Sequence record: MN850601.1
Direction: 5' to 3' (one strand)
Source: Escherichia phage inny
Length of the DNA stretch: 64,000 nucleotides
The position numbers and the translations under genes were made by a program. Every line of letters begins with the position of its first letter. Positions within the stretch are counted from its first letter, which is position 1. The notes under the pieces were generated by a model that made no database searches, had not been told where the DNA came from, and saw nothing but the letters and a program-made list of their open reading frames with translations. Shown here piece by piece: positions 1-64,000 of this stretch.

Positions 1-80
1 GAACTTCAATAAGAGTAGTAAGTAAGGTATAAAGAGTATATAGTTAGTTATAGAGTTAGTAACATTACATATACTCTTTC

Positions 81-95
81 CATGTATAACATGGA
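81..95. promoter_or_regulatory. perfect palindrome CCATGT-ATA-ACATGG upstream of first ORF; possible operator-like site
   Basis: 6-bp inverted repeat with 3-nt spacer read directly in sequence; function unknown. Confidence 0.15.
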
Positions 96-219
96 ATATT
101 CTCTACCTCGCTATCGCTCGGTATATAAGATTAGGGTAGCATGTTTTTTACGAAAAGTAAAACTGTTTATACCGATTGATAGCAGGTTTTTAATAGATTC
201 TATCTATGAGGAGTAGAAA

Positions 220-438
220 GTGTACAAATTATATAAAGGAAAAGATAAGTTTACGGGTAATACATCTGGTTTCTATGTAACACCACATGGCGTTGCCGTA
301 TTTGATTGGATTCCTGGTACTCCAGATCGTGAAATGATTTCTCTTGTAAAACTGTCGGAACAAGAGTACACTTACGGTGACATTACAACATTCTATTCTC
401 GTGCAGAAAATCCAAAACTGATTGCGGAGTGGGAATAA
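220..438 (+). CDS. hypothetical protein (72 aa)
   Basis: ORF track; GTG start 8 nt after GAGGAG RBS; tightly packed with following genes. Confidence 0.5.
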   Translation: MYKLYKGKDKFTGNTSGFYVTPHGVAVFDWIPGTPDREMISLVKLSEQEYTYGDITTFYSRAENPKLIAEWE

Positions 439-701
439 TGGTTACACGATATGATTTAGAGGTGTACAGCCAAGGTGCTGCTGGTCAATGTGATATTGTA
501 CCAGATCCAGAAGGGGATTATGTTCTTCTTGCTGATTACAATAAGCTAGAAGAAAGACTTCTGGCTGTGTATGCTAAAGAGAACAAAACAATCTGTCCTT
601 ATTGCAATGGAATGGGTTGGGTTGTTGCAGATGTTGGACAAATGTATGAATGTGTGCCTTGTAAAACCACAGGATTTATTGAAAAGGATACTGACAAATG
701 A
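429..701 (+). CDS. hypothetical protein with putative zinc ribbon (CPYC...CVPC)
   Basis: ORF track; two CxxC pairs near C-terminus; start overlaps previous stop. Confidence 0.5.
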   Translation: MGIMVTRYDLEVYSQGAAGQCDIVPDPEGDYVLLADYNKLEERLLAVYAKENKTICPYCNGMGWVVADVGQMYECVPCKTTGFIEKDTDK

Positions 702-946
702 CTGTAGCAGATAAAATGAGAGAACTGGCAGAAAACGCAGAACTTAACAAAGCAAAGGAGAGTTTACAAAATATCTACGCGTATATTGAGAGAGCAGCTA
801 AAGATGGAGACAGAGAAGTTGCTATATACACGCTTTATCCAACTTTCGCAAAAGTTAGCTTGGATGCTGAAGGTTTTTCAACTTTTATTGATACAGAAAC
901 ATCTCATTACGATGAAAACTTTACTCGAATAGTTATTCGATGGTAA
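698..946 (+). CDS. hypothetical protein (82 aa)
   Basis: ORF track; ATGA start/stop overlap with upstream gene. Confidence 0.5.
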   Translation: MTVADKMRELAENAELNKAKESLQNIYAYIERAAKDGDREVAIYTLYPTFAKVSLDAEGFSTFIDTETSHYDENFTRIVIRW

Positions 947-1051
947 ATTTCTGATATTTATGCGCCCTGGCTACCTGGGCGTAATAAATTCAGCTTATAT
1001 TTGATCCGCGCCTTCGGCGCTTAGGCAAAGCCACGCCACACAGGAGAGTTT

Positions 1052-1462
1052 ATGTTCAAATGGTTAAAAGAGTTTCTAACATCTTTGGCAGAACCTAAGC
1101 AAGATGTTATTAAAAGCTCTATCACAGGAAAACCGCTTGTTATAGTTACAGGCGGCTTTGGTCATGGGTTTTCTCTTAAACAAACAGATATAGGTTTACA
1201 GGGATCTTTGATTAGTTTTAGAATCACTCAATTAGGAGATAATAGACAAACAATCTTAGACCTTTTCAATGGGGAATTTGATGACTATTTATCCAAGAGT
1301 GGTAAAGAACGTCTGATCGAGCATATAAAACACCGCTATGAGCATGGTGGTTACTACTTAGATACAAAACGTAATGCACAAGGTGATCTTGACATAGTTC
1401 GTATAGCGTGGGATAATGAATTTAAAACTAAACTTGGTAAACTTCTGGAGGAGTTATGGTAA
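1052..1462 (+). CDS. hypothetical protein (136 aa)
   Basis: ORF track; RBS-like CAGGAGAG upstream of ATG. Confidence 0.5.
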   Translation: MFKWLKEFLTSLAEPKQDVIKSSITGKPLVIVTGGFGHGFSLKQTDIGLQGSLISFRITQLGDNRQTILDLFNGEFDDYLSKSGKERLIEHIKHRYEHGGYYLDTKRNAQGDLDIVRIAWDNEFKTKLGKLLEELW

Positions 1463-1638
1463 ATATTAAAACAGGTGATATTGTACGTCTTGCTAGTGAA
1501 GAAATGTTAATGACTGTAATGGTATCTACCTACGATACTTGCGAAGTGGTGTGGTTTGATGTTAATGAACAACTACAGAAAGCTACATTTGATAAACGTA
1601 TGCTTCGTAAAGTTGAAGAAGTGAAGGAGGAAGAATAA
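1456..1638 (+). CDS. hypothetical protein (60 aa)
   Basis: ORF track; start overlaps preceding stop; GGAGGAG upstream. Confidence 0.45.
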   Translation: MVNIKTGDIVRLASEEMLMTVMVSTYDTCEVVWFDVNEQLQKATFDKRMLRKVEEVKEEE

Positions 1639-1639
1639 T

Positions 1640-1852
1640 ATGACAATGTTGCTTCGTATGTTTGTGTTTCTTATGTTCTGGATTATCGTTGGTAACGGTA
1701 TTGTGTTTTTGATTTTTCCTGAAGTAATGACAGGTAATGAAAATAAGGCAGTGCCTTACATTATGCTTATCGGTTACGGTATTGGTACACTCGGATTACT
1801 GTTTGCTGACTGGTTAGTCAATACTTTGTTCTCTAAGTACAGGAACAACTAA
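1640..1852 (+). CDS. small membrane protein (two hydrophobic segments)
   Basis: ORF track; hydrophobic stretches FVFLMFWIIVGNGIVFLIF and IMLIGYGIGTLGLLF. Confidence 0.45.
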   Translation: MTMLLRMFVFLMFWIIVGNGIVFLIFPEVMTGNENKAVPYIMLIGYGIGTLGLLFADWLVNTLFSKYRNN

Positions 1853-1853
1853 T

Positions 1854-2126
1854 ATGTCGGAAAAATTACCTAATGTTTTCTTTTGTTTTGTAGATTGTGT
1901 TACACAAGAAATTATAGTTGACGAAGAAGGTATGTTTACTTATTTTGCATCTGAAGAAGAGGCAAAACTGTCAGCTATGAAATGTATAAGCCAATTGTCA
2001 GTACCTGCTGTCAACAGGTTCGGTATTGCACAGGTGTATAAAACAGTAACAGAGTTTACACCAGATCGAAAACTAACTTTTCTTAACGTTCACTTTGTTT
2101 GTAAGTTTAGTGAACTACGACATTAA
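1854..2126 (+). CDS. hypothetical protein (90 aa)
   Basis: ORF track; start 2 nt after upstream stop. Confidence 0.45.
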   Translation: MSEKLPNVFFCFVDCVTQEIIVDEEGMFTYFASEEEAKLSAMKCISQLSVPAVNRFGIAQVYKTVTEFTPDRKLTFLNVHFVCKFSELRH

Positions 2127-2139
2127 AGCAGGAGTAAAA

Positions 2140-2739
2140 ATGAAAGAATATTGGAGTGGTGAGAAGGGCTTACTAAAGCCAGGAATGCTTTTGCGAGTAA
2201 AGAACATGTTGATCACACAAGATTACATAATGCCTAATCCTGGAGCATTAGTAGAATTCCTTACTGCGCGAGATCAACCTGGGATTGGTGAAATGTGGAT
2301 TGTAACGTGGATATCTCTCGATGGTAAATTGCGCGTTGCTCCTATTGATCCAAAACACCTAGAATCCCCTTACGCCAGTATTGATCCTCGGATCATAGAT
2401 TTGGCTAGAGTTTATAAAGCTCGTACTGGTGTAGAATTAAATGTGGAAATTTTAAATCAATGTATTGACTTCTTACCGGAAAAAGTGCATAATGCTCAAC
2501 AAGAAGGTAACGGTTTAGAAGTTGTTCTTCTTAATGATGGGATGTTCTCTGGTTTGGCATCCGTAGATTTTCCAATAACATTAAGATTGTTACCTGGAGA
2601 ATATGTACTGGATGAAGATACTATTGCTATATCCTCTAAAATTTTAGAACTCATTCCAGGTGCAAGGTGTGTTGGTGATACATCTTCCTTGCTGTTTACT
2701 CTGAATGAAGAAGCCATTATAGTTAAAAAGGAGAAGTAA
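2140..2739 (+). CDS. hypothetical protein (about 199 aa)
   Basis: ORF track 2095-2739 trimmed to internal ATG (MKEYW) preceded by AGGAGT RBS. Confidence 0.5.
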   Translation: MKEYWSGEKGLLKPGMLLRVKNMLITQDYIMPNPGALVEFLTARDQPGIGEMWIVTWISLDGKLRVAPIDPKHLESPYASIDPRIIDLARVYKARTGVELNVEILNQCIDFLPEKVHNAQQEGNGLEVVLLNDGMFSGLASVDFPITLRLLPGEYVLDEDTIAISSKILELIPGARCVGDTSSLLFTLNEEAIIVKKEK

Positions 2740-2844
2740 ATGATGACGTTTATTGTTGGTGTTGTTGTTGGTTATTTTGGTCACAAGTACCAAGATGTTA
2801 TCATCGCTAAAGTTGACGAAGTAATCGAAAAATTTAAACACTAA
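2740..2844 (+). CDS. small hydrophobic peptide (about 34 aa)
   Basis: ATG immediately after upstream stop; MMTFIVGVVVGYFGHKYQDVIIAKV...; below ORF-track size cutoff. Confidence 0.3.
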   Translation: MMTFIVGVVVGYFGHKYQDVIIAKVDEVIEKFKH

Positions 2845-2895
2845 TTTTTTAAAAGGCTGTACTGCTGTGCAGCCTATCTTTCAAAGGAGAGTAAA

Positions 2896-3069
2896 ATGTT
2901 CAAAGATACCAATTATAAATGTGTACATTGTGGTAAATCTTTTGGTGATCACAAAGCTAAAACATTCAATTGTCCACGAAAAGGGCGAGGTAGCTTTAAA
3001 GGTTTTAATCCATCCCACGTTTATTCTCCCAACTACGAGAAACCAGAAGAAGAAAAATTTGTAATCTGA
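2896..3069 (+). CDS. small zinc-ribbon protein (57 aa; CVHCG...NCPRKG)
   Basis: Hand-translated frame with AAAGGAGAG RBS 7 nt upstream of ATG; replaces ORF-track 2867-3064 in another frame lacking an RBS. Confidence 0.4.
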   Translation: MFKDTNYKCVHCGKSFGDHKAKTFNCPRKGRGSFKGFNPSHVYSPNYEKPEEEKFVI

Positions 3070-3078
3070 GGAGGCAAT

Positions 3079-3366
3079 ATGGAACTAGTGCAAGAAGTTT
3101 ATGAAAAACTGAAAGAAGAGAATCTTGATTGGCCTGAACATGCTCTTATTGTCGTCAAAGATACTAATGGTGAAATAAAATTCTCAAGTGTAAGTGAAGA
3201 TGATGTTGTTTTAAGTCCTACAGGATATTATATGAGAGGTGTTACGTGTCTATTCAACACCAAAGTGTATCCTGAAATTAAACTTAGTTACGGTGAACCT
3301 GATCATCCAGAAATCGTTACACGTAATGAATATGAAAATTATTATTTTGCTCGTGAAAGCAAATAA
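3079..3366 (+). CDS. hypothetical protein (95 aa)
   Basis: ORF track; GAGGAGG RBS upstream of ATG. Confidence 0.5.
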   Translation: MELVQEVYEKLKEENLDWPEHALIVVKDTNGEIKFSSVSEDDVVLSPTGYYMRGVTCLFNTKVYPEIKLSYGEPDHPEIVTRNEYENYYFARESK

Positions 3367-3374
3367 GGAAAACT

Positions 3375-3698
3375 ATGCAAAAAATAAACACTGGTTCTCG
3401 TCCTAAACAGAAGCAAACAAAAGCAAGGGTATCTTATGTTGACAACTCTTGTTATAATTTCAAAAATGTTAAAGAAGTTATCATTGATGAAAAAGAAGGT
3501 TTGATTCACATTTCATCTGAACGTTTGAAAGGTAGTGTTACTCTTCGTGAGAATGTATCTATACCTATGAAAGTTGTGGCTACACTCTGTGTTGATAAAC
3601 CAGATGTTGTTAACTACTATGTGTTCCGTGATAGTTGTATTTCATTACATAATAAGATTTTTAAATCTTCGCACGTTAAAACAAAACACATTGTATAA
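3375..3698 (+). CDS. hypothetical protein (107 aa)
   Basis: ORF track; RBS AAGGAAAA; followed by intrinsic terminator. Confidence 0.5.
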   Translation: MQKINTGSRPKQKQTKARVSYVDNSCYNFKNVKEVIIDEKEGLIHISSERLKGSVTLRENVSIPMKVVATLCVDKPDVVNYYVFRDSCISLHNKIFKSSHVKTKHIV

Positions 3699-3704
3699 CA
3701 CATA

Positions 3705-3727
3705 AACCCGCTTCGGCGGGTTTTCTT
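3705..3727 (+). terminator. rho-independent terminator
   Basis: hairpin CCCGC-TTCG-GCGGG followed by TTTTCTTG. Confidence 0.7.
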
Positions 3728-3772
3728 GTATGTGTGTTTTTATTTGTCTTAGCATAAACAATAGGAGGTATT

Positions 3773-3994
3773 ATGTCTGTAGTTGTAGAAGGTAGTATTG
3801 GTTTCTTAGTAGATAACCCTCACCCTTTCGTGGTTAAGGTTCATATTCAAGAAAAGGTAAGCAACAATACGTGGTTGTGCTTGTTAGATAGTAAGATACA
3901 CTCTTATACAGAGGTTTATCTTCACACTTGGCAAATTGGTACGATAACAGCAGAGGATGAATTGATAATTGAACTATATGAACGAGATCTGTAG
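3773..3994 (+). CDS. hypothetical protein (73 aa)
   Basis: ORF track; AGGAGG RBS upstream. Confidence 0.45.
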   Translation: MSVVVEGSIGFLVDNPHPFVVKVHIQEKVSNNTWLCLLDSKIHSYTEVYLHTWQIGTITAEDELIIELYERDL

Positions 3995-4072
3995 ATGACT
4001 TTATTAGAGAGTATCGTAGTGTTAATCATCTTTATCATTGTTGTCATAGGATATTTTACAGAAGACTAAAAT

Positions 4073-4106
4073 AAAGCCCCTAGAATCGCTTCTAGGGGCT
4101 TTTGTT
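4073..4106 (+). terminator. rho-independent terminator closing the + strand early block
   Basis: perfect hairpin GCCCCTAGAA-TCGC-TTCTAGGGGC followed by TTTTGTTTG. Confidence 0.7.
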
Positions 4107-4169
4107 TGCATTAGATAGGGAAACGTATTACTAAAATAAAAAGTGCGTTAGAATGCGTTACAGGAGGTT

Positions 4170-4427
4170 TTAAGAATGCATAAAATCTTCTTCAGGGCAG
4201 GTTGAGAGATAAGAGATGCACGTTGGGACAACAACAACATTATCTTTAAGGTTTGCAACCAAGCCTTTTGTGATTCCAGCCACTGCCCCGTTAATATCTG
4301 CTTGACGGATACCAAAACCTTGTTGTGCGGATAGATAACAAAATCCCTCACCTTTCTGTTGATTATTATTGAAGTAATAAACGTAGTGCATCATAAAATG
4401 GTCTTTAACGATTTGTTCTGTGGTCAT
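4170..4427 (-). CDS. hypothetical protein (85 aa)
   Basis: ORF track; AGGAGA RBS upstream on - strand. Confidence 0.45.
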   Translation of the reverse strand: MTTEQIVKDHFMMHYVYYFNNNQQKGEGFCYLSAQQGFGIRQADINGAVAGITKGLVANLKDNVVVVPTCISYLSTCPEEDFMHS

Positions 4428-4435
4428 AATATTCT

Positions 4436-4461
4436 CCTATAAGAAAAGGGGCTTTCGCCCC
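4436..4461 (-). terminator. rho-independent terminator (hairpin AGGGGCTTTCGCCCCT, copy 1 of 3)
   Basis: GC hairpin followed on - strand by TTTTCTTAT; identical hairpin recurs near 15733 and 28821. Confidence 0.6.
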
Positions 4462-4470
4462 TTGGTCAAG

Positions 4471-5283
4471 TTACTTAGTCAAATGATCTTCTATCATTTT
4501 TATGAAAGCAGGATTGCTAAAAGCATCTGCTGCCTTTTCTCTGTAAACAAAGACTCCTCTATCTTCGTAAAGAAGAGTTTCTTCGTAATTAATTCCTGGG
4601 TTAACAACAATCATTTTTGTACCCATATTAAGTGCAGGGAATAATTCCCAATTAAAATTGATAACTTGGTTTGAACATCCTACTACAACAACCAAATCTT
4701 GCATGGTCAAAGTATCAAACAAGTGAGCCATATCTGCATACAAAGGTGCAGCCTCACCAAAAAATACAACATTAGGCTTCACCCAGTTATAATCATCTAT
4801 GTTTATACTATTGTAACCAATATCTACCAGTGTTTTGTAATCTCCAGGATGCATACGGTAAACTACTTCAGGAAGATACCCGTGCACGTGAATAACAGAA
4901 TCCCTGTCCACACCTGCTCGCTCTAGTAGATCATCAACGTTTGTTGTCAAGTTTACTACTTGGTTAGGATATTCCTTAAACCACTTTGCTATTTGAATAT
5001 GTGCAGCATTAGGTTGTACATCTTTAAGCTCAACACGTCTTTTGTTATAAAATTCGTGTGTTTTGGCATACAAGTCCATACCGTTCTCGTCTACACCACC
5101 GACCACTGGAAGATCTGGAGATGTTCTCACACGATAACCTGCTTGGAAAGCTCCAATATCGCAGACCTCTTCTAAGTCATATTCTTCCCATAAGGCACGA
5201 CCACTATCTGTGTCTGTTCGGAACGTTCGAATCCCACTGTCTGCACTTAAACCTGCGCCACTAACAAAAATTACTCTTCGCAT
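4471..5283 (-). CDS. Sir2-family NAD-dependent protein (deacylase/ADP-ribosyltransferase-like)
   Basis: GAGLSADSGIRTFR (Sir2 GAGxS...GIPxFR), TTNVDDLLERAG (TQNxD), HVHG catalytic His, VVFFGE; only two Cys so no zinc ribbon. Confidence 0.75.
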   Translation of the reverse strand: MRRVIFVSGAGLSADSGIRTFRTDTDSGRALWEEYDLEEVCDIGAFQAGYRVRTSPDLPVVGGVDENGMDLYAKTHEFYNKRRVELKDVQPNAAHIQIAKWFKEYPNQVVNLTTNVDDLLERAGVDRDSVIHVHGYLPEVVYRMHPGDYKTLVDIGYNSINIDDYNWVKPNVVFFGEAAPLYADMAHLFDTLTMQDLVVVVGCSNQVINFNWELFPALNMGTKMIVVNPGINYEETLLYEDRGVFVYREKAADAFSNPAFIKMIEDHLTK

Positions 5284-5294
5284 TCAATATCCTC

Positions 5295-5825
5295 TTAGTA
5301 ATCATCATCCCAAGAAGATGCGTCGTAACGCTCTTCCTCTTCGAAATCCCAATTAATTTCTACTCCAAAATCTAAAAACAATTTAACAATGTTTTCTGTA
5401 GAGTAGTATTTATCATAAGCATTAGCTAGTTCCCAATACTTGTCACTCAATTTTTTATATTTAGGATCATTATAGTCATAATCTACTTTATAACCATAAT
5501 CATACATCTCTTGTTCAGCTTTAAGCATAGCTTCTGGTGTAAGAAGATTAGGGAACGGACGATTTCTTTCTTTTAACTTAGAAGCAATCCAGTTTGCAAC
5601 ATTCGCCACTTCACCATCTCGATTATCACCTAAACAACTTGCATAATCTCCATCTTCGTAAGTGCCTAAATCCCCACAGACCACATGTACAATACTTGAA
5701 TACGATCCACACGTTTCACAATCTGAAAAAGTGTCTACTGTTGTAATATCAATAGATAAAACTGGTAAAGCCATAGCTTCTTTCACACAAGCCTCCTCAT
5801 ATAATAACATATCATCAAAACCCAT
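5295..5825 (-). CDS. hypothetical acidic protein
   Basis: ORF track 5295-5840 trimmed to ATG (MGFDD) preceded by GGAGG RBS. Confidence 0.5.
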   Translation of the reverse strand: MGFDDMLLYEEACVKEAMALPVLSIDITTVDTFSDCETCGSYSSIVHVVCGDLGTYEDGDYASCLGDNRDGEVANVANWIASKLKERNRPFPNLLTPEAMLKAEQEMYDYGYKVDYDYNDPKYKKLSDKYWELANAYDKYYSTENIVKLFLDFGVEINWDFEEEERYDASSWDDDY

Positions 5826-5835
5826 ATATCCTCCA

Positions 5836-5860
5836 CACAAATAAAGCCCCTGATTGGGGC
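5836..5860 (-). terminator. rho-independent terminator
   Basis: hairpin GCCCC-TGATT-GGGGC followed on - strand by TTTATTTG. Confidence 0.6.
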
Positions 5861-5879
5861 TTTGGTTAAGTTTTATGGA

Positions 5880-6491
5880 TTATACCAGACTTTTAAGGTA
5901 CTTGTCAAGGGCTTCTTGATCACCTTGACAAACATAGCAACGGAAGTCTTGAGCAGAAGGTTCTTTGTCCTCGTCCCAATCCCAATAAACAGTACCTTTA
6001 TAACGTGAACCTGGGAACTCGAAATATGCCACATGAGTAATATGGTGTGGGCCACCCCAAAATTCTGTAAAAGTAAATTGAGGATACGCTGCTTTAACTG
6101 TATTCTCAAACCAAGTTTTACGATCTAATGCTTCGTTTATAAAATAAGCATGGCGTTCCATTTCATCCCAATCTTTCCAAACGCATTTTTCATCCAGAGA
6201 AAAAACAAAATCTTCACTGTTAAAATCGTCTGTATCTGATTCCAAAATATCATAATCATGTGCACTAGGTATCCACCATCCAGCTTCTAATAGTGCTTTT
6301 GCAGGTACAAAACCTTTTTCAGCATATTGATCAAATTCTTTTACTCTACGTACAGTGCAGTATTCATCTTCACCACCAATGTCCAGCAGACAAGCACCTT
6401 TGCGTCTTGCTGCAAGACCATGTGTATCAAAAATTACAACACTACCTTCACCATCTTCACGATCTACTTGATATGCAACTTTTTGAGTCAT
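5880..6491 (-). CDS. hypothetical protein (203 aa)
   Basis: ORF track; long ORF with no recognisable motif. Confidence 0.5.
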   Translation of the reverse strand: MTQKVAYQVDREDGEGSVVIFDTHGLAARRKGACLLDIGGEDEYCTVRRVKEFDQYAEKGFVPAKALLEAGWWIPSAHDYDILESDTDDFNSEDFVFSLDEKCVWKDWDEMERHAYFINEALDRKTWFENTVKAAYPQFTFTEFWGGPHHITHVAYFEFPGSRYKGTVYWDWDEDKEPSAQDFRCYVCQGDQEALDKYLKSLV

Positions 6492-6614
6492 ATTACCCCC
6501 AATGTATATGGGAAATTAACCAAAAGATAAATTCCCAAAAACACCAACCAAGAAAAGTTAATGGAATTATAAAAGCTATCAGAGCAGTCTTCCAGCCTTT
6601 CCACAATGTTTCCA

Positions 6615-7604
6615 CTATTCCTCCATACATTTAAGAATATGTGCAATGACAGGTATAGTCCAACCGTTACCTAACATCTTATATGCTTGTGTGTTACTAC
6701 TCACTTTAAAGTAGTCATCTGGCACACCTTGCAAGCGGCAACACTCTTTAACCGTTAACTTTCTATAATGTACGCCTTCACTCAATTTTTCAAAAGCATC
6801 TAGATATCTTCCAGGTGGAATGTAGGCTAATAGTACGTCTTTAGGCACAGTCGTGAGGCAACGAGTTTTTTCACTGTCCTGAACTTCCAAACAATGTACC
6901 AAACGATCAGTTTTAGATGTACTACGTTTGCCATTTTCATTAATTCTACGCCCATATATTGCTGCCGGATAAAAAACCAGTTGTCTGCGACTCTTTTCAA
7001 AATACTGTTCTATATTACCACCTTTGGCATAATTTGCATCTATGCAATAAGCCTTATCTCTGTCTACAATACTATCATCTTCAATGATATCTTGCAACAC
7101 TTCATTGGTAATCTCCCAGGGTTTTATTTCCCAGTTGCACCAGTATAAACGTTGTCTATTCTGTGCCGTGAAATCTGCGGAGTTAATGAATACGGGATCA
7201 ACACCTAAGTAACTTGTGATCACGTTTTCCCACTCCACTTTCATCTTAACGTTTTCAAGCATGAACTTAACATTAGGATTAAACTTTTTAATATGTTCAA
7301 GAATTTCAACATATTCGAAGAATAGTTTAGATCGCGGATCTTGAAAGTTCAAACCCTTACCAGAAGAAGAGAAGCCTTGACACGGACTACCACCTAACAA
7401 AAGATCAATTTCTCCCCACGGGATATCCCATTCTCTCCATTTTGTAACATCACCTAACTGAATAATATCTGGAAAATTTGCTTGGCTTTCAGCTACGGCA
7501 AATTTGTCTAATTCTGAAGCGTAATATGTATCTACTTCAATACCTGCACTTTTTAGCGCAAGCATTCCTCCTGACATACCATCAAAAAGACTTAAAACTT
7601 TCAT
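6615..7604 (-). CDS. DNA (cytosine-5)-methyltransferase
   Basis: C5-MTase motifs: LFDGMSGG (motif I), GGSPCQGFS (PCQ catalytic motif IV), ENV (motif VI). Confidence 0.85.
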   Translation of the reverse strand: MKVLSLFDGMSGGMLALKSAGIEVDTYYASELDKFAVAESQANFPDIIQLGDVTKWREWDIPWGEIDLLLGGSPCQGFSSSGKGLNFQDPRSKLFFEYVEILEHIKKFNPNVKFMLENVKMKVEWENVITSYLGVDPVFINSADFTAQNRQRLYWCNWEIKPWEITNEVLQDIIEDDSIVDRDKAYCIDANYAKGGNIEQYFEKSRRQLVFYPAAIYGRRINENGKRSTSKTDRLVHCLEVQDSEKTRCLTTVPKDVLLAYIPPGRYLDAFEKLSEGVHYRKLTVKECCRLQGVPDDYFKVSSNTQAYKMLGNGWTIPVIAHILKCMEE

Positions 7605-7606
7605 TA

Positions 7607-8017
7607 TTACTTCTTCTCCTTAACACTAGCTGGTAATTCTGCCTTGAGGCAGAAGTTTAAACGGTAAGCCTCATTCTCATTTAAAAGTACAGATTCACAC
7701 GATAACCAGAACAAGAGATCCTCAATACCAGGGCTGTTAAGCCAACAGTGCAGAAGAGAATGTTGTTCTATATCAATGTAATTTAGTAACAAGGCTTGTA
7801 AGGCGTAACTAGTTCCTGTCGTTTTTGCTTTTTCAAGGATGATATTGTGTTTACTAACAACTTTCTTCTTAAGACCAAACCATTTATTAACAACAACAGT
7901 CTCTTCTTGTAGTTGTTTTCTTATTTTCTCACATTCTTTAACTACAATCTGCATCTTATCCACTGCTGATTGAAGTTGTTCTTTTGTTGGGTTTACAAAA
8001 TAATCACTATAATACAT
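7607..8017 (-). CDS. hypothetical protein (136 aa)
   Basis: ORF track; directly downstream of C5-MTase. Confidence 0.45.
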   Translation of the reverse strand: MYYSDYFVNPTKEQLQSAVDKMQIVVKECEKIRKQLQEETVVVNKWFGLKKKVVSKHNIILEKAKTTGTSYALQALLLNYIDIEQHSLLHCWLNSPGIEDLLFWLSCESVLLNENEAYRLNFCLKAELPASVKEKK

Positions 8018-8043
8018 GCTAAACTCCTCTTCTGTTTTTCTGT

Positions 8044-8071
8044 AGTTTATTCGAAAAAACTGGTGTTGTCA
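8044..8071 (-). promoter_or_regulatory. sigma70-like promoter (TTGACA-N16-TAAACT)
   Basis: - strand -35 TTGACA (rc of 8066-8071) and -10-like TAAACT upstream of 7607-8017. Confidence 0.35.
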
Positions 8072-8093
8072 ACAAAAAACCCGCCGAAGCGGG
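8072..8093 (-). terminator. rho-independent terminator
   Basis: hairpin CCCGC-TTCG-GCGGG followed by TTTTTT on - strand. Confidence 0.7.
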
Positions 8094-8099
8094 TTTATA

Positions 8100-8357
8100 T
8101 TATTCTACAGGAACTTCTTCACCAAGAGAAACTTCTAAACGGAATGCTTTACTTTCAATACATTCACTACCTTTTAGAAAATCAAATTGCACTATAGACT
8201 GACTTAATAGAATAGATAGAATCACATCGCAATCTTCACTAGGAGCTAGATGTTTGTATTCTTCCTTCAAGGTAACATCATAAAAACATAAATCCCCTAC
8301 TCCTAGTTCATCCCATCCTTCCCACGCATCTACAAAGTTAAACTCTAAACCTTTCAT
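8100..8357 (-). CDS. hypothetical acidic protein (85 aa)
   Basis: ORF track. Confidence 0.4.
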   Translation of the reverse strand: MKGLEFNFVDAWEGWDELGVGDLCFYDVTLKEEYKHLAPSEDCDVILSILLSQSIVQFDFLKGSECIESKAFRLEVSLGEEVPVE

Positions 8358-8878
8358 ACAACCTCCTCGTAGTTGTTATTGTGTTTTACTGTCTCAACAT
8401 ACAATAAAGATTCCATCTGTAATACATTACCAGAAATAATAAACCCATAAGCCATTTCAGATGTGTCTATATCATATGCCCCGTCTTCCGGTTTAGCAAA
8501 GTGTAAAACTATTTCATCTGGGTTTTCTGCATCCCATAGTTTAGAAATTTTCCGAACCAGAATGTTAGCTAAAATAGTTGACATTCGGGATAAAGCTGTA
8601 TCCTCATATCTTTTAAAACCTAGCCAATAGAGGTTAAGAATTTCTACTTCTTCTTGTGTTAAGTTTTTGTCTAAAGTAATCAGATCTGTAGAGCACGGCG
8701 TTTTTGTTGAACCTACTGTTACAAAACCTGGAGTGTTATGAAAAACAATCTTAACTTTATCACGTATAAAGTTTAAACCTTGTGCCTCAACTATATATTG
8801 TATTGTAGGTACAATATCGTTTGTTACATCAATAAAACTATCTTTAATGACGCTTATATTATTTCTGGACAAGACCAT
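8354..8878 (-). CDS. hypothetical protein (174 aa)
   Basis: ORF track; 4-nt overlap with downstream gene. Confidence 0.45.
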   Translation of the reverse strand: MVLSRNNISVIKDSFIDVTNDIVPTIQYIVEAQGLNFIRDKVKIVFHNTPGFVTVGSTKTPCSTDLITLDKNLTQEEVEILNLYWLGFKRYEDTALSRMSTILANILVRKISKLWDAENPDEIVLHFAKPEDGAYDIDTSEMAYGFIISGNVLQMESLLYVETVKHNNNYEEVV

Positions 8879-9440
8879 TCTCCTCTAAAATAGGCTTAAT
8901 AAATTCGAAAATTTGTTTTTTACTTTTACCTCGAATATTAAAACAAGGAACATTAAACTTTTTAGCCAACATCCAAGCTGTTCTTGTACCACCTAAAGGA
9001 TCTCCATTTTTATCTGTATTTGCACAAGCTAAAAGAAAACAAGATGGTTTTGGATTCTCAAGATCTCTTCCAAGAACTTGGTGGATATTTCTTTGATGTA
9101 ATTTTTTAGCACCTTGAGATAATCTGTCCCAAGCTGGATGCAATTCTTTTGCATATTGCAAGGTTAGAGCATAGTTTACACTATCTGGTCTGTCAAGAAC
9201 AATAACCTCTCCCTCTATTTCATTACCTTTAAACGAGAGCCAAGGGATGTATATTTCTTTCTTTGTATTGTTCCCACTATCATATACCCCGCATTCAAAT
9301 GCGGAATCTGCACCTTCTGCTTTACCAGATCGCAAAATGAACCATGTAGATAACCATTTTGCAACAGATACCATAGTATCCCATTCTTCGTCTGTAATAT
9401 CTCTGCTACCAACACCTGTGTAGAATAAATCGCTCATGGT
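8859..9440 (-). CDS. hypothetical protein with Rossmann-like GVGSR and GGTRT motifs (possible SLOG/DprA-like nucleotide-binding fold)
   Basis: ORF track 8859-9521 trimmed to ATG (MSDLF) after AAGGAGAA RBS; motif resemblance only. Confidence 0.4.
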   Translation of the reverse strand, partial: TMSDLFYTGVGSRDITDEEWDTMVSVAKWLSTWFILRSGKAEGADSAFECGVYDSGNNTKKEIYIPWLSFKGNEIEGEVIVLDRPDSVNYALTLQYAKELHPAWDRLSQGAKKLHQRNIHQVLGRDLENPKPSCFLLACANTDKNGDPLGGTRTAWMLAKKFNVPCFNIRGKSKKQIFEFIKPILEENGLVQK

Positions 9441-9447
9441 TTTCTCC

Positions 9448-9768
9448 TTAACAAGTAATATTGGGAGTAACAATTGGATTAACAATTGGAGTAATAGGGT
9501 ACGTAAACCAAGGGCTTCCAATTTCCCAAGGATAATAAGGTCTACGAGGATCGTATGGAGGAGTTACTTCAGGCTTTTTCCAAATCTCCGCTAATTGTTT
9601 CTTCCATTTATCCCTTGCTGTCTCATTATCTTCATCCAACTGTTCATCATTATCTTTTATTTCTGGTTTTGGAAATAAAAGCTCTTTGACTAATTCAACA
9701 TCTTCCGTCTCAATAGTAGTTTCTTTCGTAAGTTCTCCTACTGTTTCTTTAATTGTGATTTTATACAT
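9448..9768 (-). CDS. hypothetical proline-rich protein (106 aa)
   Basis: ORF track; C-terminal PxxP-rich segment. Confidence 0.4.
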   Translation of the reverse strand: MYKITIKETVGELTKETTIETEDVELVKELLFPKPEIKDNDEQLDEDNETARDKWKKQLAEIWKKPEVTPPYDPRRPYYPWEIGSPWFTYPITPIVNPIVTPNITC

Positions 9769-10514
9769 TAGTCCTCCTCTAAAGTAGAATAAAATTGTAA
9801 CGTATTTGAATCATCAAAATATGCAAAGGTTAAATTACCATTGAAGCAAGATCCTGTGTCCATATATACCCTATTACTGCTAATCACAGGTTTAGGAACA
9901 TAAGAATGCCCGTGAAATACATAATCTACTCCTGAAACCCTAGGAAGAAGAATCCCTTCAAGTGCGCAATCTATCATATCACGATCCCACATTAAAGATT
10001 CTGTGAATTGAGAAACTTGCTCTTTATTCATATTCAAACAAAATGGCAAAACTTCTGTCACTGGTAAATGTTCCAAAACTGAAGGATACCCACCGTGAAT
10101 AAAGCCTAGTTTCATATTACGATAATTGACAACAAGTACAACAGGTAAATCTTCTAGCATCAAAGCAAGAGCAGTTGCACCCTCTTCTCCACACTCGTCT
10201 AGAACTGTATGGCCTCCGTTCTGAAACCAACATTCGTAATATCGTCTATCACCTTCTAGCAACCCTTTAATCATCATATCTTCATGATTTCCACGAATAC
10301 CATAACGATTTAGCTTTCTGGTGAATTCAACAACACAACGAAAATTCTGCTTGCCGCGATCTGTAAGATCTCCTAAAGATACAACAACATCTTGATCTCG
10401 GATACCTAAAGTATTAACACCTTTCTGGTACAAATCAAAGCAACCATGTAAATCACCAATAATAAACAGGTCTTGATCATCTTTTACACTAATTTCTTGA
10501 TATACTAACATCAA
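9768..10514 (-). CDS. Ser/Thr protein phosphatase (calcineurin-like metallophosphoesterase, PPP family)
   Basis: GDLHGCFD, GDLTDRG, GNHEDMM signature motifs (GDxHG / GDxxDRG / GNHE). Confidence 0.75.
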   Translation of the reverse strand: MMLVYQEISVKDDQDLFIIGDLHGCFDLYQKGVNTLGIRDQDVVVSLGDLTDRGKQNFRCVVEFTRKLNRYGIRGNHEDMMIKGLLEGDRRYYECWFQNGGHTVLDECGEEGATALALMLEDLPVVLVVNYRNMKLGFIHGGYPSVLEHLPVTEVLPFCLNMNKEQVSQFTESLMWDRDMIDCALEGILLPRVSGVDYVFHGHSYVPKPVISSNRVYMDTGSCFNGNLTFAYFDDSNTLQFYSTLEED

Positions 10515-10837
10515 CTCTCCTCAAAATCCATAAGTATAAAGATATTAACTTTACCTTCTATATTATGTTCTACAACAAGATCTGCAAATTCTTTGTAGGC
10601 TTTTTCTTCTATTTGTTCAATGTGAGACGCTACATCTTTGTATATAGCGTCACCATCTACTTTAACAAGGAGGAATAGAGATCTTACTTCAATCTCTTTA
10701 TTTTTACGGGGTAGAAAATCGACGGCTTCTTGTATACGCCAGCCGAGATACCCTGGAGTCCTTTGAATATCCTCCAAATGACTTTCTAAGATTTCCCTTC
10801 CTTTGTCTATTAAAGCCTGTTCTGTCGTTATTTTCAT
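10511..10837 (-). CDS. hypothetical protein (108 aa)
   Basis: ORF track. Confidence 0.45.
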   Translation of the reverse strand: MKITTEQALIDKGREILESHLEDIQRTPGYLGWRIQEAVDFLPRKNKEIEVRSLFLLVKVDGDAIYKDVASHIEQIEEKAYKEFADLVVEHNIEGKVNIFILMDFEES

Positions 10838-10847
10838 CCCCTTCTCC

Positions 10848-11420
10848 TTAATGTGTTAATGAAACTGCGTAGCTAAACACAGGTTCAGATATTACATCGG
10901 CTACAGTAATAAAAACGTCTTCGTCTTGAGTTGTTTCTACACGACATACAGTTACACCATTCACCACGAATTCAACGCAATGTGGAATATCTTCACAAAC
11001 GAAGGTAGTGTAAGTAACACCCAAAGCATCATACAAAGATTTAACAGTGTTTGCAAGTGCCGCAGTTTCTTCTTTTTCTGAGACAATGAATGCTGTAACA
11101 ACAAGATTGTTTGCATAGTTTAGACTGTCCTCTATAGCCAATGATTTACAAGGTAGTAATGCAAAATATTTACCTGGTTTAATCAGACCTGCTTCCCATT
11201 GATTCAAAATTGCCTGGGATGGTTTAGTAATATAAAACAGATTTTCACTTGGGTTATCAATATTACTTCTGGCGATACAACGTGAAGGATTATTAATATC
11301 AAATACATGATCAAAATCTACACAAACAGGTAAACTGAAAGGTGTGAATTTTTTACCTAATAATCCTATGGCTGATAATATGTTTGCTGTGCTTATCTTC
11401 CCGTTAAAAGCTAAACGCAT
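10848..11420 (-). CDS. hypothetical protein (190 aa)
   Basis: ORF track. Confidence 0.45.
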   Translation of the reverse strand: MRLAFNGKISTANILSAIGLLGKKFTPFSLPVCVDFDHVFDINNPSRCIARSNIDNPSENLFYITKPSQAILNQWEAGLIKPGKYFALLPCKSLAIEDSLNYANNLVVTAFIVSEKEETAALANTVKSLYDALGVTYTTFVCEDIPHCVEFVVNGVTVCRVETTQDEDVFITVADVISEPVFSYAVSLTH

Positions 11421-11431
11421 ATTTAACTCCT

Positions 11432-11635
11432 TTAACTAGCAACCGTAACTTCCGAACTTTCTTCTTTCGTACTGTCTACGATATGCCTGGTGGCAATATA
11501 CGAGACTTGCCAGTTACCATCTGGTGTAGTCTCAATAAGTACCCTATCTACTTCGAGAAAATGCAAAAATTCAACCATCGCTCGCTTCGATAGGAATTGT
11601 TTTTTAACAGTCTCCTCAAAAGATTGAACTGCCAT
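11432..11635 (-). CDS. hypothetical protein (67 aa)
   Basis: ORF track. Confidence 0.4.
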   Translation of the reverse strand: MAVQSFEETVKKQFLSKRAMVEFLHFLEVDRVLIETTPDGNWQVSYIATRHIVDSTKEESSEVTVAS

Positions 11636-11644
11636 GTTTCCTCC

Positions 11645-12307
11645 TTATTTAATATTCAATTTTGCACAAAGACGTTGTACCGCTTTGGCATCGAACAAAC
11701 TCCCACGAATAGTTCTCTTTCCTGATTCATTCAGATGTTTTGCAATCGTCATATATGGCGTTTTACAAGCTCTGTATGCAACTAAAGAATCTTTTAAAGA
11801 AAGCGCAAACTCTTTTGAGCGTTTTGCTTCTTCCGTTTTCGTATAATCTGTTCTTTTGTATTTAGGGTTTGCTGCACCAAGAAGCGTTCCCTTCGCTTTT
11901 GCTACTTTAAGGCTCTTCTTAACACGATCAGATATTGCACGAGCCTCTTCTTCTGCCAGAACTGCTAAAATATTTATTATCATATTTTCAGCGGAGGGCA
12001 TAGTTGCTATTCGTACATTAATCATCTCTAACAAGGTTGCAACAGAAGCTGTGTTACGTCCAAGACGGTCAACCTTAGCAACAACAAGTGTAGCACCTGT
12101 TTCTTTGCAAAGATTAACAGCTTTTACAAGCTCTCTACGTTGCTTCCAATCGCCTTTACCCGAATAAAACTCTGCAAAGCTACCTACAATAGTATAATTT
12201 TCTTGTGAATCCAGGAAGCGTTGGATATCTGCTTCCTGTGATTCTATACCATACTGGTTGCCTTGTTGTTTCTTCTTAGAAAGTCGATGATACAGTACAA
12301 ACTTCAT
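11645..12307 (-). CDS. serine recombinase (resolvase/invertase family)
   Basis: N-terminal catalytic Ser in YHRLSKKKQ, ATLVVAKVDRLGRN resolvase motif, C-terminal HTH-like region. Confidence 0.7.
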   Translation of the reverse strand: MKFVLYHRLSKKKQQGNQYGIESQEADIQRFLDSQENYTIVGSFAEFYSGKGDWKQRRELVKAVNLCKETGATLVVAKVDRLGRNTASVATLLEMINVRIATMPSAENMIINILAVLAEEEARAISDRVKKSLKVAKAKGTLLGAANPKYKRTDYTKTEEAKRSKEFALSLKDSLVAYRACKTPYMTIAKHLNESGKRTIRGSLFDAKAVQRLCAKLNIK

Positions 12308-12364
12308 AATACCCTCCTGTTCTGTTACAGGAAGTATGCACTACCTTAACGTTAAAGTCAACAG

Positions 12365-12580
12365 TTAAGTAGTGGTAATATCATCTTCTTGAATATCAGG
12401 ATCAACTTCTGCAAAGATAGCTTCTACAGGAATTTCTTCACCTGCTATTCTAGAAAGAAGCACTGAACCAATAGCTTTTGCGTGTTCTTCGGATTCCGCA
12501 TAAACATTAGTCCCTGTGTCTTTTTTCTTAGTTTCGTTAAAATATACCAGATAGTAATTGTATGCCATTATTCTTCCCAA
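12365..12580 (-). CDS. hypothetical protein (71 aa)
   Basis: ORF track. Confidence 0.4.
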   Translation of the reverse strand: MGRIMAYNYYLVYFNETKKKDTGTNVYAESEEHAKAIGSVLLSRIAGEEIPVEAIFAEVDPDIQEDDITTT

Positions 12581-12819
12581 TCGTTGTTACGAGCATTTTC
12601 AAGAACCTTGACAACTTCTGCATACTCTACAGCTAAACCAGCACACACTTCAGCTTGTTTTGCAATTGCTTGTTTAAAGAACATAGCGATTGCAACACTC
12701 TGTGTTGTGTGAATGTTATCTGCTTTAGTTGATACGTGAAGATCAAAATCTTCTTCATCAAAGGTGAGTTCCATAGTAACAATAAATTTCTCGGTCATAA
12801 AAATGCTCCTCTTAAACAA
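12568..12819 (-). CDS. hypothetical protein (83 aa)
   Basis: ORF track. Confidence 0.4.
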   Translation of the reverse strand: MFKRSIFMTEKFIVTMELTFDEEDFDLHVSTKADNIHTTQSVAIAMFFKQAIAKQAEVCAGLAVEYAEVVKVLENARNNDWEE

Positions 12820-13321
12820 AATAGAAAGGTTGAGTTAAACCCAGCCTGTTTTTTGGGTCGTAGACGTACCAAGCATATGCTGTCTTATCAGTACCACCTG
12901 CAACAAAAGATGGTCGTTCAGAAAGAACAATCAAATTTGTTGGTGGATTCTGTTTATGGAATTCCCTTCGTTTAATAGACTCTAGGAAACCAAGACGCAA
13001 CAAGTATATGCAAACGTCTGCTTCTTTTAAGCTCTTTTGCAAGAACTCAAGTGCAAGTTTGAATGGGGGATTTGTGATTATAATATCCGGCTTAGTATGC
13101 CATTCATGGTTAAAATAATCTTTCCCTTCTTCTAACTCACAATATTCTGATCCTTCTGGAAAATGTTGATAAATTGCAGCAGCAGCGCCTTTACACGGTT
13201 CTGCAAAAATAAAACCTTCTTCTTTAAGGTTATTAAAATCTATTACACTAAATAATGCATTTATACATTTTTGTGGAGTAGGATAGTAATCAGTTGGTGG
13301 ACGATCATACTTATTTGCCAC
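12812..13321 (-). CDS. DNA N6-adenine methyltransferase (Dam-like, NPPF motif)
   Basis: DYYPTPQ near N-terminus and catalytic NPPF (motif IV [DN]PP[YF]). Confidence 0.6.
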   Translation of the reverse strand: MANKYDRPPTDYYPTPQKCINALFSVIDFNNLKEEGFIFAEPCKGAAAAIYQHFPEGSEYCELEEGKDYFNHEWHTKPDIIITNPPFKLALEFLQKSLKEADVCIYLLRLGFLESIKRREFHKQNPPTNLIVLSERPSFVAGGTDKTAYAWYVYDPKNRLGLTQPFYFV

Positions 13322-13739
13322 TACTTAAAATCTCCTCTTTTGTGATTTCAGGGTCTTCTTCAAAAACCATAATATCTCTTAAGAACGTTAATTCTTCCAT
13401 AGATACTGGTATTGTATCTTCTTCTGTTTTTCGTTTACATAAATCGTCAAGAAAGTTTTTAAAGTTTTCTGACAAATCGTAAAATTTCAACAGTTGATAA
13501 TCACAGGAGGAGATCCTATCTAGTTCTAACATTCTTTCTAAGATATTTTCTGTGTTGCCATACAGCACACGAACTTCTCCGAAAGGGTTGACTGAATATT
13601 GTGAAGTTCTGAACCATCCCTTTTTAGATACAGTGTAACGCTGTTCTGCTAAACTTTCAATAAAATTTTTAGCTCTTTTACAGTTTTGTTCTAAAGAGTA
13701 GTAGGCTTTTTCTACAAAGGTTACAGGTACTGGTAACAT
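13311..13739 (-). CDS. hypothetical protein (142 aa)
   Basis: ORF track. Confidence 0.45.
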   Translation of the reverse strand: MLPVPVTFVEKAYYSLEQNCKRAKNFIESLAEQRYTVSKKGWFRTSQYSVNPFGEVRVLYGNTENILERMLELDRISSCDYQLLKFYDLSENFKNFLDDLCKRKTEEDTIPVSMEELTFLRDIMVFEEDPEITKEEILSSGK

Positions 13740-13747
13740 ATCTCCTC

Positions 13748-13772
13748 CTAATAAACCCCCTTGAGGGGGTTT
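13748..13772 (-). terminator. rho-independent terminator
   Basis: hairpin AAACCCCC-TTGA-GGGGGTTT followed on - strand by TTTATTAG. Confidence 0.55.
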
Positions 13773-13780
13773 GTGTTAGA

Positions 13781-14434
13781 TTAATTATCAGAGGATACTT
13801 TATCAAGTTTTTCAGAGACTGTCAATACTTTTTCTTGTGATTCTTTCATTTCTGCTAAAATACTTTCAGCTTCATCACTATCAGGATCACCAGTCAACAG
13901 CATACTAATTAGTTGCTCCTTGCTGAAGTTCAGAATATCTTCCGCTGTTAGTTCCAGTTGTTCTTCGATCTCTTCAATAAAAGTTTCACCACCGGAAAAA
14001 GCATCTCGTAGTTTTGCAACTTCCATCGCTTCTTCTGGAGTTGCCCCTGCATCTAAAGCTGCTAAAGCAAAATCTGCCCCACTACCAACAGCATAATAAT
14101 CTTCAGTTAAAGGATATGCTCGCGTTGGATTATTACCCTCGTGCATATAAATTTTACCGTCTGGGTGAACAACCAATGCCACAAACTCTTCATCTTCTTT
14201 ATCAGGATCTGACTGGATCACCAAACCTGGGATTGTCTCTTGTGCTGCTTGGCATTGTAAGTTTTGTTCGAACCAAGAAAAGAAAGTCAGGATAGAAGAC
14301 AGACGTCCTGCACCACCAACAAGGTAATCCCCAATTTTACGCACTTTCTTGAAATTTAAAGTGTCTACACGACTACCTACTGTTACTTTACCATCAGATA
14401 GAATTTTGTTATGTGTTGCAATAATTGTTGTCAT
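13781..14434 (-). CDS. HslV-like (proteasome beta/ClpQ family) Ntn-hydrolase peptidase with acidic C-terminal extension
   Basis: MTTIIATHNK (Thr right after Met, as HslV TTIV), KKVRKIGD, GGAG, AVGSGADFALAA (HslV AIGSGG); about 60 aa acidic tail. Confidence 0.65.
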   Translation of the reverse strand: MTTIIATHNKILSDGKVTVGSRVDTLNFKKVRKIGDYLVGGAGRLSSILTFFSWFEQNLQCQAAQETIPGLVIQSDPDKEDEEFVALVVHPDGKIYMHEGNNPTRAYPLTEDYYAVGSGADFALAALDAGATPEEAMEVAKLRDAFSGGETFIEEIEEQLELTAEDILNFSKEQLISMLLTGDPDSDEAESILAEMKESQEKVLTVSEKLDKVSSDN

Positions 14435-14925
14435 TGTACTTCCTCCTGTAGTGTTTTAAGGACTGCTTTACCACCGCTTACATATTTACGGAGGTAATCA
14501 ATAGCTCTTAGTGTTTCTTTATCCACAAGAATTTTATTAGTTCTTGTCAATGGATGATTGAGTAAGTCACTGCAATTTCTTACTAACATAGATTTCTTGT
14601 GAAAGATACTGCTAAGAAAAAGAAGTTTAGAATCTTCTTCATCAATCAGGAGTAATTCTGAATTAGACCCAGCTACATTTATTATACACTCAAACAAGCC
14701 TTCTTGACTATCAGATAATTCCTGGTAATATTTAGTTAGCCAATCCTCTCCTTTTAACCAACTAAAAAACATCTGAACTTTTTGCAAAGTTGTCATGTTC
14801 TCTAAACGAAGAGATATTTCTTTTTCAATCTTGTCAATATAAATCTGTCTAAACTCATTCGGCTTAACTAAGCCAGCTTGATAGCATTCATCAATACCAT
14901 TGCGATCAATCTCAATTAGCGTCAT
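14431..14925 (-). CDS. hypothetical protein (164 aa), translationally coupled to HslV-like gene
   Basis: ORF track; 4-nt overlap with downstream HslV-like gene. Confidence 0.45.
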   Translation of the reverse strand: MTLIEIDRNGIDECYQAGLVKPNEFRQIYIDKIEKEISLRLENMTTLQKVQMFFSWLKGEDWLTKYYQELSDSQEGLFECIINVAGSNSELLLIDEEDSKLLFLSSIFHKKSMLVRNCSDLLNHPLTRTNKILVDKETLRAIDYLRKYVSGGKAVLKTLQEEVQ

Positions 14926-14961
14926 TTAACCTCCATAATAGGCATCCTTGCCTTGTAATTA

Positions 14962-15714
14962 TTAATATACTTCCGTGATGAACTGAGACAAACGGGAACG
15001 TTGGTTATCAGCAGTTGTCATTTCAACATAACCAATAAAATCTACAATAGCTTCCCTTTCTCCTTCTTCGTTAATAGGAACAACACGATCTAACAAATCA
15101 CCTAACCCGTTAGCTCTTCGTTTAATTGCATATGTTTGATTAACATCGCCCATAATGACAATACGTGTATTAAGACCTGCTCGCTCAAGGAGAAGTTTTA
15201 CTGTATTTGGTGACATAAGTTGAACTTCATCAATAAGAATAATGCTGTTATCCCACGTAGCACCTAGTGCATAGTTTGGAATATTAAGTTCAATTTTGCC
15301 ACTTGCAATATCGTTTTCCAATTTATTTGCAGTCATAAACTGTTGGAAAATTCTCTTAGTTGATTCGTAGTGTGCTGCTAGTTTATCAGTCTTATCTCCA
15401 GATAAGAAACCAATTTGATCATCACCTACTTCTGTCGGGTTTTTAAGGAAAATCAACTTTCTGAAATCACCAGCTTTAAGCATTTGCAATGCTTTCCACA
15501 GTGCTGTTGTCGTTTTTCCTGTTCCTGCTGGGGCATTAACAATGGTTAAATCATTCCAAACCATGCTTCTTACAATAGCTTCTTGATTCCCAACAGGGGT
15601 AAATTCATCAAGACGGTAATCATCATTTCCTACTGCTTTAGCCGCATAACGACTGGCACGTTTGTCATCATTGGCTGCTGATTGACGACGAGCCTTTGCG
15701 GTTTTATTTCCCAT
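14962..15714 (-). CDS. phoH: PhoH-like ATPase
   Basis: Walker A NAPAGTGKTT; overall PhoH-family pattern. Confidence 0.85.
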   Translation of the reverse strand: MGNKTAKARRQSAANDDKRASRYAAKAVGNDDYRLDEFTPVGNQEAIVRSMVWNDLTIVNAPAGTGKTTTALWKALQMLKAGDFRKLIFLKNPTEVGDDQIGFLSGDKTDKLAAHYESTKRIFQQFMTANKLENDIASGKIELNIPNYALGATWDNSIILIDEVQLMSPNTVKLLLERAGLNTRIVIMGDVNQTYAIKRRANGLGDLLDRVVPINEEGEREAIVDFIGYVEMTTADNQRSRLSQFITEVY

Positions 15715-15725
15715 GTTTGCACTCC

Positions 15726-15748
15726 TTATAAAAGGGGCTTTCGCCCCT
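15726..15748 (-). terminator. rho-independent terminator (AGGGGCTTTCGCCCCT, copy 2 of 3)
   Basis: GC hairpin followed on - strand by TTTTATA. Confidence 0.6.
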
Positions 15749-15752
15749 TTGT

Positions 15753-16253
15753 TTAGTTATAAGCGTCTAATGTTCCAGTTTTAAGTACCTGAATTACACG
15801 CTCTGCGCGATTAGGCGTTTGGCGATACCATTTACTTTTACGTAAATTTATAGAGGCTTGAGTATAATATGAATTACTCACTAAAGTCAAGCTATTTTTG
15901 AAAGATTCTGCACCTTTCAATCCCATTTGAAATACCATATTGATAATAGCCATTTTACGATTAGGACTTACTTTATCGTAAATAGGAGATAATATGGTAC
16001 TTGAATGGATTTGTTGTATCGCTTTCTTTACGTCACTTTCAAAGATTCTTCTAGCTTCCGCTTCAGTAATAACTCCATTGGTTTTTCTACCTACTAAGTT
16101 ATCAAGAATGCGTATAGCTTCTGCTTTATCTTTGCGTTTTGTCAGAAGGTGTCCAATACCAACTGTCCAATACCCTTCGGTATCAGGATATACAGTTAGC
16201 TTTAGTCCTTCATCAAAACGTAACATATCAAACACATCAACTACTTTAGCCAT
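15753..16253 (-). CDS. e: T4-type lysozyme (endolysin, GH24)
   Basis: FDMLRFDEGLKLTVYPDTEGYWTVGIGHL closely matches T4 lysozyme N-terminus including catalytic Glu/Asp; C-terminal SRWYNQTPNRA-like. Confidence 0.92.
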   Translation of the reverse strand: MAKVVDVFDMLRFDEGLKLTVYPDTEGYWTVGIGHLLTKRKDKAEAIRILDNLVGRKTNGVITEAEARRIFESDVKKAIQQIHSSTILSPIYDKVSPNRKMAIINMVFQMGLKGAESFKNSLTLVSNSYYTQASINLRKSKWYRQTPNRAERVIQVLKTGTLDAYN

Positions 16254-16413
16254 GTTTTCCTTATATCAGTCGCCCTCCCCATGATCTAGCTCTTGAAACA
16301 GTAGGTGTTCAGGAGACATTTCACGTTTAGGCTTCGTCTTTTTAGTTTGGGACTTAAGCTCTGTTGCCAAAGCACGAGAAAAGATCTTACGTTTCTGTTT
16401 ACCTTTCATATTG

Positions 16414-16680
16414 TTACTCCGCAATCTGAGCCATGAATTCACGTAGTTCAGAAAAACCTCCTACGTGGGTTAGCTGTTCACCATCTTCCACAAAAATCTG
16501 AGGAAATGTGCGTGGTAGAACACCTGTTTTCTCTAAAACCAGATTCTGAATCTGATCTAAAGAATAGTCTTCATCTAAGGTAAGATATTTAAAATCCTGT
16601 TCACGCTGTTCTAGTAGAATCTTAGCGTTAGTGCAGAAAGGACAATTTGGTTTACCGTAGATAATAAAATTCATTTTCAC
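16414..16680 (-). CDS. nrdC: glutaredoxin (NrdC-like, CPFC active site)
   Basis: FIIYGKPNCPFCTNAKILL and GGFSELREF resemble T4 NrdC glutaredoxin. Confidence 0.8.
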   Translation of the reverse strand: MKMNFIIYGKPNCPFCTNAKILLEQREQDFKYLTLDEDYSLDQIQNLVLEKTGVLPRTFPQIFVEDGEQLTHVGGFSELREFMAQIAE

Positions 16681-17507
16681 TCCTTGTTTAAAAGTATAGT
16701 TAAAGTTCTTACAATACCGCTATCAACACTTCGCGGATTTAAAGTAGGATCTGTTTTTAAATAAGATGTTGCTGGTCTGACTGCTTTGGAATTATAGGTT
16801 GAAGCAGATACAGGATTAACTGTAACAGATAAATCTATAACAAGAAATATCTTTCGTGCAAAATCATACCAAGAAATATAATCTGCACCTGCATAGTGTA
16901 CAACTTTACTATTTACACCATCTTTTACAAGTTTAAAAATTGTTTCTGCAAGATCAGGTGCATAAGTAGGACATGACAAATGATCACATACTACATTAAA
17001 TTCTTTTTGACCACCGTTGTAGCGTTCCAACATAGTTTTCAAAAAGTTATGTCCAAATTCACTATAAACAGAAGCTGTTCTGATAATAAGTGCTGTAGGA
17101 CAAACTGTTTGTACTAAAGTTTCACCTAATTGTTTACTGTAACCGTAGGTGTTCAAGGGGTTTGTTTTACTATCTTCTGTGCCAGCAACATGCCCATCAA
17201 AAACATAGTCTGTTGAAATATGTACAAACTGTATCAGTAAATCATTACATGCTTTGGCAATGTTTGTTGCACCGTATGCATTAACATTTATACAGGTGTT
17301 AACATCTTCTTCAGCTTTATCTACTGCCGTGTAAGCCGCACAATTCACAACAACATCAGGCACATGCTGTACAAGACTATTCATAACATCTTTAAAGTTG
17401 GTAATGTCTACATCACTTGCTTCAATCAAAATAACATCTTCGGGCGCAACTTTTGCCAAAGACTGTCCTAATTGACCTTTTGAACCAAAGATTAAAAATT
17501 TTGTCAA
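16677..17507 (-). CDS. rmlD: dTDP-4-dehydrorhamnose reductase
   Basis: N-terminal LIFGSKGQLGQSL Rossmann motif, VDKAE, STDYVFDG as in RmlD/RfbD. Confidence 0.8.
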   Translation of the reverse strand: MTKFLIFGSKGQLGQSLAKVAPEDVILIEASDVDITNFKDVMNSLVQHVPDVVVNCAAYTAVDKAEEDVNTCINVNAYGATNIAKACNDLLIQFVHISTDYVFDGHVAGTEDSKTNPLNTYGYSKQLGETLVQTVCPTALIIRTASVYSEFGHNFLKTMLERYNGGQKEFNVVCDHLSCPTYAPDLAETIFKLVKDGVNSKVVHYAGADYISWYDFARKIFLVIDLSVTVNPVSASTYNSKAVRPATSYLKTDPTLNPRSVDSGIVRTLTILLNKE

Positions 17508-18058
17508 AATATGATCTCCTTTAGTGTTTTGGCTTGCTGATCTTTTTGTGACAAGATAGGTTTAAAATTAATATCATTAAAGATTAAATCAAAACCCCAA
17601 TCAATATTGATATCTGGATCATTCCACGCAAGACTACACTCTGAAGTCGGATCGTAATATTCTGTACATTTATATTCAAAATCAGCAATGTCACTAATCA
17701 CAACAAAGCCATGAGCGAAACCAGGAGGAATCCAAAATTGTGTTTTATTCTTTTCAGATAAGAGAACACCTACCCATTCTCCAAATGTTGGACTACCAAC
17801 CCTAATATCTACAGCAACATCATAAACTTCACCACGAACACAACGTACTAACTTCCCTTGTGGGTTTTTCTTTTGAAAATGAAGCCCACGTAGAACTCCT
17901 CGAATAGAACGTGAATGGTTATCTTGGACAAAGTTTTGTTTACCTATGTATTGATCATATAAAGCCTGATTAAAACTTTCTAAGAAAAAACCACGTTCAT
18001 CTCCGTAAACGTCAGGTTGAATGATCAACAAATCTTCGATTTTTGTTGCTTGAATCAT
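17504..18058 (-). CDS. rmlC: dTDP-4-dehydrorhamnose 3,5-epimerase
   Basis: GDERGFFLESF signature of RmlC cupin epimerases. Confidence 0.85.
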   Translation of the reverse strand: MIQATKIEDLLIIQPDVYGDERGFFLESFNQALYDQYIGKQNFVQDNHSRSIRGVLRGLHFQKKNPQGKLVRCVRGEVYDVAVDIRVGSPTFGEWVGVLLSEKNKTQFWIPPGFAHGFVVISDIADFEYKCTEYYDPTSECSLAWNDPDINIDWGFDLIFNDINFKPILSQKDQQAKTLKEIIF

Positions 18059-18070
18059 TTAATTCCCCCT

Positions 18071-18940
18071 TTATTTTAATTTAAGTAAATACTTACCGTA
18101 GTCTGTTTTACTTAAAACCTCTCCAGAACTTTTTACAGAGTCTAAAGTAATCCATTCATTTTTAAAAGCAATCTCTTCCAGGCATGCAACCTTCATACCT
18201 TGTTGCTTTTCTATTGCATGAACAAATTGAGATGCTTCCATAAGACTTTCATGTGTTCCTGTATCCAGCCAAGTGAAACCTCTTCCTAGTTTACAGACAC
18301 GTAAAGCCTTTTCTTTCCAGTACATCTCATTTATATCTGTAATCTCTAACTCCCCTCTAGCAGAAGGTTTAACGCTTTTAGCTTTCTGTACAACAGAATT
18401 ATCGTAAAAGTACAAACCTGTGATTGCATAGTTGCTTTTTGGTGCTTTTGGTTTTTCTTCAATACTCACCACTGTACCTTCAGAATCAAACTCAACAACA
18501 CCAAATCTTTCAGGATCATTTACGTGATACCCAAAAATATTAGCTCCACCATTCTTTTCAATATGTTCTTTAGCAGAATCTAAAATGCTACCAAAACTCT
18601 GACCAAAGAATAAATTATCACCTAGCACAAGTGCTACAGAATCTTCACCAATAAAGTTCTCACCAATAATAAACGCTTCTGCTAAACCTCTTGGGCTATC
18701 CTGTATTGCATACTGTAGGGAAATACCAAAAGAAGAACCATCACCTAGAAGATTTACAAAATTAATTTGATCTTCTGGTGTTGTAATTATTAGTATTTCC
18801 CTAATTCCAGAAAGCATTAGGACAGAGAGTGGATAATAAATCATAGGCTTATCATAAATTGGTAATAGTTGTTTACTAACCCCTTTAGTAACTGGGTAAA
18901 GTCTTGTTCCACTACCACCTGCTAAGATAATACCTTTCAT
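18071..18940 (-). CDS. rmlA: glucose-1-phosphate thymidylyltransferase
   Basis: [39 protein letters not shown] nearly identical in pattern to enterobacterial RfbA/RmlA. Confidence 0.9.
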
Positions 18941-18948
18941 ACTCCTCC

Positions 18949-19938
18949 TTAAACTTTATTTTCCCACCACTCTTTGTTATCTACATACCAATCAACGGTT
19001 GAATAAAGTTTTTCTTCAAATGTGCCTTTAGCTTTCCACCCTAATTCCTTTTCAATCTTATAAGGATTCACTTCGTATCTTAAATCATGTCCAGGTCTAT
19101 CTGTAACCATTTCAATGAGGCTACAAGCATCTGTTTCAGATGGATACACCGCATCCATATAATCACAAATCATATAGATTACATCAATATTAGTTCTAGG
19201 GTTTCTGCTCCCAATATTATATGTTTCTCCAGATTTGCCTTTAGTTACTACTAGGTGTAATGCTTCTGCGTGATCGTCAACGTATAACCAATCTCTTACT
19301 TGAAGACCATTGCCATAAACAGGGATTGGTTTATGCATCAAGATATTTGTTATCGTTTTAGGTATTAGTTTTTCTGGATGATGATATGCTCCAAAATTAT
19401 TTGAACAATTTGTTATAACTGTCGGAATACCATAAGTACGATGCCATGCTCTTACCAAATGATCGCTTGCAGCTTTAGATGCAGCATATGGACTACTTGG
19501 TTTATAAGGATTCTGTTCTGTAAACGGATAATCCCCTTCTTCCATATCACCATACACTTCATCTGTTGAAATATGATGGAACATTTTAAGATTTGATTTA
19601 TCTCCCATTAAACGAACAGCCTCTAGAAGATTAAATGTTCCAACAATATTTGAATTTATAAAAACACTCGGTGATGCTATTGAATTATCTACGTGACTCT
19701 CTGCTGCAAGATGCATTATATAATCTGGATTAACATCTGCCACAATCTTAGCAGTTAACTGCGCATTTGTCAAGTCAACACGACAAAACTTTACATTAGG
19801 TGTTTCTGATAAATTTCTAGGGTCTGAAGCGTAACCCCATTTATCTATAACGTAAATATCATTCTTAGTATTTTTAGCCAGGAAACGAACTACTGCACTT
19901 CCAATAAAGCCTAAACCACCTGTTACTAAGTATTTCAT
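18949..19938 (-). CDS. rmlB: dTDP-glucose 4,6-dehydratase
   Basis: [21 protein letters not shown]-binding motif; SDR-type YxxxK region; size 329 aa as RmlB. Confidence 0.9.
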
Positions 19939-20135
19939 TTAGTCTCCTTCCAATTATTCCCTTCAGTAAAAATAATACCTTCATAAAACAACCATCTGGA
20001 ACCTTTTTCAACAGGAACAGGAATCTCTTCTTCAGTAAAGTTATAAACCTCTCTAGCATCTTCTAAAAGTGATGCAAATGTTTTTGGACTTACTGTTACG
20101 CGAGGAGCATTGATCAGTTGATCTAGCATCATTCT
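19935..20135 (-). CDS. hypothetical protein (about 66 aa)
   Basis: ORF track 19935-20225 trimmed to ATGATG preceded by AAGGAGG RBS. Confidence 0.4.
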   Translation of the reverse strand, partial: RMMLDQLINAPRVTVSPKTFASLLEDAREVYNFTEEEIPVPVEKGSRWLFYEGIIFTEGNNWKETK

Positions 20136-20145
20136 ACTATCCTCC

Positions 20146-20472
20146 TTACCAAACGTGTTGAGAAATAATAGTTTCCGTTTCAATGTTATATTTTTCAAGA
20201 AGTTGTGCATAGGCTTCTTTTGCATTTTTATTTAGTTGCTCAAGATCTACAGCTATACTTCCTTCGCCACCTTCTAAATAAATGCCATATATGCAATAAT
20301 ATTCATCAGCATCATAGAAAGGAGAGATACGGCTTAAATCAAGACCTTCTTGTAAGAACCAATTAAAATCTCCATCAAATTCTTCTTCAATTCTAGGATC
20401 TTCTCCTACAGCCTCTTCCCATTTATTAAAAGGTGCACCCTGTAACATACGCCATGCAATATCAACCCCCAC
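20146..20472 (-). CDS. hypothetical acidic protein (108 aa)
   Basis: ORF track; GTG start preceded by GAGGAGGAAG. Confidence 0.4.
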   Translation of the reverse strand: MGVDIAWRMLQGAPFNKWEEAVGEDPRIEEEFDGDFNWFLQEGLDLSRISPFYDADEYYCIYGIYLEGGEGSIAVDLEQLNKNAKEAYAQLLEKYNIETETIISQHVW

Positions 20473-20608
20473 TATCTTCCTCCTCTTCTTTTTCTTCTGT
20501 ATGAACGAAACCTAAGCCGTTACAATTCCAACAAGGAATAAATTGTTCCATACTAACAATAAAATTCCCAGTACCCCCGCAGATAGGACAAATACTTACA
20601 TCATCCAT
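20462..20608 (-). CDS. small zinc-finger protein (48 aa; CPICGG...CWNCNG)
   Basis: Hand-translated; two CxxC pairs; ATG 2 nt after upstream stop; below ORF-track cutoff. Confidence 0.35.
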   Translation of the reverse strand: MDDVSICPICGGTGNFIVSMEQFIPCWNCNGLGFVHTEEKEEEEDSGG

Positions 20609-20610
20609 TA

Positions 20611-20817
20611 TTAAAGCTCCTCAATCTTTTCTAACATCTGTTTTAACTCATTCTCTGTTAACAGAATTTCTGTGATACCATCATAAGTTTCTACCATCAG
20701 AGTAAAACATTTTTCCCCATCTGAACACACAAAAGCGCCACCTTCATCTTCTGTTAAGTCAGAATTAATATCTACATCAACAAAATCAATCATCTTTTTC
20801 TCCTTTGATAATTTCAA
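20611..20817 (-). CDS. hypothetical acidic protein (68 aa)
   Basis: ORF track. Confidence 0.4.
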   Translation of the reverse strand: MKLSKEKKMIDFVDVDINSDLTEDEGGAFVCSDGEKCFTLMVETYDGITEILLTENELKQMLEKIEEL

Positions 20818-21004
20818 ACTTGGCTACACCATTAACTATAATATGACCGCAAGACAGAACTCCTAGCCAATGATCACCATTCTTTTTTAAACGTTTACCG
20901 TAAACATCACAGAAACCATTCTGCAATTCGGAAGCCTCGTAAGAGGCTCCCTTTTCGAAAACGTCTTTGAAGTCAGAAATTAATCCAACACAAAGTAGTT
21001 TCAT
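20786..21004 (-). CDS. hypothetical protein (72 aa)
   Basis: ORF track; start overlaps nrdB stop. Confidence 0.4.
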   Translation of the reverse strand: MKLLCVGLISDFKDVFEKGASYEASELQNGFCDVYGKRLKKNGDHWLGVLSCGHIIVNGVAKFEIIKGEKDD

Positions 21005-22089
21005 TAAAAATCTAACTCCTCATCGTCACTTACATCTTTATTTGCTGAATTCAGTTTGTAAGCTGTAATTTGGATCTCCTGTGCTGCTGCTTGAATTTGA
21101 TCTGGATTTAACCAAACATCCATCCAAGGCAGTGGACTTTTCTTCGGTGCACGGAATTTGTGTTTCATTTTCAGTCTGCGATAGATAGGCGCGGCATTGA
21201 AGTAAACCCAAAGTTTGAACAACTCTGCGTTACCACCAACGATAACCCTTCCTTCACTAAACAGATAGTCACACCAATCTTCCTCTTGTCCAACTACCGT
21301 ATCAAGAATTTCTGTCAGAACGTCGATATTGTCTTCGTATACTTTTCTCCAAACAGGATCTTTCAGCAGTGCATCAATAATAGCATAATCCATTTTAACG
21401 TGCAATAGTTCATCCAACATAATTTTTTGAATGAGTTTAGCTGCACCTACAAACAATTGCTGCTCTGCTAAGGCAAATGTTGCAGCAAAAGAGGAGATGA
21501 ACTGAATACCTTCCAGACCGATAAGTGCAATCATTCCTTTCAGGATTAGTAGACGAAGGTTATCATCCTTCTCAATCAGACCTAGAGCATATTTATGTCC
21601 TGCCTCTGCCAGATCACTCATTATCTCTTCAACTATACCCATCCTCTGGAAGATTCTTTCATTCTCCATGATCTGATCGATAACTTCATTTGGATTAGGG
21701 ATACACTGACGAATAATTTCAGAATATGTCAAAGCGTGTAAAACTTCCATTTCTGATTGCTTCATCATCATTGCACATGCTTCGTTGTTGCTTAAAAATG
21801 GTGCAAACAAAGTGATGATTGATTTAGCAAGTGAATCATTTTCCCATTGGAAAGATAGGTTTTTGATCATAACATCATAGTTGCTTTTAGAACAAGCTAC
21901 GAAATCTTTTCGTGTCTGATCTAAGTTTACTTCGTTTTCATCCCAATCTTGCTGTTTTTGTAGTTTGTACAGACGATGCATTTCTGGGTATGTTACGTTA
22001 ATAGAATCAAAAATACCTAACTGTTCTCCCAAAAATACAGGGTAGAAACCTTCTTTGTAAGTGTCGTTGTATAAATTAATTGCTGCCAT
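21004..22089 (-). CDS. nrdB: ribonucleotide reductase class Ia beta subunit
   Basis: Size and ferritin-like pattern; paired downstream of NrdA; EGIQFISSFAATFALAEQ helix typical of R2. Confidence 0.85.
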   Translation of the reverse strand: MAAINLYNDTYKEGFYPVFLGEQLGIFDSINVTYPEMHRLYKLQKQQDWDENEVNLDQTRKDFVACSKSNYDVMIKNLSFQWENDSLAKSIITLFAPFLSNNEACAMMMKQSEMEVLHALTYSEIIRQCIPNPNEVIDQIMENERIFQRMGIVEEIMSDLAEAGHKYALGLIEKDDNLRLLILKGMIALIGLEGIQFISSFAATFALAEQQLFVGAAKLIQKIMLDELLHVKMDYAIIDALLKDPVWRKVYEDNIDVLTEILDTVVGQEEDWCDYLFSEGRVIVGGNAELFKLWVYFNAAPIYRRLKMKHKFRAPKKSPLPWMDVWLNPDQIQAAAQEIQITAYKLNSANKDVSDDEELDF

Positions 22090-22411
22090 TTAAATCCTCC
22101 ACAATATCACACATTGCTTTTATTGTATCAATGTGTTCTCTCTCCATACCATTCTCTATGTAAGCCTTCTCTAATGCGTTCCATACACTCTTTGTGAGTA
22201 GTACAGTAACTTCTCCCTCATATCTTGCCCTGGTTAAAGCATACCAGGTAGCTTCGGGATCATTGGAAGCCCATATTTCAACACTGGAAAATTGAAAACC
22301 TGCAATATAATGACAACACCAATCGAATGTAAAATCTTTACTATCTACCAGTGTATAATTGCCCCAACGCCTTTGTGGTGTTGCCCCAGGTAATACAACT
22401 AATGTAGGCAT
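22076..22411 (-). CDS. hypothetical protein between nrdA and nrdB
   Basis: ORF track 22076-22453 trimmed to ATG (MPTLVV) with AAGGAGG RBS. Confidence 0.45.
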   Translation of the reverse strand: MPTLVVLPGATPQRRWGNYTLVDSKDFTFDWCCHYIAGFQFSSVEIWASNDPEATWYALTRARYEGEVTVLLTKSVWNALEKAYIENGMEREHIDTIKAMCDIVEDLNGSN

Positions 22412-22419
22412 ATTCCTCC

Positions 22420-22444
22420 TTAAGAAATGGGGGACAAAGCCCCC
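22420..22444 (-). terminator. hairpin/terminator-like element downstream of nrdA
   Basis: GGGGG-ACAAAG-CCCCC hairpin followed on - strand by ATTTCTT; overlaps RBS of next gene, may attenuate. Confidence 0.4.
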
Positions 22445-22452
22445 TAGCTTCA

Positions 22453-24714
22453 TTACATCTTACAAGCCTCACAACCGGATTCTTCATCCTCTTGAGCGAG
22501 TGAGGTTGCTGATTTTGTTCGACTATTTAGATAGTACAAAGATTTACCACCAAGTTTTGCAAACTGAAGGATATATTGCATTTCTGATTTAATGGATAAA
22601 CGACCACCTTCCATCTTAGAATAGTCAATCCACTTGTCACATGATGCACCTTGATCTAAGAATTTAGTCAATAGTCCATATGCTTCAGCCATATCTTTAT
22701 CTGGCGTATCCCAAGCCGATTGGTAAATATCTTTTAGTTTATCGTAATCTGGCACAATAAACAAGACATTACCTTTTTGGCTTTGTTTATAAACTATAGT
22801 ATCACGTACAGGATACACAGAGTTAGTCGTATTACTTACAAGACTACTAGACTCATTCGGAGCAATAGCTGCTAATACACTATTTCGGATACCACCTTGT
22901 GCAATTATATCTTGTCGTAAACCTTCCCAATCCATTTTAAGTTTAAAATTGCCAATATCGTCTACAGCTTTAGCGTAGGTATCAATAGGCAACCATCCTT
23001 CAGGCCATTTGGTTTTATGCATCCATTCTGCATTACCTTTCTCTTTTGCCAAACGAAGAGAAGCTCTTGCTAACCAGTAATAATGTCTTTCTGCTAATTC
23101 GTGAATTAGTTTTTTGCCGTAAGGATCTGAATAAGTAACAAAATTACTTGCCAGATAATGTGCCAGGTTTGTAATACCCACACCGATAGACCTACGTGCT
23201 TTAGCAGTGATTTCGTTATGTTTAAACGGATACTGCATTGTTTCAATAACATTATCAATAGTTAGAACGGTATAATATGCAACATCTTCATATTCTTCTG
23301 GTGTAACGCGACCAGCTACAATAGAAGACAGGAAGCATAATGCCAATTCTTGATCTTCTGTATTCTCACCTGTGAAAAGATCAGTCATACTGTGAAATGC
23401 TTTCGTAGGTAAGAAAATTTCTTGGCACAAGTTTGACTGATAAATAACATCCTTAAACGGAGTATGCTTATTAGCATTATCCGCAAAGAACATATAAATA
23501 CGTCCTGTCTCTGCTCTTTGTGTAATAATTTCTGCCAGAAGATCTCGTGCTTTTACAAACTTCTTCTTAATTCGTTTGCGACTAACTTTTTCATATACTT
23601 CTTCAAACTCTTCCTCGCTTTTATAAAGCGCCTCATAGAGTTCTGGTGCTTCGTCATAACTGACTAGCATCCAATCTTTACCTTTTGCTGCACGGCGCAG
23701 GAAAGCATTGTTTACTACAATAGAGTAATCAAGTTTATCTACTCGTTTTTCACTAACAGTAGTTGGGTTTTTCAAACGTACCAGATCTTCAAAATCAGGT
23801 TCTAATATTGTAAACGTTACTGTTGCACTTCCACCACGACTTGCTTGTTTTGATGCTCCAACACTTGTTTCCATCCATTTCAGATATGGTAAAAGACCAC
23901 CGTGAACGATACGGTTGTTCTTAACACCTTGTCCTGTAGCACGGGTTTGGAGGTTAACACCAATACCTGCATTATTCAATGTATACTCATGAGCAAGATA
24001 GTTAGCAATTGCTAAAGATTCTGCTGTATCGTCTGCTCTAAACAGACAACAAGAAGCACTACCTTTAATCTTAGTACGCAAAGTTGTTAAATAAGGTGAT
24101 GGTAAATTAATCTTAAGATCACTTACGTAGGTATATAGACGTTTAATGTCTTCTACTCTGCGATCTTTTGGTTGGATTTCCATTACCTTCATTGCTACAC
24201 CAATGAATAAAAATTGTGGTGATTCAAAAACCACATCATTGATCGCATCTTTCACAAGATACTTATCAACCATCTGGCGCAGTACGGAATAACCATAAGT
24301 TAGGTTTTTATCATGATTGATAATTTTACCAATCTCAATAATTTCTTCTTCTGTATAATCCATTTTCCCCCAATAGCCTTTACTTACAGACATATTGTAG
24401 AAATCCAGGAGGGAGGGGATATTGTGATATCCCCCATGAGCCTGTTTATAGATCATACCAAGAAGTAACCGACCTGCCATATCACTATATGCCTGATCTT
24501 TCTTATCAATACATGCTGCTATCATAGCTTTATGTAAATCACGAGTAGGCACACCGTCGTAACAACGTTTAACAGCTTCGAGTTCAATTTCAGACCAATT
24601 TAATTTACCAGCAGCAAACTCTGACCATTTACGAAGTTTTTCTGGATTAAATTCTTCTTTCTTGCCGTTTGTTTTTGTTACATAACGGATAGATTTGCTT
24701 AGATACTGAGTCAC
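22453..24714 (-). CDS. nrdA: ribonucleotide reductase class Ia alpha subunit
   Basis: 753 aa; conserved blocks NxCxE-like SNLCQEI, C-terminal CEACKM redox cysteines, GGIRNS as in NrdA. Confidence 0.9.
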   Translation of the reverse strand: MTQYLSKSIRYVTKTNGKKEEFNPEKLRKWSEFAAGKLNWSEIELEAVKRCYDGVPTRDLHKAMIAACIDKKDQAYSDMAGRLLLGMIYKQAHGGYHNIPSLLDFYNMSVSKGYWGKMDYTEEEIIEIGKIINHDKNLTYGYSVLRQMVDKYLVKDAINDVVFESPQFLFIGVAMKVMEIQPKDRRVEDIKRLYTYVSDLKINLPSPYLTTLRTKIKGSASCCLFRADDTAESLAIANYLAHEYTLNNAGIGVNLQTRATGQGVKNNRIVHGGLLPYLKWMETSVGASKQASRGGSATVTFTILEPDFEDLVRLKNPTTVSEKRVDKLDYSIVVNNAFLRRAAKGKDWMLVSYDEAPELYEALYKSEEEFEEVYEKVSRKRIKKKFVKARDLLAEIITQRAETGRIYMFFADNANKHTPFKDVIYQSNLCQEIFLPTKAFHSMTDLFTGENTEDQELALCFLSSIVAGRVTPEEYEDVAYYTVLTIDNVIETMQYPFKHNEITAKARRSIGVGITNLAHYLASNFVTYSDPYGKKLIHELAERHYYWLARASLRLAKEKGNAEWMHKTKWPEGWLPIDTYAKAVDDIGNFKLKMDWEGLRQDIIAQGGIRNSVLAAIAPNESSSLVSNTTNSVYPVRDTIVYKQSQKGNVLFIVPDYDKLKDIYQSAWDTPDKDMAEAYGLLTKFLDQGASCDKWIDYSKMEGGRLSIKSEMQYILQFAKLGGKSLYYLNSRTKSATSLAQEDEESGCEACKM

Positions 24715-24725
24715 TTCCTCTCCTA

Positions 24726-24986
24726 TTAATTGTGCATGTTTAGAACATCTACATCATAACCGCCACGCATCTCATTATATAAGCCATTTGCGTATAGAAA
24801 ACCTTCAAAATGATCTATACCTTCAAAACCTTTTGCCTTTGCTTTGCGGTCTGCTTCTTGTCTTTTTGGGGATAATCTTTTAGATGTATCAAGAATAACT
24901 GTTACATTGCAACCTAATGTTTCATCAAAATAGACTTCAATTTCACAGCCTTCATATTTATTACTTTCTGTCATTTGGCCTCTCAA
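24726..24986 (-). CDS. hypothetical protein (86 aa)
   Basis: ORF track. Confidence 0.4.
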   Translation of the reverse strand: MRGQMTESNKYEGCEIEVYFDETLGCNVTVILDTSKRLSPKRQEADRKAKAKGFEGIDHFEGFLYANGLYNEMRGGYDVDVLNMHN

Positions 24987-25397
24987 TTAGAATTCAGAAT
25001 CATCATCTCGTGATGGATCATGTTCATTTCCGAAGTCTTCCATTTTGATATGAGAGCTACCCCAACCTGTAAAATCTTCTTCTCCAAAGTGCAAAATATC
25101 TACACCTTGATAGATTCGCTTATATTTATAGTCTTGTCGAACTGGGAAAGTATACAATGTAGTATTTGCAAACACCACACGTCGATTGTTGTTACTACGA
25201 ATATTAACACCACGTTCTACTGTATAATGTCCATCGGTAGACATACCAAGCATTACTAATGCTGCTCGCAATGTAGTGTTATGATACTCGTGAGGAATTT
25301 TTCCTCCGTGTTTTTTAGCCATTTCTTTCCAGATCGGTGTAGCCTTAATGGTAGACATACTTACGGTCGCCCAAATGGTTGTATTAATTAGTGACAT
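24987..25397 (-). CDS. hypothetical protein (136 aa)
   Basis: ORF track. Confidence 0.45.
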   Translation of the reverse strand: MSLINTTIWATVSMSTIKATPIWKEMAKKHGGKIPHEYHNTTLRAALVMLGMSTDGHYTVERGVNIRSNNNRRVVFANTTLYTFPVRQDYKYKRIYQGVDILHFGEEDFTGWGSSHIKMEDFGNEHDPSRDDDSEF

Positions 25398-25494
25398 AAA
25401 TTCTCCTTCTCTCTTTTAAGGAGAGCATAGCTCTCCTAACGTTAGCCTATACTACACGAATCTCAATTAAAAGTCAACTATAATTTTAAGTTGA

Positions 25495-26466
25495 TCACCA
25501 TTTTGTATGGTTAGTCAAAAGTTGACGATGTTGAATCCAACCACAGAAGTTTCCACTCCACAAACGATGTTTACGATCCATGTGTGTAATACCTTCTTCC
25601 CAAGAAGTAGGGAACGGAGGAATATTAATACCACCTTTCTGTTGTTTTAATCCTGACAAATCCATTTCTTTCATTGGTGTTGCCTGGTGTTCAAACGGAG
25701 ATGCATGTACCTTTTGTCCAGACAGCAAACGAGAATAGATATCCAATGCTTTATCTTTAGTATCATTCAATTTACGATAACTTACCTGAGCGCAACAAGA
25801 AGCTGAAATAGCTTTTGCTTCCTCTTCTGTCAACATTTTCTCGTTGGAGAAGGTTTCACCCAAGAAATAACGGATCATACCAGTTTCTGGATCTCGATCA
25901 CGATTAACGTAAGGTGTATGCCATTCCCCTGGGAAAAGAAGATATGGTTCAGAAGATTCATACAGTTTTTTAATTTCTTTAGCAAGAGCCTCAATAGTAG
26001 GATCTGCATCAGCATCTACACGCAACCACAAGAAGTTTTCTAGCTCTGTAGTGGTTACTACAGTCTTCATACGCTGGAATGGTTCTAGTAGGCGGTTTGC
26101 AACCTGTTTATGATAACCAGCAAGGGCAAACTCTTCTGCAAAACGTGCAGCACTTAGTGCAGCCAAGTCCCACCATTCTTTTGCAGTGTAACCTGCATCA
26201 ATCAGGGCATCGTGATCTGTGCCTTTATCTTGCATACCTGGTTGGTTAGCACCAAAACGATAAGGACGTGCTGGAGATTGCCGTACCATTTCAATTAGAG
26301 TTTTAACAGGGATAGCTCGACTTGATGCGGCATTACGAGAAAACAAACGATGCGTCATCAATTCAGAGTGAATGATTCGAGGATATTCAAGTTCAAAGGT
26401 AACAATATCCTTACCTTCAGATGTTTGAGAGTGTGCAATAATTTTTGCTGAAATAGAGTTTGTCAT
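25495..26466 (-). CDS. ThyX-like flavin-dependent thymidylate synthase family protein
   Basis: ELMTHRLFSRNAASSRAIP resembles ThyX RHRxxSxxxxSxR motif (first Arg replaced by Thr); sits in dNTP module. Confidence 0.55.
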   Translation of the reverse strand: MTNSISAKIIAHSQTSEGKDIVTFELEYPRIIHSELMTHRLFSRNAASSRAIPVKTLIEMVRQSPARPYRFGANQPGMQDKGTDHDALIDAGYTAKEWWDLAALSAARFAEEFALAGYHKQVANRLLEPFQRMKTVVTTTELENFLWLRVDADADPTIEALAKEIKKLYESSEPYLLFPGEWHTPYVNRDRDPETGMIRYFLGETFSNEKMLTEEEAKAISASCCAQVSYRKLNDTKDKALDIYSRLLSGQKVHASPFEHQATPMKEMDLSGLKQQKGGINIPPFPTSWEEGITHMDRKHRLWSGNFCGWIQHRQLLTNHTKW

Positions 26467-26475
26467 TATTTCTCC

Positions 26476-27066
26476 TTAAGGTAGTAAAATACTTTCAATT
26501 TCTTCCCACTGATTATCTAAACCAGTGATAATTACATTAGGAAGTTTCTTTAACTCTTCCAAGTATGGATCTTCGTAAATAGTGTTGAAATATATTTTCA
26601 ACGTTTCATCTGGAAATAGGACAAGATTTTCAGCCCTATCGTCAATAGTTACGTCGCAAGGTAATAAGTATTTTTCTTTTGTTGCGAAAAAGCCATTACC
26701 AGATGTTCTACTAAAGTCCACTTTATCTAAAGATCGTGTTACGTGTCTATATTTAGAACTAAGGTGTCCACCCTTAGTGTGGCTTGCTATAGATATATTA
26801 GCTCCATTTGCAATTATACGATGAACAACATCTGTACTATTAGGTACTACTCCCATAGTATCATATAGATGTTGGTTATCCCAAAAAGAGTAAGGATCTA
26901 CACCAAATTGCTTTTTAAAATCAGGAAAATATTTCGTAATATCATAATGCACAGTCTTTTGTGTCTTATCAAACTTGATATTAGATCTACTTACCGCATT
27001 TAACCAACTCAACCATTCTATATCGGCAGGAGCTATTACTAAATCCCAATCACATACTAGACGCAT
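26476..27066 (-). CDS. HAD-superfamily phosphatase (5'(3')-deoxyribonucleotidase-like)
   Basis: ORF trimmed to ATG with AGGAG RBS; N-terminal LVCDWDLV (HAD DxDx[TV]), later IDDRAEN (motif IV). Confidence 0.45.
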   Translation of the reverse strand: MRLVCDWDLVIAPADIEWLSWLNAVSRSNIKFDKTQKTVHYDITKYFPDFKKQFGVDPYSFWDNQHLYDTMGVVPNSTDVVHRIIANGANISIASHTKGGHLSSKYRHVTRSLDKVDFSRTSGNGFFATKEKYLLPCDVTIDDRAENLVLFPDETLKIYFNTIYEDPYLEELKKLPNVIITGLDNQWEEIESILLP

Positions 27067-27613
27067 TATTTCTCCTGTTATAACATTTTCTACACATTGT
27101 TTCGTAAATGTCTTCTCCTCCAATAACAATCTGTTCTTTAGAGTCGATAAGTCTAGCATTGAAAATAGCTTTTCTTCCACATTTACAAATGCTTTTCAAT
27201 TCTGTAATTGAATCTGCTATGGCTAATAACCGTTCAGAACCTTCAAACAATTCTGTAGCAAAATCTGTTTTAAGCCCATAACAGAATACAGGAATATCGT
27301 AATTATCTACCACATCTCCAAGAATGTCAACCATATCTTTAGTTAGGAATTGTGATTCGTCCACAAATACTGCATCTACTGGATTTTCTTTAAGTTGTGT
27401 ATAAATTTCCAGCATATCTTCTTTTGTTTTAACTGGTTTTGCTTCCTCTTTAATACCTATCCTAGAAGCAATAGCACAACCAGATCTGGTATCTAAAGCT
27501 GAAGTTAAAAGAAGAACTTTCATATTTCTTTCTTTATAGTTCCAAGCTGTTTGTAGCAGATGTGTGCTTTTACCACTGTTCATCGGACTATATCGGAAAT
27601 AAAGTTTAGCCAT
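27050..27613 (-). CDS. tdk: thymidine kinase
   Basis: YSPMNSGKST P-loop, VDESQF, C-terminal zinc-binding CKCGRKA...CRKC typical of Tdk. Confidence 0.9.
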   Translation of the reverse strand: MAKLYFRYSPMNSGKSTHLLQTAWNYKERNMKVLLLTSALDTRSGCAIASRIGIKEEAKPVKTKEDMLEIYTQLKENPVDAVFVDESQFLTKDMVDILGDVVDNYDIPVFCYGLKTDFATELFEGSERLLAIADSITELKSICKCGRKAIFNARLIDSKEQIVIGGEDIYETMCRKCYNRRNNASSM

Positions 27614-27658
27614 ATTTTCTCCTCTAACGCTCCCATTTGTGGGAGCGATAATACTTTA

Positions 27659-28234
27659 TTATTTCTCTTCGTCAAGAAGAATTTTTACTATTTGTTTTCT
27701 TCGCTTACTTACTGTACTTTCTGGTGAAATTCCGCGCTTCGTTAGCCAATTTTTATCCTTTTTAGACTGGCATAAAGCTATCGCTTCCTTCTCCGCTTTT
27801 GCTTCCCTGAATGTCATATCGTGCTTGTCAGCATAAGCCAGGATAGCGTTACACTGCTTACAAACTACACGCAGGTCGTCTTCTGTTACGTACAATAGGC
27901 GTAAAACAAAACTTGGGATATCTTCATAACAGGTTAATGTACCTGCTGCATTAATATGGTCTACTTGAAAGTCTTTCATACCTCCTGTATGTCCACACAA
28001 TTCACACTTACAATTCCAAACCTGTTTCGGTTTGCCTGTTTTCTTATCTAAAACTATATTTCCATCTTTATCCAACCTATCCGCTTTAAATCGTACAGAT
28101 TGGATCTTTTTTATCTTATTCGGGTGTCTCACCCATGCTTTCCTTAAGCAACCCCTTAAATATGTATAAAAGGCTGCTTGAGTTTTCCAAGGTGTTCCAT
28201 CTCCCCAAATAACTTTAGGTTCTTTATTTTCCAA
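27659..28234 (-). CDS. HNH endonuclease (homing-endonuclease-like)
   Basis: CELCGH...DHINAAG...CKQCN matches HNH ββα-metal motif. Confidence 0.6.
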   Translation of the reverse strand: MENKEPKVIWGDGTPWKTQAAFYTYLRGCLRKAWVRHPNKIKKIQSVRFKADRLDKDGNIVLDKKTGKPKQVWNCKCELCGHTGGMKDFQVDHINAAGTLTCYEDIPSFVLRLLYVTEDDLRVVCKQCNAILAYADKHDMTFREAKAEKEAIALCQSKKDKNWLTKRGISPESTVSKRRKQIVKILLDEEK

Positions 28235-28418
28235 TAGTGCTCACCTTTTTAGCTACATAATCTCCTGGTGGAATGTTATATTTAAAGAAAAGCATACGGT
28301 CTAAACCAGCTTTACACATGTTTTCTGGGATTGTGATTGTATATAGGAGTTTATCTCCACGTTTATTGTATATTTTATATACTTCACCCTCTCCGTATTG
28401 TTTACCGTGAGAAGCCAT
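28224..28418 (-). CDS. hypothetical protein (64 aa)
   Basis: ORF track. Confidence 0.4.
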   Translation of the reverse strand: MASHGKQYGEGEVYKIYNKRGDKLLYTITIPENMCKAGLDRMLFFKYNIPPGDYVAKKVSTIGK

Positions 28419-28803
28419 CTACACTCTCCTTCAATGTTTCAATAGCATCTGCTGCTTCAATATACTTACCTTTGTACATTGCTTTTAAAGCCTTACGAAC
28501 AAGATCATCGTCTGTGTATAAATCAATTAGCTGATTAGCTAACTCAATTTTTACAGGATTTTTTAAGTTAGGGTAGGCTTCATACAACATATTGTAATAC
28601 TTATCACTTAATTCTTTTTCAATATGAATAACGTGAATCGCTTTGTTTAGGTTGATCACACGATCACCTTTGTTTCGACAAGCATACTTAGCTAACTTAG
28701 TGAAACAAGGAGTTGCACCAATTAGATATGCAAGTTCCAAAGGTTGCATACGCATACGTTTGTAGTGATCACCATCAATTTGAATATCCAGTGCTGTAGT
28801 CAT
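28402..28803 (-). CDS. hypothetical protein (133 aa)
   Basis: ORF track. Confidence 0.45.
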   Translation of the reverse strand: MTTALDIQIDGDHYKRMRMQPLELAYLIGATPCFTKLAKYACRNKGDRVINLNKAIHVIHIEKELSDKYYNMLYEAYPNLKNPVKIELANQLIDLYTDDDLVRKALKAMYKGKYIEAADAIETLKESVDGFSR

Positions 28804-28812
28804 AAATCCTCC

Positions 28813-28841
28813 AAAAATAAAGGGGCTTTCGCCCCTTTTTT
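28813..28841 (-). terminator. rho-independent terminator (AGGGGCTTTCGCCCCT, copy 3 of 3; T-tracts on both sides)
   Basis: GC hairpin flanked by TTATTTTT on - strand and TTTTTT on + strand. Confidence 0.65.
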
Positions 28842-28842
28842 A

Positions 28843-29805
28843 TTAAATTCCAATAACAGTGTTTACACGCTTCTCTTTGCTACGCAAATTAACACGTCCA
28901 CGAGACAGGCTATTACATGATGTGCATCTTAGCACTTGGAATGTACTAACCGCTGTTGTGTAAACCTTACCAGGAACAACTTCAAGGTGCTCTTTACCGC
29001 AACGAGGACAACGAAGTTTTTCATCGTCATAGAATGCAGATACGTTAGGATGTTGTGGAATCCATGCACGAAGTTTGATGTAAAGATCTCTAAGAGAAAC
29101 AACATCACCATCATTGTATGTTTGCATACGGAAGAAGGCATGTCTATCTCCTTCACAACATGCTTTCCACAAAGGAAAACCTTCATTATCAAGTTTAAAG
29201 TTTTCTGTATCAAAATACAAACACATTTCTTTAAGCGCATTAGAAGGTAGTGCAAACTGCTTCTTAGCTGCCTTGAGTGTATCAATTACAACATAATGTG
29301 ATGGTGGCTCCATACCGTGAAAAGCAAAACGTTGGTTAATATAAGCCTTATCAAACTTAATACCGTTGTGCGCGATCACAATATCTGCATCGTCAAGCAA
29401 GTGCCAGAGATCTTGACATAATTCCCAATCATCTGTATGATCTATGTCAAACAAAGGGTAATTGCTAAGGTTCTTACCTTCTACTTCCCCTGTTTCTAAA
29501 TCAGCAGATGAATAGGAAAGCAAGTAACCTCGACGAATAACTTGTTCAGGTGCAATAAAGGCTTTGAAACGTGAGAAGCTATACACAATCTCCGGTGCTG
29601 TCTCTACGTCAATAATTTTAATTACTGGCCCACCTTTATCTTGCGGAGCACCACGATGTGGTGAATTTACACGAGCTAAGTAATCATTTACTGTGCTCTT
29701 CTTAGTAGAACTTCCCAACACCTCTTGTGCAATCTTACGCGAAGAATAACCTTGTGCTTTCATAGATACAATCAAGGCTTTCTGTTCGTCTGTTAATTTA
29801 CTCAA
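28843..29805 (-). CDS. DnaQ-like 3'-5' exonuclease (DEDD) with N-terminal HTH and C-terminal zinc finger
   Basis: IIDVETA (Exo I D-x-E), HNGIKFD (Exo II), YNDGD; CPRCG...CTSCN zinc ribbon; N-terminal HTH-like SSRKIAQEV. Confidence 0.5.
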   Translation of the reverse strand: MSKLTDEQKALIVSMKAQGYSSRKIAQEVLGSSTKKSTVNDYLARVNSPHRGAPQDKGGPVIKIIDVETAPEIVYSFSRFKAFIAPEQVIRRGYLLSYSSADLETGEVEGKNLSNYPLFDIDHTDDWELCQDLWHLLDDADIVIAHNGIKFDKAYINQRFAFHGMEPPSHYVVIDTLKAAKKQFALPSNALKEMCLYFDTENFKLDNEGFPLWKACCEGDRHAFFRMQTYNDGDVVSLRDLYIKLRAWIPQHPNVSAFYDDEKLRCPRCGKEHLEVVPGKVYTTAVSTFQVLRCTSCNSLSRGRVNLRSKEKRVNTVIGI

Positions 29806-30836
29806 TGTTCCTCCTGCTCTGAAATATATGCTTGTAGCATACTTTCAAAAGTTGTTTCATCATTCGCCCAACGTTTCATATATACCAACTGAAAAATTGT
29901 CTCTATCCATTCATCAGTTGTCATTTCTACTTCTTCACCATCCCAAGAAGTAAATTTAACGCCATCTGGGAACCATTCATAATACTGATCTTTAACTGTC
30001 TGAAAAAGTTCAGCCTGTGTTTTACATTTGGAAATAAGATTAAAGCAAGTAATATCTCCAAACTTAACATCGAAATCTTGGTAAGGTCGAATACTATCTG
30101 TCTTATCGCCCATTAGCATTTGATAAGCTAACCAGTAACTACCCCAACCCTTAACTTCTTTTTTCTTACCTTTTTCTACGATCCAGATATCACCGATAGA
30201 TTCATCAATCAGAATAACACAAGGATTTTTATAAACACCATCCTCTTTATAAAAGTTAAAGAGTAAACTTGGTGTGTGTAAGCTATCTTTGTCGATAGAT
30301 GCTACAATATGAGAAAACTTACCAGTTTCCTTGTAGGCTTTATACCCTGCATATCCATATATTTCTAAAGCATCATCTGCCTCAATACCAGTAACAACGT
30401 CACCGTTATGTTTTTCAACTAGATAATCTTTAGTATCTGATAATTGGATTGGTCTTAAATCTGATCGTTCTGATTTATATTCTTTTGGCATTTTGAAAGA
30501 ATGCCGGAATGTTTTTCCTACCCCGATGACACCGCAATACTTTTGAAGTTTTAGGTGATCCACCATCTGGGTTATTTTTGTCTTTGCAGCTTGAAACGTA
30601 AAAGAAATATTCTCTGGGACTATTTGAACATCTTTTATTTCAAAATCTTCCTTGGAGAACAACTTCTTACCAGCAGCTTCGCGTTGCGCGTTAAGTGCTC
30701 CTAACCATCCTCCAATATTTTTTGAAGATTTACCCCAAAAATCTGTTCTTGTTTCAAACTCTTTTACATTACCGGAAGCCTTGTGTACAGCGTGGATTTT
30801 TCTTTGTTCTAAAGCTGAAGACGCTTGGAACGCCAC
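29802..30836 (-). CDS. 5'-3' exonuclease / flap endonuclease family protein (RNase H-like)
   Basis: GIEADDALEIYGY (FEN G[YF]EADD) followed by SIDKDSL (FEN xDKD motif). Confidence 0.5.
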   Translation of the reverse strand: MAFQASSALEQRKIHAVHKASGNVKEFETRTDFWGKSSKNIGGWLGALNAQREAAGKKLFSKEDFEIKDVQIVPENISFTFQAAKTKITQMVDHLKLQKYCGVIGVGKTFRHSFKMPKEYKSERSDLRPIQLSDTKDYLVEKHNGDVVTGIEADDALEIYGYAGYKAYKETGKFSHIVASIDKDSLHTPSLLFNFYKEDGVYKNPCVILIDESIGDIWIVEKGKKKEVKGWGSYWLAYQMLMGDKTDSIRPYQDFDVKFGDITCFNLISKCKTQAELFQTVKDQYYEWFPDGVKFTSWDGEEVEMTTDEWIETIFQLVYMKRWANDETTFESMLQAYISEQEEH

Positions 30837-30928
30837 TTGATCGTAGTCTATTGCAAGAATTGTGTTCTCGTCAACATATTTGTGCAGGTCTTCCGGTTGG
30901 ATTAAAATGTAACCGCTAATATTACCTC

Positions 30929-31141
30929 CTATTCATCATCTGAACTCTCTGTTGAGAATGTTCGTGTGTAGGGACACTGACGACTTGCAGAAACCTCTAT
31001 AACCTTGTCGTACATACCGTTAGAGTAAAAACAGTATTTTGTACTTCCAGAAACTTGTTCTCCAGAATTAATTAAAGTTATTTGACCAGCATAAGAATAA
31101 GAACTGATTACTAAAAGTAAACCGACAAGAAGTTTTTTCAT
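30929..31141 (-). CDS. small secreted protein with signal peptide
   Basis: MKKLLVGLLLVISSYSYA signal peptide; two Cys in mature part. Confidence 0.5.
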   Translation of the reverse strand: MKKLLVGLLLVISSYSYAGQITLINSGEQVSGSTKYCFYSNGMYDKVIEVSASRQCPYTRTFSTESSDDE

Positions 31142-31215
31142 GGTGTGTCTCCTTAAAAGCCCACCTAACTAAGTAGGTAGGCATATTAACACATATTAAA
31201 TTAGTAAGTCAAGTA

Positions 31216-32100
31216 TTATTTTTGAATAGTTGACTTAATAAGGTCTTGCATAATACCACGGATTTCATTAAAGCACAGAAGGACAGATGCTTCAAAAGAT
31301 CCTTCTTCATCGTTAAAGTATTTAGGGAATTTAATACCACTCAACTTAAATTCTTTATCAACAATAAAGTTAACGAAACCGTCATATTCCAGGCCAATGG
31401 CAACAACGTGCTTACCATCTTCCATAAGTTCTACTGCACGAGATTCATAAAGGGATTCTTTACTCCATACAACCACACCTTCAGAATCTTCAAGTTTAAT
31501 ATAATTACCAAGGGTCAGTCGTTCAGCCTCATGTTCTTCTAAGATGGTATCAAAACCTTTAATAATGGCCTCTTCGTGTACACTAAACGGCAGGACTGGG
31601 AAAGTACCCAACACCTCACGAAGAAACACAGCAATATCTTCACTAATTTTCTTAGTACCATTAAGAACGTAGGTAATACTGTTTTCAGTGTCTACAACAA
31701 CATAGTTATAGAAATCATCTGCCTCTGTTTCTGGGAGCAGAGAAAACACGATATCAGCCTCAATTGCTTTCTTACTTTCTTTGTCCAAGAAGAATTCTTT
31801 AGTAGGATTTGCAGCAATAAACTCTTGTTCCATCTCTTTGAGTTTTTCATTAAGAATGCGTTTAACTTTTTTCTTGTTAACTTTCTTAACAGATTGCCCT
31901 ACTTTAATAACCTCTAAACCAGAGAACACTTTTACATAGGAACCATCATCTTCAAAACGAACAAGACCAATGGTATGCGCTTGTTGACCCTGTGCCACAA
32001 CAAAATCCAGCGGTTTGTCTGTTACTGTGTTCAGTGCGGAAATAGACAGACCATCACCAGAAATCAGGGTTACGCAAGATTTGAAATTTTTAGCAAACAT
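31216..32100 (-). CDS. RdgC-like recombination-associated protein
   Basis: LGTFPVLPFSVHE vs RdgC LGSLPVVPLSMEN; FVNFIVDKEFKLSGIKF vs RIQFVMCDDGSLKRLKF; size about 300 aa. Confidence 0.6.
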   Translation of the reverse strand: MFAKNFKSCVTLISGDGLSISALNTVTDKPLDFVVAQGQQAHTIGLVRFEDDGSYVKVFSGLEVIKVGQSVKKVNKKKVKRILNEKLKEMEQEFIAANPTKEFFLDKESKKAIEADIVFSLLPETEADDFYNYVVVDTENSITYVLNGTKKISEDIAVFLREVLGTFPVLPFSVHEEAIIKGFDTILEEHEAERLTLGNYIKLEDSEGVVVWSKESLYESRAVELMEDGKHVVAIGLEYDGFVNFIVDKEFKLSGIKFPKYFNDEEGSFEASVLLCFNEIRGIMQDLIKSTIQK

Positions 32101-32110
32101 AGTTTTCTCC

Positions 32111-32389
32111 TCAAATAATAACTACAAAATATTTTACACCATCATATTCGACAATATGATCAGGATATTTAAATCCTTTATAAGATTTACCAAACAGACT
32201 AACAGCCTCATTAGCTTTGTTTTGCGGATTACTCAGCCACTGTTCTTCTGTGTAAAACTTAAACTCTGTTCTCTTACCTTCTTTTTCTAAACCAACAATT
32301 TCCTGTGTGATATCTTCAATACCTGCATTCTTCAAGGATTTGATTACCTGACGCAAACCGTGTTTAAAGATATCTTCTGCTGTTAACAT
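32111..32389 (-). CDS. hypothetical protein (92 aa)
   Basis: ORF track. Confidence 0.45.
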   Translation of the reverse strand: MLTAEDIFKHGLRQVIKSLKNAGIEDITQEIVGLEKEGKRTEFKFYTEEQWLSNPQNKANEAVSLFGKSYKGFKYPDHIVEYDGVKYFVVII

Positions 32390-32397
32390 AATACCTC

Positions 32398-32425
32398 CAA
32401 TAAGCCCCCGAAGGGGCTTTATTTC
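32398..32425. terminator. terminator-like GC hairpin (orientation ambiguous)
   Basis: GCCCC-CGAA-GGGGC followed by TTTATTTCTT on + strand; lies between two - strand genes. Confidence 0.4.
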
Positions 32426-33148
32426 TTAAGCAATGATTGCTGCGATATTAGGTTTAACAAAGGTAGATGGTTTCATAATTTTACCTTTGTCATCAAAGAA
32501 TACGTATACCTTTTGAACTTCGTTATATACAGCATGTACCCCAGTATAAGAACCTTCTGCACGATCTTTGCTTCGCATCTCGATAGCATCGCACTCTTTT
32601 TCAAGAGCTTCAATAATATCCTTAGTTTCCCAAATAGCCAGGAGTTGCTTCTTGGTAGGATACTTGGACTCATTGCTATTCAACACTTCACGCATAACCT
32701 TCTTCTCGTTATAAACAGAACGCACCAAAGTATCTCGTGCCATACGGGTAAGTGTAAGAGACATTAAGGCAAATTGCAAGTCATTTTCTACCATTTTATC
32801 AAATTCAATGATAACATCGTAAATGTTCTCTGCCAGAACATCTCCTGTTGGCATTTCCAGAGCTTTATCAACACCTTCTTTACCAAAGAACATAAATGCC
32901 AGGTAGGATGCTACCACAAAAATATCTGCTGCTGCATCAAGTAATTCAACGTGATCATTTTCCTGTGCTGCTGCTTGAAACTCTTTAAGTTCTTCTCGTA
33001 CAAAAGAAAGTTGAGCTTCAAACATCTCTTGAGTAAATTCTGGGGTTACTCCACCACGTGCCTTAGCATTCCAAGCAACAATTTGATCGGCAGTTTTGAT
33101 AAAGAAGCTATTGTCCACTTTTACTTGTTTGAAAAAATTCTCGATCAT
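32426..33148 (-). CDS. MazG-like nucleotide pyrophosphohydrolase domain protein (putative)
   Basis: REELKEF...ELLDAAADI resembles MazG/all-alpha NTP-PPase ExxE...ExxD metal-binding helices; weak. Confidence 0.35.
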   Translation of the reverse strand: MIENFFKQVKVDNSFFIKTADQIVAWNAKARGGVTPEFTQEMFEAQLSFVREELKEFQAAAQENDHVELLDAAADIFVVASYLAFMFFGKEGVDKALEMPTGDVLAENIYDVIIEFDKMVENDLQFALMSLTLTRMARDTLVRSVYNEKKVMREVLNSNESKYPTKKQLLAIWETKDIIEALEKECDAIEMRSKDRAEGSYTGVHAVYNEVQKVYVFFDDKGKIMKPSTFVKPNIAAIIA

Positions 33149-33157
33149 TGTTTCTCC

Positions 33158-33337
33158 TTATTTAAAATATTGTTCTAACAAAACACTAATGCGAACTACC
33201 GATTCGCCCATATACGCCCCAGCACAGAGGAAAACAACAAATCTACAAAAATTGCAGTACCATTTGTCCACTGGAAACGAGGCTAACATTATAATTGCAA
33301 TAGCAATTAACATCATAAGAACTGTTACTAATACCAT
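33158..33337 (-). CDS. small membrane protein
   Basis: ORF trimmed to ATG after AAGAGG RBS; hydrophobic MVLVTVLMMLIAIAIIMLA. Confidence 0.4.
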   Translation of the reverse strand: MVLVTVLMMLIAIAIIMLASFPVDKWYCNFCRFVVFLCAGAYMGESVVRISVLLEQYFK

Positions 33338-33345
33338 ATTACCTC

Positions 33346-34461
33346 TTACTCTGCTGGTTCCCAAGTACCTGGAATCATCTTACGTACACGTACCCCAACA
33401 GGCTTGGTAGGAATACCTTCGTCTGAAAATTCTTCGTACTCTATTTCAACAAATTGACCAATAAGTGTCAAAGCATTTTCTTCTTTACGATAGTTAATGG
33501 TTTCATCTGAATCCTTACGCATCAGGAATTCGACTACTTTACCATTTTCCATCTCTCCTGTCAATACCCCGTCACCATTTTTATCACGCTTTGCACTTAC
33601 CACTTTAACTTCAAGCGTCTGCCGTGGTTTACGTTTAATAACATCATAAGAACGTTTATCGAATTCGTAAACACCTTTTGCGTTACGATACACCACACCT
33701 TCCGCTTTCTCACGTAGAGCTTTTGCATAGAAAGCATCAAACTGTTCTTGGTTTTCAATGTACTCTGTATGTACTACACAAATAAGTTCATCTAAACCTT
33801 TATCTTCAACAACTTCTTTTAGAGCAGCCAAAACTTGAACCCTCTTCTCAAATGGTACAGATGCCACAGGAACATCATATACATAGTATTTAAGAAGTGG
33901 TGTGTTAGCATTATGCTTTTTCCACGCACTATTAATTTGTTGAAGGCTAAGGACACCCAAACCAGCAAAAACTTCACCGTCAAGAGGATGACCAACTACT
34001 TCTTTAATGAAGGTTGGAATTTCTTCCCAGTGAGGTGGAAGTTTATATACCTCCCCAGCTTTAGATAAACATTCACCTTGCATGTTAATCATTGAACGTA
34101 GACCATTCAATTTATATTGTGCATAACCAGGGAACAAAACACGATCAGCATAATCTTTATAATCCTGACATTTCATGGGTGTGGAAGGAACATGGTTTTC
34201 AGCTTCCTCTTTTGTTTTATAGTACCCATTCTTAAGTTGCTTTGTCCATTTGGCAAGAGCTTCTATTTCAGCTTGTTCTTCTGCTGTTGTTTCATTTGAG
34301 CGACCAATATTTTTAGGTTCTGCCGTATAAGATTTGCTAGTGATCTTTCCACCTAATTGACCATGAGCAACAGTTACAACACTACCTTCGGTATAGACTG
34401 ACCACTGTCTAATTTTACCTGTAGAAGTTTTACCATATAATGTAGGATTAGTTTGTTTCAT
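33346..34461 (-). CDS. ATP-dependent polynucleotide ligase (DNA-ligase-like) with atypical motif I KLNGLR
   Basis: Motif I YKLNGLR (Asn where KxDGxR has Asp), motif III PLDGEVFA, motif IV EGVVYRN, motif V DVIKRKP, C-terminal OB-like; start trimmed to ATG after GGAGG. Confidence 0.65.
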   Translation of the reverse strand: MKQTNPTLYGKTSTGKIRQWSVYTEGSVVTVAHGQLGGKITSKSYTAEPKNIGRSNETTAEEQAEIEALAKWTKQLKNGYYKTKEEAENHVPSTPMKCQDYKDYADRVLFPGYAQYKLNGLRSMINMQGECLSKAGEVYKLPPHWEEIPTFIKEVVGHPLDGEVFAGLGVLSLQQINSAWKKHNANTPLLKYYVYDVPVASVPFEKRVQVLAALKEVVEDKGLDELICVVHTEYIENQEQFDAFYAKALREKAEGVVYRNAKGVYEFDKRSYDVIKRKPRQTLEVKVVSAKRDKNGDGVLTGEMENGKVVEFLMRKDSDETINYRKEENALTLIGQFVEIEYEEFSDEGIPTKPVGVRVRKMIPGTWEPAE

Positions 34462-34651
34462 CTTTAACCTCCAGTTGCGAAAGAACCCATTTAGCCATTT
34501 CAATTTCACCGTGTAGTCTGCCTAGTTCATAGGCATCATCAATATTACCACCAGTGTAATCATCCACCATAAAGTAAGGATCTTCACTACTGTTAGGCGC
34601 GTTTGCAATTCTCGTTAGTTCTTCAATAAATGTCATAGTTAACCTTACCAA
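34448..34651 (-). CDS. hypothetical acidic protein (67 aa)
   Basis: ORF track. Confidence 0.4.
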   Translation of the reverse strand: MVRLTMTFIEELTRIANAPNSSEDPYFMVDDYTGGNIDDAYELGRLHGEIEMAKWVLSQLEVKDETN

Positions 34652-34869
34652 TTATACACAAGAGTTTGAATTTCTTCCATCAAATCTTCAAGATCTGTAT
34701 CAACATATTCAGAAGATGTTGCCATAAAGTATGTAATCATTGTGAACCCTTCCGAAGAAAGGGCATCAAGGATATCATTAAACATATCTTCCATTTCAGT
34801 ATTCTCACCAAATGAAAATAACATTTGTTGATCTTCGCTTACACCTTTAACATAGATAGCTGTGCTCAT
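34645..34869 (-). CDS. hypothetical acidic protein (74 aa)
   Basis: ORF track. Confidence 0.4.
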   Translation of the reverse strand: MSTAIYVKGVSEDQQMLFSFGENTEMEDMFNDILDALSSEGFTMITYFMATSSEYVDTDLEDLMEEIQTLVYNW

Positions 34870-34872
34870 ATA

Positions 34873-35193
34873 TTAATCCTTAAGACGTTCATTTAAATCT
34901 GCAATAACATCATTTAAATCTTCACATTCCAGTGTTAACTCTGAAACTTGTTCATTCAAACAAGAAACTTCTTCATTTAGATCTGAAATAATGTTTTCTA
35001 ATGAATCTACTTGATCATCATATGAACGTTTTGTTTCTTCAAGGTCTTCCATAAGACTATCAATCAAATGCAGCAAAGATAAGATATAGCCGTCTCCTGT
35101 TTCGTTCCTCCACTCACTTCCGTAGCGATAAATAATAATTTCACCATCATCGACTACTGTAAAATACTTACCTTTACCAGAATAAATTTCCAT
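34873..35193 (-). CDS. hypothetical coiled-coil protein (106 aa)
   Basis: ORF track; heptad-like LxxLxxE repeats in C-terminal half. Confidence 0.45.
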   Translation of the reverse strand: MEIYSGKGKYFTVVDDGEIIIYRYGSEWRNETGDGYILSLLHLIDSLMEDLEETKRSYDDQVDSLENIISDLNEEVSCLNEQVSELTLECEDLNDVIADLNERLKD

Positions 35194-35202
35194 AAACTCT
35201 CC

Positions 35203-35607
35203 TTATTGTAGCTTAAGTGAACTGCGAAGACGTTCCTCTTGCTGATCACGAATATGTTGTGGAACCTCATGAATTGAATCGTTACCGTGCCTATTCTCCA
35301 CAACTAAAGAAATAACTTGATAACCAAACTCTTCAGCAAGAGTTAAATAAGGTTTAAGTTCTTTTTCTGTAGTAGAGGTATTAGAAACAATAATCTTTTC
35401 AACACCATACTGCATATATTTTTGTACTTTGACACGACACCATTGGTGTGCTTTATGGATATTCTCTTGTTTCCACTCATACACACCATCTTCAGTGTAG
35501 TGGTATTGATCTGCCTCACAAATAGGCCAATGATTTTCAGAGATAATTTCTGCTACTGTAGATTTACCTGCACCTGAAACACCACGTAAAATGATAAGTT
35601 GTTTCAT
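35203..35607 (-). CDS. P-loop polynucleotide kinase-like protein (Pnk kinase domain-like)
   Basis: MKQLIILRGVSGAGKSTVAEII resembles T4 Pnk N-terminal kinase P-loop; immediately follows ligase gene. Confidence 0.6.
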   Translation of the reverse strand: MKQLIILRGVSGAGKSTVAEIISENHWPICEADQYHYTEDGVYEWKQENIHKAHQWCRVKVQKYMQYGVEKIIVSNTSTTEKELKPYLTLAEEFGYQVISLVVENRHGNDSIHEVPQHIRDQQEERLRSSLKLQ

Positions 35608-36540
35608 TTAGCCTCCAAAGAAGTTTTCTATTTCTTTACGTCGCTCTTGTGGATCGAGAGCAGCCCATTGAGCCTTCGTAAATTTATTTCGAAGCCATTC
35701 TAGCAAAGTATAATATTCTTCGTCAACAATTTGTTTAGCATTGTTTGGGTTGTCCCAAATCATATCCCACTTCTTATTGCCACCACGCATAAGGAATTTC
35801 TTAGCAAGATAGTATGGTGACTTAATCTTTAAGAGTAAGTTAAACGGATAGTTTGTTTCACGAACAACAAAGCCTTCGTGTCTACAATGTTTAGACATTT
35901 CAACAACATCTGAAAATTTAATCATTGGATAAACTTCAGGACGTTTAAATTTTGTAATAGATGCAATCCCATCAAGAACACCTTCAGGTAACATGAAACT
36001 TGTCCCATCAAGATTTTGAATTCTTGCTCCAATTAAGTATGCGCCTGGTTCTTCTTCGACAATATGTGGATCAGAAGGATCACAGATTTCAAAAAGGAAA
36101 GTTGCTTTTGCACTTTCTGTCCACTTAATGAAATACTCTATGTCATCACACTCGGAAACAATACGGTTCTTGGCAATAGTTGCAAAGTCTGACTCTAGGC
36201 TCCCTGTTGTTGATACAACAAGTTGCCCTTTGTACACACCTACAGATGCCATAAAACCGTTTACTTTACGGACAGCATCTACAAATTCATCTCCTGGAAG
36301 ATCTGTACCATTCTCAAAACGATTAAAGATTTTAGTAAAAGGCCAAATAACAATATTATCTTCTGAATCAACAACCAACCCACGACAATCTAAAAGTCGT
36401 TTGTCAACGTTCCACAAGTTATCCCAGAATACATTGTTTTTGTATTTAAGTACAGCAAGACCAGCATACTCTCCAGATTTAACTTCTTTTTTATGCACTA
36501 AACCTTTTGCAATCAGGTCATCACAATTGAACTTAGCCAC
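35608..36540 (-). CDS. RNA ligase-like nucleotidyltransferase (Rnl family, motif I KVNG)
   Basis: VRKVNGFMASV (KxNG motif I), EGFVVRE (motif IV), LLLKIK (motif V); flanked by kinase and phosphoesterase. Confidence 0.55.
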   Translation of the reverse strand: MAKFNCDDLIAKGLVHKKEVKSGEYAGLAVLKYKNNVFWDNLWNVDKRLLDCRGLVVDSEDNIVIWPFTKIFNRFENGTDLPGDEFVDAVRKVNGFMASVGVYKGQLVVSTTGSLESDFATIAKNRIVSECDDIEYFIKWTESAKATFLFEICDPSDPHIVEEEPGAYLIGARIQNLDGTSFMLPEGVLDGIASITKFKRPEVYPMIKFSDVVEMSKHCRHEGFVVRETNYPFNLLLKIKSPYYLAKKFLMRGGNKKWDMIWDNPNNAKQIVDEEYYTLLEWLRNKFTKAQWAALDPQERRKEIENFFGG

Positions 36541-36541
36541 C

Positions 36542-37093
36542 TTAATCTCCTTTGATTATCTTATGATGATCTACAACAATAATATCACGCTTATCCATAA
36601 TAGAGATGATTTCGTCAAAATGTAAGATTTTCCCGTGTGCATCCCAACCAACATCCAACATTTTCCCATACAAATGATCAGGGAATGATCCGTGAGAGTG
36701 TCCGTGTAGCATGATTGATCCATGCCCTTGTTTATTCCAGGCAGCCATAGGGTAATGACTTAAGACGAAGAACAGCTTCTGATATTTCACTTCGTCATAA
36801 TACACAACTTCTCCATACTCTGCAAGCACTTTTCTGTGTTTACTGTAATCATGGTTCCCAACACAGTAAGTAATATCCCCTTGGAGACGGGAAGCAATCT
36901 TACGGGTATCTTCTTCAGTCCCGAAACAGAAGTCCCCAAGATGGTACATCTTTACTCCTGGTGTTGTGGCACATTTATTCCATGCTTCGATCAGTGCTTC
37001 TGTCATATGCTCCATATCTTCCCACGGGCGATATTCAGGAGCAAACTCTCGGATACGTTTGTGCATAAAATGCAAATCACTTGTAATAAACAT
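36542..37093 (-). CDS. calcineurin-like metallophosphoesterase
   Basis: SDLHF, GDFCFG, GNHDY, HGHSHG metal-binding motifs. Confidence 0.75.
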   Translation of the reverse strand: MFITSDLHFMHKRIREFAPEYRPWEDMEHMTEALIEAWNKCATTPGVKMYHLGDFCFGTEEDTRKIASRLQGDITYCVGNHDYSKHRKVLAEYGEVVYYDEVKYQKLFFVLSHYPMAAWNKQGHGSIMLHGHSHGSFPDHLYGKMLDVGWDAHGKILHFDEIISIMDKRDIIVVDHHKIIKGD

Positions 37094-37452
37094 TAGTATA
37101 ATCCCTCGCTGAATAGTTCACTGTTGTGACCATTTCTTTCGTAGTTAATTTGTTTGGCGTTATCTGCAATGATATAAGCATCTTTGCGACTCCACCAGTT
37201 ATAATACTGATCAATAAACCCTTGATTATCAGGTAAGCAAAACAGTTTATCAATCAATCCTGCATCTTTTAAAACATTAAGTTGTGCAGATAGTACAGGA
37301 TTTGCATGCCTAACACAAGGAATAATTAACTCTTCGCCATTATTGAGAATATACTTATTCGCAGCGCAGACTATAACACGTTGAGCATAGTGATCCTCAC
37401 CAAGCCAAGTAAGAGGTTGGTAACAAATATCATGTTGATTAGTAGCGCACAT
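37093..37452 (-). CDS. hypothetical protein (about 119 aa)
   Basis: ORF track 37093-37455 (TTG) trimmed to adjacent ATG. Confidence 0.45.
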   Translation of the reverse strand: MCATNQHDICYQPLTWLGEDHYAQRVIVCAANKYILNNGEELIIPCVRHANPVLSAQLNVLKDAGLIDKLFCLPDNQGFIDQYYNWWSRKDAYIIADNAKQINYERNGHNSELFSEGLY

Positions 37453-37601
37453 CAATTTTCTCCATACTCTTTTAATCTATCAGCGAAAAAACTGTAATCA
37501 GGAAGTAAAAGATCATTACTCGTATCGCTACAGTTTTCTTCCTCTTTATAGATAAAATGCCCTTCATCCTCTTCTTGCTCTGACCAAACTGAGTAATGCA
37601 T
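37452..37601 (-). CDS. small acidic protein (49 aa)
   Basis: Hand-translated; TGATG stop/start overlap with downstream gene suggests coupling; below ORF-track cutoff. Confidence 0.35.
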   Translation of the reverse strand: MHYSVWSEQEEDEGHFIYKEEENCSDTSNDLLLPDYSFFADRLKEYGEN

Positions 37602-37610
37602 AATACCTAC

Positions 37611-37985
37611 TTAATAGTTAACACGTTTAATTTCAACACCATAGGATGAAATAAAATTTTCCTTAGCTAACATATATTTACCAGCAGCAGAAGGATTTGA
37701 TGTATGAACATAGATAGTTTTAAGAGCATCCCATTCACCAGCGTACAACATACATTCTACATCTAAGAACGCATGATAGCCTTCTTGATCTTCTCCAAGA
37801 TCATTATCGAAGTGTATTTCTGAGATATTATTGAAATTATCTTCATCTGAAACAAAAGATGACCAATCCCCAAAAGATTTTAACCAAATGGCATCCTCAT
37901 AACCATAATCTTTAGGATCTCTTAAATCGTCTAACCAAATAATTTTAGCCACTATCAACCCCCTTCCTGTTTCTCTTCTTTCCAA
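37611..37985 (-). CDS. hypothetical protein (124 aa)
   Basis: ORF track. Confidence 0.45.
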   Translation of the reverse strand: MERRETGRGLIVAKIIWLDDLRDPKDYGYEDAIWLKSFGDWSSFVSDEDNFNNISEIHFDNDLGEDQEGYHAFLDVECMLYAGEWDALKTIYVHTSNPSAAGKYMLAKENFISSYGVEIKRVNY

Positions 37986-38146
37986 GTTTTACCTTTATCT
38001 ACCAATTGCTTAGAAACAGCAAATCTTTCTCCATTGACATAAAACAGATAAAGAATAAAGGATTTTCCTATAGTTACAGTATCTACTACTTCTACACGCT
38101 TTACACCTTGCATGTATTTGGCTTTACCTGAATAAATAAGGAACAT
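37955..38146 (-). CDS. hypothetical protein (63 aa)
   Basis: ORF track; overlaps neighbour by 31 nt so start uncertain. Confidence 0.35.
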   Translation of the reverse strand: MFLIYSGKAKYMQGVKRVEVVDTVTIGKSFILYLFYVNGERFAVSKQLVDKGKTWKEEKQEGG

Positions 38147-38424
38147 TATTTATTCCTTTTGTTGTTGATCACATCTAAAGCTGTATAAGGTTTGTTTGTA
38201 CCGCTGTATTCAAGAATAATTGGTGCATGTTCATAGACAAACTCAAAAGTACCATACACAGAATCTGCAACTGAAATAAGCATTTCAGTGCCTTCATCGT
38301 TCTTAATTAATGAAAACCTTGCCCCTGGTTTATTGAGCACTTCATATTTCTTACCTACTGTCAGCAAACCTGAATACCATTCATTTTGCACAACAGACAA
38401 ACACTTCAGATAGGTTTTTCTCAT
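38146..38424 (-). CDS. hypothetical protein (92 aa)
   Basis: ORF track. Confidence 0.45.
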   Translation of the reverse strand: MRKTYLKCLSVVQNEWYSGLLTVGKKYEVLNKPGARFSLIKNDEGTEMLISVADSVYGTFEFVYEHAPIILEYSGTNKPYTALDVINNKRNK

Positions 38425-38762
38425 TTCTTTTTGCTCCTTCTTTTAGGCTTCTCGTATAAACCTAACACAGCAGACTCTTTTGCACAGATAGGAACTGACT
38501 TCATTCCTCGTTTTTTGGCTTCTGGTAGATTCAAAACCCACCAGCCAAACCAATACAATTCATCTTCTGTGAAAGGATCTGCCATAGGATCTGCATCACG
38601 TTCTTCAAATTTAGCAAGAGCTTCTTCTATCTTTTCTATTGGAGTATCAAAGACAAAAGCCTCTGTGTCAAATTTTTGTTTCTTAGGAGCGGCCTTTGCC
38701 GCCCCCTCTTTAGATGCGTGCTTTGTTACGGATCGCTTCTTCGGTGTTTTCGCCATCAACAA
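38421..38762 (-). CDS. hypothetical basic protein (113 aa)
   Basis: ORF track; Lys/Arg-rich termini. Confidence 0.45.
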   Translation of the reverse strand: MLMAKTPKKRSVTKHASKEGAAKAAPKKQKFDTEAFVFDTPIEKIEEALAKFEERDADPMADPFTEDELYWFGWWVLNLPEAKKRGMKSVPICAKESAVLGLYEKPKRRSKKK

Positions 38763-38949
38763 CCTCCATACGGTGTAAGAAATCTTGCTGGAATCGCCAA
38801 TACTGTTGACCAGTCCTTACATCTTCGTAGATCACAACAGGATCAAACACTTTAGATACACCCGCTGGTTTAGGAAAACCAACTACACGATATAAACCAC
38901 CTTTACTAATACAAGAATATGTTACATCAGTTAAAATTTCTTTTTTCAT
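38710..38949 (-). CDS. hypothetical protein (79 aa)
   Basis: ORF track. Confidence 0.4.
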   Translation of the reverse strand: MKKEILTDVTYSCISKGGLYRVVGFPKPAGVSKVFDPVVIYEDVRTGQQYWRFQQDFLHRMEVVDGENTEEAIRNKARI

Positions 38950-39143
38950 TTTTTAATAAACTCCAAAACAGGTACGTGATCAGCAGTCAAAGTTACACAA
39001 TTGTAACTTACCTTTTCAACTTCAGAGAATGCTTCAACCCAAAGCAAGAAATTCTCTTTAGCTTCTTCATAATTCAATGTTGACTTAACAACATGGAACT
39101 CACCAAGAATTACTCTATAGATTGTTTGCATAGTTTGATTCAT
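38946..39143 (-). CDS. hypothetical protein (65 aa)
   Basis: ORF track. Confidence 0.4.
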   Translation of the reverse strand: MNQTMQTIYRVILGEFHVVKSTLNYEEAKENFLLWVEAFSEVEKVSYNCVTLTADHVPVLEFIKK

Positions 39144-39209
39144 TTATTTTTCCTTTGTTTAAAATGTGTTAAACAATCGCAAATGCTCGTGACGCACTTT
39201 GTGATCCCA

Positions 39210-39578
39210 CTAATTAACGTCAGCACTATGATTGTTGAGAGTATAGGATACTCCATCGCCCAAGTCAACATGAATCTCAACTCCTAACTGTCTTTCTAAT
39301 GGTAAACGTTTTGAGAATTGATAATTACAAAGTTTGCAATCTAAGTCAAGCAACTCATGTTTGCTTAAACCTGGGATGATAACTTTGCTTCCCACTGTCC
39401 ACTCAATACCTTCAAAGTTATCTCTTCTTTTCAAAATGTCAAGTAAGAAGATGATTTGTTGCCATTCCGTAGACAAGTCTTCTTCATAGAACGCAGAACA
39501 AAAAGTTTTATCATCGTAGAAAGCATACATTATGCCTCCATCTACTGTTTCACTTCTAACGTAACGTGTGACCCTCAT
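39210..39578 (-). CDS. hypothetical protein (122 aa), first gene of the - strand block
   Basis: ORF track; GGAGG RBS upstream on - strand. Confidence 0.45.
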   Translation of the reverse strand: MRVTRYVRSETVDGGIMYAFYDDKTFCSAFYEEDLSTEWQQIIFLLDILKRRDNFEGIEWTVGSKVIIPGLSKHELLDLDCKLCNYQFSKRLPLERQLGVEIHVDLGDGVSYTLNNHSADVN

Positions 39579-39709
39579 TATTCCCTCCTGTATAGCTCTG
39601 TAACGAGCTAATGGCCTTTAAGATATGCAATCACCTTACCTCACAGTAAAACTCGTTACAATCGTTTTTAGGAGGTTTAGGTTGTACTTAAAAATAATCT
39701 AAAAAGGTG

Positions 39710-39738
39710 TTGACAAACGCAAAAAAGTATGCTACCCT
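39710..39738 (+). promoter_or_regulatory. promoter-like element (TTGACA-N17-TACCCT) in divergent intergenic region
   Basis: Good -35 with weak -10; no ORF follows for about 260 nt. Confidence 0.25.
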
Positions 39739-39885
39739 AACCCCCGAAAAACGCCGAGCGCAGCGAGGGGGTGTTATCTAATCTTGTGATACATGATCTA
39801 ACAGACAACTGAGTAGTCTACATATAGCACTATGTTATGTCTATAATACTAACATACATACTCTATACTAACAATAGATTCTTTA

Positions 39886-39926
39886 TTAATTTTATTATTA
39901 ATTAAATAATAAATTAAATAATAAAT
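39886..39926. repeat. AT-rich tandem repeat (TTAAATAATAAA x2 plus related TTATTA units)
   Basis: Direct 12-mer duplication read in sequence immediately upstream of promoter at 39932; UP-element-like. Confidence 0.5.
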
Positions 39927-39931
39927 ATCTA

Positions 39932-39960
39932 TTGACTTTAGATCTATCTGTATGTAGAGT
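39932..39960 (+). promoter_or_regulatory. sigma70-like promoter (TTGACT-N17-TAGAGT)
   Basis: Consensus-like hexamers 40 nt upstream of gene at 40000. Confidence 0.5.
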
Positions 39961-39999
39961 AGAGAACATAAAGTCCTAACTCAACTAAGGAGATAAACA

Positions 40000-40893
40000 A
40001 TGAAAGTTAGTATTCTACATGGTGTTGACTGTTATGTTACTGATGTAGACGTTAAAGTCTTTACATTCTCTGGTGGAGAACAACATGTTCAACTAGACAC
40101 GAATCTATCAGGTTTCAATCATGCTACAGACAGAATCTTACTCTCTTTAGAAGTAAGATCTGCTAAAGACTTGATGACTTTGGTTATGACTAAGAATGCA
40201 TTGGACAATATGCTATATCATAAACCATATTGTGTTGATTTACTCATGTTGTATGTGCCGTATGCACGACAAGACAGAGTGTGTGAGCCTGGGGAAGCAT
40301 TCGGAGTTAAAGCCTTTGCTTCTATAATTAATTCATTAAATTTCTCACGTGTTATCGTTGCTGATCCACATAGTGATGTTACTCCGGCAGTGTTTGACAG
40401 ACTCTGTGTAATACCTCAAGAAGAGATTGCTTACGAAACTTTAAAGTGGAAGTTACGTATGGAGAATTTTGCTCTTGTTAGTCCTGATGGTGGTGCTCTT
40501 AAGAAAATATTTAAATTATCTAAGAAAATGTCTTTAGATGTGTTCTGTGCAGAGAAGGTTAGAGATACTGCAACAGGTGCTATTGTTCGTACAGACATTT
40601 CTGTACAGGATTTCAATAAGCGTAACCTGATGATCGTAGATGATATCTGTGACGGCGGTAGAACTTTTATTGAATTGGCTAAAGTGCTACGTGCTCGTAA
40701 CGCAGGTAAGATTGAGTTATATGTTACACACGGTATCTTTTCTAAAGGTCTTAAAGAGTTAAGTGAGCACTTTGACTGCATTCATTCTCTTAATGTGTGG
40801 GAAGATAACATCCAAGAAGATTCCGGTGTTCTTGTTAAGAATCAGTCAGATTTGCAACAACAAATTGTATCTCCATACGTGTGGAATTTTTAA
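40000..40893 (+). CDS. ribose-phosphate pyrophosphokinase family protein (Prs-like; candidate ADP-ribose pyrophosphokinase of an NAD+ reconstitution pair)
   Basis: PRPP-synthetase-like motifs VADPHSD and MIVDDICDGGRTF; 297 aa; AGGAGA RBS. Confidence 0.8.
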   Translation: MKVSILHGVDCYVTDVDVKVFTFSGGEQHVQLDTNLSGFNHATDRILLSLEVRSAKDLMTLVMTKNALDNMLYHKPYCVDLLMLYVPYARQDRVCEPGEAFGVKAFASIINSLNFSRVIVADPHSDVTPAVFDRLCVIPQEEIAYETLKWKLRMENFALVSPDGGALKKIFKLSKKMSLDVFCAEKVRDTATGAIVRTDISVQDFNKRNLMIVDDICDGGRTFIELAKVLRARNAGKIELYVTHGIFSKGLKELSEHFDCIHSLNVWEDNIQEDSGVLVKNQSDLQQQIVSPYVWNF

Positions 40894-40903
40894 ATAATAA
40901 GTG

Positions 40904-40932
40904 TTGACAATAGGGAGTATGCTTAGTAAGAT
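40904..40932 (+). promoter_or_regulatory. sigma70-like promoter (GTGTTGACA-N17-TAAGAT)
   Basis: Consensus -35 with -10-like TAAGAT upstream of 40965. Confidence 0.5.
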
Positions 40933-40964
40933 ACTCCCACACTAACAAACAAGGAGACATAACT

Positions 40965-42698
40965 ATGAATATTTTTGCACCTTTTGCTACTGATTGGTAT
41001 AAACCTGGTCACAAGCAGATGTACAACCAAAATACAAAACTCATTTTCTCTAATTTAACTCCTCGTAATGATAAAAACTTTGCACACTATGCAGATCGTG
41101 AAGCACGTGGTGTAATTGTTTTAGGTATTCGTCGAGCAGTTACTGATGCTCTTGTAACTATGTGGGATAGCTTCTTTAAAATGTCTCGTAGTGCAGCAGT
41201 AAATAAATTTTATCGTATGTCTAAAAATGCATTAGGTGCTTCTGCTCCTTCTGCTGAATGTTGGGGAGAATTGCACGATTTAGGTTATCTTCCGCTGGAA
41301 GTTCGATCTCTGCCAGAAGGTGTTTTGTGTCCTATTGGTGTTCCTGTGTTTACTGTGCATAATACTTTAGAAAAATTCTTTTGGTTAACTAACTATGTGG
41401 AAACACTATTGTCAGATGAAACTTGGAAGACAATGACTAATGCTACAGCAGCTTTTCAGTATAAGCGTATTGCTATGGCATATGCGATGGCAACGTGTGA
41501 TAATATTGATCATGTTAACTTCCAGTGTCATGATTTTAGCCTACGTGGTTTAAGTAATATCGAAGATGGTTATAAGAGTGGTATCGCTCATTTGGCATCT
41601 TTCACAGGAACAGATAACATTCTGGCTATTGAGACTGTGCATGATTATTATGGTATTGATTATGATCAGTTTGTTGCAGGTTCTATTCCGGCAACAGAAC
41701 ATTCAGTAGCAACGACTAACATTGGAGCTATTGTTGAAGATCTGAAGAAACATTTCCCACATCTTAAAGATGATGTTGATGGGCTTCGTTATGTAGCAGA
41801 GAAAGAGTTTCTTCGCCGCTATATTGAAGAAATTGTTCCAGAAGGTTTTTGTTCATATGTAGCAGATTCTTATGACTACTGGGCTGTCTTGACTCGCATT
41901 CTGGTCGAGTTGAAAGATTCCATTATGTCACGAAATGGTCGTCTTGTTATTCGTCCAGATTCAGGAGATCCGGTTAAAGTTGTTGCAGGATACAATGTTG
42001 AATCTTTTGATAACTATGAAGACCTTTTAAATAATGGTATTGCTACAGCCACTGAAGTAGTTCATTTGGCTGATGTTAATAAGTATTACAATGTTCTTCA
42101 GGATTGCAGTGTTGCTGATTGTATTGATGAAACTTATGAGATTCCTTATTGTGAAGCAGTAGGTTCTATTCAAATCCTTTGGGAAGTGTTTGGTGGTACT
42201 ATCAACCGAAAAGGCTACAAGGTTCTTGATCAGCACATCGGTATGATTTATGGTGATTCTATTACTGTTGAACGAGAACACGAAATCTTACGCCGACTGA
42301 AGAAGAAAGGTTTTGCAGCTTCCAATATTGTATTTGGTGTTGGTAGTTATACTTATCAGTTCAATACACGAGATACTTTTGGTTTTGCTGTTAAAGCAAC
42401 AGGTAGTATCATCGGTGAACACGAAATTTTGGTAAGTAAGGAGCCTAAAACTGATCCTGGTAAACGTTCTGCAAAAGGTTTTATTAAGGTTGTTAAGGAT
42501 ACAAACGGTAAACTTTCTCTCGTGGATAATCTTTCTTTTAAAGATATTCAAGATGAAGACAATGAGTTAAAAGTTATCTTCAGGGATGGTACGGTTATTA
42601 CACCACAAGTAGAAGGACGTGATGAAACATTTACGGATATCCGCAATCGTGTTGATGTAGAGGTTCTTCGTACTATGGGAACCATCCAGGTTGACTAA
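40965..42698 (+). CDS. nicotinamide phosphoribosyltransferase family protein (NadV/NAMPT-like; candidate nicotinamide ADP-ribose transferase)
   Basis: N-terminal FATDWYKPGHK (NAMPT DxYKxxH), 577 aa, family-typical size. Confidence 0.8.
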   Translation: MNIFAPFATDWYKPGHKQMYNQNTKLIFSNLTPRNDKNFAHYADREARGVIVLGIRRAVTDALVTMWDSFFKMSRSAAVNKFYRMSKNALGASAPSAECWGELHDLGYLPLEVRSLPEGVLCPIGVPVFTVHNTLEKFFWLTNYVETLLSDETWKTMTNATAAFQYKRIAMAYAMATCDNIDHVNFQCHDFSLRGLSNIEDGYKSGIAHLASFTGTDNILAIETVHDYYGIDYDQFVAGSIPATEHSVATTNIGAIVEDLKKHFPHLKDDVDGLRYVAEKEFLRRYIEEIVPEGFCSYVADSYDYWAVLTRILVELKDSIMSRNGRLVIRPDSGDPVKVVAGYNVESFDNYEDLLNNGIATATEVVHLADVNKYYNVLQDCSVADCIDETYEIPYCEAVGSIQILWEVFGGTINRKGYKVLDQHIGMIYGDSITVEREHEILRRLKKKGFAASNIVFGVGSYTYQFNTRDTFGFAVKATGSIIGEHEILVSKEPKTDPGKRSAKGFIKVVKDTNGKLSLVDNLSFKDIQDEDNELKVIFRDGTVITPQVEGRDETFTDIRNRVDVEVLRTMGTIQVD

Positions 42699-42769
42699 AT
42701 AAAAACTTCGTGATAAGATTAAGGTAAGGAGAGCCTGCAACTGCCCTGGATGGGCTTCACGAAGGATTT

Positions 42770-42991
42770 ATGAAACAACATAATTTTTATTTTCGTTGCC
42801 GAGCCTGTAACAGACACTTGACTAATCATTCCCGTAGAGACAGGAATGGTAATATTCAAGAGTCGGATCTATGCTCGATTTGTACAAGTTTGGCATTCGA
42901 CGACAGTCCCGAAAGGGTTTATCAACATCAAAGTGTAACTGATCTTCTTCTAAATTACACAGCACCAGAGGAGGAATTAGATTTCACATAA
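42770..42991 (+). CDS. hypothetical protein with CxxC...CxxC zinc-finger-like motif
   Basis: ORF track; CRACNRH...CSICTS. Confidence 0.45.
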   Translation: MKQHNFYFRCRACNRHLTNHSRRDRNGNIQESDLCSICTSLAFDDSPERVYQHQSVTDLLLNYTAPEEELDFT

Positions 42992-43004
42992 TTAAGGAAA
43001 CAGT

Positions 43005-43115
43005 ATGTCTACAGAAATTATTTTTGGCTTATCTGTTTTTATTGCTATTGTATCTTTTGTATGCGGTTATACACTAGGTTACAGATCAAGAAAAAATATT
43101 GTAAAAACTAGTTGA
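43005..43115 (+). CDS. small membrane peptide (36 aa)
   Basis: Hand-translated; AAGGAAACAG upstream; single TM-like segment IIFGLSVFIAIVSFVCGYTLGY. Confidence 0.3.
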   Translation: MSTEIIFGLSVFIAIVSFVCGYTLGYRSRKNIVKTS

Positions 43116-43141
43116 CAACATAGCTAGTTATTTGCTAAGAT
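43112..43141 (+). promoter_or_regulatory. sigma70-like promoter (TTGACA-N18-TAAGAT)
   Basis: Consensus hexamers upstream of 43172. Confidence 0.45.
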
Positions 43142-43171
43142 AAGCACAAGTTAAACAAAAAGGAGAAAACT

Positions 43172-43438
43172 ATGACAGAAAAGACTTATGGTAAAGAATT
43201 GATTGAGAAGCACGTATTGATTGATAATAAAGGTGGAGCAATCTTTATTTTTGAACCTGAATCAGTTCTTACTGAAAACGAAAATGGTAGCGTTAGCCTT
43301 AAAACAGAAAGTTTGGTAATTGACTTCCTTGCTCTTCTGGATGAAATGGGGCTTCCTCACGAAGAAGAAGCAGCTATTGCTTTGATTGCAGTTCTTCTGG
43401 AGAAACGCGAAGCTGGTGAAATGACCCAGTATGCTTAA
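43172..43438 (+). CDS. hypothetical acidic protein (88 aa)
   Basis: ORF track; AAAGGAGAAAAC RBS. Confidence 0.45.
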   Translation: MTEKTYGKELIEKHVLIDNKGGAIFIFEPESVLTENENGSVSLKTESLVIDFLALLDEMGLPHEEEAAIALIAVLLEKREAGEMTQYA

Positions 43439-43445
43439 TATTCAA

Positions 43446-43521
43446 GGTTCCATAGCTCACTGACGAGAGCGCACACCTCATAAGTGTCGAGGGCAGGGAT
43501 TGTAACCCTGGGGAACCACCA
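43446..43521 (+). tRNA. tRNA-like gene, anticodon CAT (Met or Ile2), non-canonical T-loop ATTGTAA
   Basis: Hand fold: acceptor GGTTCC/GGAACC, D-arm GCTC...GAGC, anticodon loop CTCATAA, T-stem CAGGG/CCCTG, encoded ACCA end. Confidence 0.45.
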
Positions 43522-43552
43522 TTTAAAAGGAGGTGCTATGCATCTCCTATAT

Positions 43553-43638
43553 GCAAGTGTGGTGGAATTGGTGATACACATTGTGCTTAAAACGCAACGC
43601 TTAAATGATTGAGGGTTCGAATCCCTCCACTTGCACCA
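43553..43638 (+). tRNA. tRNA-Leu (anticodon TAA), type II
   Basis: Hand fold: acceptor GCAAGTG/CACTTGC, anticodon loop CTTAAAA, long variable arm, T-arm GAGGG-TTCGAAT-CCCTC, encoded CCA. Confidence 0.75.
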
Positions 43639-43640
43639 AC

Positions 43641-43746
43641 GCCTAGTAGGGTATTTGGTAATTCCGAGGCCATCAAAGCCTGAAAAATATGTTAGACCGT
43701 TTTGTCTAACTAAATACGAAATATGGTTCGATTCCATAACTAGGCT
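43641..43746 (+). tRNA. atypical long tRNA-like gene (106 nt); possible anticodon TCA (opal-reading) - uncertain
   Basis: Perfect acceptor GCCTAGT/ACTAGGC and T-arm TATGG-TTCGATT-CCATA; candidate anticodon loop CATCAAA; 7-bp hairpin in extended variable region; no encoded CCA. Confidence 0.3.
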
Positions 43747-43781
43747 CCCGATTTAAATAGTAATTTTTTAATAAAAATATC

Positions 43782-43810
43782 TTGACATTTACTTAGTTTT
43801 TTGTTATAGT
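43782..43810 (+). promoter_or_regulatory. sigma70-like promoter (TTGACA-N17-TATAGT)
   Basis: Near-consensus; transcript would start right at tRNA-like gene at 43822. Confidence 0.55.
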
Positions 43811-43821
43811 CATTATGAAAA

Positions 43822-43903
43822 CGGGGTGTATCTCACCTGACTTCTAATCAGGCGTTAACCGAGTAATTGGAGTATGCAGGTTCGAATCCTGTCACCCCGG
43901 CCA
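43822..43903 (+). tRNA. tRNA-Arg-like (anticodon TCT) with non-canonical architecture (no D-arm, 23-nt insert before T-arm)
   Basis: Perfect acceptor CGGGGTG/CACCCCG, anticodon arm CCTGA-CTTCTAA-TCAGG, T-arm GCAGG-TTCGAAT-CCTGT, encoded CCA; only 7 nt between acceptor and anticodon stem. Confidence 0.4.
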
Positions 43904-43920
43904 AAAAGTTTTAAAAACTA

Positions 43921-43949
43921 CTTGACAAGCAAGATAGTTTTATGTTAGA
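43921..43949 (+). promoter_or_regulatory. sigma70-like promoter (TTGACA-N17-TTAGAT)
   Basis: Consensus -35; upstream of tRNA-Ser. Confidence 0.45.
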
Positions 43950-43965
43950 TTTAAAGTATGGTAAC

Positions 43966-44055
43966 AGGAAGGTAGGGCGCAGCGGTGCGCAACCAGGTTT
44001 GAACCCTGGCCCATTGTAGCGATACGGTGATGGTTCGACTCCATTATCTTCCTCC
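43966..44055 (+). tRNA. tRNA-Ser (anticodon TGA), type II
   Basis: Hand fold: acceptor GGAAGGT/ATCTTCC, anticodon arm CCAGG-TTTGAAC-CCTGG, long variable arm, T-loop TTCGACT, encoded CCA. Confidence 0.65.
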
Positions 44056-44236
44056 AAATTCGCTTAGGAGCTTTATGAATTATAAAACTATTGGACAGAT
44101 TGTTACCGGAGTTAAGATTGTAAATAATAAAGTTGTTTATGAGTATTCTAATCTTCAACAATCTGAAGATGGTAAGAATATTCGTATGGTAAAAGCAGAA
44201 CAAAAAGATTCCGGTTGTTTTGAATAATTAAGAACG

Positions 44237-44321
44237 GTAGATTGGTGAAATGGTAGCCACAACAGTTTGCTAAACTGTCGTCGGAAACGGCGTGTAGGTT
44301 CAAGTCCTACATCTACCGCCA
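44237..44321 (+). tRNA. tRNA-Ser (anticodon GCT), type II
   Basis: Hand fold: acceptor GGTAGAT/ATCTACC, anticodon arm ACAGT-TTGCTAA-ACTGT, variable hairpin CGTCG-GAAA-CGGCG, T-arm GTAGG-TTCAAGT-CCTAC, CCA. Confidence 0.7.
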
Positions 44322-44491
44322 AGTTATCTTTAATGTAGCTTGTTGCTCTTAGTTGCTTGGTGTAACTTTTTGGAAGGATGGCTGCAACCATCTTACTTTA
44401 ATAGAGTAAACTTTCGGCAGATGGCCCCCACCATCTTACCGATACCTCATAGTTAGTGGTGCGAACACTGGCTATTTTAAAGATAATTTAT
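44322..44491 (+). other. unassigned structured spacer inside tRNA array (two GATGG-loop-CCATCTTAC hairpins)
   Basis: Repeated motif CCATCTTAC and hairpins resembling the 3' end of adjacent tRNA-Ser; no complete cloverleaf found by hand. Confidence 0.3.
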
Positions 44492-44567
44492 ACATCGTTA
44501 GCTTAGTTGGTAGAGCAAGGGGCTTTTAACTCCAAGGTCGAAGGTTCGAATCCTTCACGATGTACCA
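44492..44567 (+). tRNA. tRNA-Lys (anticodon TTT)
   Basis: Hand fold: acceptor ACATCGT/ACGATGT, D-arm GCTT-AGTTGGTA-GAGC, anticodon loop CTTTTAA, T-arm GAAGG-TTCGAAT-CCTTC, CCA. Confidence 0.7.
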
Positions 44568-44572
44568 AACAC

Positions 44573-44659
44573 GTAGGTATCGCATAGCGGCAATTGCTGG
44601 AGACTGTAAATCTCCTGCCCTTCGGGGCTTCGTTGGTTCGAGTCCAACTACCTGCACCA
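44573..44659 (+). tRNA. tRNA-Tyr (anticodon GTA), type II
   Basis: Hand fold: acceptor GTAGGTA/TACCTGC, anticodon arm GGAGA-CTGTAAA-TCTCC, variable hairpin, T-arm GTTGG-TTCGAGT-CCAAC, CCA. Confidence 0.7.
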
Positions 44660-44666
44660 AATTAAA

Positions 44667-44751
44667 GATGGATTGGCCTAGTGGTTGGGCGACGGACTGT
44701 TAATCCGTGAACGAAAGTTCTAGCAAGGTTCAAATCCTTGATCCATCGCCA
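44667..44751 (+). tRNA. tRNA with Asn-type anticodon arm (GTT) but long 15-nt variable arm
   Basis: Hand fold: acceptor GATGGAT/ATCCATC, anticodon arm ACGGA-CTGTTAA-TCCGT, variable hairpin GAAC-GAAA-GTTC, T-arm CAAGG-TTCAAAT-CCTTG, CCA. Confidence 0.6.
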
Positions 44752-44830
44752 AATAGTGCTTGTAGAGTTAATAGAAACCTCTAGAATTTTCTAGAATTGT
44801 AGGTATCAAATCCTACCAAGCAAATATTTT

Positions 44831-44905
44831 GCTCCTATCGTATAACGGCTATTACGGTTGCCTTGTAAGCAACTTATCAGGGTTCGAGTCCTTGTGGGAG
44901 CACCA
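44831..44905 (+). tRNA. tRNA-Thr (anticodon TGT)
   Basis: Hand fold: acceptor GCTCCTA/TGGGAGC, anticodon arm GTTGC-CTTGTAA-GCAAC, T-arm CAGGG-TTCGAGT-CCTTG, CCA. Confidence 0.7.
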
Positions 44906-44927
44906 ATTTAACTCTAAAGGAGTGTAT

Positions 44928-45251
44928 GTGACAGAAAAAGAGTTAGAGAAATATTTTAATATCAATGTTTTCGATGGTTTTGATGATATTGAAGATGTTG
45001 AAAGATATTATGAAGTAGAGTTAGATAAGGATAACATTGTAATTCTTTCTGCCACTTATGATTGTGCATATTATGAAGGCGAATCTCACGTTTATTTCTA
45101 TGATATGAAAACATCTTTGTTTTATGAAGTACACGCATATCATTGTTCTTGTTATGGCTTAGAAGGTCAGTGGGAACCTGAAGAAATAGGTGATTTGAGC
45201 TTTACGGTTGCATATCTAAACAGACGTGGTGCATCTACTATTTTAAAATAA
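44928..45251 (+). CDS. hypothetical protein embedded in tRNA array (about 107 aa)
   Basis: ORF track 44829-45251 trimmed to GTG after AAGGAG RBS to avoid overlap with tRNA-Thr; Cys/His/Tyr-rich. Confidence 0.45.
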   Translation: MTEKELEKYFNINVFDGFDDIEDVERYYEVELDKDNIVILSATYDCAYYEGESHVYFYDMKTSLFYEVHAYHCSCYGLEGQWEPEEIGDLSFTVAYLNRRGASTILK

Positions 45252-45265
45252 ATATTAAAAGCCTC

Positions 45266-63519: not shown

Positions 63520-64000
63520 ATGGCAGAAGAAAGAAATTACACAAAAGCTCCTGCACCAAATCTAAACAGAGCATACAAACTATTAATAGGTACAGCTACT
63601 AATACTAAAGAAAAAAGGACAAAAAATTCCTCTTTCAAATCTACAGTAGACTTAGATACTAAATTAGGGGATGCTAAAAAATCAACCCCTAATTTGTATG
63701 TTATTACGGAGCACCAAATATCTTTCACAATAAGAAAAGATAATAATAAAGATCCTAATCAAGCCGAGATAACTATTTATAACCTAAGTGATGATACTGT
63801 TAATTATATTAACAAGGGTATTCGTAACAACTTGGCTGTTGCTTTGGCGGTAGGTTATGAAGGTCAAGAGTTAATTATGATCTTTAAGGGAACGGTGCAA
63901 TGGGTGAGTGATACCTTTAACAATACAGACAGACGTACAGTGTTACATTGTCTGGATGGTGGTATTAACATCTCCGAAGCAAGGACAAGCAGAAGTTATC
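63520..64000 (+). CDS. hypothetical tail/baseplate protein (3' end beyond window)
   Basis: ATG after AAAGGAG RBS; frame open to window end, so absent from ORF track. Confidence 0.4.
   Translation, partial: MAEERNYTKAPAPNLNRAYKLLIGTATNTKEKRTKNSSFKSTVDLDTKLGDAKKSTPNLYVITEHQISFTIRKDNNKDPNQAEITIYNLSDDTVNYINKGIRNNLAVALAVGYEGQELIMIFKGTVQWVSDTFNNTDRRTVLHCLDGGINISEARTSRSY

Follow-up and report, generated by a model that had tools for sequence, protein, structure and literature searches.

In the window, the 64,000-nucleotide stretch of the genome of the phi92-like Escherichia phage inny analysed here, the minus strand carries a gene for a Sir2-family protein that retains the catalytic residues and the predicted fold of sirtuins, has lost their zinc ligands, and is accompanied by operon signals. 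The explanation favoured, at about even chances, is a zinc-independent lysine deacylase of the CobB/SIRT5 type, transcribed from a host-type promoter. The protein would be an NAD+-dependent class III sirtuin whose small domain is folded without zinc and which deacylates lysine residues of host or phage proteins, taking off acetyl and possibly also acidic groups (such as succinyl and malonyl). Every acyl group removed would cost one NAD+, with nicotinamide and O-acyl-ADP-ribose as products. The host RNA polymerase would transcribe a two-gene unit (orf176 and sir2) from a consensus sigma-70 promoter, and a promoter of this type would suit an early role in conditioning the host or its proteome.

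The product is a single-domain protein of 270 amino acids, in which the Sir2 motifs named by the original prediction are all present, namely GAGLSADSGIRTFR at residues 9–22, TTNVDD at 113–118, and HVHG at 132–135. The Pfam SIR2 profile (PF02146) matches it with an E value of 1.3e-22 (81 bits against a gathering cutoff of 24), and PHROG 2162 matches it over its full length (E 1.3e-105; residues 1–269 against profile positions 10–270 of 277). Escherichia coli CobB (1s5p) is matched in sequence at E 1.5e-18, and the solved structures nearest by sequence are CobB, Sir2-Af2, Sir2Tm, and SIRT5; the match to the Sir2 family is far above chance level. The top NCBIfam matches are exclusively NAD-dependent protein deacylase/CobB models, all scoring under their own cutoffs (the highest, NF001753, at 106.5 bits against 243), which makes the protein a divergent relative and not an orthologue of cellular CobB. 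The plus-strand open reading frames at 4420–4644, 4699–4926, 4960–5175, and 5058–5264 are antisense shadows of the gene.

The gene was already annotated and is a real member of a known phage family. Its product is 100% identical to QHR67595.1, a "putative Sir2-like protein" of Escherichia phage arall (Justusliebigvirus). Given this identical GenBank protein, a PHROG and a VOG of its own, and a comparative-genomics paper that discusses the clade, the gene call by itself adds nothing. The family, PHROG 2162/VOG1363 'Sir2 (NAD-dependent deacetylase)', includes T5.102 and members in rV5-like phages, Mydo, 7-11, and phi92/phAPEC8; lineages other than arall share 47–76% identity with the inny protein, and all are without zinc ligands. 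Relatives were found in 983 phage records, T5 included, among which enterobacterial phages predominate. The nearest cellular relatives (10 representatives looked up by cluster) are almost all metagenomic sequences, with one Neptunomonas metagenome-assembled genome. Phage proteins of the PHROG 2162 type are the 'distinct clade of viral sirtuins', for which a role in RNA repair has been predicted (Iyer et al., 2022; PMC9503650). Both this prediction and the existing annotation had been overlooked originally. The literature found on phage sirtuins comprises genome announcements of the routine kind and comparative genomics by a single group, in which neither experimental work nor an enzyme assay on the phage clade was found.

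The predicted structure agrees with the Pfam match, so the claim of a genuine Sir2 fold holds. The AF2 model (pLDDT 90.8, pTM 0.87) is closest in Foldseek to CobB 1s5p (E 5.7e-17, TM 0.85 on the target), followed by Sir2-Af1 and SIRT5 in complexes with succinyl or glutaryl peptides. The best 50 matches are canonical sirtuins throughout, consistent with a predicted two-domain sirtuin fold, and a BFVD fold search recovered other phage and giant-virus sirtuins and nothing further. A structural comparison with sirtuins and defence SIR2 proteins had been proposed as a check, and it places CobB first and no defence SIR2 among the best matches. The protein shares with CobB (1s5p, 6rxj) and with human and zebrafish SIRT5, all class III lysine deacylases, the two-domain fold, the GAGxS, FR, N-x-D, HG, FGE, and GxS motifs, and the Y-x-x-R pair together with a small pocket residue. 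Compared with CobB, to which it is ~27% identical, it is devoid of the zinc cysteines and of the basic N-terminal extension, has T114 for the Q of the sirtuin TQNID motif, and reads V-I-N for the substrate-staple motif VxP; these two motif changes suggest that substrate handling may differ from that of CobB.

The NAD-binding Rossmann motifs and the catalytic N-x-D and H-G of sirtuins are intact. GAGxS (G9-A10-G11-S13), F21/R22, N115, D117, H134-G135, FGE, G202/S204, and N228 show little or no variation across 65 close homologues and 137 distant representatives, and a phage sirtuin conserved in this way is very probably active as an enzyme. In the acyl pocket, alignment with CobB pairs Y79 with Y92, R82 with R95, and C41 with A76, CobB residues that we take to correspond to SIRT5 Y102/R105/A86. 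Y79, R82, and C41 are invariant among close homologues, and 134 of 137 relatives have either Cys or Ala at position 41. The protein therefore has the Y-x-x-R pair and the small residue at the SIRT5 A86 position that define class III, a triad that binds acidic acyl groups. The triad is ancestral and not an innovation of the phage clade. An insertion of 22 residues in the helical module (46–70) is confined to the closest phage clade.

The protein has exactly two cysteines, as originally counted (C41 and C203), with no CxxC and no cysteine within residues 135–169, so the CxxC...CxxC pattern that holds structural zinc in sirtuins is missing. The zinc ribbon had been called absent, which is correct for its four canonical cysteines but not for the segment that carries them. 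The stretch from HG to KPNVVFFGE counts 33 residues, a length similar to that in close relatives with CxxC...CxxC, and three beta-strands are predicted for it at pLDDT 95–96. Such a full-length and confidently modelled segment indicates that the metal ligands alone were lost, and in the model the small domain is folded without zinc. The loss had also been ascribed to one gene; it is true of the inny protein but is a trait of the whole enterobacterial phage clade, with CxxC found in 0 of 120 close homologues. The zinc cysteines are retained in 84 of 137 distant representatives and in a jumbo-phage relative (L055; CEAC...CPCC).

The signals and genes around sir2 are listed in Table 1, together with the other genes discussed below. 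Next to sir2 lie orf176, orf203, and orf85, and orf176 is probably co-transcribed with it. The likely start of orf176 is the ATG at 5825 behind GGAGGA, the mechanical list of reading frames giving TTG at 5840. The match to TTGACA-18-TATAAT is the sole perfect one within the window, its position is conserved in relatives with 70% identity, and it is presumed to be the promoter of the orf176–sir2 unit. The hairpin that follows it could be a terminator of upstream transcripts or a 5′ stem-loop of the new transcript. No functional clue was obtained for orf176, orf203, orf85, and orf136, for which Pfam matches were lacking or under threshold (orf85 with DUF5050 at E 0.0048, far under it) and PHROG matches were all to families of unknown function. 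For orf203, 23 homologues were collected, and its AF2 model (pLDDT 78.8) had no Foldseek match in the PDB with E <0.1. An Rfam scan of the window found tRNAs alone, with 15 tRNA genes in the genome and no RNA element at the sir2 locus. The genus of inny differs from the other PHROG 2162 lineages in that sir2 lies outside the RNA-ligase/cREC/kinase cluster, in its own promoter-to-hairpin unit with orf176.

Table 1. Features of the window discussed in the text; residue numbers refer to the Sir2 protein.
Feature	Position	Strand	Remarks
Terminator-like hairpin AAGGGGC-GAAA-GCCCCTT with T-rich tail	4446..4463	-	8 nt past the sir2 stop codon
sir2	4471..5283	-	ATG at 5283, stop codon included at 4471
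Key Sir2 residues	GAGxS 9-13, F21/R22, C41, Y79/R82, N115/D117, H134, FGE 175-177, G202/S204, N228		H134 is the catalytic His
Shine-Dalgarno-like AAGAGGA	5290..5296	-	6 nt upstream of the sir2 ATG; overlaps the orf176 stop codon (5295-5297)
orf176	5295..5825	-	PHROG 9509, no function assigned; upstream of sir2; acidic (pI 4.07), Tyr-rich
Hairpin AAAGCCCC-AATCA-GGGGCTTT	5843..5863	-	between the promoter match and orf176
Sigma-70-type promoter match TTGACA-18-TATAAT with TG extension	5879..5908	-	12/12; inside the last orf203 codons
orf203	5880..6491	-	PHROG 8514, no function assigned; upstream of sir2 in phi92-like and L046/L051-type phages
MazG-like	32426-33148	-	cluster 32426..37985; next to sir2 in rV5-like and Mydo-like phages, without sir2 in inny
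DNA ligase	33346-34509	-	cluster 32426..37985
P-loop kinase	35203-35607	-	cluster 32426..37985
Rnl1-type RNA ligase	35608-36540	-	cluster 32426..37985
Metallophosphoesterase	36542-37093	-	cluster 32426..37985
cREC	37611-37985	-	cluster 32426..37985
PRPP-synthetase-like gene, candidate Adps of NARP1	40000..40893	+	Pribosyltran and Pribosyl_synth, PHROG 619
NAPRTase/NAMPT-family gene, candidate Namat of NARP1	40965..42698	+	NAPRTase E 5.7e-38; adjoins the Adps-like gene

In the main rival reading, the predicted RNA-repair role, which is possible though unlikely, the protein would instead act in the manner of Tpt1/KptA, transferring ADP-ribose from NAD+ onto the 2′-phosphate of broken or re-ligated RNA, for instance tRNA cut by host anticodon nucleases. 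The partner proteins (cREC, 2H, HAD, metallophosphoesterase, and Nudix) would have the task of opening the cyclic phosphate or disposing of ADP-ribose cyclic phosphate, and the Y79/R82 pocket would hold phosphate, not an acidic acyl group. The likeness to Tpt1/KptA lies in NAD+ as ADP-ribose donor and, by analogy, in neighbours shared in other phages, namely RNA ligase and cyclic-phosphate processing domains, while the fold is unrelated, that of Tpt1/KptA belonging to the ADP-ribosyltransferase superfamily (PMC9503650). Gene order in other phages argues for such a role. The rV5-like phage Murica has an operon that runs from an Rnl1-type RNA ligase through a cREC homologue, Sir2, and MazG to a terminator, and a kinase and a phosphoesterase are encoded divergently; the order phosphoesterase, RNA ligase, (cREC), kinase, Sir2, DNA ligase, and MazG recurs at 13 of 52 viral loci; and the T5 operon that contains T5.102 also encodes a protein matching the Pfam family HAD_SAK_2, 'Swiss Army Knife RNA repair' (E 4e-20). 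In these other lineages, Sir2 sits among RNA-end-processing genes and not among protein-modification genes, which counts against a deacylase. The inny genome has all the partners (cREC_REC at E 4e-13, RNA_lig_T4_1, an AAA_33 kinase, and a metallophosphoesterase) and the tRNA genes as well.

An RNA-end-processing neighbourhood, found at the Murica, Mydo, and T5 loci, is nevertheless missing around sir2 in inny, where the RNA-ligase cluster (35.2–38 kb) is intact without it and sir2 stands ~30 kb off beside unrelated unknown genes. The 13 linked loci belong to one related group (Vequintavirinae-like), in whose cluster genes for DNA ligase, a 5′ exonuclease, and DNA polymerase are found as well, so synteny of a block of nucleic-acid-metabolism genes could explain the linkage. 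A repair route of kinase, metallophosphoesterase, and Rnl1 works without a 2′-phosphotransferase, as in T4 and Pnkp-type repair. The pocket triad, being ancestral, offers no novelty of the phage clade, and no case of a sirtuin acting on RNA has been shown experimentally. A bolder form of the idea, that the zinc-less phage clade gave up protein deacylation and was turned to nucleic-acid chemistry, with the Y79/R82 anion pocket binding the RNA 2′-phosphate and the protein taking part, as a sirtuin-fold analogue of Tpt1, in phage repair of tRNA that host nucleases have cut, appears decidedly unlikely.

Deacylation was one of three activities offered by the original prediction, and it is the one that sequence and fold favour. 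The others, ADP-ribosylation of proteins or nucleic acids and NADase activity, would serve host takeover or counter-defence while a NARP1-type gene pair refills the NAD+ pool, which is judged very unlikely here. ADP-ribosylation is known for some sirtuins, and the catalytic core of the inny protein is intact. In the SirTM class of ADP-ribosyltransferases, the catalytic His is replaced by Gln and a macrodomain gene is adjacent (PMC8120803); the invariant H134 and the lack of a macrodomain match among the neighbours of sir2 rule out this type. The defence-type SIR2 NADase is ruled out as well, as a PADLOC scan for defence SIR2 gave nothing significant (top match PDC-S65, E 0.0066 over 37 residues) and canonical sirtuins alone fill the Foldseek best 50. 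ThsA, DSR1/2, SIR2-HerA, and SIR2-pAgo resemble the inny protein in the Sir2-superfamily Rossmann core and in having no zinc ribbon; unlike them, it is without a sensor domain or partner gene (SLOG, HerA, pAgo, or DSR C-terminal domain) and retains the deacylase substrate-groove motifs. For a phage that spends resources on rebuilding NAD+, an unregulated NADase would also be counterproductive.

NAD+ reconstitution by NARP1 requires Adps and Namat, recognizable as adjacent phage PRPS-like and NAMPT-like genes (bioRxiv 10.1101/2024.02.11.579819). Such a pair, with predicted activity, is read at 40000–42698, so the NAD+ regeneration-type genes ascribed to this phage do exist. The Adps-like protein shares 34–42% identity with homologues in ICP1 and in ~86–89-kb genomes of E. 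coli, Salmonella, and Shigella phages, the latter presumably Felix O1-like. Among the 52 viral loci sampled, the pair lies 2.4–8 kb from Sir2 in nine Vequintavirinae-like loci and in L057, and DprA-like/SLOG or DrHyd-type genes recur near Sir2 in several lineages. The deliberate NAD+-centred strategy that had been proposed is not established, however, as the pair and sir2 are 35 kb apart in inny and the two families occur mostly in different phages (the 983 Sir2 records are mostly enterobacterial, and the 1566 of the Adps family are led by Staphylococcus and Pseudomonas phages), even though they are near each other in the Vequintavirinae-like loci. An obligate coupling of Sir2 and NARP1 is not supported as a rule by these distributions, nor by the T5-like loci, which have Sir2 without the pair.

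A protein that binds or acts as a decoy without catalysis, for example by sequestering NAD+-derived signals or mimicking host CobB, would fit the lost structural zinc and the altered TQNID and VxP motifs but is scarcely credible, as all catalytic and NAD-contacting residues are invariant in hundreds of sequences down to ~35% identity, the signature of an enzyme under selection.

For the favoured CobB/SIRT5-type deacylase, the gain to the phage from extra CobB-like activity is not obvious, since T4 and lambda are reportedly held back by the host's own CobB (PMC4271551). The gene is nevertheless carried by nearly a thousand sequenced phages, the model phage T5 among them, and the family suggests that the zinc of the sirtuin small domain, supposedly essential, can be dispensed with in folding. 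If the RNA-repair role were true, this would be the first sirtuin shown working on RNA, and the NAD+ reconstitution genes would support repair under NAD+-depleting immunity. The identity of the substrate would bear on why phages that defend NAD+ also encode an NAD+ consumer.

The minus-strand gene Sir2 encodes a sirtuin-like protein of 270 aa and is the sole ORF counted as a gene at its place; plus-strand ORFs within it were read as antisense shadows. The motifs named in the original prediction are all found (GAGLSADSGIRTFR at residues 9-22, TTNVDD at 113-118, and HVHG at 132-135), and the protein has exactly the two cysteines claimed, C41 and C203, with a CxxC count of zero. It scores 81 bits with Pfam SIR2 (E 1.3e-22), where the cutoff is 24, and matches, over its full length, PHROG 2162, "Sir2 (NAD-dependent deacetylase)" (E 1.3e-105), confirming a Sir2-family gene, and its best solved structure by sequence is the E. 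coli sirtuin CobB (E 1.5e-18). Its NCBIfam matches are deacylase/CobB models only, every one under its curated cutoff, and Sir2 is therefore a divergent relative and not an orthologue of cellular CobB.

Features of the window around Sir2 and in the clusters compared with it
Feature	Position	Strand	Description
Palindromic hairpin	4073-4102		13-bp perfect palindrome, T-runs on both strands
GAAA-tetraloop hairpin	4463-4446	-	T-rich tail; just past Sir2 stop
Sir2	4471-5283	-	ATG at 5283, stop codon ends at 4471
orf176	5295-5825	-	GGAGGA then ATG at 5825; 176 aa, pI 4.07, Tyr-rich; PHROG 9509 (unknown function)
Hairpin after promoter	5863-5843	-	
orf203	5880-6491	-	PHROG 8514
Sigma-70 promoter match	5908-5879	-	12/12 consensus: TTGACA, 18 nt, TATAAT, TG extension; inside last orf203 codons
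DprA-like gene	8859-9521	-	PHROG 768
Calcineurin-like phosphoesterase gene	9768-10514	-	
dTDP-rhamnose pathway genes	16677-19938	-	Four consecutive ORFs: glucose-1-phosphate thymidylyltransferase, 4,6-dehydratase, 3,5-epimerase, reductase
RNA/DNA end-processing cluster	32426-37985	-	MazG-like, ATP-dependent DNA ligase, 134-aa P-loop kinase, Rnl1-type RNA ligase, metallophosphoesterase, cREC_REC protein (37611-37985)
PRPP-synthetase-like gene	40000-40893	+	Candidate Adps
NAPRTase-family gene	40965-42698	+	Candidate Namat, 577 aa; adjoins 40000-40893
15 tRNA genes	43446-46196	+	Just downstream of NARP1-like pair; include tRNA-Lys(UUU), two tRNA-Met, two tRNA-Ser, two tRNA-Leu

The window DNA shares 99.6% identity with that of Escherichia phage arall (Justusliebigvirus, Stephanstirmvirinae, phi92-like) and is collinear with phage JLBYU50, starting at the first base of the JLBYU50 record. 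The annotation of that record also identifies the dTDP-rhamnose set; such a sugar-nucleotide pathway is unusual in phages. Sir2 is matched at 100% identity by QHR67595.1 of arall, labelled "putative Sir2-like protein", and tblastn found relatives in 983 phage records, including phi92/phAPEC8-like phages (65-100% identity), T5-like phages with T5 gene T5.102 (52-62%), Mydo-like and rV5-like phages (47-58%), Salmonella phage 7-11 (51%), large vibriophages (~38%), and jumbo phages (~30%). The gene therefore already has an annotation and a place in a large, recognised phage family, of which the zinc-less state is a trait. In RefSeq NC_005859, the label "Sir2 (NAD-dependent deacetylase)" is given to T5.105 (L003 7142-7648), which Pfam assigns to HAD_SAK_2 (E 4e-20); this is a misannotation, and the actual sirtuin gene of T5, T5.102, lies two genes upstream.

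The AlphaFold2 model of Sir2, built on an alignment of 65 close homologues, has a mean pLDDT of 90.8 and a pTM of 0.87 and is weak only at residues 21-30, the cofactor-binding loop, which is mobile in sirtuins (PMC8556138). The top Foldseek match in the PDB is CobB 1s5p (E 5.7e-17, TM 0.85 normalised to CobB), followed by Sir2-Af1, SIRT5 with succinyl or glutaryl peptides, Sir2-Af2, Sir2Tm, SIRT2, and Hst2, and a search of predicted viral structures matched nothing but other sirtuins of phages and giant viruses. Conservation was assessed in the 65 homologues and in 137 representatives drawn from 1.84 billion searched proteins. The residues that contact NAD or take part in catalysis (G9/A10/G11/S13, F21/R22, N115, D117, H134/G135, F175/E177, G202/S204, and N228) show no or almost no variation in either set, and Sir2 is probably a working sirtuin. 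It departs from the usual sirtuin motifs at two places: V-x-P after GxS is V-I-N, and T114 stands where TQNID has Q. The T is found in 43 of the 137 representatives and tracks with zinc loss (34 T without zinc, 69 Q with zinc). An insertion of ~22 residues (46-70) is confined to the closest clade.

The original prediction had the zinc ribbon absent, which holds for the cysteine ligands but not for the segment itself. H134-G135 is separated from K169-P170 by 33 residues, about the length in CxxC...CxxC relatives, with which the stretch also shares a "DIGY" motif (for example P0140, HGELTKMNCHVCDSIYDINYSSFTNESTCPICNGKYSKPNVVFFGE), and its model consists of three beta-strands (135-143, 151-154, and 167-172; pLDDT 95-96), so the ribbon is retained and the metal ligands alone are gone. 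CxxC occurs in 0/120 close homologues and, among the 52 related viral loci, only in the jumbo-phage relatives L055 and L056 and in one T5-like ORF (L019, one CxxC); the L055 sirtuin (37% identity) keeps a full CEAC...CPCC pair, and 84/137 distant representatives have at least three cysteines in the segment. Loss of the zinc ligands is therefore derived in the T5/rV5/phi92/7-11 clade of enterobacterial phages. Sirtuin zinc is regarded as structural, with an important part in keeping the small domain intact (PMC8556138), and packing must stand in for it in the zinc-less phage sirtuins. In L055 (10001-11198, a 279-kb jumbo phage contig), the gene directly after that of the sirtuin belongs to the nucleoside 2-deoxyribosyltransferase-like family Nuc_deoxyri_tr2 (Pfam, E 1.2e-33).

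The acyl pocket bears on the function. CobB Y92, R95, and A76 align with Sir2 Y79, R82, and C41, which do not vary in the close clade, and 134/137 relatives have Cys or Ala at position 41. The CobB residues correspond to Y102, R105, and A86 of SIRT5, three residues that together allow class III sirtuins to take succinyl- and malonyl-lysine. Proteins that combine the sirtuin fold, the same catalytic set, and the Y-x-x-R pocket are protein lysine deacylases in every characterised case known to us, and we therefore give an even chance that Sir2 would act as a zinc-independent, CobB/SIRT5-like deacylase of host or phage proteins.

A role in RNA repair is possible, though doubtful. Iyer et al. (2022) placed most viral sirtuins in one distinct clade (PMC9503650, section 3.7.3), predicted to act like KptA/Tpt1 because of neighbouring RNA ligase, cREC, kinase, MazG, calcineurin-like, HAD, and 2H genes, with such neighbourhoods reported in jumbo phages. 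The linkage was reproduced in other lineages, at least two of them independent (rV5/Mydo-like and T5-like). The operon of the rV5-like phage Murica runs Rnl1-type RNA ligase, 116-aa protein (its window homologue is Pfam cREC_REC, E 4e-13), Sir2, MazG, and terminator, with kinase and phosphoesterase divergent; Mydo has phosphoesterase ... RNA ligase ... kinase ... Sir2, DNA ligase; and 13/52 viral loci are of the Murica/Mydo type. T5 Sir2 shares one operon with the HAD_SAK_2 gene T5.105. However, the role is without biochemical precedent, and adjacency failed in the window genome: the cluster is whole but lacks Sir2, which lies ~30 kb away among unknown genes, whereas in rV5-like and Mydo-like phages Sir2 is inside it.

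ADP-ribosyltransferase or NADase activity, also raised in the original prediction, is improbable: the catalytic His is kept, a macrodomain partner is absent, and Sir2 shows no likeness to defence NADases, as the Foldseek top 50 in the PDB are canonical deacylases (50/50, defence SIR2 0) and a scan with PADLOC, a library of defence-system models, gave no significant match. A non-catalytic role is very unlikely, given the strictly conserved catalytic residues. A small part of the probability is allotted to none of these readings.

The upstream promoter is the sole perfect sigma-70 match within the 64-kb window, and relatives with a Sir2 of just 70% identity carry an 11/12 version at the corresponding site. 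This consensus match, rather than mapped transcripts, suggests that host polymerase transcribes the orf176-Sir2 unit, hence probably early. Sir2 starts 11 nt after orf176, with AAGAGGA ahead of its ATG overlapping the orf176 stop codon. Confined to phi92/phAPEC8-like phages in the sampled loci, orf176 could be a sirtuin partner or regulator, or else an unrelated early protein. L046 and L051, of a second lineage, also have orf203 upstream of Sir2; orf203 has just 23 homologue clusters among 5.8 billion proteins, no Pfam match, and an AF2 model (pLDDT 78.8) without a PDB fold match. The 4073-4102 hairpin resembles a bidirectional terminator and stands at the junction of two convergent blocks, the rightward one ending at 3994 and the leftward one at 4170. 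The DprA-like protein has no Pfam match and is read as SLOG-type; in phi92-like loci and L046/L051 its gene recurs along with the phosphoesterase gene, at a distance of 3-8 kb from Sir2, and in two T5-like loci it recurs without the phosphoesterase gene.

The NAD+ regeneration-type genes that the original prediction named for this phage are present, as the order at 40000-42698 matches the adjacent Adps and Namat that define the NARP1 pathway, whose NAD+ reconstitution counters NAD+-depleting defences (bioRxiv 10.1101/2024.02.11.579819). The link of this pair to Sir2 is loose, though: they are 35 kb apart in the window (2.4-8 kb in Vequintavirinae-like loci and L057), the sampled T5-like loci lack the pair, and the Sir2 and Adps families are spread over different phages. 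The Adps-like protein is 34-42% identical to homologues in ICP1 and in ~86-89-kb genomes of E. coli, Salmonella, and Shigella phages, which their size and hosts lead us to take as Felix O1-like, the group of the characterised phage Bas63 in a published account (PMC12609058). Recycling of sirtuin-made nicotinamide and ADP-ribose by NARP1 is chemically plausible, by inference only. The original interpretation is thus partly supported. Host CobB is reported to lower T4 and lambda yields (PMC4271551), so a phage CobB-like enzyme, if useful to the phage, must differ in targets or timing.

What the first reader, a model, noticed from the sequence alone, without database searches (positions are those of the whole stretch)
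11645..12307. Serine recombinase in an otherwise lytic-looking genome
A resolvase/invertase-family protein (catalytic Ser context YHRLSKKK, VAKVDRLGRN) sits among early/metabolic genes without an obvious repressor, attachment site or inverted-repeat-bounded segment in view. It could drive an invertible switch, resolve replication multimers, or be a remnant of a mobile element.
Basis: partly seen in the sequence, partly recalled or inferred. Interest (0 to 1): 0.4.

Follow-up and report, generated by a model that had tools for sequence, protein, structure and literature searches.

The report
Orphan serine recombinase in phi92-like phage
The ORF is a real, intact small serine recombinase, already annotated as Phi92_gp053 in phage phi92 and about 55 near-identical lytic coliphages; it is strongly conserved and has its own early promoter, but the genome holds no invertible segment, attachment site or second recombination site, so the usual 'DNA invertase' label is unsupported and its target is still unknown.

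Summary
Observation confirmed. Window 11645-12307 (minus strand) encodes a 220-aa Resolvase-domain protein with all catalytic residues (Y6, R8, S10, D80, R81, R84, E121, R128). It is 100% identical to Phi92_gp053, so the window is a Justusliebigvirus (phi92-like virulent myovirus).

The gene is under strong purifying selection (dN/dS about 0.1 or lower). It is present in all 55 Justusliebigvirus records and in Phapecoctavirus, Klebsiella, Vibrio and Shewanella phages.

Its C-terminal DNA-binding domain is a truncated 'Recombinase'-type helix bundle, as in large serine recombinases. It is not the Hin/Gin HTH.

All 13 family loci examined have their own sigma-70-type promoter. In most, a leader hairpin hides the ribosome site in read-through RNA.

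The invertase idea is not supported. Two complete genomes have no inverted-repeat-bounded segment. The single inversion polymorphism in the genus lies outside the window, lacks repeats at its ends, and behaves as an old allele.

The promoter-plus-gene cassette occupies different loci in the two sister genera. The nearest non-phage relatives sit on tiny Rep/ParA plasmids.

Best guess: a resolvase-type enzyme made immediately after infection that acts on one site per phage genome copy. The target is unproven. Known at annotation level; modest interest.

The parts
11645..12307 (-). Small serine recombinase CDS (220 aa; identical to Phi92_gp053). Catalytic domain is residues 1-140 (S10 nucleophile), then a flexible linker at about 141-154, then a four-helix C-terminal DNA-binding domain at 155-216.
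   Evidence: ORF. Pfam PF00239 E = 8e-22. 100% identity to phi92 gp053. AlphaFold2 model pLDDT 87. Foldseek best match is the large serine recombinase Bxb1, spanning the catalytic domain and the start of the recombinase domain. PF07508 matches in 19 of 27 family members. dN/dS about 0.03-0.11.
12333..12361 (-). Sigma-70-type promoter dedicated to the recombinase gene: -35 TTGACT (12361-12356), 17-nt spacer, -10 CATACT (12338-12333).
   Evidence: Consensus scan (a weak 9/12 match on its own). An equivalent TTGAC(A/T)-N16-18 -10 element precedes the gene in all 13 family loci examined, down to 35% protein identity.
12306..12344 (-). Leader stem-loop that pairs the -10/transcription-start region with the Shine-Dalgarno sequence (AGGAGG, 12318-12313). 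It would form only in read-through RNA coming from upstream genes.
   Evidence: RNAfold gives -21.8 kcal/mol, z = -3.7, with 0 of 200 shuffles as stable. P(SD paired) is 1.0 in read-through RNA and 0.03 in RNA started at the gene's own promoter. Non-homologous hairpins at the same place occur in other family members. The regulatory role is inferred, not shown.
12308..12364 (-). 57-nt intergenic gap between gp054 and the recombinase. Together with the CDS it forms a roughly 730-bp cassette that is absent from the syntenic site in Phapecoctavirus.
   Evidence: In Phapecoctavirus 536P1 the gp054 and gp052 homologues are separated by only 45 nt, which hold a terminator-like hairpin. The recombinase lies about 15 kb away on the other strand.
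11432..11635 (-). gp052 homologue (67 aa, unknown function). It starts 9 nt after the recombinase stop and is co-transcribed, but is not functionally tied to the recombinase.
   Evidence: ORF. phi92 annotation. In Phapecoctavirus the gp052 homologue stays at the old site without the recombinase.

Best explanation
Window 11645-12307(-) encodes a catalytically competent small serine recombinase. It belongs to a clade so far seen only in large virulent phages.

Shown:
- Domain layout: a resolvase-type catalytic domain (S10 nucleophile) and long E-helix, followed by a short helix-turn-helix bundle homologous to the first part of the 'Recombinase' domain of large serine recombinases.
- No zinc-ribbon or coiled-coil domain, and no Hin/Gin-type HTH.
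- It is the first gene of an early operon, with its own host-RNA-polymerase (sigma-70-type) promoter.

Inferred (regulation): a leader hairpin lets it be translated only from transcripts that start at that promoter, that is, immediately after infection.

Inferred (reaction): like other small serine recombinases, it binds a dyad-symmetric site as a dimer, synapses two sites as a tetramer, makes staggered double-strand cuts through 5'-phosphoserine links, and exchanges strands by subunit rotation.

Inferred (role): because the phage genome has no pair of sites, the most likely reaction is resolvase-type recombination between single sites carried on separate or tandem copies of the phage genome. 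This could mean circularising or resolving genome multimers early in infection, analogous to plasmid multimer resolvases and to Cre/lox in P1.

It is not a DNA invertase of a phage segment and not a lysogeny integrase. My confidence is about 0.95 in the identity, about 0.85 in 'not an invertase or integrase here', and about 0.3 in the resolvase-on-phage-DNA role.
For: - Identity and activity: Pfam and PHROG matches. Catalytic residues align with Tn3 and gamma-delta resolvase and are conserved in 27 homologues. Confident model with the canonical fold.
- Selection: synonymous sites are saturated (pS 0.6-0.8) while pN is 0.04-0.25, so dN/dS is about 0.03-0.11. The gene is present in all 55 Justusliebigvirus records and in about 100 further phage records.
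- C-terminal domain type: PF07508 in 19 of 27 members and no HTH_7. Foldseek top hit is Bxb1 over 257 columns. There are weak full-length NCBIfam similarities to CcrB, Mpi and YneB.
- Own promoter in 13 of 13 loci. Leader hairpins with z = -3.5 to -4.9 in 6 of 9 loci, hiding the SD or the -10.
- No paired sites: no inverted repeats beyond terminator hairpins in two complete genomes, in the window, or near homologues in other phages.
- Resolvase-type relatives: the nearest non-phage full-length homologues (35-36% identity) lie on 6-7 kb plasmids next to Rep and ParA genes, which is the classic setting of multimer resolvases.
- A Justusliebigvirus is reported to have fixed ends with 342-bp direct terminal repeats (PMC12210895; mapped). 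Two copies of any site inside that repeat would therefore be present on each incoming genome.
Against: - No recombination site has been identified. The dyad sequences around the promoter are not conserved even between 78%-identical orthologues, so they are probably RNA or terminator hairpins rather than binding sites.
- Phages with short terminal repeats (T7, N4) manage without any site-specific recombinase, so no need for one is established.
- The gene sits at different loci in sister genera, which also fits a moron-like accessory gene with some other role.
- One Phapecoctavirus record (Schickermooser) carries several frameshifts in the gene. If these are real, the gene is dispensable.
- The function of the plasmid relatives is inferred from context only.
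Confidence: 0.4

Rival explanations
1. DNA invertase (Hin/Gin/Cin/Mpi-like) that flips a phage segment, for example a tail-fibre or promoter switch.
For: Database labels say 'DNA invertase'. There is weak full-length similarity to the Mpi master-invertase model. One 876-bp segment (genes B and C plus the 5' end of D, at OZ035770.1 74599-75474, outside the window) occurs in both orientations among Justusliebigvirus genomes, and it is the only inversion found in whole-genome comparisons.
Against: There is no inverted repeat of 13 nt or more at the ends of that segment in either orientation. Inverted copies differ by about 7%, against 1-3% among genomes of the same orientation, and the junction sequences have diverged, so it is an old haplotype rather than a switch. 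No other IR-bounded segment exists genome-wide in two genera. All 55 genomes are collinear over window 1-50000. No HTH_7 domain is present. The Mpi model scores 33 bits against a cut-off of 272.
Confidence: 0.05
2. Host- or mobile-element-directed recombinase. Under this reading it is an immediate-early weapon that rearranges a site in the bacterial chromosome, a prophage, a satellite or a phase-variable defence locus.
For: It is expressed from a host-RNAP promoter among host-takeover-type early genes. No target is found in the phage genome. Translation appears restricted to the earliest transcripts.
Against: Orthologues occur in phages of E. coli, Klebsiella, Vibrio and Shewanella, so a shared host site would have to be very conserved or to co-evolve. 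There is no match to any PADLOC defence-system model. No candidate site is known, and nothing in the literature searched supports it.
Confidence: 0.15
3. Selfish or moron-like cassette: a free-standing promoter-plus-gene module shuffled between intergenic sites of phage genomes, with little or no benefit to the phage. The first reader's 'remnant of a mobile element' is a variant of this.
For: There is a precise single-gene indel between gp054 and gp052 relative to Phapecoctavirus, where the gene lies in the other early arm and on the other strand. It has its own promoter nested in a stem-loop, resembling the promoter-early stem-loop cassettes that mediate modular shuffling in T4-type phages (PMC2839356, PMC4122927). 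There is a possible pseudogene in Schickermooser.
Against: The gene is fixed in all 55 Justusliebigvirus records and nearly all Phapecoctavirus records rather than patchy. It is under strong purifying selection including the DNA-binding domain. Only one relocation is seen between two genera. No flanking repeats or att-like ends are present. It is not a decayed remnant.
Confidence: 0.15
4. Domesticated DNA-binding protein (for example a repressor of early promoters) that no longer recombines DNA.
For: Tn3-family resolvases double as repressors (established knowledge). The gene sits behind a promoter that overlaps dyad sequences.
Against: Every catalytic residue is conserved across homologues down to 31% identity, which a pure binder would not need. 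The dyads are not conserved between close orthologues.
Confidence: 0.05
5. Integrase of a hidden temperate life cycle.
For: PHROG 95 'integrase' is the second-best PHROG hit.
Against: The protein is 220 aa with no zinc-ribbon or coiled-coil domain. No close relative was found in 185,579 bacterial and archaeal species genomes by motif scan, so there are no prophage copies. No repressor or att site is present. The phages are described as strictly lytic (PMC10269720, PMC12210895).
Confidence: 0.02

Closest known systems
Tn3 / gamma-delta resolvase and plasmid multimer resolvases (small serine recombinases, PF00239)
   Same: Same catalytic domain, same catalytic residues, same size class. Best sequence matches among solved structures are Tn3 resolvase at E = 6e-17 and Sin at 1e-16 with the family profile. 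The nearest cellular homologues sit on Rep/ParA mini-plasmids. Only one site per replicon is needed.
   Different: The C-terminal domain is not HTH_7 but a truncated 'Recombinase' (PF07508-like) bundle. There is no transposase partner. Only 57 nt lie upstream, too short for a three-subsite res. No site has been identified.
Hin / Gin / Cin / Pin DNA invertases
   Same: Small serine recombinases encoded by phages (Mu Gin, P1 Cin). The public annotation of this gene uses their name.
   Different: There is no adjacent invertible segment, no inverted repeats and no HTH_7 domain. Matches to Gin structures cover only the catalytic domain.
Large serine recombinases (Bxb1, phiC31, CcrB)
   Same: The best structural match is Bxb1, over the catalytic domain plus the first helices of the recombinase domain. 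There is weak CcrB similarity over residues 4-212, and PF07508 hits in the family.
   Different: The protein is less than half their length. It lacks the rest of the recombinase domain, the zinc-ribbon domain and the coiled coil that give att-site discrimination and directionality.
Bacteroides Mpi master invertase and Bacillus YneB resolvase-like proteins
   Same: About 200-aa serine recombinases that align end to end with this protein (NCBIfam). Mpi acts in trans on distant sites (from my own knowledge, not checked here).
   Different: Scores are far below the family cut-offs (33 against 272 bits; 30 against 175 bits). No IR-flanked promoter segments are present in the phage.
P1 Cre/lox (functional analogy only)
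   Same: A phage-encoded site-specific recombinase proposed to circularise incoming terminally repeated DNA and resolve multimers, with one site per genome.
   Different: Cre is a tyrosine recombinase and P1 is temperate. The role proposed here is untested.
PeSL (promoter-early stem-loop) cassettes of T4-type phages
   Same: An early sigma-70 promoter combined with a stem-loop at the 5' boundary of a variable, relocatable early gene (PMC2839356, PMC4122927).
   Different: The hairpin sequences here are not a repeated conserved motif shared between cassettes. In several family members the hairpin covers the ribosome site rather than acting as a terminator.

Membership tests
Serine recombinase superfamily (Resolvase N-terminal domain, PF00239) | Catalytic domain matching the family model above its curated threshold | tested here: met
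   78.3 bits against a cut-off of 23.3, residues 4-141. All 27 homologues match.
Serine recombinase superfamily (Resolvase N-terminal domain, PF00239) | Nucleophilic Ser about 10 residues from the N-terminus, with the conserved Arg/Asp set (R8, D67, R68, R71 in gamma-delta numbering) | tested here: met
   Y6, R8, S10, D80, R81 and R84 align to Tn3 resolvase and are invariant or nearly invariant.
Serine recombinase superfamily (Resolvase N-terminal domain, PF00239) | Recombination activity on a defined pair of sites | not testable with these tools
   No site was identified; this needs biochemistry or genetics.
Hin/Gin-type DNA invertases | C-terminal HTH_7 (Hin-type) DNA-binding domain | tested here: not met
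   No HTH_7 hit in any of 27 members. PF07508 hits in 19 of 27 instead.
Hin/Gin-type DNA invertases | Invertible segment bounded by inverted repeats, next to the gene or elsewhere in the genome | tested here: not met
   No such repeats in the window or in complete genomes of two genera. 55 genomes are collinear over window 1-50000. The only inversion polymorphism lacks terminal repeats.
Hin/Gin-type DNA invertases | Fis-bound recombinational enhancer | not tested
   It cannot be recognised reliably from sequence.
Tn3-family resolvases | Multi-subsite res upstream of the gene, with a neighbouring transposase | tested here: not met
   The upstream gap is 57 nt and is occupied by a promoter and leader hairpin. 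No transposase is present among the neighbours.
Large serine recombinases / integrases | Full recombinase domain plus zinc-ribbon domain with coiled coil; typically more than 400 aa | tested here: not met
   The protein is 220 aa. Only four helices follow the E-helix. The Foldseek alignment to Bxb1 covers only its N-terminal half (TM normalised by target length is 0.23).
Mpi family master DNA invertases (NF009949) | Score above the curated equivalog cut-off | tested here: not met
   33.5 bits against a cut-off of 272.
IS607-type serine transposases | N-terminal MerR-like HTH preceding the catalytic domain | tested here: not met
   The catalytic domain starts at residue 1 and the DNA-binding domain is C-terminal.
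PeSL-like regulatory cassette | Early sigma-70 promoter combined with a stable stem-loop at the gene's 5' boundary | tested here: met
   Promoter in 13 of 13 loci. A significantly stable hairpin spans the -10 in 6 of 9 loci.
PeSL-like regulatory cassette | The same conserved motif repeated at many cassette boundaries, so that homologous exchange can occur | tested here: not met
   The window's promoter dyads have no further copies. The hairpin sequences differ between orthologues.

The most novel reading that the evidence does not exclude
The recombinase acts in trans on the arrays of directly repeated, dyad-symmetric hairpin motifs (CACATAGGGCGG-loop-CCGC) that punctuate the hyperplastic early region of both Stephanstirmvirinae genera, and on similar pseudo-sites. 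It would excise and reinsert small gene cassettes, including its own promoter-gene cassette. This would make it an integron-like cassette shuffler in an obligately virulent phage. The evidence does not exclude this: both features co-occur in both genera, cassette order around the motifs differs between genera, and the recombinase cassette itself has moved precisely. No direct link was found.
Probability: 0.04. Interest if true: 0.85.

Novelty: already known. Interest (0 to 1): 0.27.

Why it matters
Phi92-like and phAPEC8-like phages are repeatedly proposed for therapy. Automated screens treat any recombinase, integrase or invertase as a lysogeny or safety flag. This gene hits PHROG 'integrase' and is labelled 'DNA invertase' in RefSeq. 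Showing that it is neither an integrase nor a demonstrable invertase removes a false alarm.

The biology is also open. A site-specific recombinase that is fixed, strongly selected and tightly restricted to the first minutes of infection in strictly virulent phages has no assigned role. Finding its site would show whether such phages circularise or resolve their DNA site-specifically, or instead target host DNA. It would also yield a compact (220 aa) serine recombinase with an integrase-type DNA-binding module, which could be useful as a tool.

Tried and rejected
- Inverted and direct repeats in the window and around the gene: only terminator hairpins and chance-level matches.
- Extra copies of the two dyads in the gene's promoter region: none beyond chance. 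These dyads are not conserved in phi92, alia or FKP3.
- Whole-genome self-comparison of a Justusliebigvirus (OZ035770.1) and a Phapecoctavirus (OZ035728.1) for inverted repeats. A 12-mer IR scan at 40-4000 nt spacing found 58 and 64 pairs, against 47 and 45 in shuffles. The best conserved pair closes a structured element whose interior is not inverted between genera.
- The B-C-D1 inversion polymorphism as a candidate substrate: rejected as a programmed switch, because it has no terminal repeats, diverged junctions, and orientation-linked sequence divergence.
- Conserved operon partner or accessory factor: the downstream small genes are not homologous across phages, and gp052 stays behind in Phapecoctavirus.
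- Relatives in bacterial genomes: the first alignment was too diverse for the tool. The second scan found no relative in 185,579 species genomes; it was limited to two peptide motifs, so only close relatives are excluded.
- Repeated sites near homologues in Vibrio, Shewanella and Phapecoctavirus loci: none.
- PADLOC defence models: no hit.
- Literature searches for a tested function: nothing. One paper even states that no recombinase genes were predicted in ESCO5, a phage that carries a homologue.
- Rfam on the structured element near the genome end: no family.

Full report
**1. The observation**

The ORF is at window 11645..12307 on the minus strand. It has an ATG start, encodes 220 aa, and is preceded by AGGAGG. 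It matches Pfam Resolvase (PF00239) over residues 4-141 at E = 8.4e-22 and PHROG 125 'DNA invertase' at E = 1e-31. Its closest solved relatives are Sin, Tn3 resolvase, gamma-delta resolvase and Gin.

A profile alignment puts R8/S10 and D80-R81-x-x-R84 on the catalytic R8/S10 and D67-R68-x-x-R71 of Tn3 resolvase. Y6, R8, S10, Q24, E46, G50, R57, D80, R81, R84, E121 and R128 are invariant or nearly invariant in 27 homologues, down to 31% identity.

**2. What genome this is**

A 3-kb stretch around the gene is 95-100% identical to 55 phage records of the genus Justusliebigvirus (phi92-like, Stephanstirmvirinae). The protein is 100% identical to Phi92_gp053. That gene is annotated 'putative recombinase, resolvase family protein / DNA invertase' in the phi92 record. 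The window corresponds to about phi92 7.8-71.8 kb.

The gene lies in a long same-strand array of early and nucleotide-metabolism genes. These include PhoH, an HslV-like peptidase, two methyltransferases, a Ser/Thr phosphatase, a DprA-like protein, Sir2, dTDP-rhamnose genes and ribonucleotide reductase. So the existence and family assignment of the gene are already public.

I found no paper that tests its function. One study states that no recombinase genes were predicted in ESCO5, although ESCO5 carries a 57%-identical homologue.

**3. Is it a live gene?**

Yes. All 55 Justusliebigvirus records carry it at 99% protein identity or more. Homologues elsewhere:

| Phage group | Protein identity |
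|---|---|
| Phapecoctavirus (phAPEC8-like) | about 57% |
| Klebsiella Stephanstirmvirinae | 44-78% |
| Vibrio and Shewanella phages (130-140 kb) | 35-49% |

Metagenomic relatives sit on 130-157 kb contigs.

Codon-level comparison of nine sequences shows saturated synonymous sites (pS 0.61-0.82) with pN of only 0.04-0.25. Where estimable, dN/dS is 0.03-0.11. It is therefore not a decaying remnant. One Phapecoctavirus record (Schickermooser) has several single-base frameshifts in the 5' half. I cannot tell a pseudogene from sequencing error there.

**4. Which kind of serine recombinase?**

At 220 aa it is a small one. An AlphaFold2 model (pLDDT 87) shows the following:
- the canonical catalytic fold and a long E-helix (108-138);
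- a disordered linker (about 141-154);
- a four-helix C-terminal bundle.

The C-terminal bundle is not the Hin/Gin/resolvase HTH_7. Across the family, 19 of 27 members hit Pfam 'Recombinase' (PF07508, best E = 3e-7), the domain that follows the catalytic domain in large serine recombinases. The best Foldseek match in the PDB is the large serine recombinase Bxb1, aligned over 257 columns.

NCBIfam gives only sub-threshold, end-to-end similarities, to CcrB, the Mpi master invertase and YneB. The zinc-ribbon and coiled-coil modules that define integrases are absent. A motif scan of 185,579 bacterial and archaeal species genomes found no close relative, so there are no prophage copies. No PADLOC defence model matches.

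**5. Test of the invertible-switch idea**

- *Repeats in the window.* It has no inverted repeats beyond terminator hairpins and chance-level matches.
- *Collinearity.* Megablast of window 1-25000 and 25001-50000 shows all 55 Justusliebigvirus records collinear. A second 'place' appears only where a linear record's end cuts the match.
- *Whole genomes.* I assembled complete genomes of a Justusliebigvirus (OZ035770.1) and a Phapecoctavirus (OZ035728.1). Self-comparison shows only terminator hairpins as inverted repeats. A 12-mer scan for repeats 40-4000 nt apart is only modestly above shuffles, at 58 and 64 pairs against 47 and 45.
- *Inversions between genomes.* Comparisons of three complete Justusliebigvirus genomes and the window reveal one inversion polymorphism. 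It is an 876-bp segment at OZ035770.1 74599-75474, about 25 kb outside the window. It carries two small genes, a divergent promoter region and the 5' end of a third gene.

Both orientations of that segment occur in the genus:

| Orientation | Genomes |
|---|---|
| As in OZ035770.1 | alia, UAB_1, PaulScherrer, A150 |
| Inverted | PHB05, W22, EC_OE_11, EmilieFrey, ECGD1, PD211, and Phapecoctavirus |

This was the one serious candidate substrate, but three results argue against it:
- Neither orientation has inverted repeats at the junctions; the best local alignment is 12 nt and lies away from the breakpoints.
- The junction sequences have diverged; one orientation fuses two ORFs that are separate genes in the other.
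- Inverted copies are about 7% diverged, whereas same-orientation genomes differ by 1-3%.

This is what an old inversion haplotype looks like. It is not what a flip-flop switch looks like.

**6. The gene is a relocatable cassette**

Between the two sister genera the flanks are collinear, but the recombinase is not.
- *Justusliebigvirus:* promoter plus ORF (about 730 bp) lies between gp054 and gp052.
- *Phapecoctavirus 536P1:* the gp054 and gp052 homologues are separated by 45 nt that hold a terminator-like hairpin. The recombinase (57% identical) lies about 15 kb away, on the other strand, in the opposite early arm, among unrelated small genes. Only one of those neighbours has a homologue in Justusliebigvirus.

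No duplicated or att-like ends are visible. Klebsiella phages FKP3 and 05F01 have the phi92-type location.

**7. Expression signals**

All 13 family loci examined have a TTGAC(A/T)-N16-18 -10 element directly upstream of the gene, in a 50-70-nt gap within otherwise tightly packed arrays. These range from the window to Vibrio and Shewanella phages. In the window it is TTGACT-17-CATACT at 12361-12333.

The next gene starts within about 10 nt of the stop codon in the four loci where this was checked. The recombinase therefore heads an early, host-polymerase-dependent operon.

The leader folds far better than shuffled controls in 6 of 9 loci, at z = -3.5 to -4.9. The hairpin sequences are unrelated between lineages. 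They always span the -10/start region, and in the window, L021, 05F01 and VPMCC14 they pair with the Shine-Dalgarno sequence. In the window, P(SD paired) is 1.0 in read-through RNA and 0.03 in RNA begun at the gene's own promoter.

I infer, without proof, that only transcripts initiated at its own promoter are translated. That would confine the enzyme to the first minutes of infection. The arrangement resembles the promoter-early stem-loop cassettes that bound mobile early genes in T4-type phages (PMC2839356, PMC4122927). Because the dyads differ even between 78%-identical orthologues, they are unlikely to be the recombinase's binding sites.

**8. What it most likely does**

- *Reaction chemistry.* It can be stated with confidence from family membership: dimer binding to a dyad site, tetramer synapsis, S10-linked double-strand cleavage, subunit rotation and religation.
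- *Substrate.* It cannot be named. With no site pair in the genome, the simplest reaction is between single sites on different or tandem genome copies, which is resolution or cyclisation.

Two observations lean towards resolution or cyclisation:
- The nearest non-phage, full-length homologues (35-36% identity) lie on 6-7 kb plasmids beside Rep and ParA genes, the usual company of multimer resolvases.
- A Justusliebigvirus is reported to package fixed-end genomes with 342-bp direct terminal repeats (PMC12210895). That repeat maps to phi92 coordinate about 1, outside the window. A site inside it would be present twice on each incoming molecule, and early-only expression would then make sense.

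I put this role at about 0.3. Other readings:

| Reading | Probability |
|---|---|
| Host- or mobile-element-directed recombination | about 0.15 |
| Largely selfish or moron-like cassette | about 0.15 |
| Invertase | about 0.05 |
| Non-catalytic regulator | about 0.05 |
| Integrase | about 0.02 |

The rest is unassigned.

**9. Verdict**

- *What it is not.* The 'DNA invertase' label is not supported by any feature of the genome. The gene is neither an integrase nor a remnant.
- *What it is.* An uncharacterised, virulent-phage-specific clade of small serine recombinases with an integrase-type DNA-binding stub. It is strongly selected, carries its own promoter, and is relocatable.
- *Interest.* Modest. 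It is a genuine open question with a clear experimental path, but not a surprise to specialists.

Noticed in passing
Outside the window: OZ035770.1 74599-75474 (L006 about 24600-25475); also L011-L016: An 876-bp segment is found in both orientations among near-identical Justusliebigvirus genomes and in Phapecoctavirus. It carries two small genes, a divergent promoter region and the 5' end of a third gene. One orientation fuses two ORFs (D1+D2, about 184-220 aa) that are separate genes on opposite strands in the other. It has no terminal inverted repeats, and it is the only inversion found genome-wide.
   Followed up: yes
Outside the window: OZ035770.1 about 81.2-91.2 kb; OZ035728.1 about 83.5-92.8 kb: Arrays of directly oriented intergenic hairpins are conserved in both genera. 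Each is preceded by a conserved CAC(A/G)TAGGGCGG motif, for example GGCGGGAAATGGTTTCCCGCC in at least 5 copies and TAGGGCGGCAATAGTGCCGCTC in at least 3. Gene order around them differs between genera. They could be phage-specific promoter, processing or shuffling signals.
   Followed up: partly
Outside the window: OZ035770.1 91819-91965; OZ035728.1 93369-93496: A structured non-coding element of about 150 nt is closed by a perfect 15-bp long-range stem (GCTAATAATAA...). Its internal hairpins show compensatory changes between genera, and it is followed by iteron-like AATAATATAAGCTATCC repeats. It lies about 400 bp from the reported 342-bp terminal repeat. It has no Rfam match.
   Followed up: partly
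window 43446-46196: A cluster of 15 tRNA genes, all on the plus strand: Met x2, Leu x2, Ser x2, Lys, Tyr, Asn, Thr, Gly, Gln, Pro, Phe, Ile.
   Followed up: partly
window 5221-5249: A sequence resembling a tRNA T-arm/acceptor end (GAACGTTCGAATCCCACTGTCTGCACTTA) groups with the tRNA cluster repeats but is not called as a tRNA by ARAGORN. It may be a tRNA fragment or a tRNA-like element in the early region.
   Followed up: no
window 3702-3724 and 8076-8098; 4073-4102: Two identical 23-nt terminator hairpins (AAACCCGCTTCGGCGGGTTT) lie in opposite orientation 4.35 kb apart. A bidirectional 13-bp-stem terminator marks the convergent junction of the two early arms. Copies of the same hairpin families recur around the genome.
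   Followed up: partly
Public records MG065639.1, MG065645.1, MG065656.1, MG065689.1: Records named 'Campylobacter phage' with host Campylobacter jejuni are 98% identical to this coliphage genus and are classified as Justusliebigvirus. The host label is probably wrong, or the phages were contaminants.
   Followed up: no
L017 (NC_048196.1 11216-11955): The recombinase homologue of phage Schickermooser has several single-base indels in its 5' half, including near the S10 codon. It is annotated only as a 128-aa C-terminal fragment. This is either a pseudogene or sequencing error.
   Followed up: partly
window 10848-11420: The gp051 homologue is labelled 'histidyl tRNA synthetase' in several records, although it is only 190 aa and 'hypothetical' in the original phi92 note. 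This looks like a propagated over-annotation.
   Followed up: no

Follow-up and report, generated by a model that had tools for sequence, protein, structure and literature searches.

HslV usually forms hexameric rings and ClpP heptameric ones, and HslV alone is only weakly active. To our knowledge, every partner so far described for a chambered peptidase is an AAA+ protein, all gamma-proteobacteria have HslVU, and for certain relatives of the proteasome, Anbu among them, protease activity has not been detected. The operon partners of Anbu are ATP-grasp and transglutaminase genes. Among phage auxiliary genes, phoH is one of the most widespread and is used as a marker gene; we know of no role for it in infection. 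The jumbo Salmonella phage pSal-SNUABM-04 (ORF1/ORF116) encodes HslV and no HslU (PMC7823757). In the searchable literature we found no functional study of any phage orphan HslV-like protein.

Here we describe such a gene and its setting in Escherichia phage inny (MN850601.1), in a stretch of 64,000 nucleotides that we call the window. Its product is 99-100% identical to the phi92 and arall proteins and corresponds to phi92 gp058, annotated as 'putative 20S proteasome' or 'peptidase HslV family' (PHROG 1040). The bare identification is not new: the name goes back to the genome record of phi92. Nothing is said on the function of gp058 in the papers on phi92 cryo-EM, rV5 proteomics and BME3. Nor is the protein rare, as had been thought: GenBank has relatives in 166 phage records, and 37 divergent groups of viral contigs have them too. 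A non-homologous ClpP-like counterpart matches 1639 records (tblastn), a count that probably also takes in ClpP-type head-maturation proteases. The context of gp058 outweighs its identification in interest. What appears to be new is the position of the neighbouring gp059, the proximity of PhoH and a homologous tail across HslV-like and ClpP-like cores. We propose, with a probability of about 0.7, that gp058 is the phage's own middle-expressed cytoplasmic chambered peptidase, equipped with phage-specific accessories and carried in a conserved cassette.

Results

An HslV-type peptidase with an acidic extension

The gene and its two parts are as follows.

13781..14434, minus strand: gp058 homologue, a putative 217-aa HslV-type N-terminal-threonine peptidase (open reading frame, PHROG 1040, Pfam, AF2, Foldseek)
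13970..14434, minus strand: peptidase core, residues 1-155 (Thr2, which is Thr1 after Met removal, D14, K30, G43 and G117-S118-G119 invariant)
13781..13969, minus strand: acidic C-terminal extension, residues 156-217 plus the stop codon (net charge -12, pI 4.05)

The reading frame opens with ATG-ACA-ACA (MTTII), has no earlier in-frame start and is preceded by AGGAGG, 7 nt upstream of the ATG. The features first read from the sequence were all recovered: a 217-aa frame starting MTTII, the HslV-like KKVRK and AVGSGA motifs (within FKKVRKI, residues 28-34, and AVGSGAD, residues 115-121) and an acidic extension of some 60 aa, which measures 62 aa.

The likeness to HslV is confirmed and far above chance. 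The protein matches PHROG 1040 with E 9e-62 and passes the Pfam Proteasome model PF00227 marginally (25.0 bits; gathering score 22.4). As a single sequence it finds HslV in the PDB with E 9e-8; the family profile does so with E 2e-12, ahead of 20S beta5 at about 1e-6, and the best 60 matches of that profile include HslV and 20S beta5 and neither BPH nor Anbu. The AF2 model (pLDDT 84.3; core mostly 85-98) has HslV 6kui as its top Foldseek match (E 2e-10). There were 938 PDB matches at E<=1e-3; each of the 50 listed is an HslV, a 20S beta subunit or BPH (5ovs, E 4e-9), and the TM-score normalised to the target is about 0.65. The proteasome-type Ntn fold proposed at the outset, an alpha-beta-beta-alpha sandwich, is thus what structure prediction returns. 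The gp058 homologue was also considered as an HslV equivalog, a candidate that we rejected, as its scores fall far below both NCBIfam cut-offs (33.3 against 137 bits for TIGR03692; 31.1 against 157.75 bits for NF003964).

Residues T2, D14, K30, G43, G117, S118 and G119 show no variation in alignments of 21 and 41 homologues, both of which took in E. coli HslV. T2, D14, K30 and G117-S118-G119 align with T1, D17, K33 and G123-S124-G125 of the E. coli protein, and MTT is the N-terminus of every full-length family member, as expected if the nucleophile is the threonine directly after Met. Alignments and model together support a proteasome/HslV-fold peptidase whose N-terminal Thr would be exposed once Met is removed.

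Position between PhoH and a chambered peptidase is conserved

Upstream of the peptidase gene, in the order PhoH, gp059, peptidase and all on the minus strand, lie two further genes; terminator-like hairpins flank exactly these three.

14431..14925, minus strand: gp059 homologue, a 164-aa all-helical protein, function not assigned; its TGA overlaps the peptidase ATG (ATGA)
14962..15714, minus strand: PhoH-like P-loop ATPase, first of the three-gene block (Pfam PhoH E 1.4e-35; PDB 3b85 E 1.6e-14)
13750..13772, minus strand: terminator-like hairpin AAACCCCC-TCAA-GGGGGTTT + ATT, 8 nt beyond the end of the peptidase gene (reading and scan)
15725..15750, minus strand: terminator-like hairpin AAAGGGGC-GAAA-GCCCCTTT + TTAT, in the gap that separates the lysozyme stop from the PhoH start (scan)

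The hairpin scan found 4 where 2.2 were expected from shuffles, a total that does not exceed shuffles, and the hairpin at 13750-13772 is therefore weak evidence. Klebsiella phage FBKp34 has an annotated promoter at the place equivalent to 15725-15750.

The first-pass annotation had coupled the peptidase to the 164-aa gene by their 4-nt overlap. The overlap exists, but it is unremarkable: counted by hand in the phi92 table, this arm has some 66 junctions between same-strand genes, of which about 27 are overlaps and 7 are overlaps of exactly 4 nt. The link itself stands and, because overlaps are common in this genome, rests on conserved position instead. The gp059 family has 13 representatives among 1.84 billion proteins, and these lie invariably between PhoH and a chambered peptidase, mostly HslV-like and in two cases ClpP-like. 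Homologues of gp059 occur in 133 phage records, which is also the number whose HslV-like protein is 60% or more identical, and the order PhoH-gp059-HslV is retained down to 41% HslV-like identity. Two contigs unrelated to each other carry the most divergent members, P0123 and P0124 (PHROG 14834, E about 1e-13), and there the arrangement is PhoH-gp059-ClpP. The PF00574 model (gathering score 20.2) gives the adjoining ClpP-like proteins 43.8 and 33.9 bits, and the 4 kb read on either side contain no HslV-like open reading frame. The P-loop ATPase PhoH, directly upstream of the gp059-gp058 pair, had been absent from the earlier reading.

We use 'cassette' for a PhoH gene, a small protein and an orphan chambered peptidase, with the peptidase 0-5 genes from PhoH, on the same strand and in a non-structural region; the term is defined here and is not a curated family. 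The window genes show this pattern, as do other lineages. A ClpP-like gene has PhoH 0-3 genes upstream of it in FV3, KpS11, ICP1, Vibrio 1.170.O (a PIN-PhoH fusion), phiPsa300 and Barba15S, the genes overlapping or directly adjacent in the last two. An HslV-like gene and PhoH are 0-5 genes apart in S4-7, 2L372D, L053 and L025; in L053, where the context is rearranged, they directly adjoin each other. In four Vibrio phages homologous ORFs of about 60 aa precede an HslV-like or ClpP-like core. Over most sampled lineages PhoH is thus 0-5 genes from the orphan peptidase; it is absent nearby in a T5-like phage and in Vibrio 1.121.O, and the ClpP contexts come from 10 lineages, chosen non-randomly. 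The annotated 118-aa 'PhoH-like' protein of the Pseudomonas phage PsCh (Pakpunavirus) gave no match to the PhoH profile, and this lineage was therefore not counted. No gp059 similarity was detected in FV3_113 and KpS11_152 of the Vequintavirinae, and one ClpP-like alignment, used as a pattern against viral contigs, returned ICP1 only. Shared ancient ancestry of the cassette phages could mean that part of the PhoH-peptidase proximity is inherited synteny and not functional coupling.

Unrelated cores share a C-terminal module in their long forms

The C-terminal extension, 62 aa in the window protein, reaches 140 aa or more in relatives. Its helix motif L..FSKEQLI..LLTG (residues about 160-183, nt 13886-13957) is conserved in all HslV-like homologues, long and short, and a motif of the SKEQLI..LLTG type also occurs in ClpP-like tails, for example 'LDKETLIRLITGE' in ICP1. 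Residues 158-291 of the HslV-like S4-7 protein and residues 195-312 of the ClpP-like P0133 are 40% identical over 134 aa (E 5e-17). A ClpP-tail profile matches nine HslV-like tails with 23-90 bits, the best decoy reaching 12.2, and the reciprocal HslV-like-tail profile matches ICP1 ClpP with 27.5 bits against 11.2. The comparison by profile and sequence thus gives solid grounds for regarding the C-terminal modules of the long HslV-like and ClpP-like forms as homologous. Profiles were needed here, since the ICP1 ClpP tail used as a single tblastn query on all phages retrieved ICP1-like phages only and was too insensitive.

Taken alone, the window protein is a borderline match to the ClpP-tail profile (12.9 bits, E 0.07); 2000 shuffles of its own sequence reach 10.4 at most, and the best decoy overall has 12.2. 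We assign it to the shared module because it aligns with the long HslV-like forms; by that alignment it appears to keep the first module segment only, an acidic linker and the SKEQLI..LLTG helix, after which comes an acidic tail. A resemblance of the long tails to SAP/HeH/Rho_N-like domains stays a visual impression, since a Pfam scan gave no match.

HslU is absent and part of its docking pocket is predicted to differ

A tblastn search with E. coli HslU at E<=10 returned only a 15-residue chance match over the whole genome equivalent, the part outside the window being covered through a 99.8%-identical genome; the initial remark that no HslU is adjacent therefore holds and extends to that genome. 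HslU-like genes do occur in Erwinia and Salmonella jumbo phages and are not characteristic of phi92-likes. Two classic AAA paralogues, arall_89 and arall_56 (the latter named from tblastn coordinates; PF00004 38.9 bits, PHROG 2376), are found outside the window, 36-53 kb from the peptidase gene, a distance from which we conclude that they have no specific link to it. Their family occurs in 379 phage records, some from Gram-positive phage genera that are missing from the listed organism breakdown of HslV-like matches. On distance and wider distribution we rejected them as partners, although a partnership may yet exist.

Might the phage use host unfoldases instead, gp058 rings docking on host HslU and the ClpP-like versions on host ClpX/ClpA to give hybrid ATP-dependent proteases, with the module and gp059 as adaptors that turn the host motor to phage-chosen substrates? 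HslV is the closest solved relative of the gp058 homologue, the phage itself has no HslU, and the hosts of phages with HslV-like genes are gamma-proteobacteria; Iyer et al. (2021) interpret phage ClpP and ClpS as exploiting the host Clp system (PMC7824862). The pocket that receives the HslU tail comprises F54/F57 of helix H1, A79/K80 of helix H2 and Q114 in HslV (PMC6429459). In a monomer comparison the hydrophobic H1 positions are compatible with such docking, F57 aligning with the conserved F52 and F54 with L49, but residues 68-84, which align with helix H2, are predicted by AF2 to form a non-helical loop with prolines inside and carry a nearly invariant D81-E82-x-F84. The column of HslV Lys28, which we take to be the anchor of the HslU C-terminal carboxylate, varies between T, Q, D and S in the phage homologues, and the wide margin by which both equivalog models are failed points the same way. 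Moreover, a swap between ClpP and HslV cores would need a new host motor while keeping the same tail and gp059, which is less economical than a mechanism independent of the core. On balance we consider recruitment of host unfoldases unlikely.

Our preferred reading, a phage peptidase with its own accessories, also has to be weighed against one in which PhoH, as a hexameric SF1/RecA-type non-AAA+ ATPase, is the motor or targeting ring of the peptidase. The C-terminal module, gp059 or both would then tether PhoH, which would explain six-fold and seven-fold cores with one partner. No other neighbour is linked as consistently to both core types as PhoH, in at least 10 virus genera or lineages, including the overlapping or directly adjacent genes of phiPsa300, Barba15S and L053, and the hairpins enclose exactly PhoH-gp059-gp058. 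Such proximity may, however, reflect co-regulation or inherited synteny; T5-like phages have a ClpP-like gene with no PhoH nearby, many phages have PhoH but no orphan chambered peptidase, and the known partners of chambered peptidases are all AAA+ proteins. PhoH domains probably assemble as a hexamer around a central pore, which in PhoH2 would pass RNA on to a ring of PIN nucleases (PMC7390352). A motor seated on a degradation chamber would be built analogously. Nevertheless, PhoH proteins are characterised as SF1-related RNA helicases and not as protein unfoldases (PMC7824862), and we judge a PhoH-driven peptidase to be distinctly improbable.

The gene lies in the nucleotide-metabolism arm

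The minus-strand neighbours of the peptidase gene encode RNR, thioredoxin, lysozyme, PhoH, a methyltransferase and a phosphatase. The head module (47999-54877, plus strand; portal 50181-51749, major head protein 53876-54877) is 37 kb away on the opposite strand, and its slot between portal and major head protein is occupied by a candidate of its own.

51834-52325, plus strand: candidate head-maturation protease, 163 aa (phrog_3017, E 1e-12)

Expression of the equivalent ICP1 block, gp176-gp211, is highest at 12 min, and that phage has a different gene, gp125, for its capsid protease (PMC7567579). The best reading is that the peptidase is made from the middle-expressed nucleotide-metabolism arm and not from the virion module. 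It is highly improbable that gp058 is a prohead (capsid maturation) or other virion-assembly protease: head-maturation proteases are commonly of the ClpP fold (PHROG matches), and some very distant MTT... homologues of 138-190 aa in other viral contigs have, within a few kb, a gene for 460-499 aa that we judge portal-like by size and sequence only, but the location and strand of the gene, the occupied head slot, the separate middle-gene counterpart in ICP1 and a phi92 cryo-EM paper that does not mention gp058 all argue against it. Of the roles first suggested, capsid maturation accordingly falls away; gp058 may act in host takeover or counter-defence, and PADLOC gave no defence or anti-defence match for gp057, gp058 or gp059.

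Discussion

We propose the following model for gp058, taken as a catalytically competent threonine peptidase. Removal of Met would leave Thr1 as the nucleophile, assisted by D14 and K30, and the subunits would assemble into a ring-shaped chamber, as with HslV; ring assembly and proteolytic activity are both assumed here from homology. The C-terminal module and gp059, and not an HslU-docking surface, would decide what the chamber meets, be it substrate, location or motor, so that selected host or early phage proteins are turned over in the infected cytoplasm. The gp059-peptidase interaction, the substrates and the use of any ATPase are parts of the model that we infer. Across large virulent phages the core of the cassette is HslV-like or ClpP-like, with long forms of either kind carrying the same C-terminal module.

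In many large virulent phages unrelated HslV-type and ClpP-type peptidases occupy the same slot, with the same module and the same small partners, and this comparison argues strongly that they serve one proteolytic function in infection and that it is under selection. The phages concerned include the well-studied and therapy-relevant phi92/phAPEC8-like and rV5-like phages and ICP1. The cassette offers handles on what phages degrade and on how substrates reach a chamber that has no canonical AAA+ partner. If PhoH did prove to be coupled to the peptidase, this would be a new kind of energy-dependent degradation machine into which an HslV-type or a ClpP-type chamber is plugged, and phage phoH would gain a function linked to proteolysis, perhaps the clearing of RNA- or DNA-bound host proteins.

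The HslV-only phage pSal-SNUABM-04 belongs to a different phage group, and the remark on its HslV is a single paragraph that does not extend to cassette, tail or partners (PMC7823757). BPH and Anbu resemble gp058 in having a proteasome-beta fold with no dedicated AAA+ partner, but they are bacterial and not viral, and the Anbu-type operon partners are absent beside gp058.

By sequence and fold the closest system is HslV (ClpQ, of HslUV; MEROPS T1B). Both proteins lack a propeptide and have Thr directly after Met, their cores are of similar size, and the equivalents of HslV Thr1, Asp17, Lys33, Gly45 and Ser124 are all kept in the gp058 homologue. The two are, however, only about 21-26% identical, a cognate HslU is missing and the helix-H2 pocket region is predicted to be restructured. 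Unlike HslV, gp058 is phage-encoded, paired with gp059 and PhoH, and extended by 62 acidic residues.

In context, the nearest counterparts are the orphan ClpP-like 'ATP-dependent proteases' of PHROG 1827 (for example ICP1 gp211 and rV5/FV3 ORF114). Their core is a serine peptidase of the ClpP/crotonase fold, whereas that of gp058 is of the Ntn threonine type, and the cores share no sequence similarity. Yet these proteases sit in the same slot downstream of PhoH, have in some lineages a gp059-family or roughly 60-aa upstream partner as the gp058 type does, include long forms with a homologous C-terminal module, and belong to the same non-structural, middle-gene context.

An HslV-fold peptidase without HslU

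This region shares 99.8% identity with Escherichia phage arall and 98.7% with phi92 (Justusliebigvirus, Stephanstirmvirinae), whose gene names are used here:

14962-15714 (-), PhoH-like P-loop ATPase (Pfam E 1.4e-35), directly upstream of the gp059-gp058 pair
14431-14925 (-), gp059 homologue, 164 aa; stop codon TGA and the gp058 ATG overlap as ATGA
13781-14434 (-), gp058 homologue, 217 aa, start MTTII
13311-13739 (-), 142 aa, phi92 gp057 (PHROG 15078), downstream of the peptidase

The two open reading frames claimed at 13781-14925 in the first-pass annotation were correct in coordinates, sizes, MTTII start and 4-nt overlap; the PhoH gene beside them had been missed. The gp058 start has AGGAGG 7 nt upstream and no in-frame start further 5'. 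The protein carries the motifs FKKVRKI (residues 28-34) and AVGSGAD (residues 115-121) and ends in a 62-aa tail (residues 156-217; net charge -12). PhoH, gp059 and gp058 are exactly bracketed by two similar terminator-like hairpins, which is weak evidence given that the whole scan total was not above shuffled controls. Downstream, gp057 is confined to closer relatives and is missing from FBKp34 and two further loci (L023, L024), where a Ser/Thr phosphatase follows the peptidase directly or past one ~71-aa ORF. Three records (MG065645, MG065656 and MG065689; 'Campylobacter phage A145, C3, A110a') are ~99% identical to phi92-like coliphages across the region, and their Campylobacter jejuni phage labels look like host mislabelling or database contamination.

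gp058 matches PHROG 1040 'peptidase HslV family' (E 9e-62) and marginally passes the Pfam Proteasome model (25 bits; gathering score 22.4). Solved HslV structures were matched at E 9e-8 with the single sequence and 2e-12 with a 41-sequence profile; in the profile search 20S beta5 came next (E ~1e-6), and Anbu and BPH were absent from the best 60 matches. An AlphaFold2 model from 41 homologues (pLDDT 84) gave HslV as its best Foldseek match (6kui, E 2e-10, TM 0.66 on target), then 20S beta and BPH. Residues T2, D14, K30, G43 and G117-S118-G119 are invariant in family alignments that include E. coli HslV, and pair with HslV T1, D17, K33, G48 (which adjoins the catalytic Gly45 position) and G123-S124-G125. 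Every full-length family member (37 divergent groups of viral contigs) starts with MTT or MT[CV], which implies selection for a nucleophile that Met removal alone uncovers at the N-terminus, no propeptide being present. Since the sequence and structure matches agree, they confirm the HslV-like Ntn fold with Thr after Met proposed at first reading. On sequence and predicted structure, gp058 is an HslV-fold peptidase with an intact active site and no HslU.

Two tandem HslV-like genes occur in Aeromonas phage 2L372D (MK804893; locus L004, 3432-3983, 183 aa, and 4001-4885, 294 aa). Both products cluster with the gp058 family, the shorter starting MTCIIALRD...GDKLGS, and they could form a hetero-oligomeric ring, as in two-subunit proteasomes.

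A tblastn search with E. coli HslU returned nothing in the window or in the other 86 kb of arall, bearing out the earlier remark that no HslU adjoins gp058. Outside the window, 36-53 kb from gp058, arall (MN850584) encodes two paralogous classic-AAA ATPases (62965-64092(+) and 45786-46946(-)). Such paralogues of phi92-like genomes (PF00004, 38.9 bits; PHROG 2376; 47% identical over 254 aa) belong to a family found in 379 phage records, many of Gram-positive myophages by organism breakdown. We regard them as improbable partners: Gram-positive phages, common among the AAA records, are absent among the HslV-like matches listed, so the range of the family points to no specific link with gp058.

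Alternatively, gp058 might form a hybrid protease with host HslU, in keeping with a published interpretation in which phage ClpP and ClpS serve as tools against the host (PMC7824862). We consider this unlikely. Two NCBIfam HslV equivalog models, whose cut-offs are 137 and 158 bits, give gp058 scores of 33 and 31 bits, respectively. Moreover, helix H2 of HslV supplies Ala79/Lys80 to the pocket for the HslU tail (PMC6429459), whereas the corresponding gp058 segment is predicted to be a proline-containing loop with a nearly invariant DE-F motif. Judged by these scores and the model, gp058 is not HslV proper; the failed equivalog test, the restructured predicted pocket and the exchange of cores described below all fit poorly with a host-HslU hybrid.

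A PhoH - small protein - peptidase cassette

The gp059 model is all-helical (pLDDT 94.6); no informative structural relative was found, and Pfam, NCBIfam and PADLOC gave no match. HMMER, run exhaustively on 1.84 billion representatives, yielded only 13 family members (55-182 aa), 0/13 being fused to another domain. The family keeps Cys14 and Cys118 without exception and Cys80 nearly always, within the motifs ECYQ.GLVKPNEFRQI and LVRDCSD; the CSD motif reads LGD in the two ClpP-associated members. The cysteines may form a metal-binding or redox site.

The coupling of gp058 to its upstream gene had been put forward on the 4-nt overlap, which alone is weak evidence because overlaps are common in this arm (~40% of same-strand junctions, counted from the phi92 table). 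Comparative evidence speaks for the link far more strongly: in every context examined, PhoH stands on one side of the gp059-family gene and a chambered-peptidase gene on the other. Homologues of gp059 were found in 133 phage records, a count equal to that of records with an HslV-like protein of at least 60% identity. The peptidase next to gp059 is HslV-like in the window, phAPEC8, FBKp34 and loci L018, L020, L023, L024, L070, L071, L072/73 and L076/77 and also, with two small ORFs in between, in L074. Beside the two most divergent gp059 members (loci L067 and L069) it is ClpP-like, with PF00574 scores of 43.8 and 33.9 bits (gathering score 20.2), PHROG 1827 'ATP-dependent protease' as best match (E 4e-53 and 5e-50), and catalytic Ser and His aligned with those of E. 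coli ClpP; neither locus has an HslV-like ORF. In these loci, one self-compartmentalising peptidase has undergone non-homologous, in-place displacement by another beside the same gp059 partner.

Proteins similar to the ClpP-like peptidase occur in 1639 phage records (tblastn), a count that probably also takes in ClpP-type head-maturation proteases. The ClpP-like lineages below come from a limited sample taken without regard to PhoH.

Order of PhoH and peptidase genes
FV3 (rV5-like): PhoH - 103 aa - ClpP
KpS11: PhoH - three genes - ClpP
ICP1: PhoH - 210 aa - 60 aa - ClpP
Vibrio 1.170.O: PIN-PhoH fusion - 59 aa - ClpP
phiPsa300: PhoH overlapping ClpP
Barba15S: PhoH directly adjacent to ClpP
Vibrio S4-7 (outside gp059 clade): PhoH - 371 aa - 62 aa - HslV-like - DNA ligase
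L053 (outside gp059 clade; rearranged context): PhoH directly adjacent to HslV-like gene
L025 (outside gp059 clade): PhoH two genes from HslV-like gene
Aeromonas 2L372D (outside gp059 clade): PhoH five genes from HslV-like gene

The S4-7 order resembles that of ICP1, in which PhoH, two genes and ClpP are followed by DNA ligase a few genes downstream. No PhoH was found near the peptidase in a T5-like phage or Vibrio 1.121.O, and a 'PhoH-like' annotation in PsCh was not confirmed. The ORFs of ~60 aa that immediately precede the peptidase gene (L080 2794-2976, L083 2334-2513, L005 3837-4004 and L003 3798-3986; motif ...LG...I.EL.D.EL...V) are mutually homologous in four Vibrio phages, two with ClpP-like cores (ICP1 gp210, 1.170.O_141) and two with HslV-like cores (1.121.O_172, S4-7). 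This motif is similar to the first one in the tails of the peptidases.

By gene order and homology, gp058 belongs to a conserved PhoH - small protein - peptidase cassette in which HslV-like and ClpP-like cores are interchangeable. As the peptidase's most constant neighbour, thought to form a pore-containing hexamer (PMC7390352), PhoH might be its motor or targeting ring; we hold this to be improbable, since PhoH has been characterised as an RNA helicase (PMC7824862) and the adjacency may reflect co-regulation or inherited synteny.

A C-terminal module shared by long HslV-like and ClpP-like forms

The sequence LDKETLIRLITGE in the tail of ICP1 ClpP-like gp211 has a counterpart, FSKEQLISMLLTGD, at the same distance from the core in gp058. 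Residues 158-291 of the S4-7 HslV-like protein and 195-312 of the ClpP-like protein P0133 align over 134 aa with 40% identity (E 5e-17); their cores match Pfam Proteasome and CLP_protease, respectively. A profile of ClpP-like tails matches nine HslV-like tails at 23-90 bits (best of ~7400 decoys and shuffles, 12.2), and the reciprocal HslV-like profile gives ICP1 ClpP 27.5 bits, where the highest-scoring shuffled tail reaches 11.2. The module is not covered by any Pfam family. These alignments establish a tail common to the long HslV-like and ClpP-like forms. The short gp058 tail keeps the first segment only, and its own score on the ClpP-tail profile is borderline (12.9 bits, E 0.07; above 2000/2000 of its own shuffles), so it is mainly the alignment with long HslV-like forms that ties it to the module.

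Position relative to the head genes

Capsid maturation, one of the possible roles that the first-pass annotation had named for gp058, is essentially excluded, since the gene lies among nucleotide-metabolism and auxiliary genes in a long arm of the minus strand, 37 kb from a plus-strand head module with its own candidate protease:

47999-50083 (+), terminase
50181-51749 (+), portal
51834-52325 (+), 163-aa protein between portal and major head protein
53876-54877 (+), major head protein

The 163-aa product matches head-maturation-protease families (phrog_3017, E 1e-12) and is probably the real prohead protease; the 'DNA methyltransferase' label of its best PHROG (phrog_1530, E 2e-49) looks misleading. 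The genomic position of gp058 is thus non-structural. ICP1 offers an analogy: its block gp176-gp211, which peaks at 12 min, is separate from the gene for the capsid protease, gp125 (PMC7567579).

Six IMG/VR contigs (L025, L037, L041, L047, L052 and L061) encode very distant Ntn homologues of 138-193 aa starting MTT..., within a few kb of a conserved protein of 460-499 aa that looks portal-like, judged by size and sequence only. These short homologues may act in another role, possibly a structural one.

Relation to known systems

We favour, with a probability of about 0.7, a reading in which gp058 would form a proteolytic chamber, accessories conserved independently of the core (the tail and gp059), and not a docking surface on the core, would decide what reaches it, and the chamber would serve in the cytoplasm for the turnover of particular proteins, of the host or early ones of the phage. 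The signal from the comparisons is strong and involves model and therapeutic phages, and the cassette gives an entry point to what phage phoH does, a role so far unexplained.

The identification of gp058 as HslV-type is not new. The phi92 RefSeq record names it 'peptidase HslV family; putative 20S proteasome', its relatives bear similar names in dozens of GenBank records, and HslV genes without HslU were already remarked on in a jumbo-phage paper (PMC7823757). In the searchable literature we found no functional study of any phage orphan HslV-like protein, and we found neither the cassette, nor the exchange of ClpP and HslV cores, nor the link to gp059, nor the common tail described there. The new aspect, the gene label itself being known, is an orphan chambered peptidase with novel accessories.

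Follow-up and report, generated by a model that had tools for sequence, protein, structure and literature searches.

The rml genes and their surroundings

The window analyzed here, a 64,000-nucleotide stretch of the Escherichia phage inny genome (record MN850601.1), contains on its minus strand the genes rmlB-rmlA-rmlC-rmlD and a glutaredoxin gene, at 16414-19938, exactly where the original prediction had placed them. The source genome is a member of Justusliebigvirus (phi92-like, Stephanstirmvirinae) and is 99.9% identical to phage ESCO8 across the rml region. The whole region is present in 53 phage records at 95-99.9% identity, and phage EmilieFrey is collinear with the window (98.6% identity), with no insert of more than 50 bp specific to the window. 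The presence of the operon is already known: over 50 GenBank records annotate it (ESCO8, arall and EmilieFrey among them), and Olsen et al. 2020 (PMC7552041) and Maffei et al. 2021 (PMC8594841) discussed it for phi92-like and Phapecoctavirus phages; the published locus is the same one, at 98.6-99.9% nucleotide identity, and does not itself differ. The present analysis adds a link to a cluster of glycosyltransferase genes, the dispensability of rmlA and rmlB, the point of insertion of the cassette, and evidence against a recent host origin. The features discussed are as follows.

6615-7604: C5-cytosine methylase
14962-15714: PhoH (profile match), downstream of the cassette
15753..16253, minus strand: T4-type endolysin/lysozyme, downstream of the cassette (PF00959 at 6e-12; annotated as endolysin in EmilieFrey)
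16414..16680, minus strand: glutaredoxin with CPFC active site (PF00462 at 9e-12)
16677..17507, minus strand: rmlD, dTDP-4-dehydrorhamnose reductase, 276 aa, its TTG start overlapping the rmlC stop (TIGR01214, catalytic triad)
17504..18058, minus strand: rmlC, dTDP-4-dehydrorhamnose 3,5-epimerase, 184 aa, with GDERGFF (TIGR01221, catalytic residues)
18071..18940, minus strand: rmlA, glucose-1-phosphate thymidylyltransferase, 289 aa (TIGR01207, GGSGTRL)
18949..19938, minus strand: rmlB, dTDP-glucose 4,6-dehydratase, 329 aa (TIGR01181, motifs)
19935..21004, minus strand: small co-oriented ORFs between nrdB and rmlB, the final one overlapping the rmlB start by 4 nt
21004-22089, minus strand: nrdB, class Ia ribonucleotide reductase (PF00268/PF02867 search)
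22453-24714, minus strand: nrdA (PF00268/PF02867 search), with a small ORF between it and nrdB
25495-26466, minus strand: thyX (PF02511)
27050-27613, minus strand: thymidine kinase (PF00265), with an NT5C-like gene between it and thyX

The four rml genes are contiguous, co-oriented and intact, and are predicted to specify a complete dTDP-L-rhamnose pathway, in keeping with what had been proposed for this phage genome. Each of the four proteins exceeds the equivalog cut-off of its family and retains the catalytic motifs, and the matches lie far above chance. RmlB scores 441.9 bits against TIGR01181 (NCBIfam equivalog cut-off 365.1; Pfam E = 7e-82) and is 53.4% identical to K-12 RffG; its GGLGFIG, TDE and YxxxK motifs align to those of S. 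enterica RmlB (1G1A), as does its SDR-fold signature, comprising a 16-residue stretch and YAASK. RmlA scores 473.2 bits (TIGR01207 equivalog cut-off 360.65; Pfam E = 2e-77) and aligns to 1IIM over residues 2-288, including GGSGTRL, which corresponds to the GGxGTRL nucleotide-binding signature. In RmlC (260.4 bits against an equivalog cut-off of 155.75; Pfam E = 2e-72) the cupin-fold catalytic residues His60, Lys69 and Tyr129 do not vary among four distant subfamily orthologues and align to 1DZR. RmlD retains an invariant Thr/Tyr/Lys triad (STDY and YGYSK; Pfam E = 1e-73), and because its 254.1 bits exceed the cut-off of 224.05 by only a modest margin, it is uncertain which C4 configuration the product has.

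The rml genes are packed as a single translational unit, with 4-nt start/stop overlaps at three junctions (the upstream ORF with rmlB, rmlC with rmlD, and rmlD with the glutaredoxin gene) and a Shine-Dalgarno sequence in each of two short intergenic gaps of 8 and 12 nt; that preceding rmlA is AGGAGG, located 3' of the rmlB stop codon. They are also under purifying selection, pN/pS being 0.098 over rmlBACD between the window and EmilieFrey. Two of the small ORFs between nrdB and rmlB were searched against Pfam and have no match.

The glutaredoxin and T4-type lysozyme genes follow the rml genes as anticipated, and the likelier glutaredoxin start is the ATG at 16674, preceded by an AAGGAG ribosome-binding site. 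The glutaredoxin gene closes the ribonucleotide reductase module and is not a member of the rml cassette, which splits it from nrdB; in phage rV5 the glutaredoxin gene lies directly after nrdB. Genes nrdA and nrdB are upstream in the same gene block as the rml genes, and this synteny is kept in 05F01, PsgM04F, ESCO37 and rV5. The thyX, NT5C-like and thymidine kinase genes form a further upstream block (25495..27613) for dTMP/dTTP supply, in which ThyX, the sole thymidylate synthase found, is of the flavin-dependent type and not a ThyA-like hydroxymethylase.

Origin of the cassette

The closeness of RmlA to enterobacterial RfbA had been taken to imply recent acquisition from a host, a proposal for which we find no support. 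RmlA shares 65.5% identity with its Salmonella counterpart (1IIM) and 66.7% with E. coli RffH, and its bit scores are nearly level across 1IIM (419.6), 4HO0 (410.9), 1LVW (403.6) and 1FXO (389.5), the last three of which we take to be RmlA chains of unrelated organisms; the similarity to RfbA reflects normal conservation of the enzyme. Among 5,426 E. coli genomes the best DNA identity is only ~65-67%, and the match covers under half of the region. RmlA and RmlB are no more than 53-67% identical to their enterobacterial homologues. For RmlD, the most divergent of the four proteins, a search of 185,579 species genomes found cellular relatives of at most 44% identity, with enterobacterial genomes absent from the best 80 matches. 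The GC content of each rml gene (0.344-0.348) matches that of the phage (0.37). The order nrdA-nrdB-rmlBACD-grx-endolysin-PhoH is also found in Klebsiella phage 05F01, whose RmlD is 41% identical, and in Pseudomonas phage PsgM04F. The Vequintavirus rV5, with contiguous nrdB and glutaredoxin genes, has no Rml or GT1-4 homologue detectable by tblastn (the GT proteins are described below). The cassette is most readily seen as an old, vertically inherited feature of the Stephanstirmvirinae, and not as a recent theft from the host.

The alternative that the segment derives from a chimeric assembly containing host DNA, or is a recent and unexpressed moron in decay, has no point in its favor that we could find and is given next to no credence. 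Chimerism is excluded because 53 independently sequenced phage genomes share the region, and the phage-like GC content, DNA identity of at most 67% to every E. coli genome, subfamily-wide synteny, low pN/pS, intact ORFs and coupled junctions refute decay as well.

Compared with bacterial rml/rfb loci (the E. coli and Salmonella rfbBDAC genes, and RffG/RffH of the enterobacterial common antigen (ECA) cluster), the phage cassette shows no difference in its four enzyme families or in their catalytic residues. Its gene order is however B-A-C-D, whereas the enterobacterial rfb order is B-D-A-C, as is also consistent with the E. coli genome comparison here. Unlike the bacterial loci, it sits inside a ribonucleotide reductase module without an adjacent rhamnosyltransferase, Wzx or Wzy.

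A distant cluster of glycosyltransferase-like genes

No glycosyltransferase gene is present within the window, in agreement with the earlier observation that none lies beside the operon. The search of the rest of the genome that had been suggested was productive: complete genomes of the genus contain four glycosyltransferase-like genes (GT1 to GT4) about 70 kb from rml. They comprise two GT-B/GT4-like paralogues, one GT-A enzyme with a DxD motif, and a fourth that has no Pfam or PDB match and owes its transferase label to a PHROG only. Structure models are confident (pLDDT 88 for the GT-A and 95 for the GT-B proteins), and the fold matches are generic and name no acceptor. The cluster adjoins primase/helicase and DNA polymerase genes, an adjacency shared by distant relatives.

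Several patterns connect the two loci. The phage collection gives the same phyletic counts for RmlC as for GT4 (54 records at ≥95% and 77 at 60-80%), and the GT genes co-occur with rmlC across ~131 genomes. Phage ESCO37 has lost rmlA and rmlB and yet keeps rmlC, rmlD, the glutaredoxin gene and all four GT genes, and among Escherichia-phage records RmlA is found in 87 as against 105 for RmlC. A distant 135-kb relative has its GT cluster fused directly to an NDP-sugar 4,6-dehydratase-like gene. The link rests on co-occurrence inside one subfamily, and shared ancestry alone could give the same pattern.

It is somewhat more likely than not that a functional donor pathway feeds the phage's own transferases, with a target other than bulk DNA. 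An ancestral cassette would have entered the thymidylate/ribonucleotide reductase block at the junction of nrdB and the glutaredoxin gene. By analogy with the established Rml pathway, RmlA would couple glucose-1-phosphate to dTTP, RmlB would form dTDP-4-keto-6-deoxy-D-glucose, RmlC would epimerize C3 and C5, and RmlD would reduce C4 to give dTDP-L-rhamnose or, less likely, the C4 epimer 6-deoxy-L-talose. The product may then serve as donor for the four soluble GT-like proteins, as their phyletic co-occurrence suggests. RmlC and RmlD would be the indispensable phage contribution, the 4-keto intermediate being available from RffH and RffG of the host ECA pathway, since E. coli always has these enzymes and the variants without rmlA and rmlB keep rmlC, rmlD and the four transferases. 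K-12 carries rffG and rffH, all 5,426 E. coli genomes give matches to the region, and host RffH/RffG could stand in for phage RmlA/RmlB. The biochemistry of the operon as such is standard and its location known; the question is why the subfamily keeps both the pathway and four transferases under purifying selection.

Candidate acceptors

Virion proteins and envelope glycans are the leading acceptor candidates. We tentatively place virion structural proteins highest, at rather less than even chances; host envelope or lipid-linked glycans come only slightly behind, site-specific DNA bases are improbable, and what expectation remains falls to other targets or to none. A speculative proposal, less likely than not, is that the Stephanstirmvirinae use rmlBACD and the four transferases to attach an O-glycan containing rhamnose to their virion proteins. 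A known parallel is the virion O-glycosylation of mycobacteriophage Che8 (Freeman et al. 2023, as cited in PMC11256854). Both Che8-type mycobacteriophages and phi92-like phages have sets of several soluble phage GTs away from their structural genes, and the only relatives of GT3 in other phage groups are transferases, 25-27% identical, that Cheoctovirus phages encode at the corresponding right-arm locus (for example MadMen gp106). The Che8 transferases shown to glycosylate capsid and tail tube are gp108-110; BLASTP of GT3 against the last two of these, and of GT1 against the first, gave E values of at least 0.2. The mycobacteriophages lack a sugar-nucleotide pathway, unlike the phi92-like phages, and glycosylation of virion proteins is established for Che8 but a proposal for the phi92-like phages.

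Remodelling of the host envelope, in which cytosolic GTs would place rhamnose units on lipid-linked or LPS/ECA/O-antigen intermediates so as to block superinfection or spare progeny from debris, is an unlikely explanation that nevertheless deserves serious weight. Rhamnose is a typical O-antigen and LPS sugar, the phages recognize several surface glycans through multiple enzymatic fibres, PglA and TarM (with undecaprenyl-linked and teichoic-acid acceptors) are among the closest structural matches of GT1, and the GT cluster is bordered by conserved membrane-stress genes of TerC/TelA/TerD/TerF-like type and by a SleB-like wall hydrolase. However, neither a flippase nor a polyprenyl-phosphate or membrane-spanning transferase was seen; GT1-4 lack hydrophobic segments (maximum Kyte-Doolittle value over 19 residues ≤1.21), and the Gtr-type parts of serotype conversion (GtrA flippase, GtrB bactoprenol transferase and GtrC) are missing from the EmilieFrey annotation, in a scan of proteins of at least 130 aa. 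Serotype-converting systems are known from temperate phages, and in a strictly lytic cycle the cell surface has little opportunity to turn over; rough K-12 isolation hosts moreover sustain growth with no obvious need for such a function. The cassette might also act without glycosyl transfer, by draining dTDP-4-keto-6-deoxyglucose or dTTP, or through feedback inhibition of host RmlA by dTDP-rhamnose, so that host ECA/O-antigen synthesis is shut down and the GT cluster is unrelated. This would suit the constant retention of rmlC and rmlD, which divert the ECA intermediate, and the co-transcription of the cassette with dTTP-supply genes, but it leaves unexplained both the one-to-one co-occurrence with four transferase genes and the fusion of a dehydratase-like gene to the GT cluster in the distant relative; rmlA and rmlB, kept in most members, would add flux and not diversion only. 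We regard it as very improbable.

Transfer of rhamnose from dTDP-rhamnose to a hydroxylated or hydroxymethylated base, as T4 does with glucose, was suggested for this operon by Olsen et al. 2020 (PMC7552041), and might be confined to sites made by the C5-cytosine methyltransferase of the phage itself. The position of the cassette in a nucleotide-metabolism block, the adjacency of the GT cluster to replication genes, here and in distant relatives, and the C5-cytosine methylase encoded in the window all favor it, as do weak matches of GT3 to PF20691 (TAGT) and to a T-even beta-glucosyl-HMC alpha-glucosyltransferase PHROG. The TAGT match is nonetheless below threshold (23.3 bits against a gathering score of 27.5; E 6.8e-5) and covers only residues 16-75, the generic GT-A nucleotide-binding part, and neither T4 alpha/beta-GT nor T-even TAGT is among the best 50 structural matches of the GTs. 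A Pfam search of 40 unannotated proteins of at least 130 aa from complete EmilieFrey revealed no TET/JBP, 2OG-oxygenase, dCMP/dUMP hydroxymethylase or ThyA-like hydroxymethylase. We know of no dTDP-sugar-dependent DNA modification. Maffei 2021 (PMC8594841) found phi92-like phages 'exceptionally susceptible' to type I-III restriction-modification, which excludes genome-wide base replacement; together with the missing TET and hydroxymethylase genes, this makes glycosylation of bulk phage DNA unlikely, and DNA hypermodification in general is improbable. T4-type glucosylation and TET/TAGT hypermodification share with the phi92-like phages the use of phage GTs and a nucleotide-metabolism location, but differ in their oxidizing or hydroxymethylating enzymes and in using UDP-sugar and not dTDP-sugar donors.

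The subfamily consists of broad-host-range coliphages, and several phi92-like and phAPEC8-like phages are used in therapy cocktails. If virion proteins are the target, glycosylation would bear on the immunogenicity and pharmacokinetics of therapeutic phages, and it could affect antibody recognition and phage stability; with a virion O-glycan, phages of Gram-negative bacteria would have their first known case of virion glycosylation, and it would be the first phage system with its own donor-sugar pathway. An envelope target would represent a lytic-phage form of surface conversion, and a DNA target a new class of base modification. The natural variants lacking rmlA and rmlB provide genetic handles.

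Another parallel comes from Mimivirus, in which a UDP-L-rhamnose pathway of two enzymes serves fibril glycosylation in a eukaryotic host. This route has no sequence-level relationship to the phi92-like cassette, but giant viruses and phi92-like phages alike pair a virus-encoded 6-deoxyhexose donor pathway with virus-encoded transferases, and a transferase of Bandra megavirus is among the best viral structural matches of GT3 (TM 0.68).

Genes of the rml cassette

The minus strand carries five tightly packed open reading frames, in the following order:

18949-19938, minus strand: rmlB (Pfam 7e-82; TIGR01181, 441.9 bits against a cut-off of 365.1)
18071-18940, minus strand: rmlA (Pfam 2e-77; TIGR01207, 473.2 bits against 360.65)
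17504-18058, minus strand: rmlC (Pfam 2e-72; TIGR01221, 260.4 bits against 155.75)
16677-17507, minus strand: rmlD (Pfam 1e-73; TIGR01214, 254.1 bits against 224.05)
16414-16680, minus strand: glutaredoxin gene, the fifth of the set

All four Rml proteins exceed these cut-offs, which are the NCBI curated equivalog thresholds, and alignment with solved structures finds GGSGTRL in place in RmlA, GGLGFIG, TDE and YxxxK in RmlB, the catalytic residues His60, Lys69 and Tyr129 in RmlC, and STDY and YGYSK in RmlD. The original prediction of rmlB-rmlA-rmlC-rmlD plus a glutaredoxin at 16414-19938 is therefore confirmed by Pfam, equivalog scores and catalytic motifs alike; the GDERGFF motif that it quoted is present in RmlC, and the T4-type lysozyme that it placed after these genes lies downstream of the glutaredoxin gene, followed by PhoH. 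There are 4-nt overlaps at three junctions (the upstream reading frame with rmlB, rmlC with rmlD, and rmlD with the glutaredoxin gene), and ribosome-binding sites follow the stop codons of rmlB (AGGAGG type) and rmlA (GGGGG type), features that indicate a predicted single translational unit of the rml genes and the glutaredoxin gene.

A promoter and terminator scan of the 12-27 kb interval gave counts equal to the shuffled expectation and found no operon boundary, with the exception of two hairpins at 13756-13769 and 15731-15750. These lie in the short gaps between the HslV-like gene and its neighbor and between the PhoH and endolysin genes, respectively; both are GC-rich, perfect and readable on both strands, and they are the sole terminator-like sites near the cassette. 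The HslV/proteasome-like subunit gene itself (13781-14434, minus strand) has a weak PF00227 match, and its position beside PhoH is conserved in every relative examined.

The rml region is 99.9% identical to that of Escherichia phage vB_EcoM_ESCO8 and 99.8% to that of phage arall, and 53 phage records, nearly all of them phi92-like Justusliebigvirus members of the Stephanstirmvirinae, match no less than 80% of its length at 95-99.9% identity. Over its full extent the window is collinear with the complete genome of the relative EmilieFrey at 98.6% identity (record positions 99339-146666, then 1-16670), and the comparison reveals no private insertion in the window. The possibility that the segment is host DNA in a chimeric assembly, raised with the original prediction, is ruled out by the presence of the same region in 53 phage records, its low identity to E. 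coli DNA and its phage-like GC content. Comparison of the rmlBACD genes of the window and EmilieFrey gives 33 synonymous and 12 non-synonymous differences (pS 0.048, pN 0.0047), and the ratio of 0.098 is a clear signature of purifying selection, as judged from sequence comparison. Catalytic residues are also retained in the Rml orthologues of very distant subfamily members, and the genes make up a real, intact and selected cassette for predicted dTDP-L-rhamnose synthesis. The finding is already known, since the four genes are annotated as dTDP-rhamnose enzymes in the GenBank records of relatives and the operon has been discussed by Olsen et al. 2020 (PMC7552041), with the idea of a DNA modification, and by Maffei et al. 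2021 (PMC8594841).

Five records labelled 'Campylobacter phage' with C. jejuni as the stated host (MG065639, MG065645, MG065656, MG065689 and MG065650) are either 98.6% identical to Justusliebigvirus phages of E. coli or Phapecoctavirus-like, and are probably mislabelled or contaminant genomes.

Origin of the cassette

RmlA had been described as close to enterobacterial RfbA, implying recent acquisition from the host, and this part of the original prediction is not borne out. Identity is 65.5% between RmlA and its Salmonella counterpart, 66.7% between RmlA and E. coli RffH, and 53.4% between RmlB and RffG. RmlA also scores nearly equally against the Salmonella chain 1IIM (420 bits), 4HO0 (411 bits) and 1LVW (404 bits), the latter two being a Gram-positive and an archaeal enzyme, respectively. 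At the DNA level, the top matches in 5,426 complete E. coli genomes reach 65-67% identity and span under half of the region. A search for the donor lineage, as proposed with that claim, gave for RmlD best relatives of 44% identity in 185,579 species genomes, scattered among Alphaproteobacteria, SAR92, Akkermansia and Bacteroidota; the top 80 include no enterobacterial genome. Among PDB chains the Bacillus and Clostridium enzymes 3SC6 and 1VL0 give RmlD higher scores than the Salmonella enzyme 1KBZ does. The GC content of each rml gene is 0.344-0.348, and that of the window is 0.37.

The order thyX-nrdA-nrdB-small ORFs-rmlB-A-C-D-grx-small ORF-endolysin-PhoH, in which grx is the glutaredoxin gene, is kept in the distant subfamily members Klebsiella phage 05F01, whose RmlC and RmlD are 51% and 41% identical to those of the window, and Pseudomonas phage PsgM04F. 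In the related Vequintavirus rV5, thyX-nrdA-nrdB-grx are contiguous, and tblastn detects NrdB, Grx and PhoH there, with no match to any Rml protein. Because rV5 has nrdB and grx contiguous without rml, and the order is conserved across the subfamily, the cassette is a long-standing insertion between nrdB and grx. By gene order, grx belongs to the ribonucleotide reductase module and not to the sugar pathway. A recent enterobacterial origin is ruled out by the RmlA and RmlD comparisons, the E. coli DNA identity of at most 67% and the subfamily synteny, and the cassette is best described as an ancestral trait of the Stephanstirmvirinae, not a recent host gene.

Glycosyltransferase-like genes outside the window

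No glycosyltransferase gene was found in the window, in keeping with the earlier remark that none is obvious beside the operon; the wider search then suggested finds four consecutive genes (GT1-4) at 44552-47728 of the EmilieFrey genome, two annotated 'putative disaccharide synthase' and two 'putative glycosyltransferase'. They adjoin primase/helicase and DNA polymerase genes, approximately 70 kb from the cassette. Two are paralogues with 40% mutual identity (PHROG 7162; weak Pfam matches to Glyco_trans_1_2 and Glyco_trans_1_4), and the one modelled, GT1 (pLDDT 94.7), is a compact GT-B of GT4 type whose structural neighbors are PglA, GlgM, BshA, MshA, GtfC, SdgB and TarM. GT3 belongs to the GT-A enzymes and carries an invariant FDDD motif (model pLDDT 88.4); its neighbors are generic, namely STIV A197, WrtF and the Listeria rhamnosyltransferase RmlT. 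In searches of PDB and BFVD both folds are confident (GT-A; GT-B/GT4-like), but the neighbors are too generic to name an acceptor. GT4 is a transferase by PHROG alone, with no match in Pfam or among PDB sequences, and none of the four has a membrane segment. We found no published study of these genes, or of virion or DNA glycosylation in the Stephanstirmvirinae.

RmlC and GT4 have the same distribution in the phage collection: each is matched at 95% identity or above in 54 records and at 60-80% in 77. Tallied by organism name the two are nearly equal (105, 8, 5, 3 and 3 for RmlC in Escherichia, Klebsiella, 'Campylobacter', Justusliebigvirus and Phapecoctavirus, and 105, 9, 5, 3 and 3 for GT4), and the distribution of GT3 is similar. 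By tblastn, rV5 lacks all eight genes (rmlA-D and GT1-4). The relative ESCO37, reported to lack rmlA and rmlB (PMC10269720), has lost precisely this pair in a clean deletion (L091:10565-12563), and retains rmlC, rmlD, grx and all four transferase genes at 66-76% identity. This state is not unique to ESCO37, since RmlA is present in 87 Escherichia-phage records and RmlC in 105, leaving about 18 with RmlC and without RmlA. E. coli always carries rffG and rffH in its enterobacterial common antigen (ECA) cluster, and because their products make dTDP-4-keto-6-deoxyglucose, RmlC and RmlD would be the steps indispensable to the phage. On a 135-kb metagenomic contig from a distant relative (Logan, SRR24146891; L085:2667-5319) an NDP-sugar 4,6-dehydratase-like SDR, which at 171 bits is under the TIGR01181 cut-off, lies immediately upstream of a single GT-A, a single GT-B, a small ORF, primase/helicase and PolA; it may represent another sugar pathway that supplies the same set of transferases. 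The rml cassette thus probably serves the four phage transferases encoded outside the window.

Candidate acceptors and other genes

There are hints for both virion proteins and the host envelope as the acceptor. For virion proteins, the only relatives that GT3 has in other phage groups are transferases encoded in the right arm of Cheoctovirus mycobacteriophage genomes, and capsid glycosylation has been shown for the Cheoctovirus Che8 (Freeman 2023, as cited in PMC11256854); however, direct comparison detects no similarity to Che8's own three transferases, gp108-110. The only relatives of GT4 outside the group are part of a transferase located in the head-gene module of Cellulophaga phages. Transfer to the envelope is hinted at by the GT1 neighbors, which include enzymes acting on lipid-linked acceptors, and by the conserved tellurite-resistance-like cluster flanking GT1-4 (EmilieFrey 48477-56318), with TerD, vWA-TerF-like, TelA and TerC genes and a SleB-like cell wall hydrolase. 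The same arrangement is present in a second sequence (L086:1201-8941), and macrodomain, phosphoribosyltransferase and HAD genes lie slightly beyond the cluster. None of these hints is decisive.

Bulk phage DNA is an unlikely acceptor, and the least likely of the candidate targets, because phi92-like phages, despite the rml operon, are described as 'exceptionally susceptible' to restriction-modification systems (PMC8594841), a Pfam scan of 40 unannotated proteins of at least 130 aa from the complete EmilieFrey genome gave no TET/JBP, 2OG oxygenase or hydroxymethylase, the thymidylate synthase is ThyX, and the GT3 match to TAGT is under threshold and limited to the generic nucleotide-binding part. 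The same scan gave Ter-family, CapR, NT5C-like and MazG-like proteins. Modification limited to particular sites, such as those of the C5-cytosine methylase, may occur, though with low probability. Two methylase-related reading frames are present:

6615-7604, minus strand: C5-cytosine DNA methylase (PF00145, 1.7e-43)
12812-13321, minus strand: reading frame annotated as an N6-adenine methyltransferase in relatives (NPPF motif; no Pfam match at 1e-4)

The tail sheath (57493-58899, plus strand) has a Ser/Asn-rich C-terminal tail (…NRTANSQNSNSSTVSS; ending in NSQNSNSSTVSS), a possible O-glycosylation site; structural proteins in the window were inspected for C-termini rich in Ser and Thr as a sign of glycosylation, and the sheath tail is not counted as evidence. 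A link between the rml pathway and ECA as a receptor was dropped, as later work assigns phi92-like phages to the NGR glycan. Phage rV5, which has neither rml genes nor GT1-4, does have a gene for an unrelated 'putative alpha 1-3 fucosyltransferase', gp010 (5703-6602; L096), and glycosyl transfer of one kind or another may be widespread in the wider phage group including rV5.

A Sir2-family protein (4471-5283, minus strand), together with a PRPP synthetase (40000-40893, plus strand) and a nicotinamide phosphoribosyltransferase (40965-42698, plus strand), both identified through the annotation of relatives, resembles a gene set for NAD+ salvage and counter-defence. The window also contains a 15-tRNA array (43446-46196, plus strand) that includes two tRNA-Met(cat), two Leu and two Ser, and a serine recombinase/resolvase gene (11645-12307, minus strand; PF00239, 8e-22) in the genome of a strictly lytic myophage.

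What the first reader, a model, noticed from the sequence alone, without database searches (positions are those of the whole stretch)
21004..27613. Deoxynucleotide module with an atypical ThyX-like protein
NrdA, NrdB, a ThyX-family protein, a HAD nucleotidase-like protein and thymidine kinase are clustered. The ThyX-like protein carries THR-x3-S-x6-R where canonical ThyX has RHR, so it may be a divergent thymidylate synthase or a paralogue making a modified pyrimidine. Combined with the dTDP-sugar operon this raises the possibility of thymidine hypermodification.
Basis: inference. Interest (0 to 1): 0.4.

Follow-up and report, generated by a model that had tools for sequence, protein, structure and literature searches.

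The report
Circularly permuted phage ThyX thymidylate synthase
This is the ordinary DNA-precursor gene block of a well-known E. coli phage group, and its odd ThyX-like gene is most likely a working thymidylate synthase from a large phage-only subfamily with reordered protein segments, not a sign of exotic DNA bases.

Summary
The gene cluster is real. On the minus strand lie TK, an NT5C-type HAD deoxyribonucleotidase, a ThyX-family protein, two unknown ORFs, NrdA, a small ORF and NrdB, with rmlBACD and a glutaredoxin gene just downstream in the direction of transcription. The window is 98-99.8% identical to E. coli Justusliebigvirus phages (Paula, alia, PaulScherrer/Bas60).

The Thr-for-Arg motif is real (T38-H-R-x2-S43-x4-S48-x-R50; spacing x2, not x3). 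It is not peculiar to this phage. It is the signature of a very large phage subfamily: Thr in 121 of 127 diverse representatives, and homologues in 1034 phage genomes including rV5, ICP1, PaP1 and N4-like phages, at least some of which lack an annotated rml operon.

The subfamily is circularly permuted relative to canonical ThyX. The canonical N-terminal helices and the HxxPFEH motif sit C-terminal to the core.

The hypermodification reading is not supported:
- This is the only thymidylate synthase candidate in the genome.
- TK and RmlA imply a normal dTMP/dTTP pool.
- No homologues of phage M6 thymidine-hypermodification proteins were found.
- The published BASEL study reports this phage group as exceptionally restriction-sensitive.

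Best reading: a functional flavin-dependent dTMP synthase of an uncharacterised, permuted phage subfamily. Interest is modest.

The parts
27050..27613 (-). Thymidine kinase (187 aa)
   Evidence: Pfam TK E 1.2e-54, full-length match. phrog_592 E 9e-73.
26476..27066 (-). HAD-superfamily 5'(3')-deoxyribonucleotidase-like protein (196 aa), motif I D6-x-D8-x-V
   Evidence: The ATG at 27066 is preceded by AGGAG, and the same start is annotated in PaulScherrer. Pfam NT5C scores 23.2 bits, just below the 24.8 cut-off. The AF2 model has pLDDT 95. The best Foldseek PDB hits are the deoxyribonucleotidase-like protein 3bwv (TM 0.84, E 1e-8) and human mdN/cdN.
25495..26466 (-). ThyX-family protein (323 aa), circularly permuted subfamily; putative flavin-dependent thymidylate synthase
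   Evidence: Pfam Thy1 scores 36.9 bits but covers only residues 22-170, matching profile positions 59-186. TIGR02170 scores 35.5 bits against a cut-off of 87.9. The AF2 model has pLDDT 83, and every listed Foldseek PDB hit is a ThyX. AGGAG precedes the ATG.
26314..26355 (-). Variant ThyX motif T38-H-R-L-F-S43-R-N-A-A-S48-S-R50-A51 (canonical RHRxxSxxxxSxRY)
   Evidence: Read directly from the sequence. Invariant in 40 close homologues. Thr is present in 121 of 127 diverse representatives, with H39, S48, R50 and A51 in 126 of 127.
25687..25707 (-). H254-A-S-P-F-E259-H260, the counterpart of canonical T. maritima H53-E-T-P-F-E58-H59, here placed C-terminal to the core
   Evidence: hhalign aligns query 219-263 with T. 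maritima 20-62, E 7e-6. Motif order is reversed in 108 of 108 family members against 0 of 120 canonical ThyX.
24987..25397 (-). Conserved ORF of unknown function (136 aa)
   Evidence: phrog_15711 E 2e-89, function unknown. No Pfam family above threshold.
24726..24986 (-). Conserved ORF of unknown function (82-86 aa)
   Evidence: phrog_15807 E 1e-56, function unknown. No Pfam hit.
22453..24714 (-). Class Ia ribonucleotide reductase large subunit NrdA (753 aa)
   Evidence: Pfam Ribonuc_red_lgC E 7e-99, lgN E 3e-11, weak ATP-cone. phrog_84 E 2e-266.
22076..22453 (-). Small conserved ORF between nrdA and nrdB (111-125 aa), function unknown
   Evidence: phrog_17458 E 1e-63, function unknown. No Pfam hit.
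21004..22089 (-). Ribonucleotide reductase small subunit NrdB (361 aa)
   Evidence: Pfam Ribonuc_red_sm E 1.5e-33. phrog_86 E 5e-105.
16677..19938 (-). Neighbouring rmlB-rmlA-rmlC-rmlD operon (dTDP-L-rhamnose pathway). It uses dTTP, but no link to DNA modification was shown.
   Evidence: Pfam GDP_Man_Dehyd/Epimerase for RmlB. NTP_transferase E 2e-77, dTDP_sugar_isom E 2e-73, RmlD_sub_bind E 1e-73. Annotated the same way in PaulScherrer.
16414..16680 (-). Glutaredoxin (88 aa), probable reductant for NrdAB
   Evidence: Pfam Glutaredoxin E 9e-12.

Best explanation
The region is the deoxynucleotide-supply block of a Justusliebigvirus (phi92-like, Stephanstirmvirinae) E. coli phage.

Inferred roles of the parts:
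- NrdAB, with the nearby glutaredoxin, reduces ribonucleotides.
- The 323-aa ThyX-family protein is the phage's only thymidylate synthase. It is inferred to make dTMP from dUMP by the flavin-dependent route: NADPH reduces FAD, methylene-tetrahydrofolate donates the carbon through the flavin, and tetrahydrofolate is released. This route needs no DHFR, and the phage has none.
- TK salvages thymidine.
- The NT5C-like HAD phosphatase trims deoxynucleoside monophosphate pools.

The protein belongs to a very large, essentially phage-borne ThyX subfamily that is circularly permuted. The segment that opens canonical ThyX (helices alpha1-alpha2 and the H53xxPFEH59 motif) lies after the core, at residues 219-260. 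The core, carrying the ThyX motif, comes first.

In this subfamily four canonical loop residues are systematically replaced: R74 to S, R78 to T, E86 to A and Y91 to A. Their roles are presumably taken over by subfamily-specific near-invariant residues (R30, R/K44, K120, H183, R231, R314).

Shown here: gene identities, fold, permutation, residue conservation, absence of other thymidylate synthase genes and of hypermodification genes. Inferred: catalytic activity, the compensating residues and the role of the phosphatase.
For: Identity of the phage:
- 99.8% DNA identity to phage Paula, and 54 phage records covering at least 80% of the region.

Membership of the ThyX family:
- Pfam Thy1 is above its gathering score.
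- The AF2 model (pLDDT 83) gives only ThyX structures among the 50 listed Foldseek PDB hits, with E about 1e-5 and target TM-scores of 0.44-0.59.
- BFVD hits are phage thymidylate synthases.

Conservation of catalytic residues across 127 representatives from 50%-identity clusters:
- H39 = T. maritima H79
- R40 = R80
- S43 = S83
- N45 = N85
- S48 = S88
- R50 = R90
- R125 = R147
- N144 = N169
- R149 = R174
- H254 = H53
- E259 = E58
- H260 = H59

Permutation:
- With the native sequence order, hhalign gives two separate alignments: query 17-176 to T. maritima 57-201 (E 4e-7), and query 219-263 to T. maritima 20-62 (E 7e-6).
- An artificially re-permuted alignment gives one alignment covering T. 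maritima 20-197, with E 1.5e-10 and score 76 against 54.
- On the re-permuted sequence, Pfam coverage extends from profile positions 59-186 to 13-186.
- The ThyX motif precedes HxSPFEH in 108 of 108 family members and in 0 of 120 canonical ThyX.

Only thymidylate synthase in the genome:
- No ThyA, Dut or FolA by annotation or by tblastn across the whole PaulScherrer genome.

Relatives:
- PaP1 gp110 is 52% identical, carries the same motif and lies two genes upstream of nrdB and nrdA.
- PaP1 gp110 is highly expressed, and thymidine rises during infection (PMC5377924).
- PaP1 DNA is cut by NarI, NotI and FspI as predicted from its sequence (PMC3652863).

Restriction sensitivity of phi92-like phages: PMC8594841.
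Against: - No member of this subfamily has, to my knowledge or in the searchable literature, been assayed or shown to complement thyA.
- R78, replaced here by Thr, is one of the residues that hydrogen-bond dUMP directly in T. maritima ThyX (PMC3498832).
- The canonical Y91, E86 and R74 are also replaced.
- The protein fails the NCBIfam thyX equivalog cut-off (35.5 against 87.9 bits).
- It has no significant sequence hit to any solved structure (E 0.4 with a profile).
- The permutation rests on profile alignment and on the secondary-structure order of a predicted monomer. I could not superpose coordinates or model the tetramer with FAD and dUMP.
Confidence: 0.75

Rival explanations
1. The ThyX-like protein is a paralogue that makes a modified pyrimidine nucleotide, for example 5-hydroxymethyl-dUMP. 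The base is then decorated with rhamnose from the neighbouring dTDP-rhamnose pathway, and the HAD phosphatase acts as a dTMPase that excludes thymine. 2020.
For: - Four canonical substrate-loop residues, including the dUMP-contacting R78, are replaced.
- A deoxyribonucleotidase-like phosphatase lies next to the gene.
- A complete rml operon lies in the DNA-metabolism region.
- Four glycosyltransferase-like genes occur elsewhere in the genome.
- The idea is published as speculation (PMC7552041; PMC10844046).
Against: - The same motif occurs throughout a subfamily present in 1034 phage genomes. PaP1, a member, has no annotated rml genes in the region read.
- The uracil- and phosphate-binding residues R50, R125 and R149, and the flavin- and folate-site residues N144 and H254, are near-invariant.
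- There is no other thymidylate synthase that could make the dTTP RmlA needs.
- A TK in the same operon would refill the dTMP pool.
- phmmer finds no hit to M6 dUMP hydroxymethylase, 5-HMUDK, AADT/aGPT-Pplase, PLP enzyme, radical-SAM enzyme or HD hydrolase.
- phi92-like phages are 'exceptionally susceptible' to type I-III restriction-modification systems (PMC8594841).
- All known dUMP and dCMP hydroxymethylases belong to the ThyA family (PMC8989533).
Confidence: 0.05
2. The protein has the ThyX fold but a shifted substrate or role. It could act on UMP or another nucleotide, as does the ThyX homologue PolB of polyoxin biosynthesis. Or it could be a poorly active nucleotide-binding protein, with host ThyA supplying the dTMP.
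For: - R74, R78, E86 and Y91 are replaced, and some of these contact the nucleotide.
- It is not an equivalog by NCBIfam.
- E. coli has its own ThyA (established knowledge), so the phage gene need not be essential.
Against: - About 25 positions are invariant or near-invariant across roughly 40-50% sequence divergence, including every residue central to the flavin-dependent chemistry.
- The gene is tightly linked to nrdAB both here and in PaP1.
- It is highly expressed, and thymidine rises, in PaP1 infection.
- Thousands of lineages retain it: 4963 clusters at 50% identity.
Confidence: 0.12
3. This rival concerns the reason for the clustering and does not exclude the best explanation. The thymidylate genes sit next to rmlBACD because the phage needs extra dTTP for dTDP-L-rhamnose as well as for DNA. 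The rhamnose would go onto a glycan or protein through the phage glycosyltransferases, not onto DNA.
For: - RmlA uses dTTP (established pathway knowledge).
- The genes lie on one strand, closely spaced, in the order TK-NT5C-ThyX-NrdA-NrdB-(5 small ORFs)-rmlBACD-glutaredoxin.
- Glycosyltransferase-like genes are present in the genome.
- The phages are restriction-sensitive, which argues against DNA as the target.
Against: - The acceptor of the rhamnose is unknown.
- ThyX-Nrd modules occur without annotated rml genes in PaP1, so the adjacency may simply reflect an early/middle metabolic gene block.
- The promoter and terminator scans were no better than shuffled sequence.
Confidence: 0.3

Closest known systems
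Canonical flavin-dependent thymidylate synthase ThyX/FDTS (T. maritima TM0449, PBCV-1 A674R, M. tuberculosis ThyX; Pfam PF02511)
   Same: - Same fold: only ThyX structures appear among the listed Foldseek hits.
- Same core motif register.
- Conserved counterparts of H53, E58, H59, H79, R80, S83, N85, S88, R90, R147, N169 and R174.
- Linked to RNR genes, and DHFR is absent, as expected for a ThyX-using genome.
   Different: - The segment order is circularly permuted: the canonical N-terminal alpha1-alpha2 and His motif lie C-terminal to the core.
- About 100 residues longer, with an extra N-terminal strand and a roughly 60-residue C-terminal extension carrying the invariant R314 and near-invariant S304 and N306.
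- R78 to T, R74 to S, E86 to A and Y91 to A.
- Fails the TIGR02170 equivalog cut-off.
- No solved structure and no biochemical study found.
Phage dNTP-supply modules such as T4 nrdAB-td-frd-tk and the T5 nucleotide-metabolism genes
   Same: A clustered phage-encoded RNR, thymidylate synthase, thymidine kinase and a deoxyribonucleotidase that boost and balance DNA precursors.
   Different: It uses a ThyX-type rather than a ThyA-type synthase. It has no DHFR, dCMP deaminase or dUTPase. It is adjacent to a dTDP-rhamnose operon.
Thymidine hypermodification pathways of phages M6, ViI, SP10 and PhiW-14 (PMC8989533)
   Same: Phage-encoded pyrimidine C5 chemistry sits next to nucleotide-pool enzymes, with a phosphatase that could in principle act on dTMP.
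   Different: Those pathways start from a ThyA-family dUMP hydroxymethylase and need 5-HMUDK plus aGPT-Pplase/AADT. None of these is detectable here. They also give restriction resistance, whereas this phage group is restriction-sensitive.
Mammalian mitochondrial and cytosolic 5'(3')-deoxyribonucleotidases (mdN, cdN; Pfam NT5C) paired with thymidine kinases
   Same: The HAD protein has the DxDxV motif and its best structural matches are to mdN, cdN and bacterial 3bwv. It is encoded next to a TK, echoing the known kinase/nucleotidase substrate cycle.
   Different: Only 13-17% sequence identity. It scores just below the Pfam NT5C cut-off. Its substrate is unknown.

Membership tests
ThyX / flavin-dependent thymidylate synthase (Pfam PF02511, TIGR02170) | Significant match to the Pfam Thy1 model above the gathering score | tested here: met
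   36.9 bits against a cut-off of 24.8, E 4e-9. The match covers only profile positions 59-186.
ThyX / flavin-dependent thymidylate synthase (Pfam PF02511, TIGR02170) | Reaches the NCBIfam thyX equivalog cut-off (same function assumed) | tested here: not met
   TIGR02170 scores 35.5 bits against a cut-off of 87.9.
ThyX / flavin-dependent thymidylate synthase (Pfam PF02511, TIGR02170) | ThyX motif RHRxxS(x4)SxR(Y) | tested here: inconclusive
   The motif is T38-HRxxS-x4-SxR-A51. H, R, S, S and R are kept. The first Arg is Thr in 121 of 127 representatives and the Tyr is Ala in 126 of 127.
ThyX / flavin-dependent thymidylate synthase (Pfam PF02511, TIGR02170) | Other active-site residues (T. maritima H53, R147, N169, R174) | tested here: met
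   H254, R125, N144 and R149 are invariant or nearly so in 127 representatives. The positions were mapped by hhalign.
ThyX / flavin-dependent thymidylate synthase (Pfam PF02511, TIGR02170) | ThyX fold | tested here: met
   The AF2 model has pLDDT 83 and pTM 0.83. All 50 listed Foldseek PDB hits are ThyX, with target TM-scores of 0.44-0.59.
ThyX / flavin-dependent thymidylate synthase (Pfam PF02511, TIGR02170) | Canonical linear order: His motif (H53xxPFEH) N-terminal to the RHR motif | tested here: not met
   The order is reversed in 108 of 108 family members and in 0 of 120 canonical ThyX. hhalign and Pfam on re-permuted sequences agree.
ThyX / flavin-dependent thymidylate synthase (Pfam PF02511, TIGR02170) | FAD-bound homotetramer that converts dUMP to dTMP and complements thyA | not testable with these tools
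   This needs biochemistry or genetics. I found no published assay for any member of the subfamily.
Thymidine hypermodification system (5-hmdU-based; PMC8989533) | ThyA-family dUMP hydroxymethylase | tested here: not met
   There is no tblastn hit to E. coli ThyA (E > 7) and no phmmer hit to M6 gp58 in the window or in the complete PaulScherrer genome. These are single-sequence searches, so very remote homologues could be missed.
Thymidine hypermodification system (5-hmdU-based; PMC8989533) | [quoted passage not shown] | tested here: not met
   phmmer with M6 gp54, gp51 and gp55 against six-frame ORFs gave no hit at E <= 10. This is a single-sequence search, so very remote homologues could be missed.
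Thymidine hypermodification system (5-hmdU-based; PMC8989533) | Depletion of dTTP/dTMP (dTTPase, dTMPase) without thymidine salvage | tested here: inconclusive
   A deoxyribonucleotidase-like HAD protein is present. However, a TK overlaps it and RmlA requires dTTP. There is no hit to the M6 HD hydrolase.
Thymidine hypermodification system (5-hmdU-based; PMC8989533) | Virion DNA resistant to restriction or containing a non-canonical T | not testable with these tools
   Literature only: phi92-like BASEL phages, including PaulScherrer (99.1% identical over this region), are 'exceptionally susceptible' to restriction-modification systems (PMC8594841). I found no nucleoside analysis.
NT5C 5'(3')-deoxyribonucleotidase (HAD superfamily) | HAD motif I DxDx(T/V) and the NT5C fold | tested here: met
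   D6-W-D8-L-V is invariant in 26 homologues. Foldseek top hits are 3bwv and human mdN/cdN.
NT5C 5'(3')-deoxyribonucleotidase (HAD superfamily) | Pfam PF06941 above the gathering score | tested here: inconclusive
   23.2 bits against a cut-off of 24.8. Many homologues carry a precomputed PF06941 hit.
Class Ia ribonucleotide reductase NrdAB | Large-subunit barrel and all-alpha domains plus the small-subunit ferritin-like domain | tested here: met
   Pfam hits at E 7e-99, 3e-11 and 1.5e-33.
dTDP-L-rhamnose pathway RmlABCD | All four enzyme families present and contiguous | tested here: met
   and the PaulScherrer annotation.

The most novel reading that the evidence does not exclude
The permuted, Thr-motif ThyX subfamily may not be a plain dTMP synthase. 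It could have altered chemistry or substrate handling, for example release of a hydroxymethylated product or use of a different nucleotide or reductant. That would make it the first flavin-dependent (ThyX-type) enzyme to feed a DNA base modification. In Stephanstirmvirinae this might be coupled to dTDP-rhamnose.
Probability: 0.06. Interest if true: 0.8.

Novelty: new variant of a known kind. Interest (0 to 1): 0.3.

Why it matters
As a gene cluster this is routine. It is annotated in more than 100 near-identical phage genomes, and the suggested thymidine hypermodification is unlikely.

What has some value is the recognition that the 'putative thymidylate synthase' of many important phage groups forms one circularly permuted ThyX subfamily. 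The groups include rV5-like, phAPEC8/phi92-like, ICP1, Pakpunavirus and N4-like phages. In this subfamily a direct dUMP-binding arginine is replaced, there is no solved structure and I found no reported assay.

If the subfamily is active, it shows how the three-subunit ThyX active site tolerates both re-wiring and loss of R78. It would also be a useful natural test case for work on ThyX mechanism and inhibitors, and for correct annotation of phage nucleotide metabolism.

Tried and rejected
- **Sequence search of solved structures.** phmmer of the ThyX-like and HAD proteins against PDB sequences gave no hits. A profile search gave only E of about 0.4 to T. maritima ThyX, so fold comparison and profile-profile alignment were needed.
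- **Promoter and terminator scan, 16-30 kb.** Counts equalled those in shuffled sequence, so the transcription units remain undefined.
- **Small ORFs.** Pfam at relaxed thresholds on the three small ORFs gave nothing usable. The IMP_cyclohyd hit (15.9 bits) is chance level.
- **Literature.** I found no paper on ThyX permutation or on this subfamily.
- **Papers not held.** Liu & Yang 2004 ('distinctive ThyX motifs', J Bacteriol 186:6316), Ulmer 2008, Koehn 2012 and Schwarzer 2012 could not be read. Prior description of the variant motif therefore cannot be excluded.
- **Scan of 185,579 cellular genomes.** Only one MAG contig was found. The scan is pattern-limited, so it covers close relatives only.
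- **dCMP-methylase idea.** I rejected this because the counterparts of the arginines that (from my own knowledge) contact the uracil ring, R50 and R149, are invariant.
- **Structure-level tests not possible.** I could not superpose structures, build a tetramer model, or see which residue replaces R78.

Full report
**What the window is.**
The flagged 6.6 kb is 99.8% identical to Escherichia phage Paula. It is 98-99.5% identical to dozens of other E. coli phages of the genus Justusliebigvirus (Stephanstirmvirinae, phi92-like), including alia, muut and the BASEL phages PaulScherrer (Bas60) and EmilieFrey. In those records the genes are annotated as RNR alpha and beta, 'putative thymidylate synthase', thymidine kinase and hypothetical proteins.

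**Check of the observation.**
All genes lie on the minus strand. Pfam and PHROGs confirm the following:
- NrdB at 21004-22089.
- NrdA at 22453-24714.
- A Thy1/ThyX-family protein at 25495-26466.
- An NT5C-like HAD protein within ORF 26476-27180.
- Thymidine kinase at 27050-27613.

The HAD gene really starts at the ATG at 27066, six bases after an AGGAG. The same start is annotated in PaulScherrer. This gives 196 aa beginning MRLVCDWDLV, which is HAD motif I.

An AlphaFold model built from 26 homologues has pLDDT 95. Its best PDB matches are a bacterial deoxyribonucleotidase-like protein (3bwv, TM 0.84) and the human mitochondrial and cytosolic 5'(3')-deoxyribonucleotidases. The 'HAD nucleotidase-like' call therefore holds at fold level, although Pfam NT5C is just under its cut-off (23.2 against 24.8 bits).

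Three conserved small ORFs of unknown function are interleaved: 22076-22453, 24726-24986 and 24987-25397. Downstream in the direction of transcription lie five small ORFs, then rmlB, rmlA, rmlC, rmlD and a glutaredoxin gene.

The motif is T38-H-R-L-F-S43-R-N-A-A-S48-S-R50-A51.

**The Thr motif marks a subfamily and is not specific to this phage.**
- Among 40 close homologues the motif is invariant.
- An exhaustive phmmer search of 1.84 billion cluster representatives found 4963 clusters at E <= 1e-3 and 1498 at E <= 1e-30.
- In 127 full-length representatives, mostly 40-55% identical to the query, Thr occupies the first motif position in 121 and Arg in only 2.
- In the same set, H39, S48, R50, A51, K120, R125 and N144 are present in 126 of 127.
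- R149, H183, S229, H254 and R314 are present in all 127, and H260 in 126.

tblastn against 50,697 phage records finds the family in 1034 genomes. They include rV5-like Vequintavirinae, phAPEC8, Vibrio cholerae phage ICP1, Pakpunavirus (PaP1, JG004, PaoP5) and N4-like podophages, together with Caulobacter, Cellulophaga and Flavobacterium phages. In PaP1, the one relative whose gene table I read, no rml genes are annotated in the 47 kb examined. This breaks the proposed link between the motif and the dTDP-sugar operon.

A pattern-based scan of one genome from each of 185,579 bacterial and archaeal species found a single MAG contig. The close family is therefore essentially viral.

**The unusual feature: a permuted ThyX.**
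Pfam Thy1 matches only residues 22-170, corresponding to profile positions 59-186 of 191. That leaves about 150 C-terminal residues unexplained. This tail contains 'ISASCCAQVSYRK...KVHASPFEHQ', which resembles the N-terminal alpha1 helix and the H53-ETPFE-H59 motif of T. maritima ThyX.

I built one alignment of the 127 representatives and one of 120 canonical ThyX sequences (my recalled T. maritima sequence matched the database entry at 100%). I then ran hhalign:
- In native order there are two separate significant alignments. Query 17-176 aligns with T. maritima 57-201 (E 4e-7). Query 219-263 aligns with T. maritima 20-62 (E 7e-6).
- When the query alignment is artificially re-permuted (175-323 followed by 1-174), there is a single alignment covering T. 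maritima 20-197, with E 1.5e-10 and score 76 against 54.
- Pfam on a re-permuted sequence likewise extends coverage to profile positions 13-186 and gains 3 bits.
- A simple motif count agrees. The THR...SxR motif precedes HxSPFEH in 108 of 108 single-domain family members, whereas RHR follows HxxPFEH in 120 of 120 canonical proteins.

The AlphaFold model has pLDDT 83 and pTM 0.83. Its secondary-structure order is as follows:
- An extra N-terminal strand, residues 6-14.
- Strand 20-29 and helix 30-37, matching canonical beta3 and alpha3.
- A low-confidence substrate loop, residues 41-50.
- The helical core with strand 132-139.
- A beta-hairpin, residues 188-201.
- Helices 224-234 and 237-249, matching canonical alpha1 and alpha2.
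- The His motif, followed by a conserved extension of about 60 residues.

This order is what a circular permutation with added termini predicts. Foldseek against the PDB lists only ThyX structures (PBCV-1 4fzb, T. maritima 1o26 and others), with E about 1e-5 and target TM-scores of 0.44-0.59. BFVD returns phage thymidylate synthase models.

I could not superpose coordinates, so the permutation is shown at the sequence-profile and predicted-topology level only.

**Active-site audit.**
Mapped through the hhalign alignments, the family keeps counterparts of T. maritima H53, E58, H59, H79, R80, S83, N85, S88, R90, R147, N169 and R174.

It systematically replaces R74 (Ser), Q75 (Glu), R78 (Thr), E86 (Ala) and Y91 (Ala).

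Basta et al. 2012 list R78, R80, S88 and R90 as forming direct hydrogen bonds to dUMP in T. maritima ThyX (PMC3498832). Loss of R78 is therefore a real departure. The family-specific near-invariant basic residues (R30, R/K44, K120, H183, R231, R314) are candidates to compensate. That is inference.

From my own knowledge, R174 and R90 contact the uracil ring. Invariance of their counterparts argues for a uracil nucleotide substrate.

**Test of the hypermodification idea.**
- *Gene content.* The complete genome of PaulScherrer (99.1% identical over this region) has no annotated ThyA, dCMP or dUMP hydroxymethylase, DHFR, dUTPase or dCMP deaminase. tblastn with E. coli ThyA, Dut and FolA finds nothing. 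The ThyX-like gene is thus the only possible source of phage-made dTMP. The absence of DHFR fits a ThyX-type cycle.
- *Pool logic.* The operon also encodes TK, which makes dTMP. The neighbouring RmlA needs dTTP. Both are at odds with eliminating thymidine nucleotides.
- *Known pathway components.* The defining components of known thymidine hypermodification are summarised in PMC8989533. I tested them with the phage M6 proteins gp51-55, gp58 and gp59, fetched. phmmer against all six-frame ORFs of the window and the PaulScherrer genome gave no hit at E <= 10.
- *Phenotype in the literature.* Maffei et al. [quoted passage not shown] PMC10844046 repeats the point.
- *A relative.* PaP1 gp110 is 52% identical, has the same motif and lies two genes upstream of nrdB and nrdA. 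The gene is highly expressed and thymidine rises during infection (PMC5377924). PaP1 DNA is cut by NarI, NotI and FspI as predicted (PMC3652863).

One caveat applies. Simple 5-hmU does not block many restriction enzymes (my own knowledge), so restriction sensitivity alone excludes bulky hypermodification better than it excludes hmU. The gene-content arguments cover that gap only partly.

**Most likely mechanism.**
The block supplies DNA precursors:
- NrdAB with glutaredoxin reduces ribonucleotides. A class III RNR is encoded elsewhere in the genome.
- The permuted ThyX methylates dUMP to dTMP with FAD, NADPH and methylene-tetrahydrofolate.
- TK salvages thymidine.
- The NT5C-like phosphatase, by analogy with the mdN/TK2 and cdN/TK1 substrate cycles, trims dUMP, dTMP or other dNMP pools.

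The adjacency to rmlBACD may simply reflect one long early/middle metabolic transcription block. Alternatively it may reflect a shared demand for dTTP. The rhamose acceptor is unknown, and the genome has four glycosyltransferase-like genes outside the window.

**Novelty and verdict.**
- The cluster itself is already known and annotated.
- The rhamnose-on-DNA speculation is already in print (PMC7552041) and is contradicted by phenotype data.
- The circular permutation and the systematic loop substitutions of this very large phage ThyX subfamily appear undescribed. I found no paper, no curated family model and no solved structure.
- I could not read Liu & Yang 2004, whose title mentions 'distinctive ThyX motifs', so priority is uncertain.
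- I rate it a new variant of a known kind, of modest interest. It is a structural-enzymology curiosity and an annotation point, not a new biological system.

Noticed in passing
window 21004-27613 compared with GenBank MG065639 and MG065645: Records named 'Campylobacter phage A150' and 'Campylobacter phage A145' (host C. jejuni) are 98.3% identical to this E. coli Justusliebigvirus region. The host or organism label looks doubtful, perhaps through contamination or mislabelling.
   Followed up: no
proteins P0133, P0141, P0144, P0161, P0203, P0207, P0222, P0232, P0237, P0246, P0248, P0252: About 10% of the listed family representatives are 520-680 aa and show two matched stretches. In the regex scan they show at most one of each motif (THR...SxR and HxSPFEH), sometimes none. 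They look like tandem fusions of two permuted ThyX units with one degenerate half. This may bear on how the permutation or the oligomer evolved.
   Followed up: partly
window 27659-28234 (-): An HNH endonuclease ORF (phrog_1985, E 9e-66) sits immediately upstream of the TK gene. It is probably a homing endonuclease inserted at the edge of the nucleotide-metabolism block.
   Followed up: no
PaulScherrer MZ501100 47580-50756 (L002/L003), outside the window: Four glycosyltransferase or 'disaccharide synthase'-like genes lie next to the primase/helicase gene. They are the most obvious candidate users of phage-made dTDP-rhamnose, but the acceptor is unknown.
   Followed up: no
L008 4001-4930 (MAG Bacteroidota contig JASBTZ010000015.1): This is the only hit for close relatives of the permuted ThyX among one genome from each of 185,579 species (48% identity). 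The 60-kb contig may be a phage binned into a MAG.
   Followed up: no
window 22076-22453, 24726-24986 and 24987-25397 (-): Three small ORFs are conserved inside the Nrd-ThyX block. They have PHROG families of unknown function and no Pfam domain. Their fixed positions between nrdA and nrdB and between thyX and nrdA suggest accessory roles in nucleotide metabolism.
   Followed up: partly
PaulScherrer MZ501100 (bas60_0039, 0189, 0202): The genome encodes Dam-like and other N6-adenine methyltransferases and a Dcm-like C5-cytosine methyltransferase. Any DNA modification by this phage is therefore more likely simple methylation.
   Followed up: no
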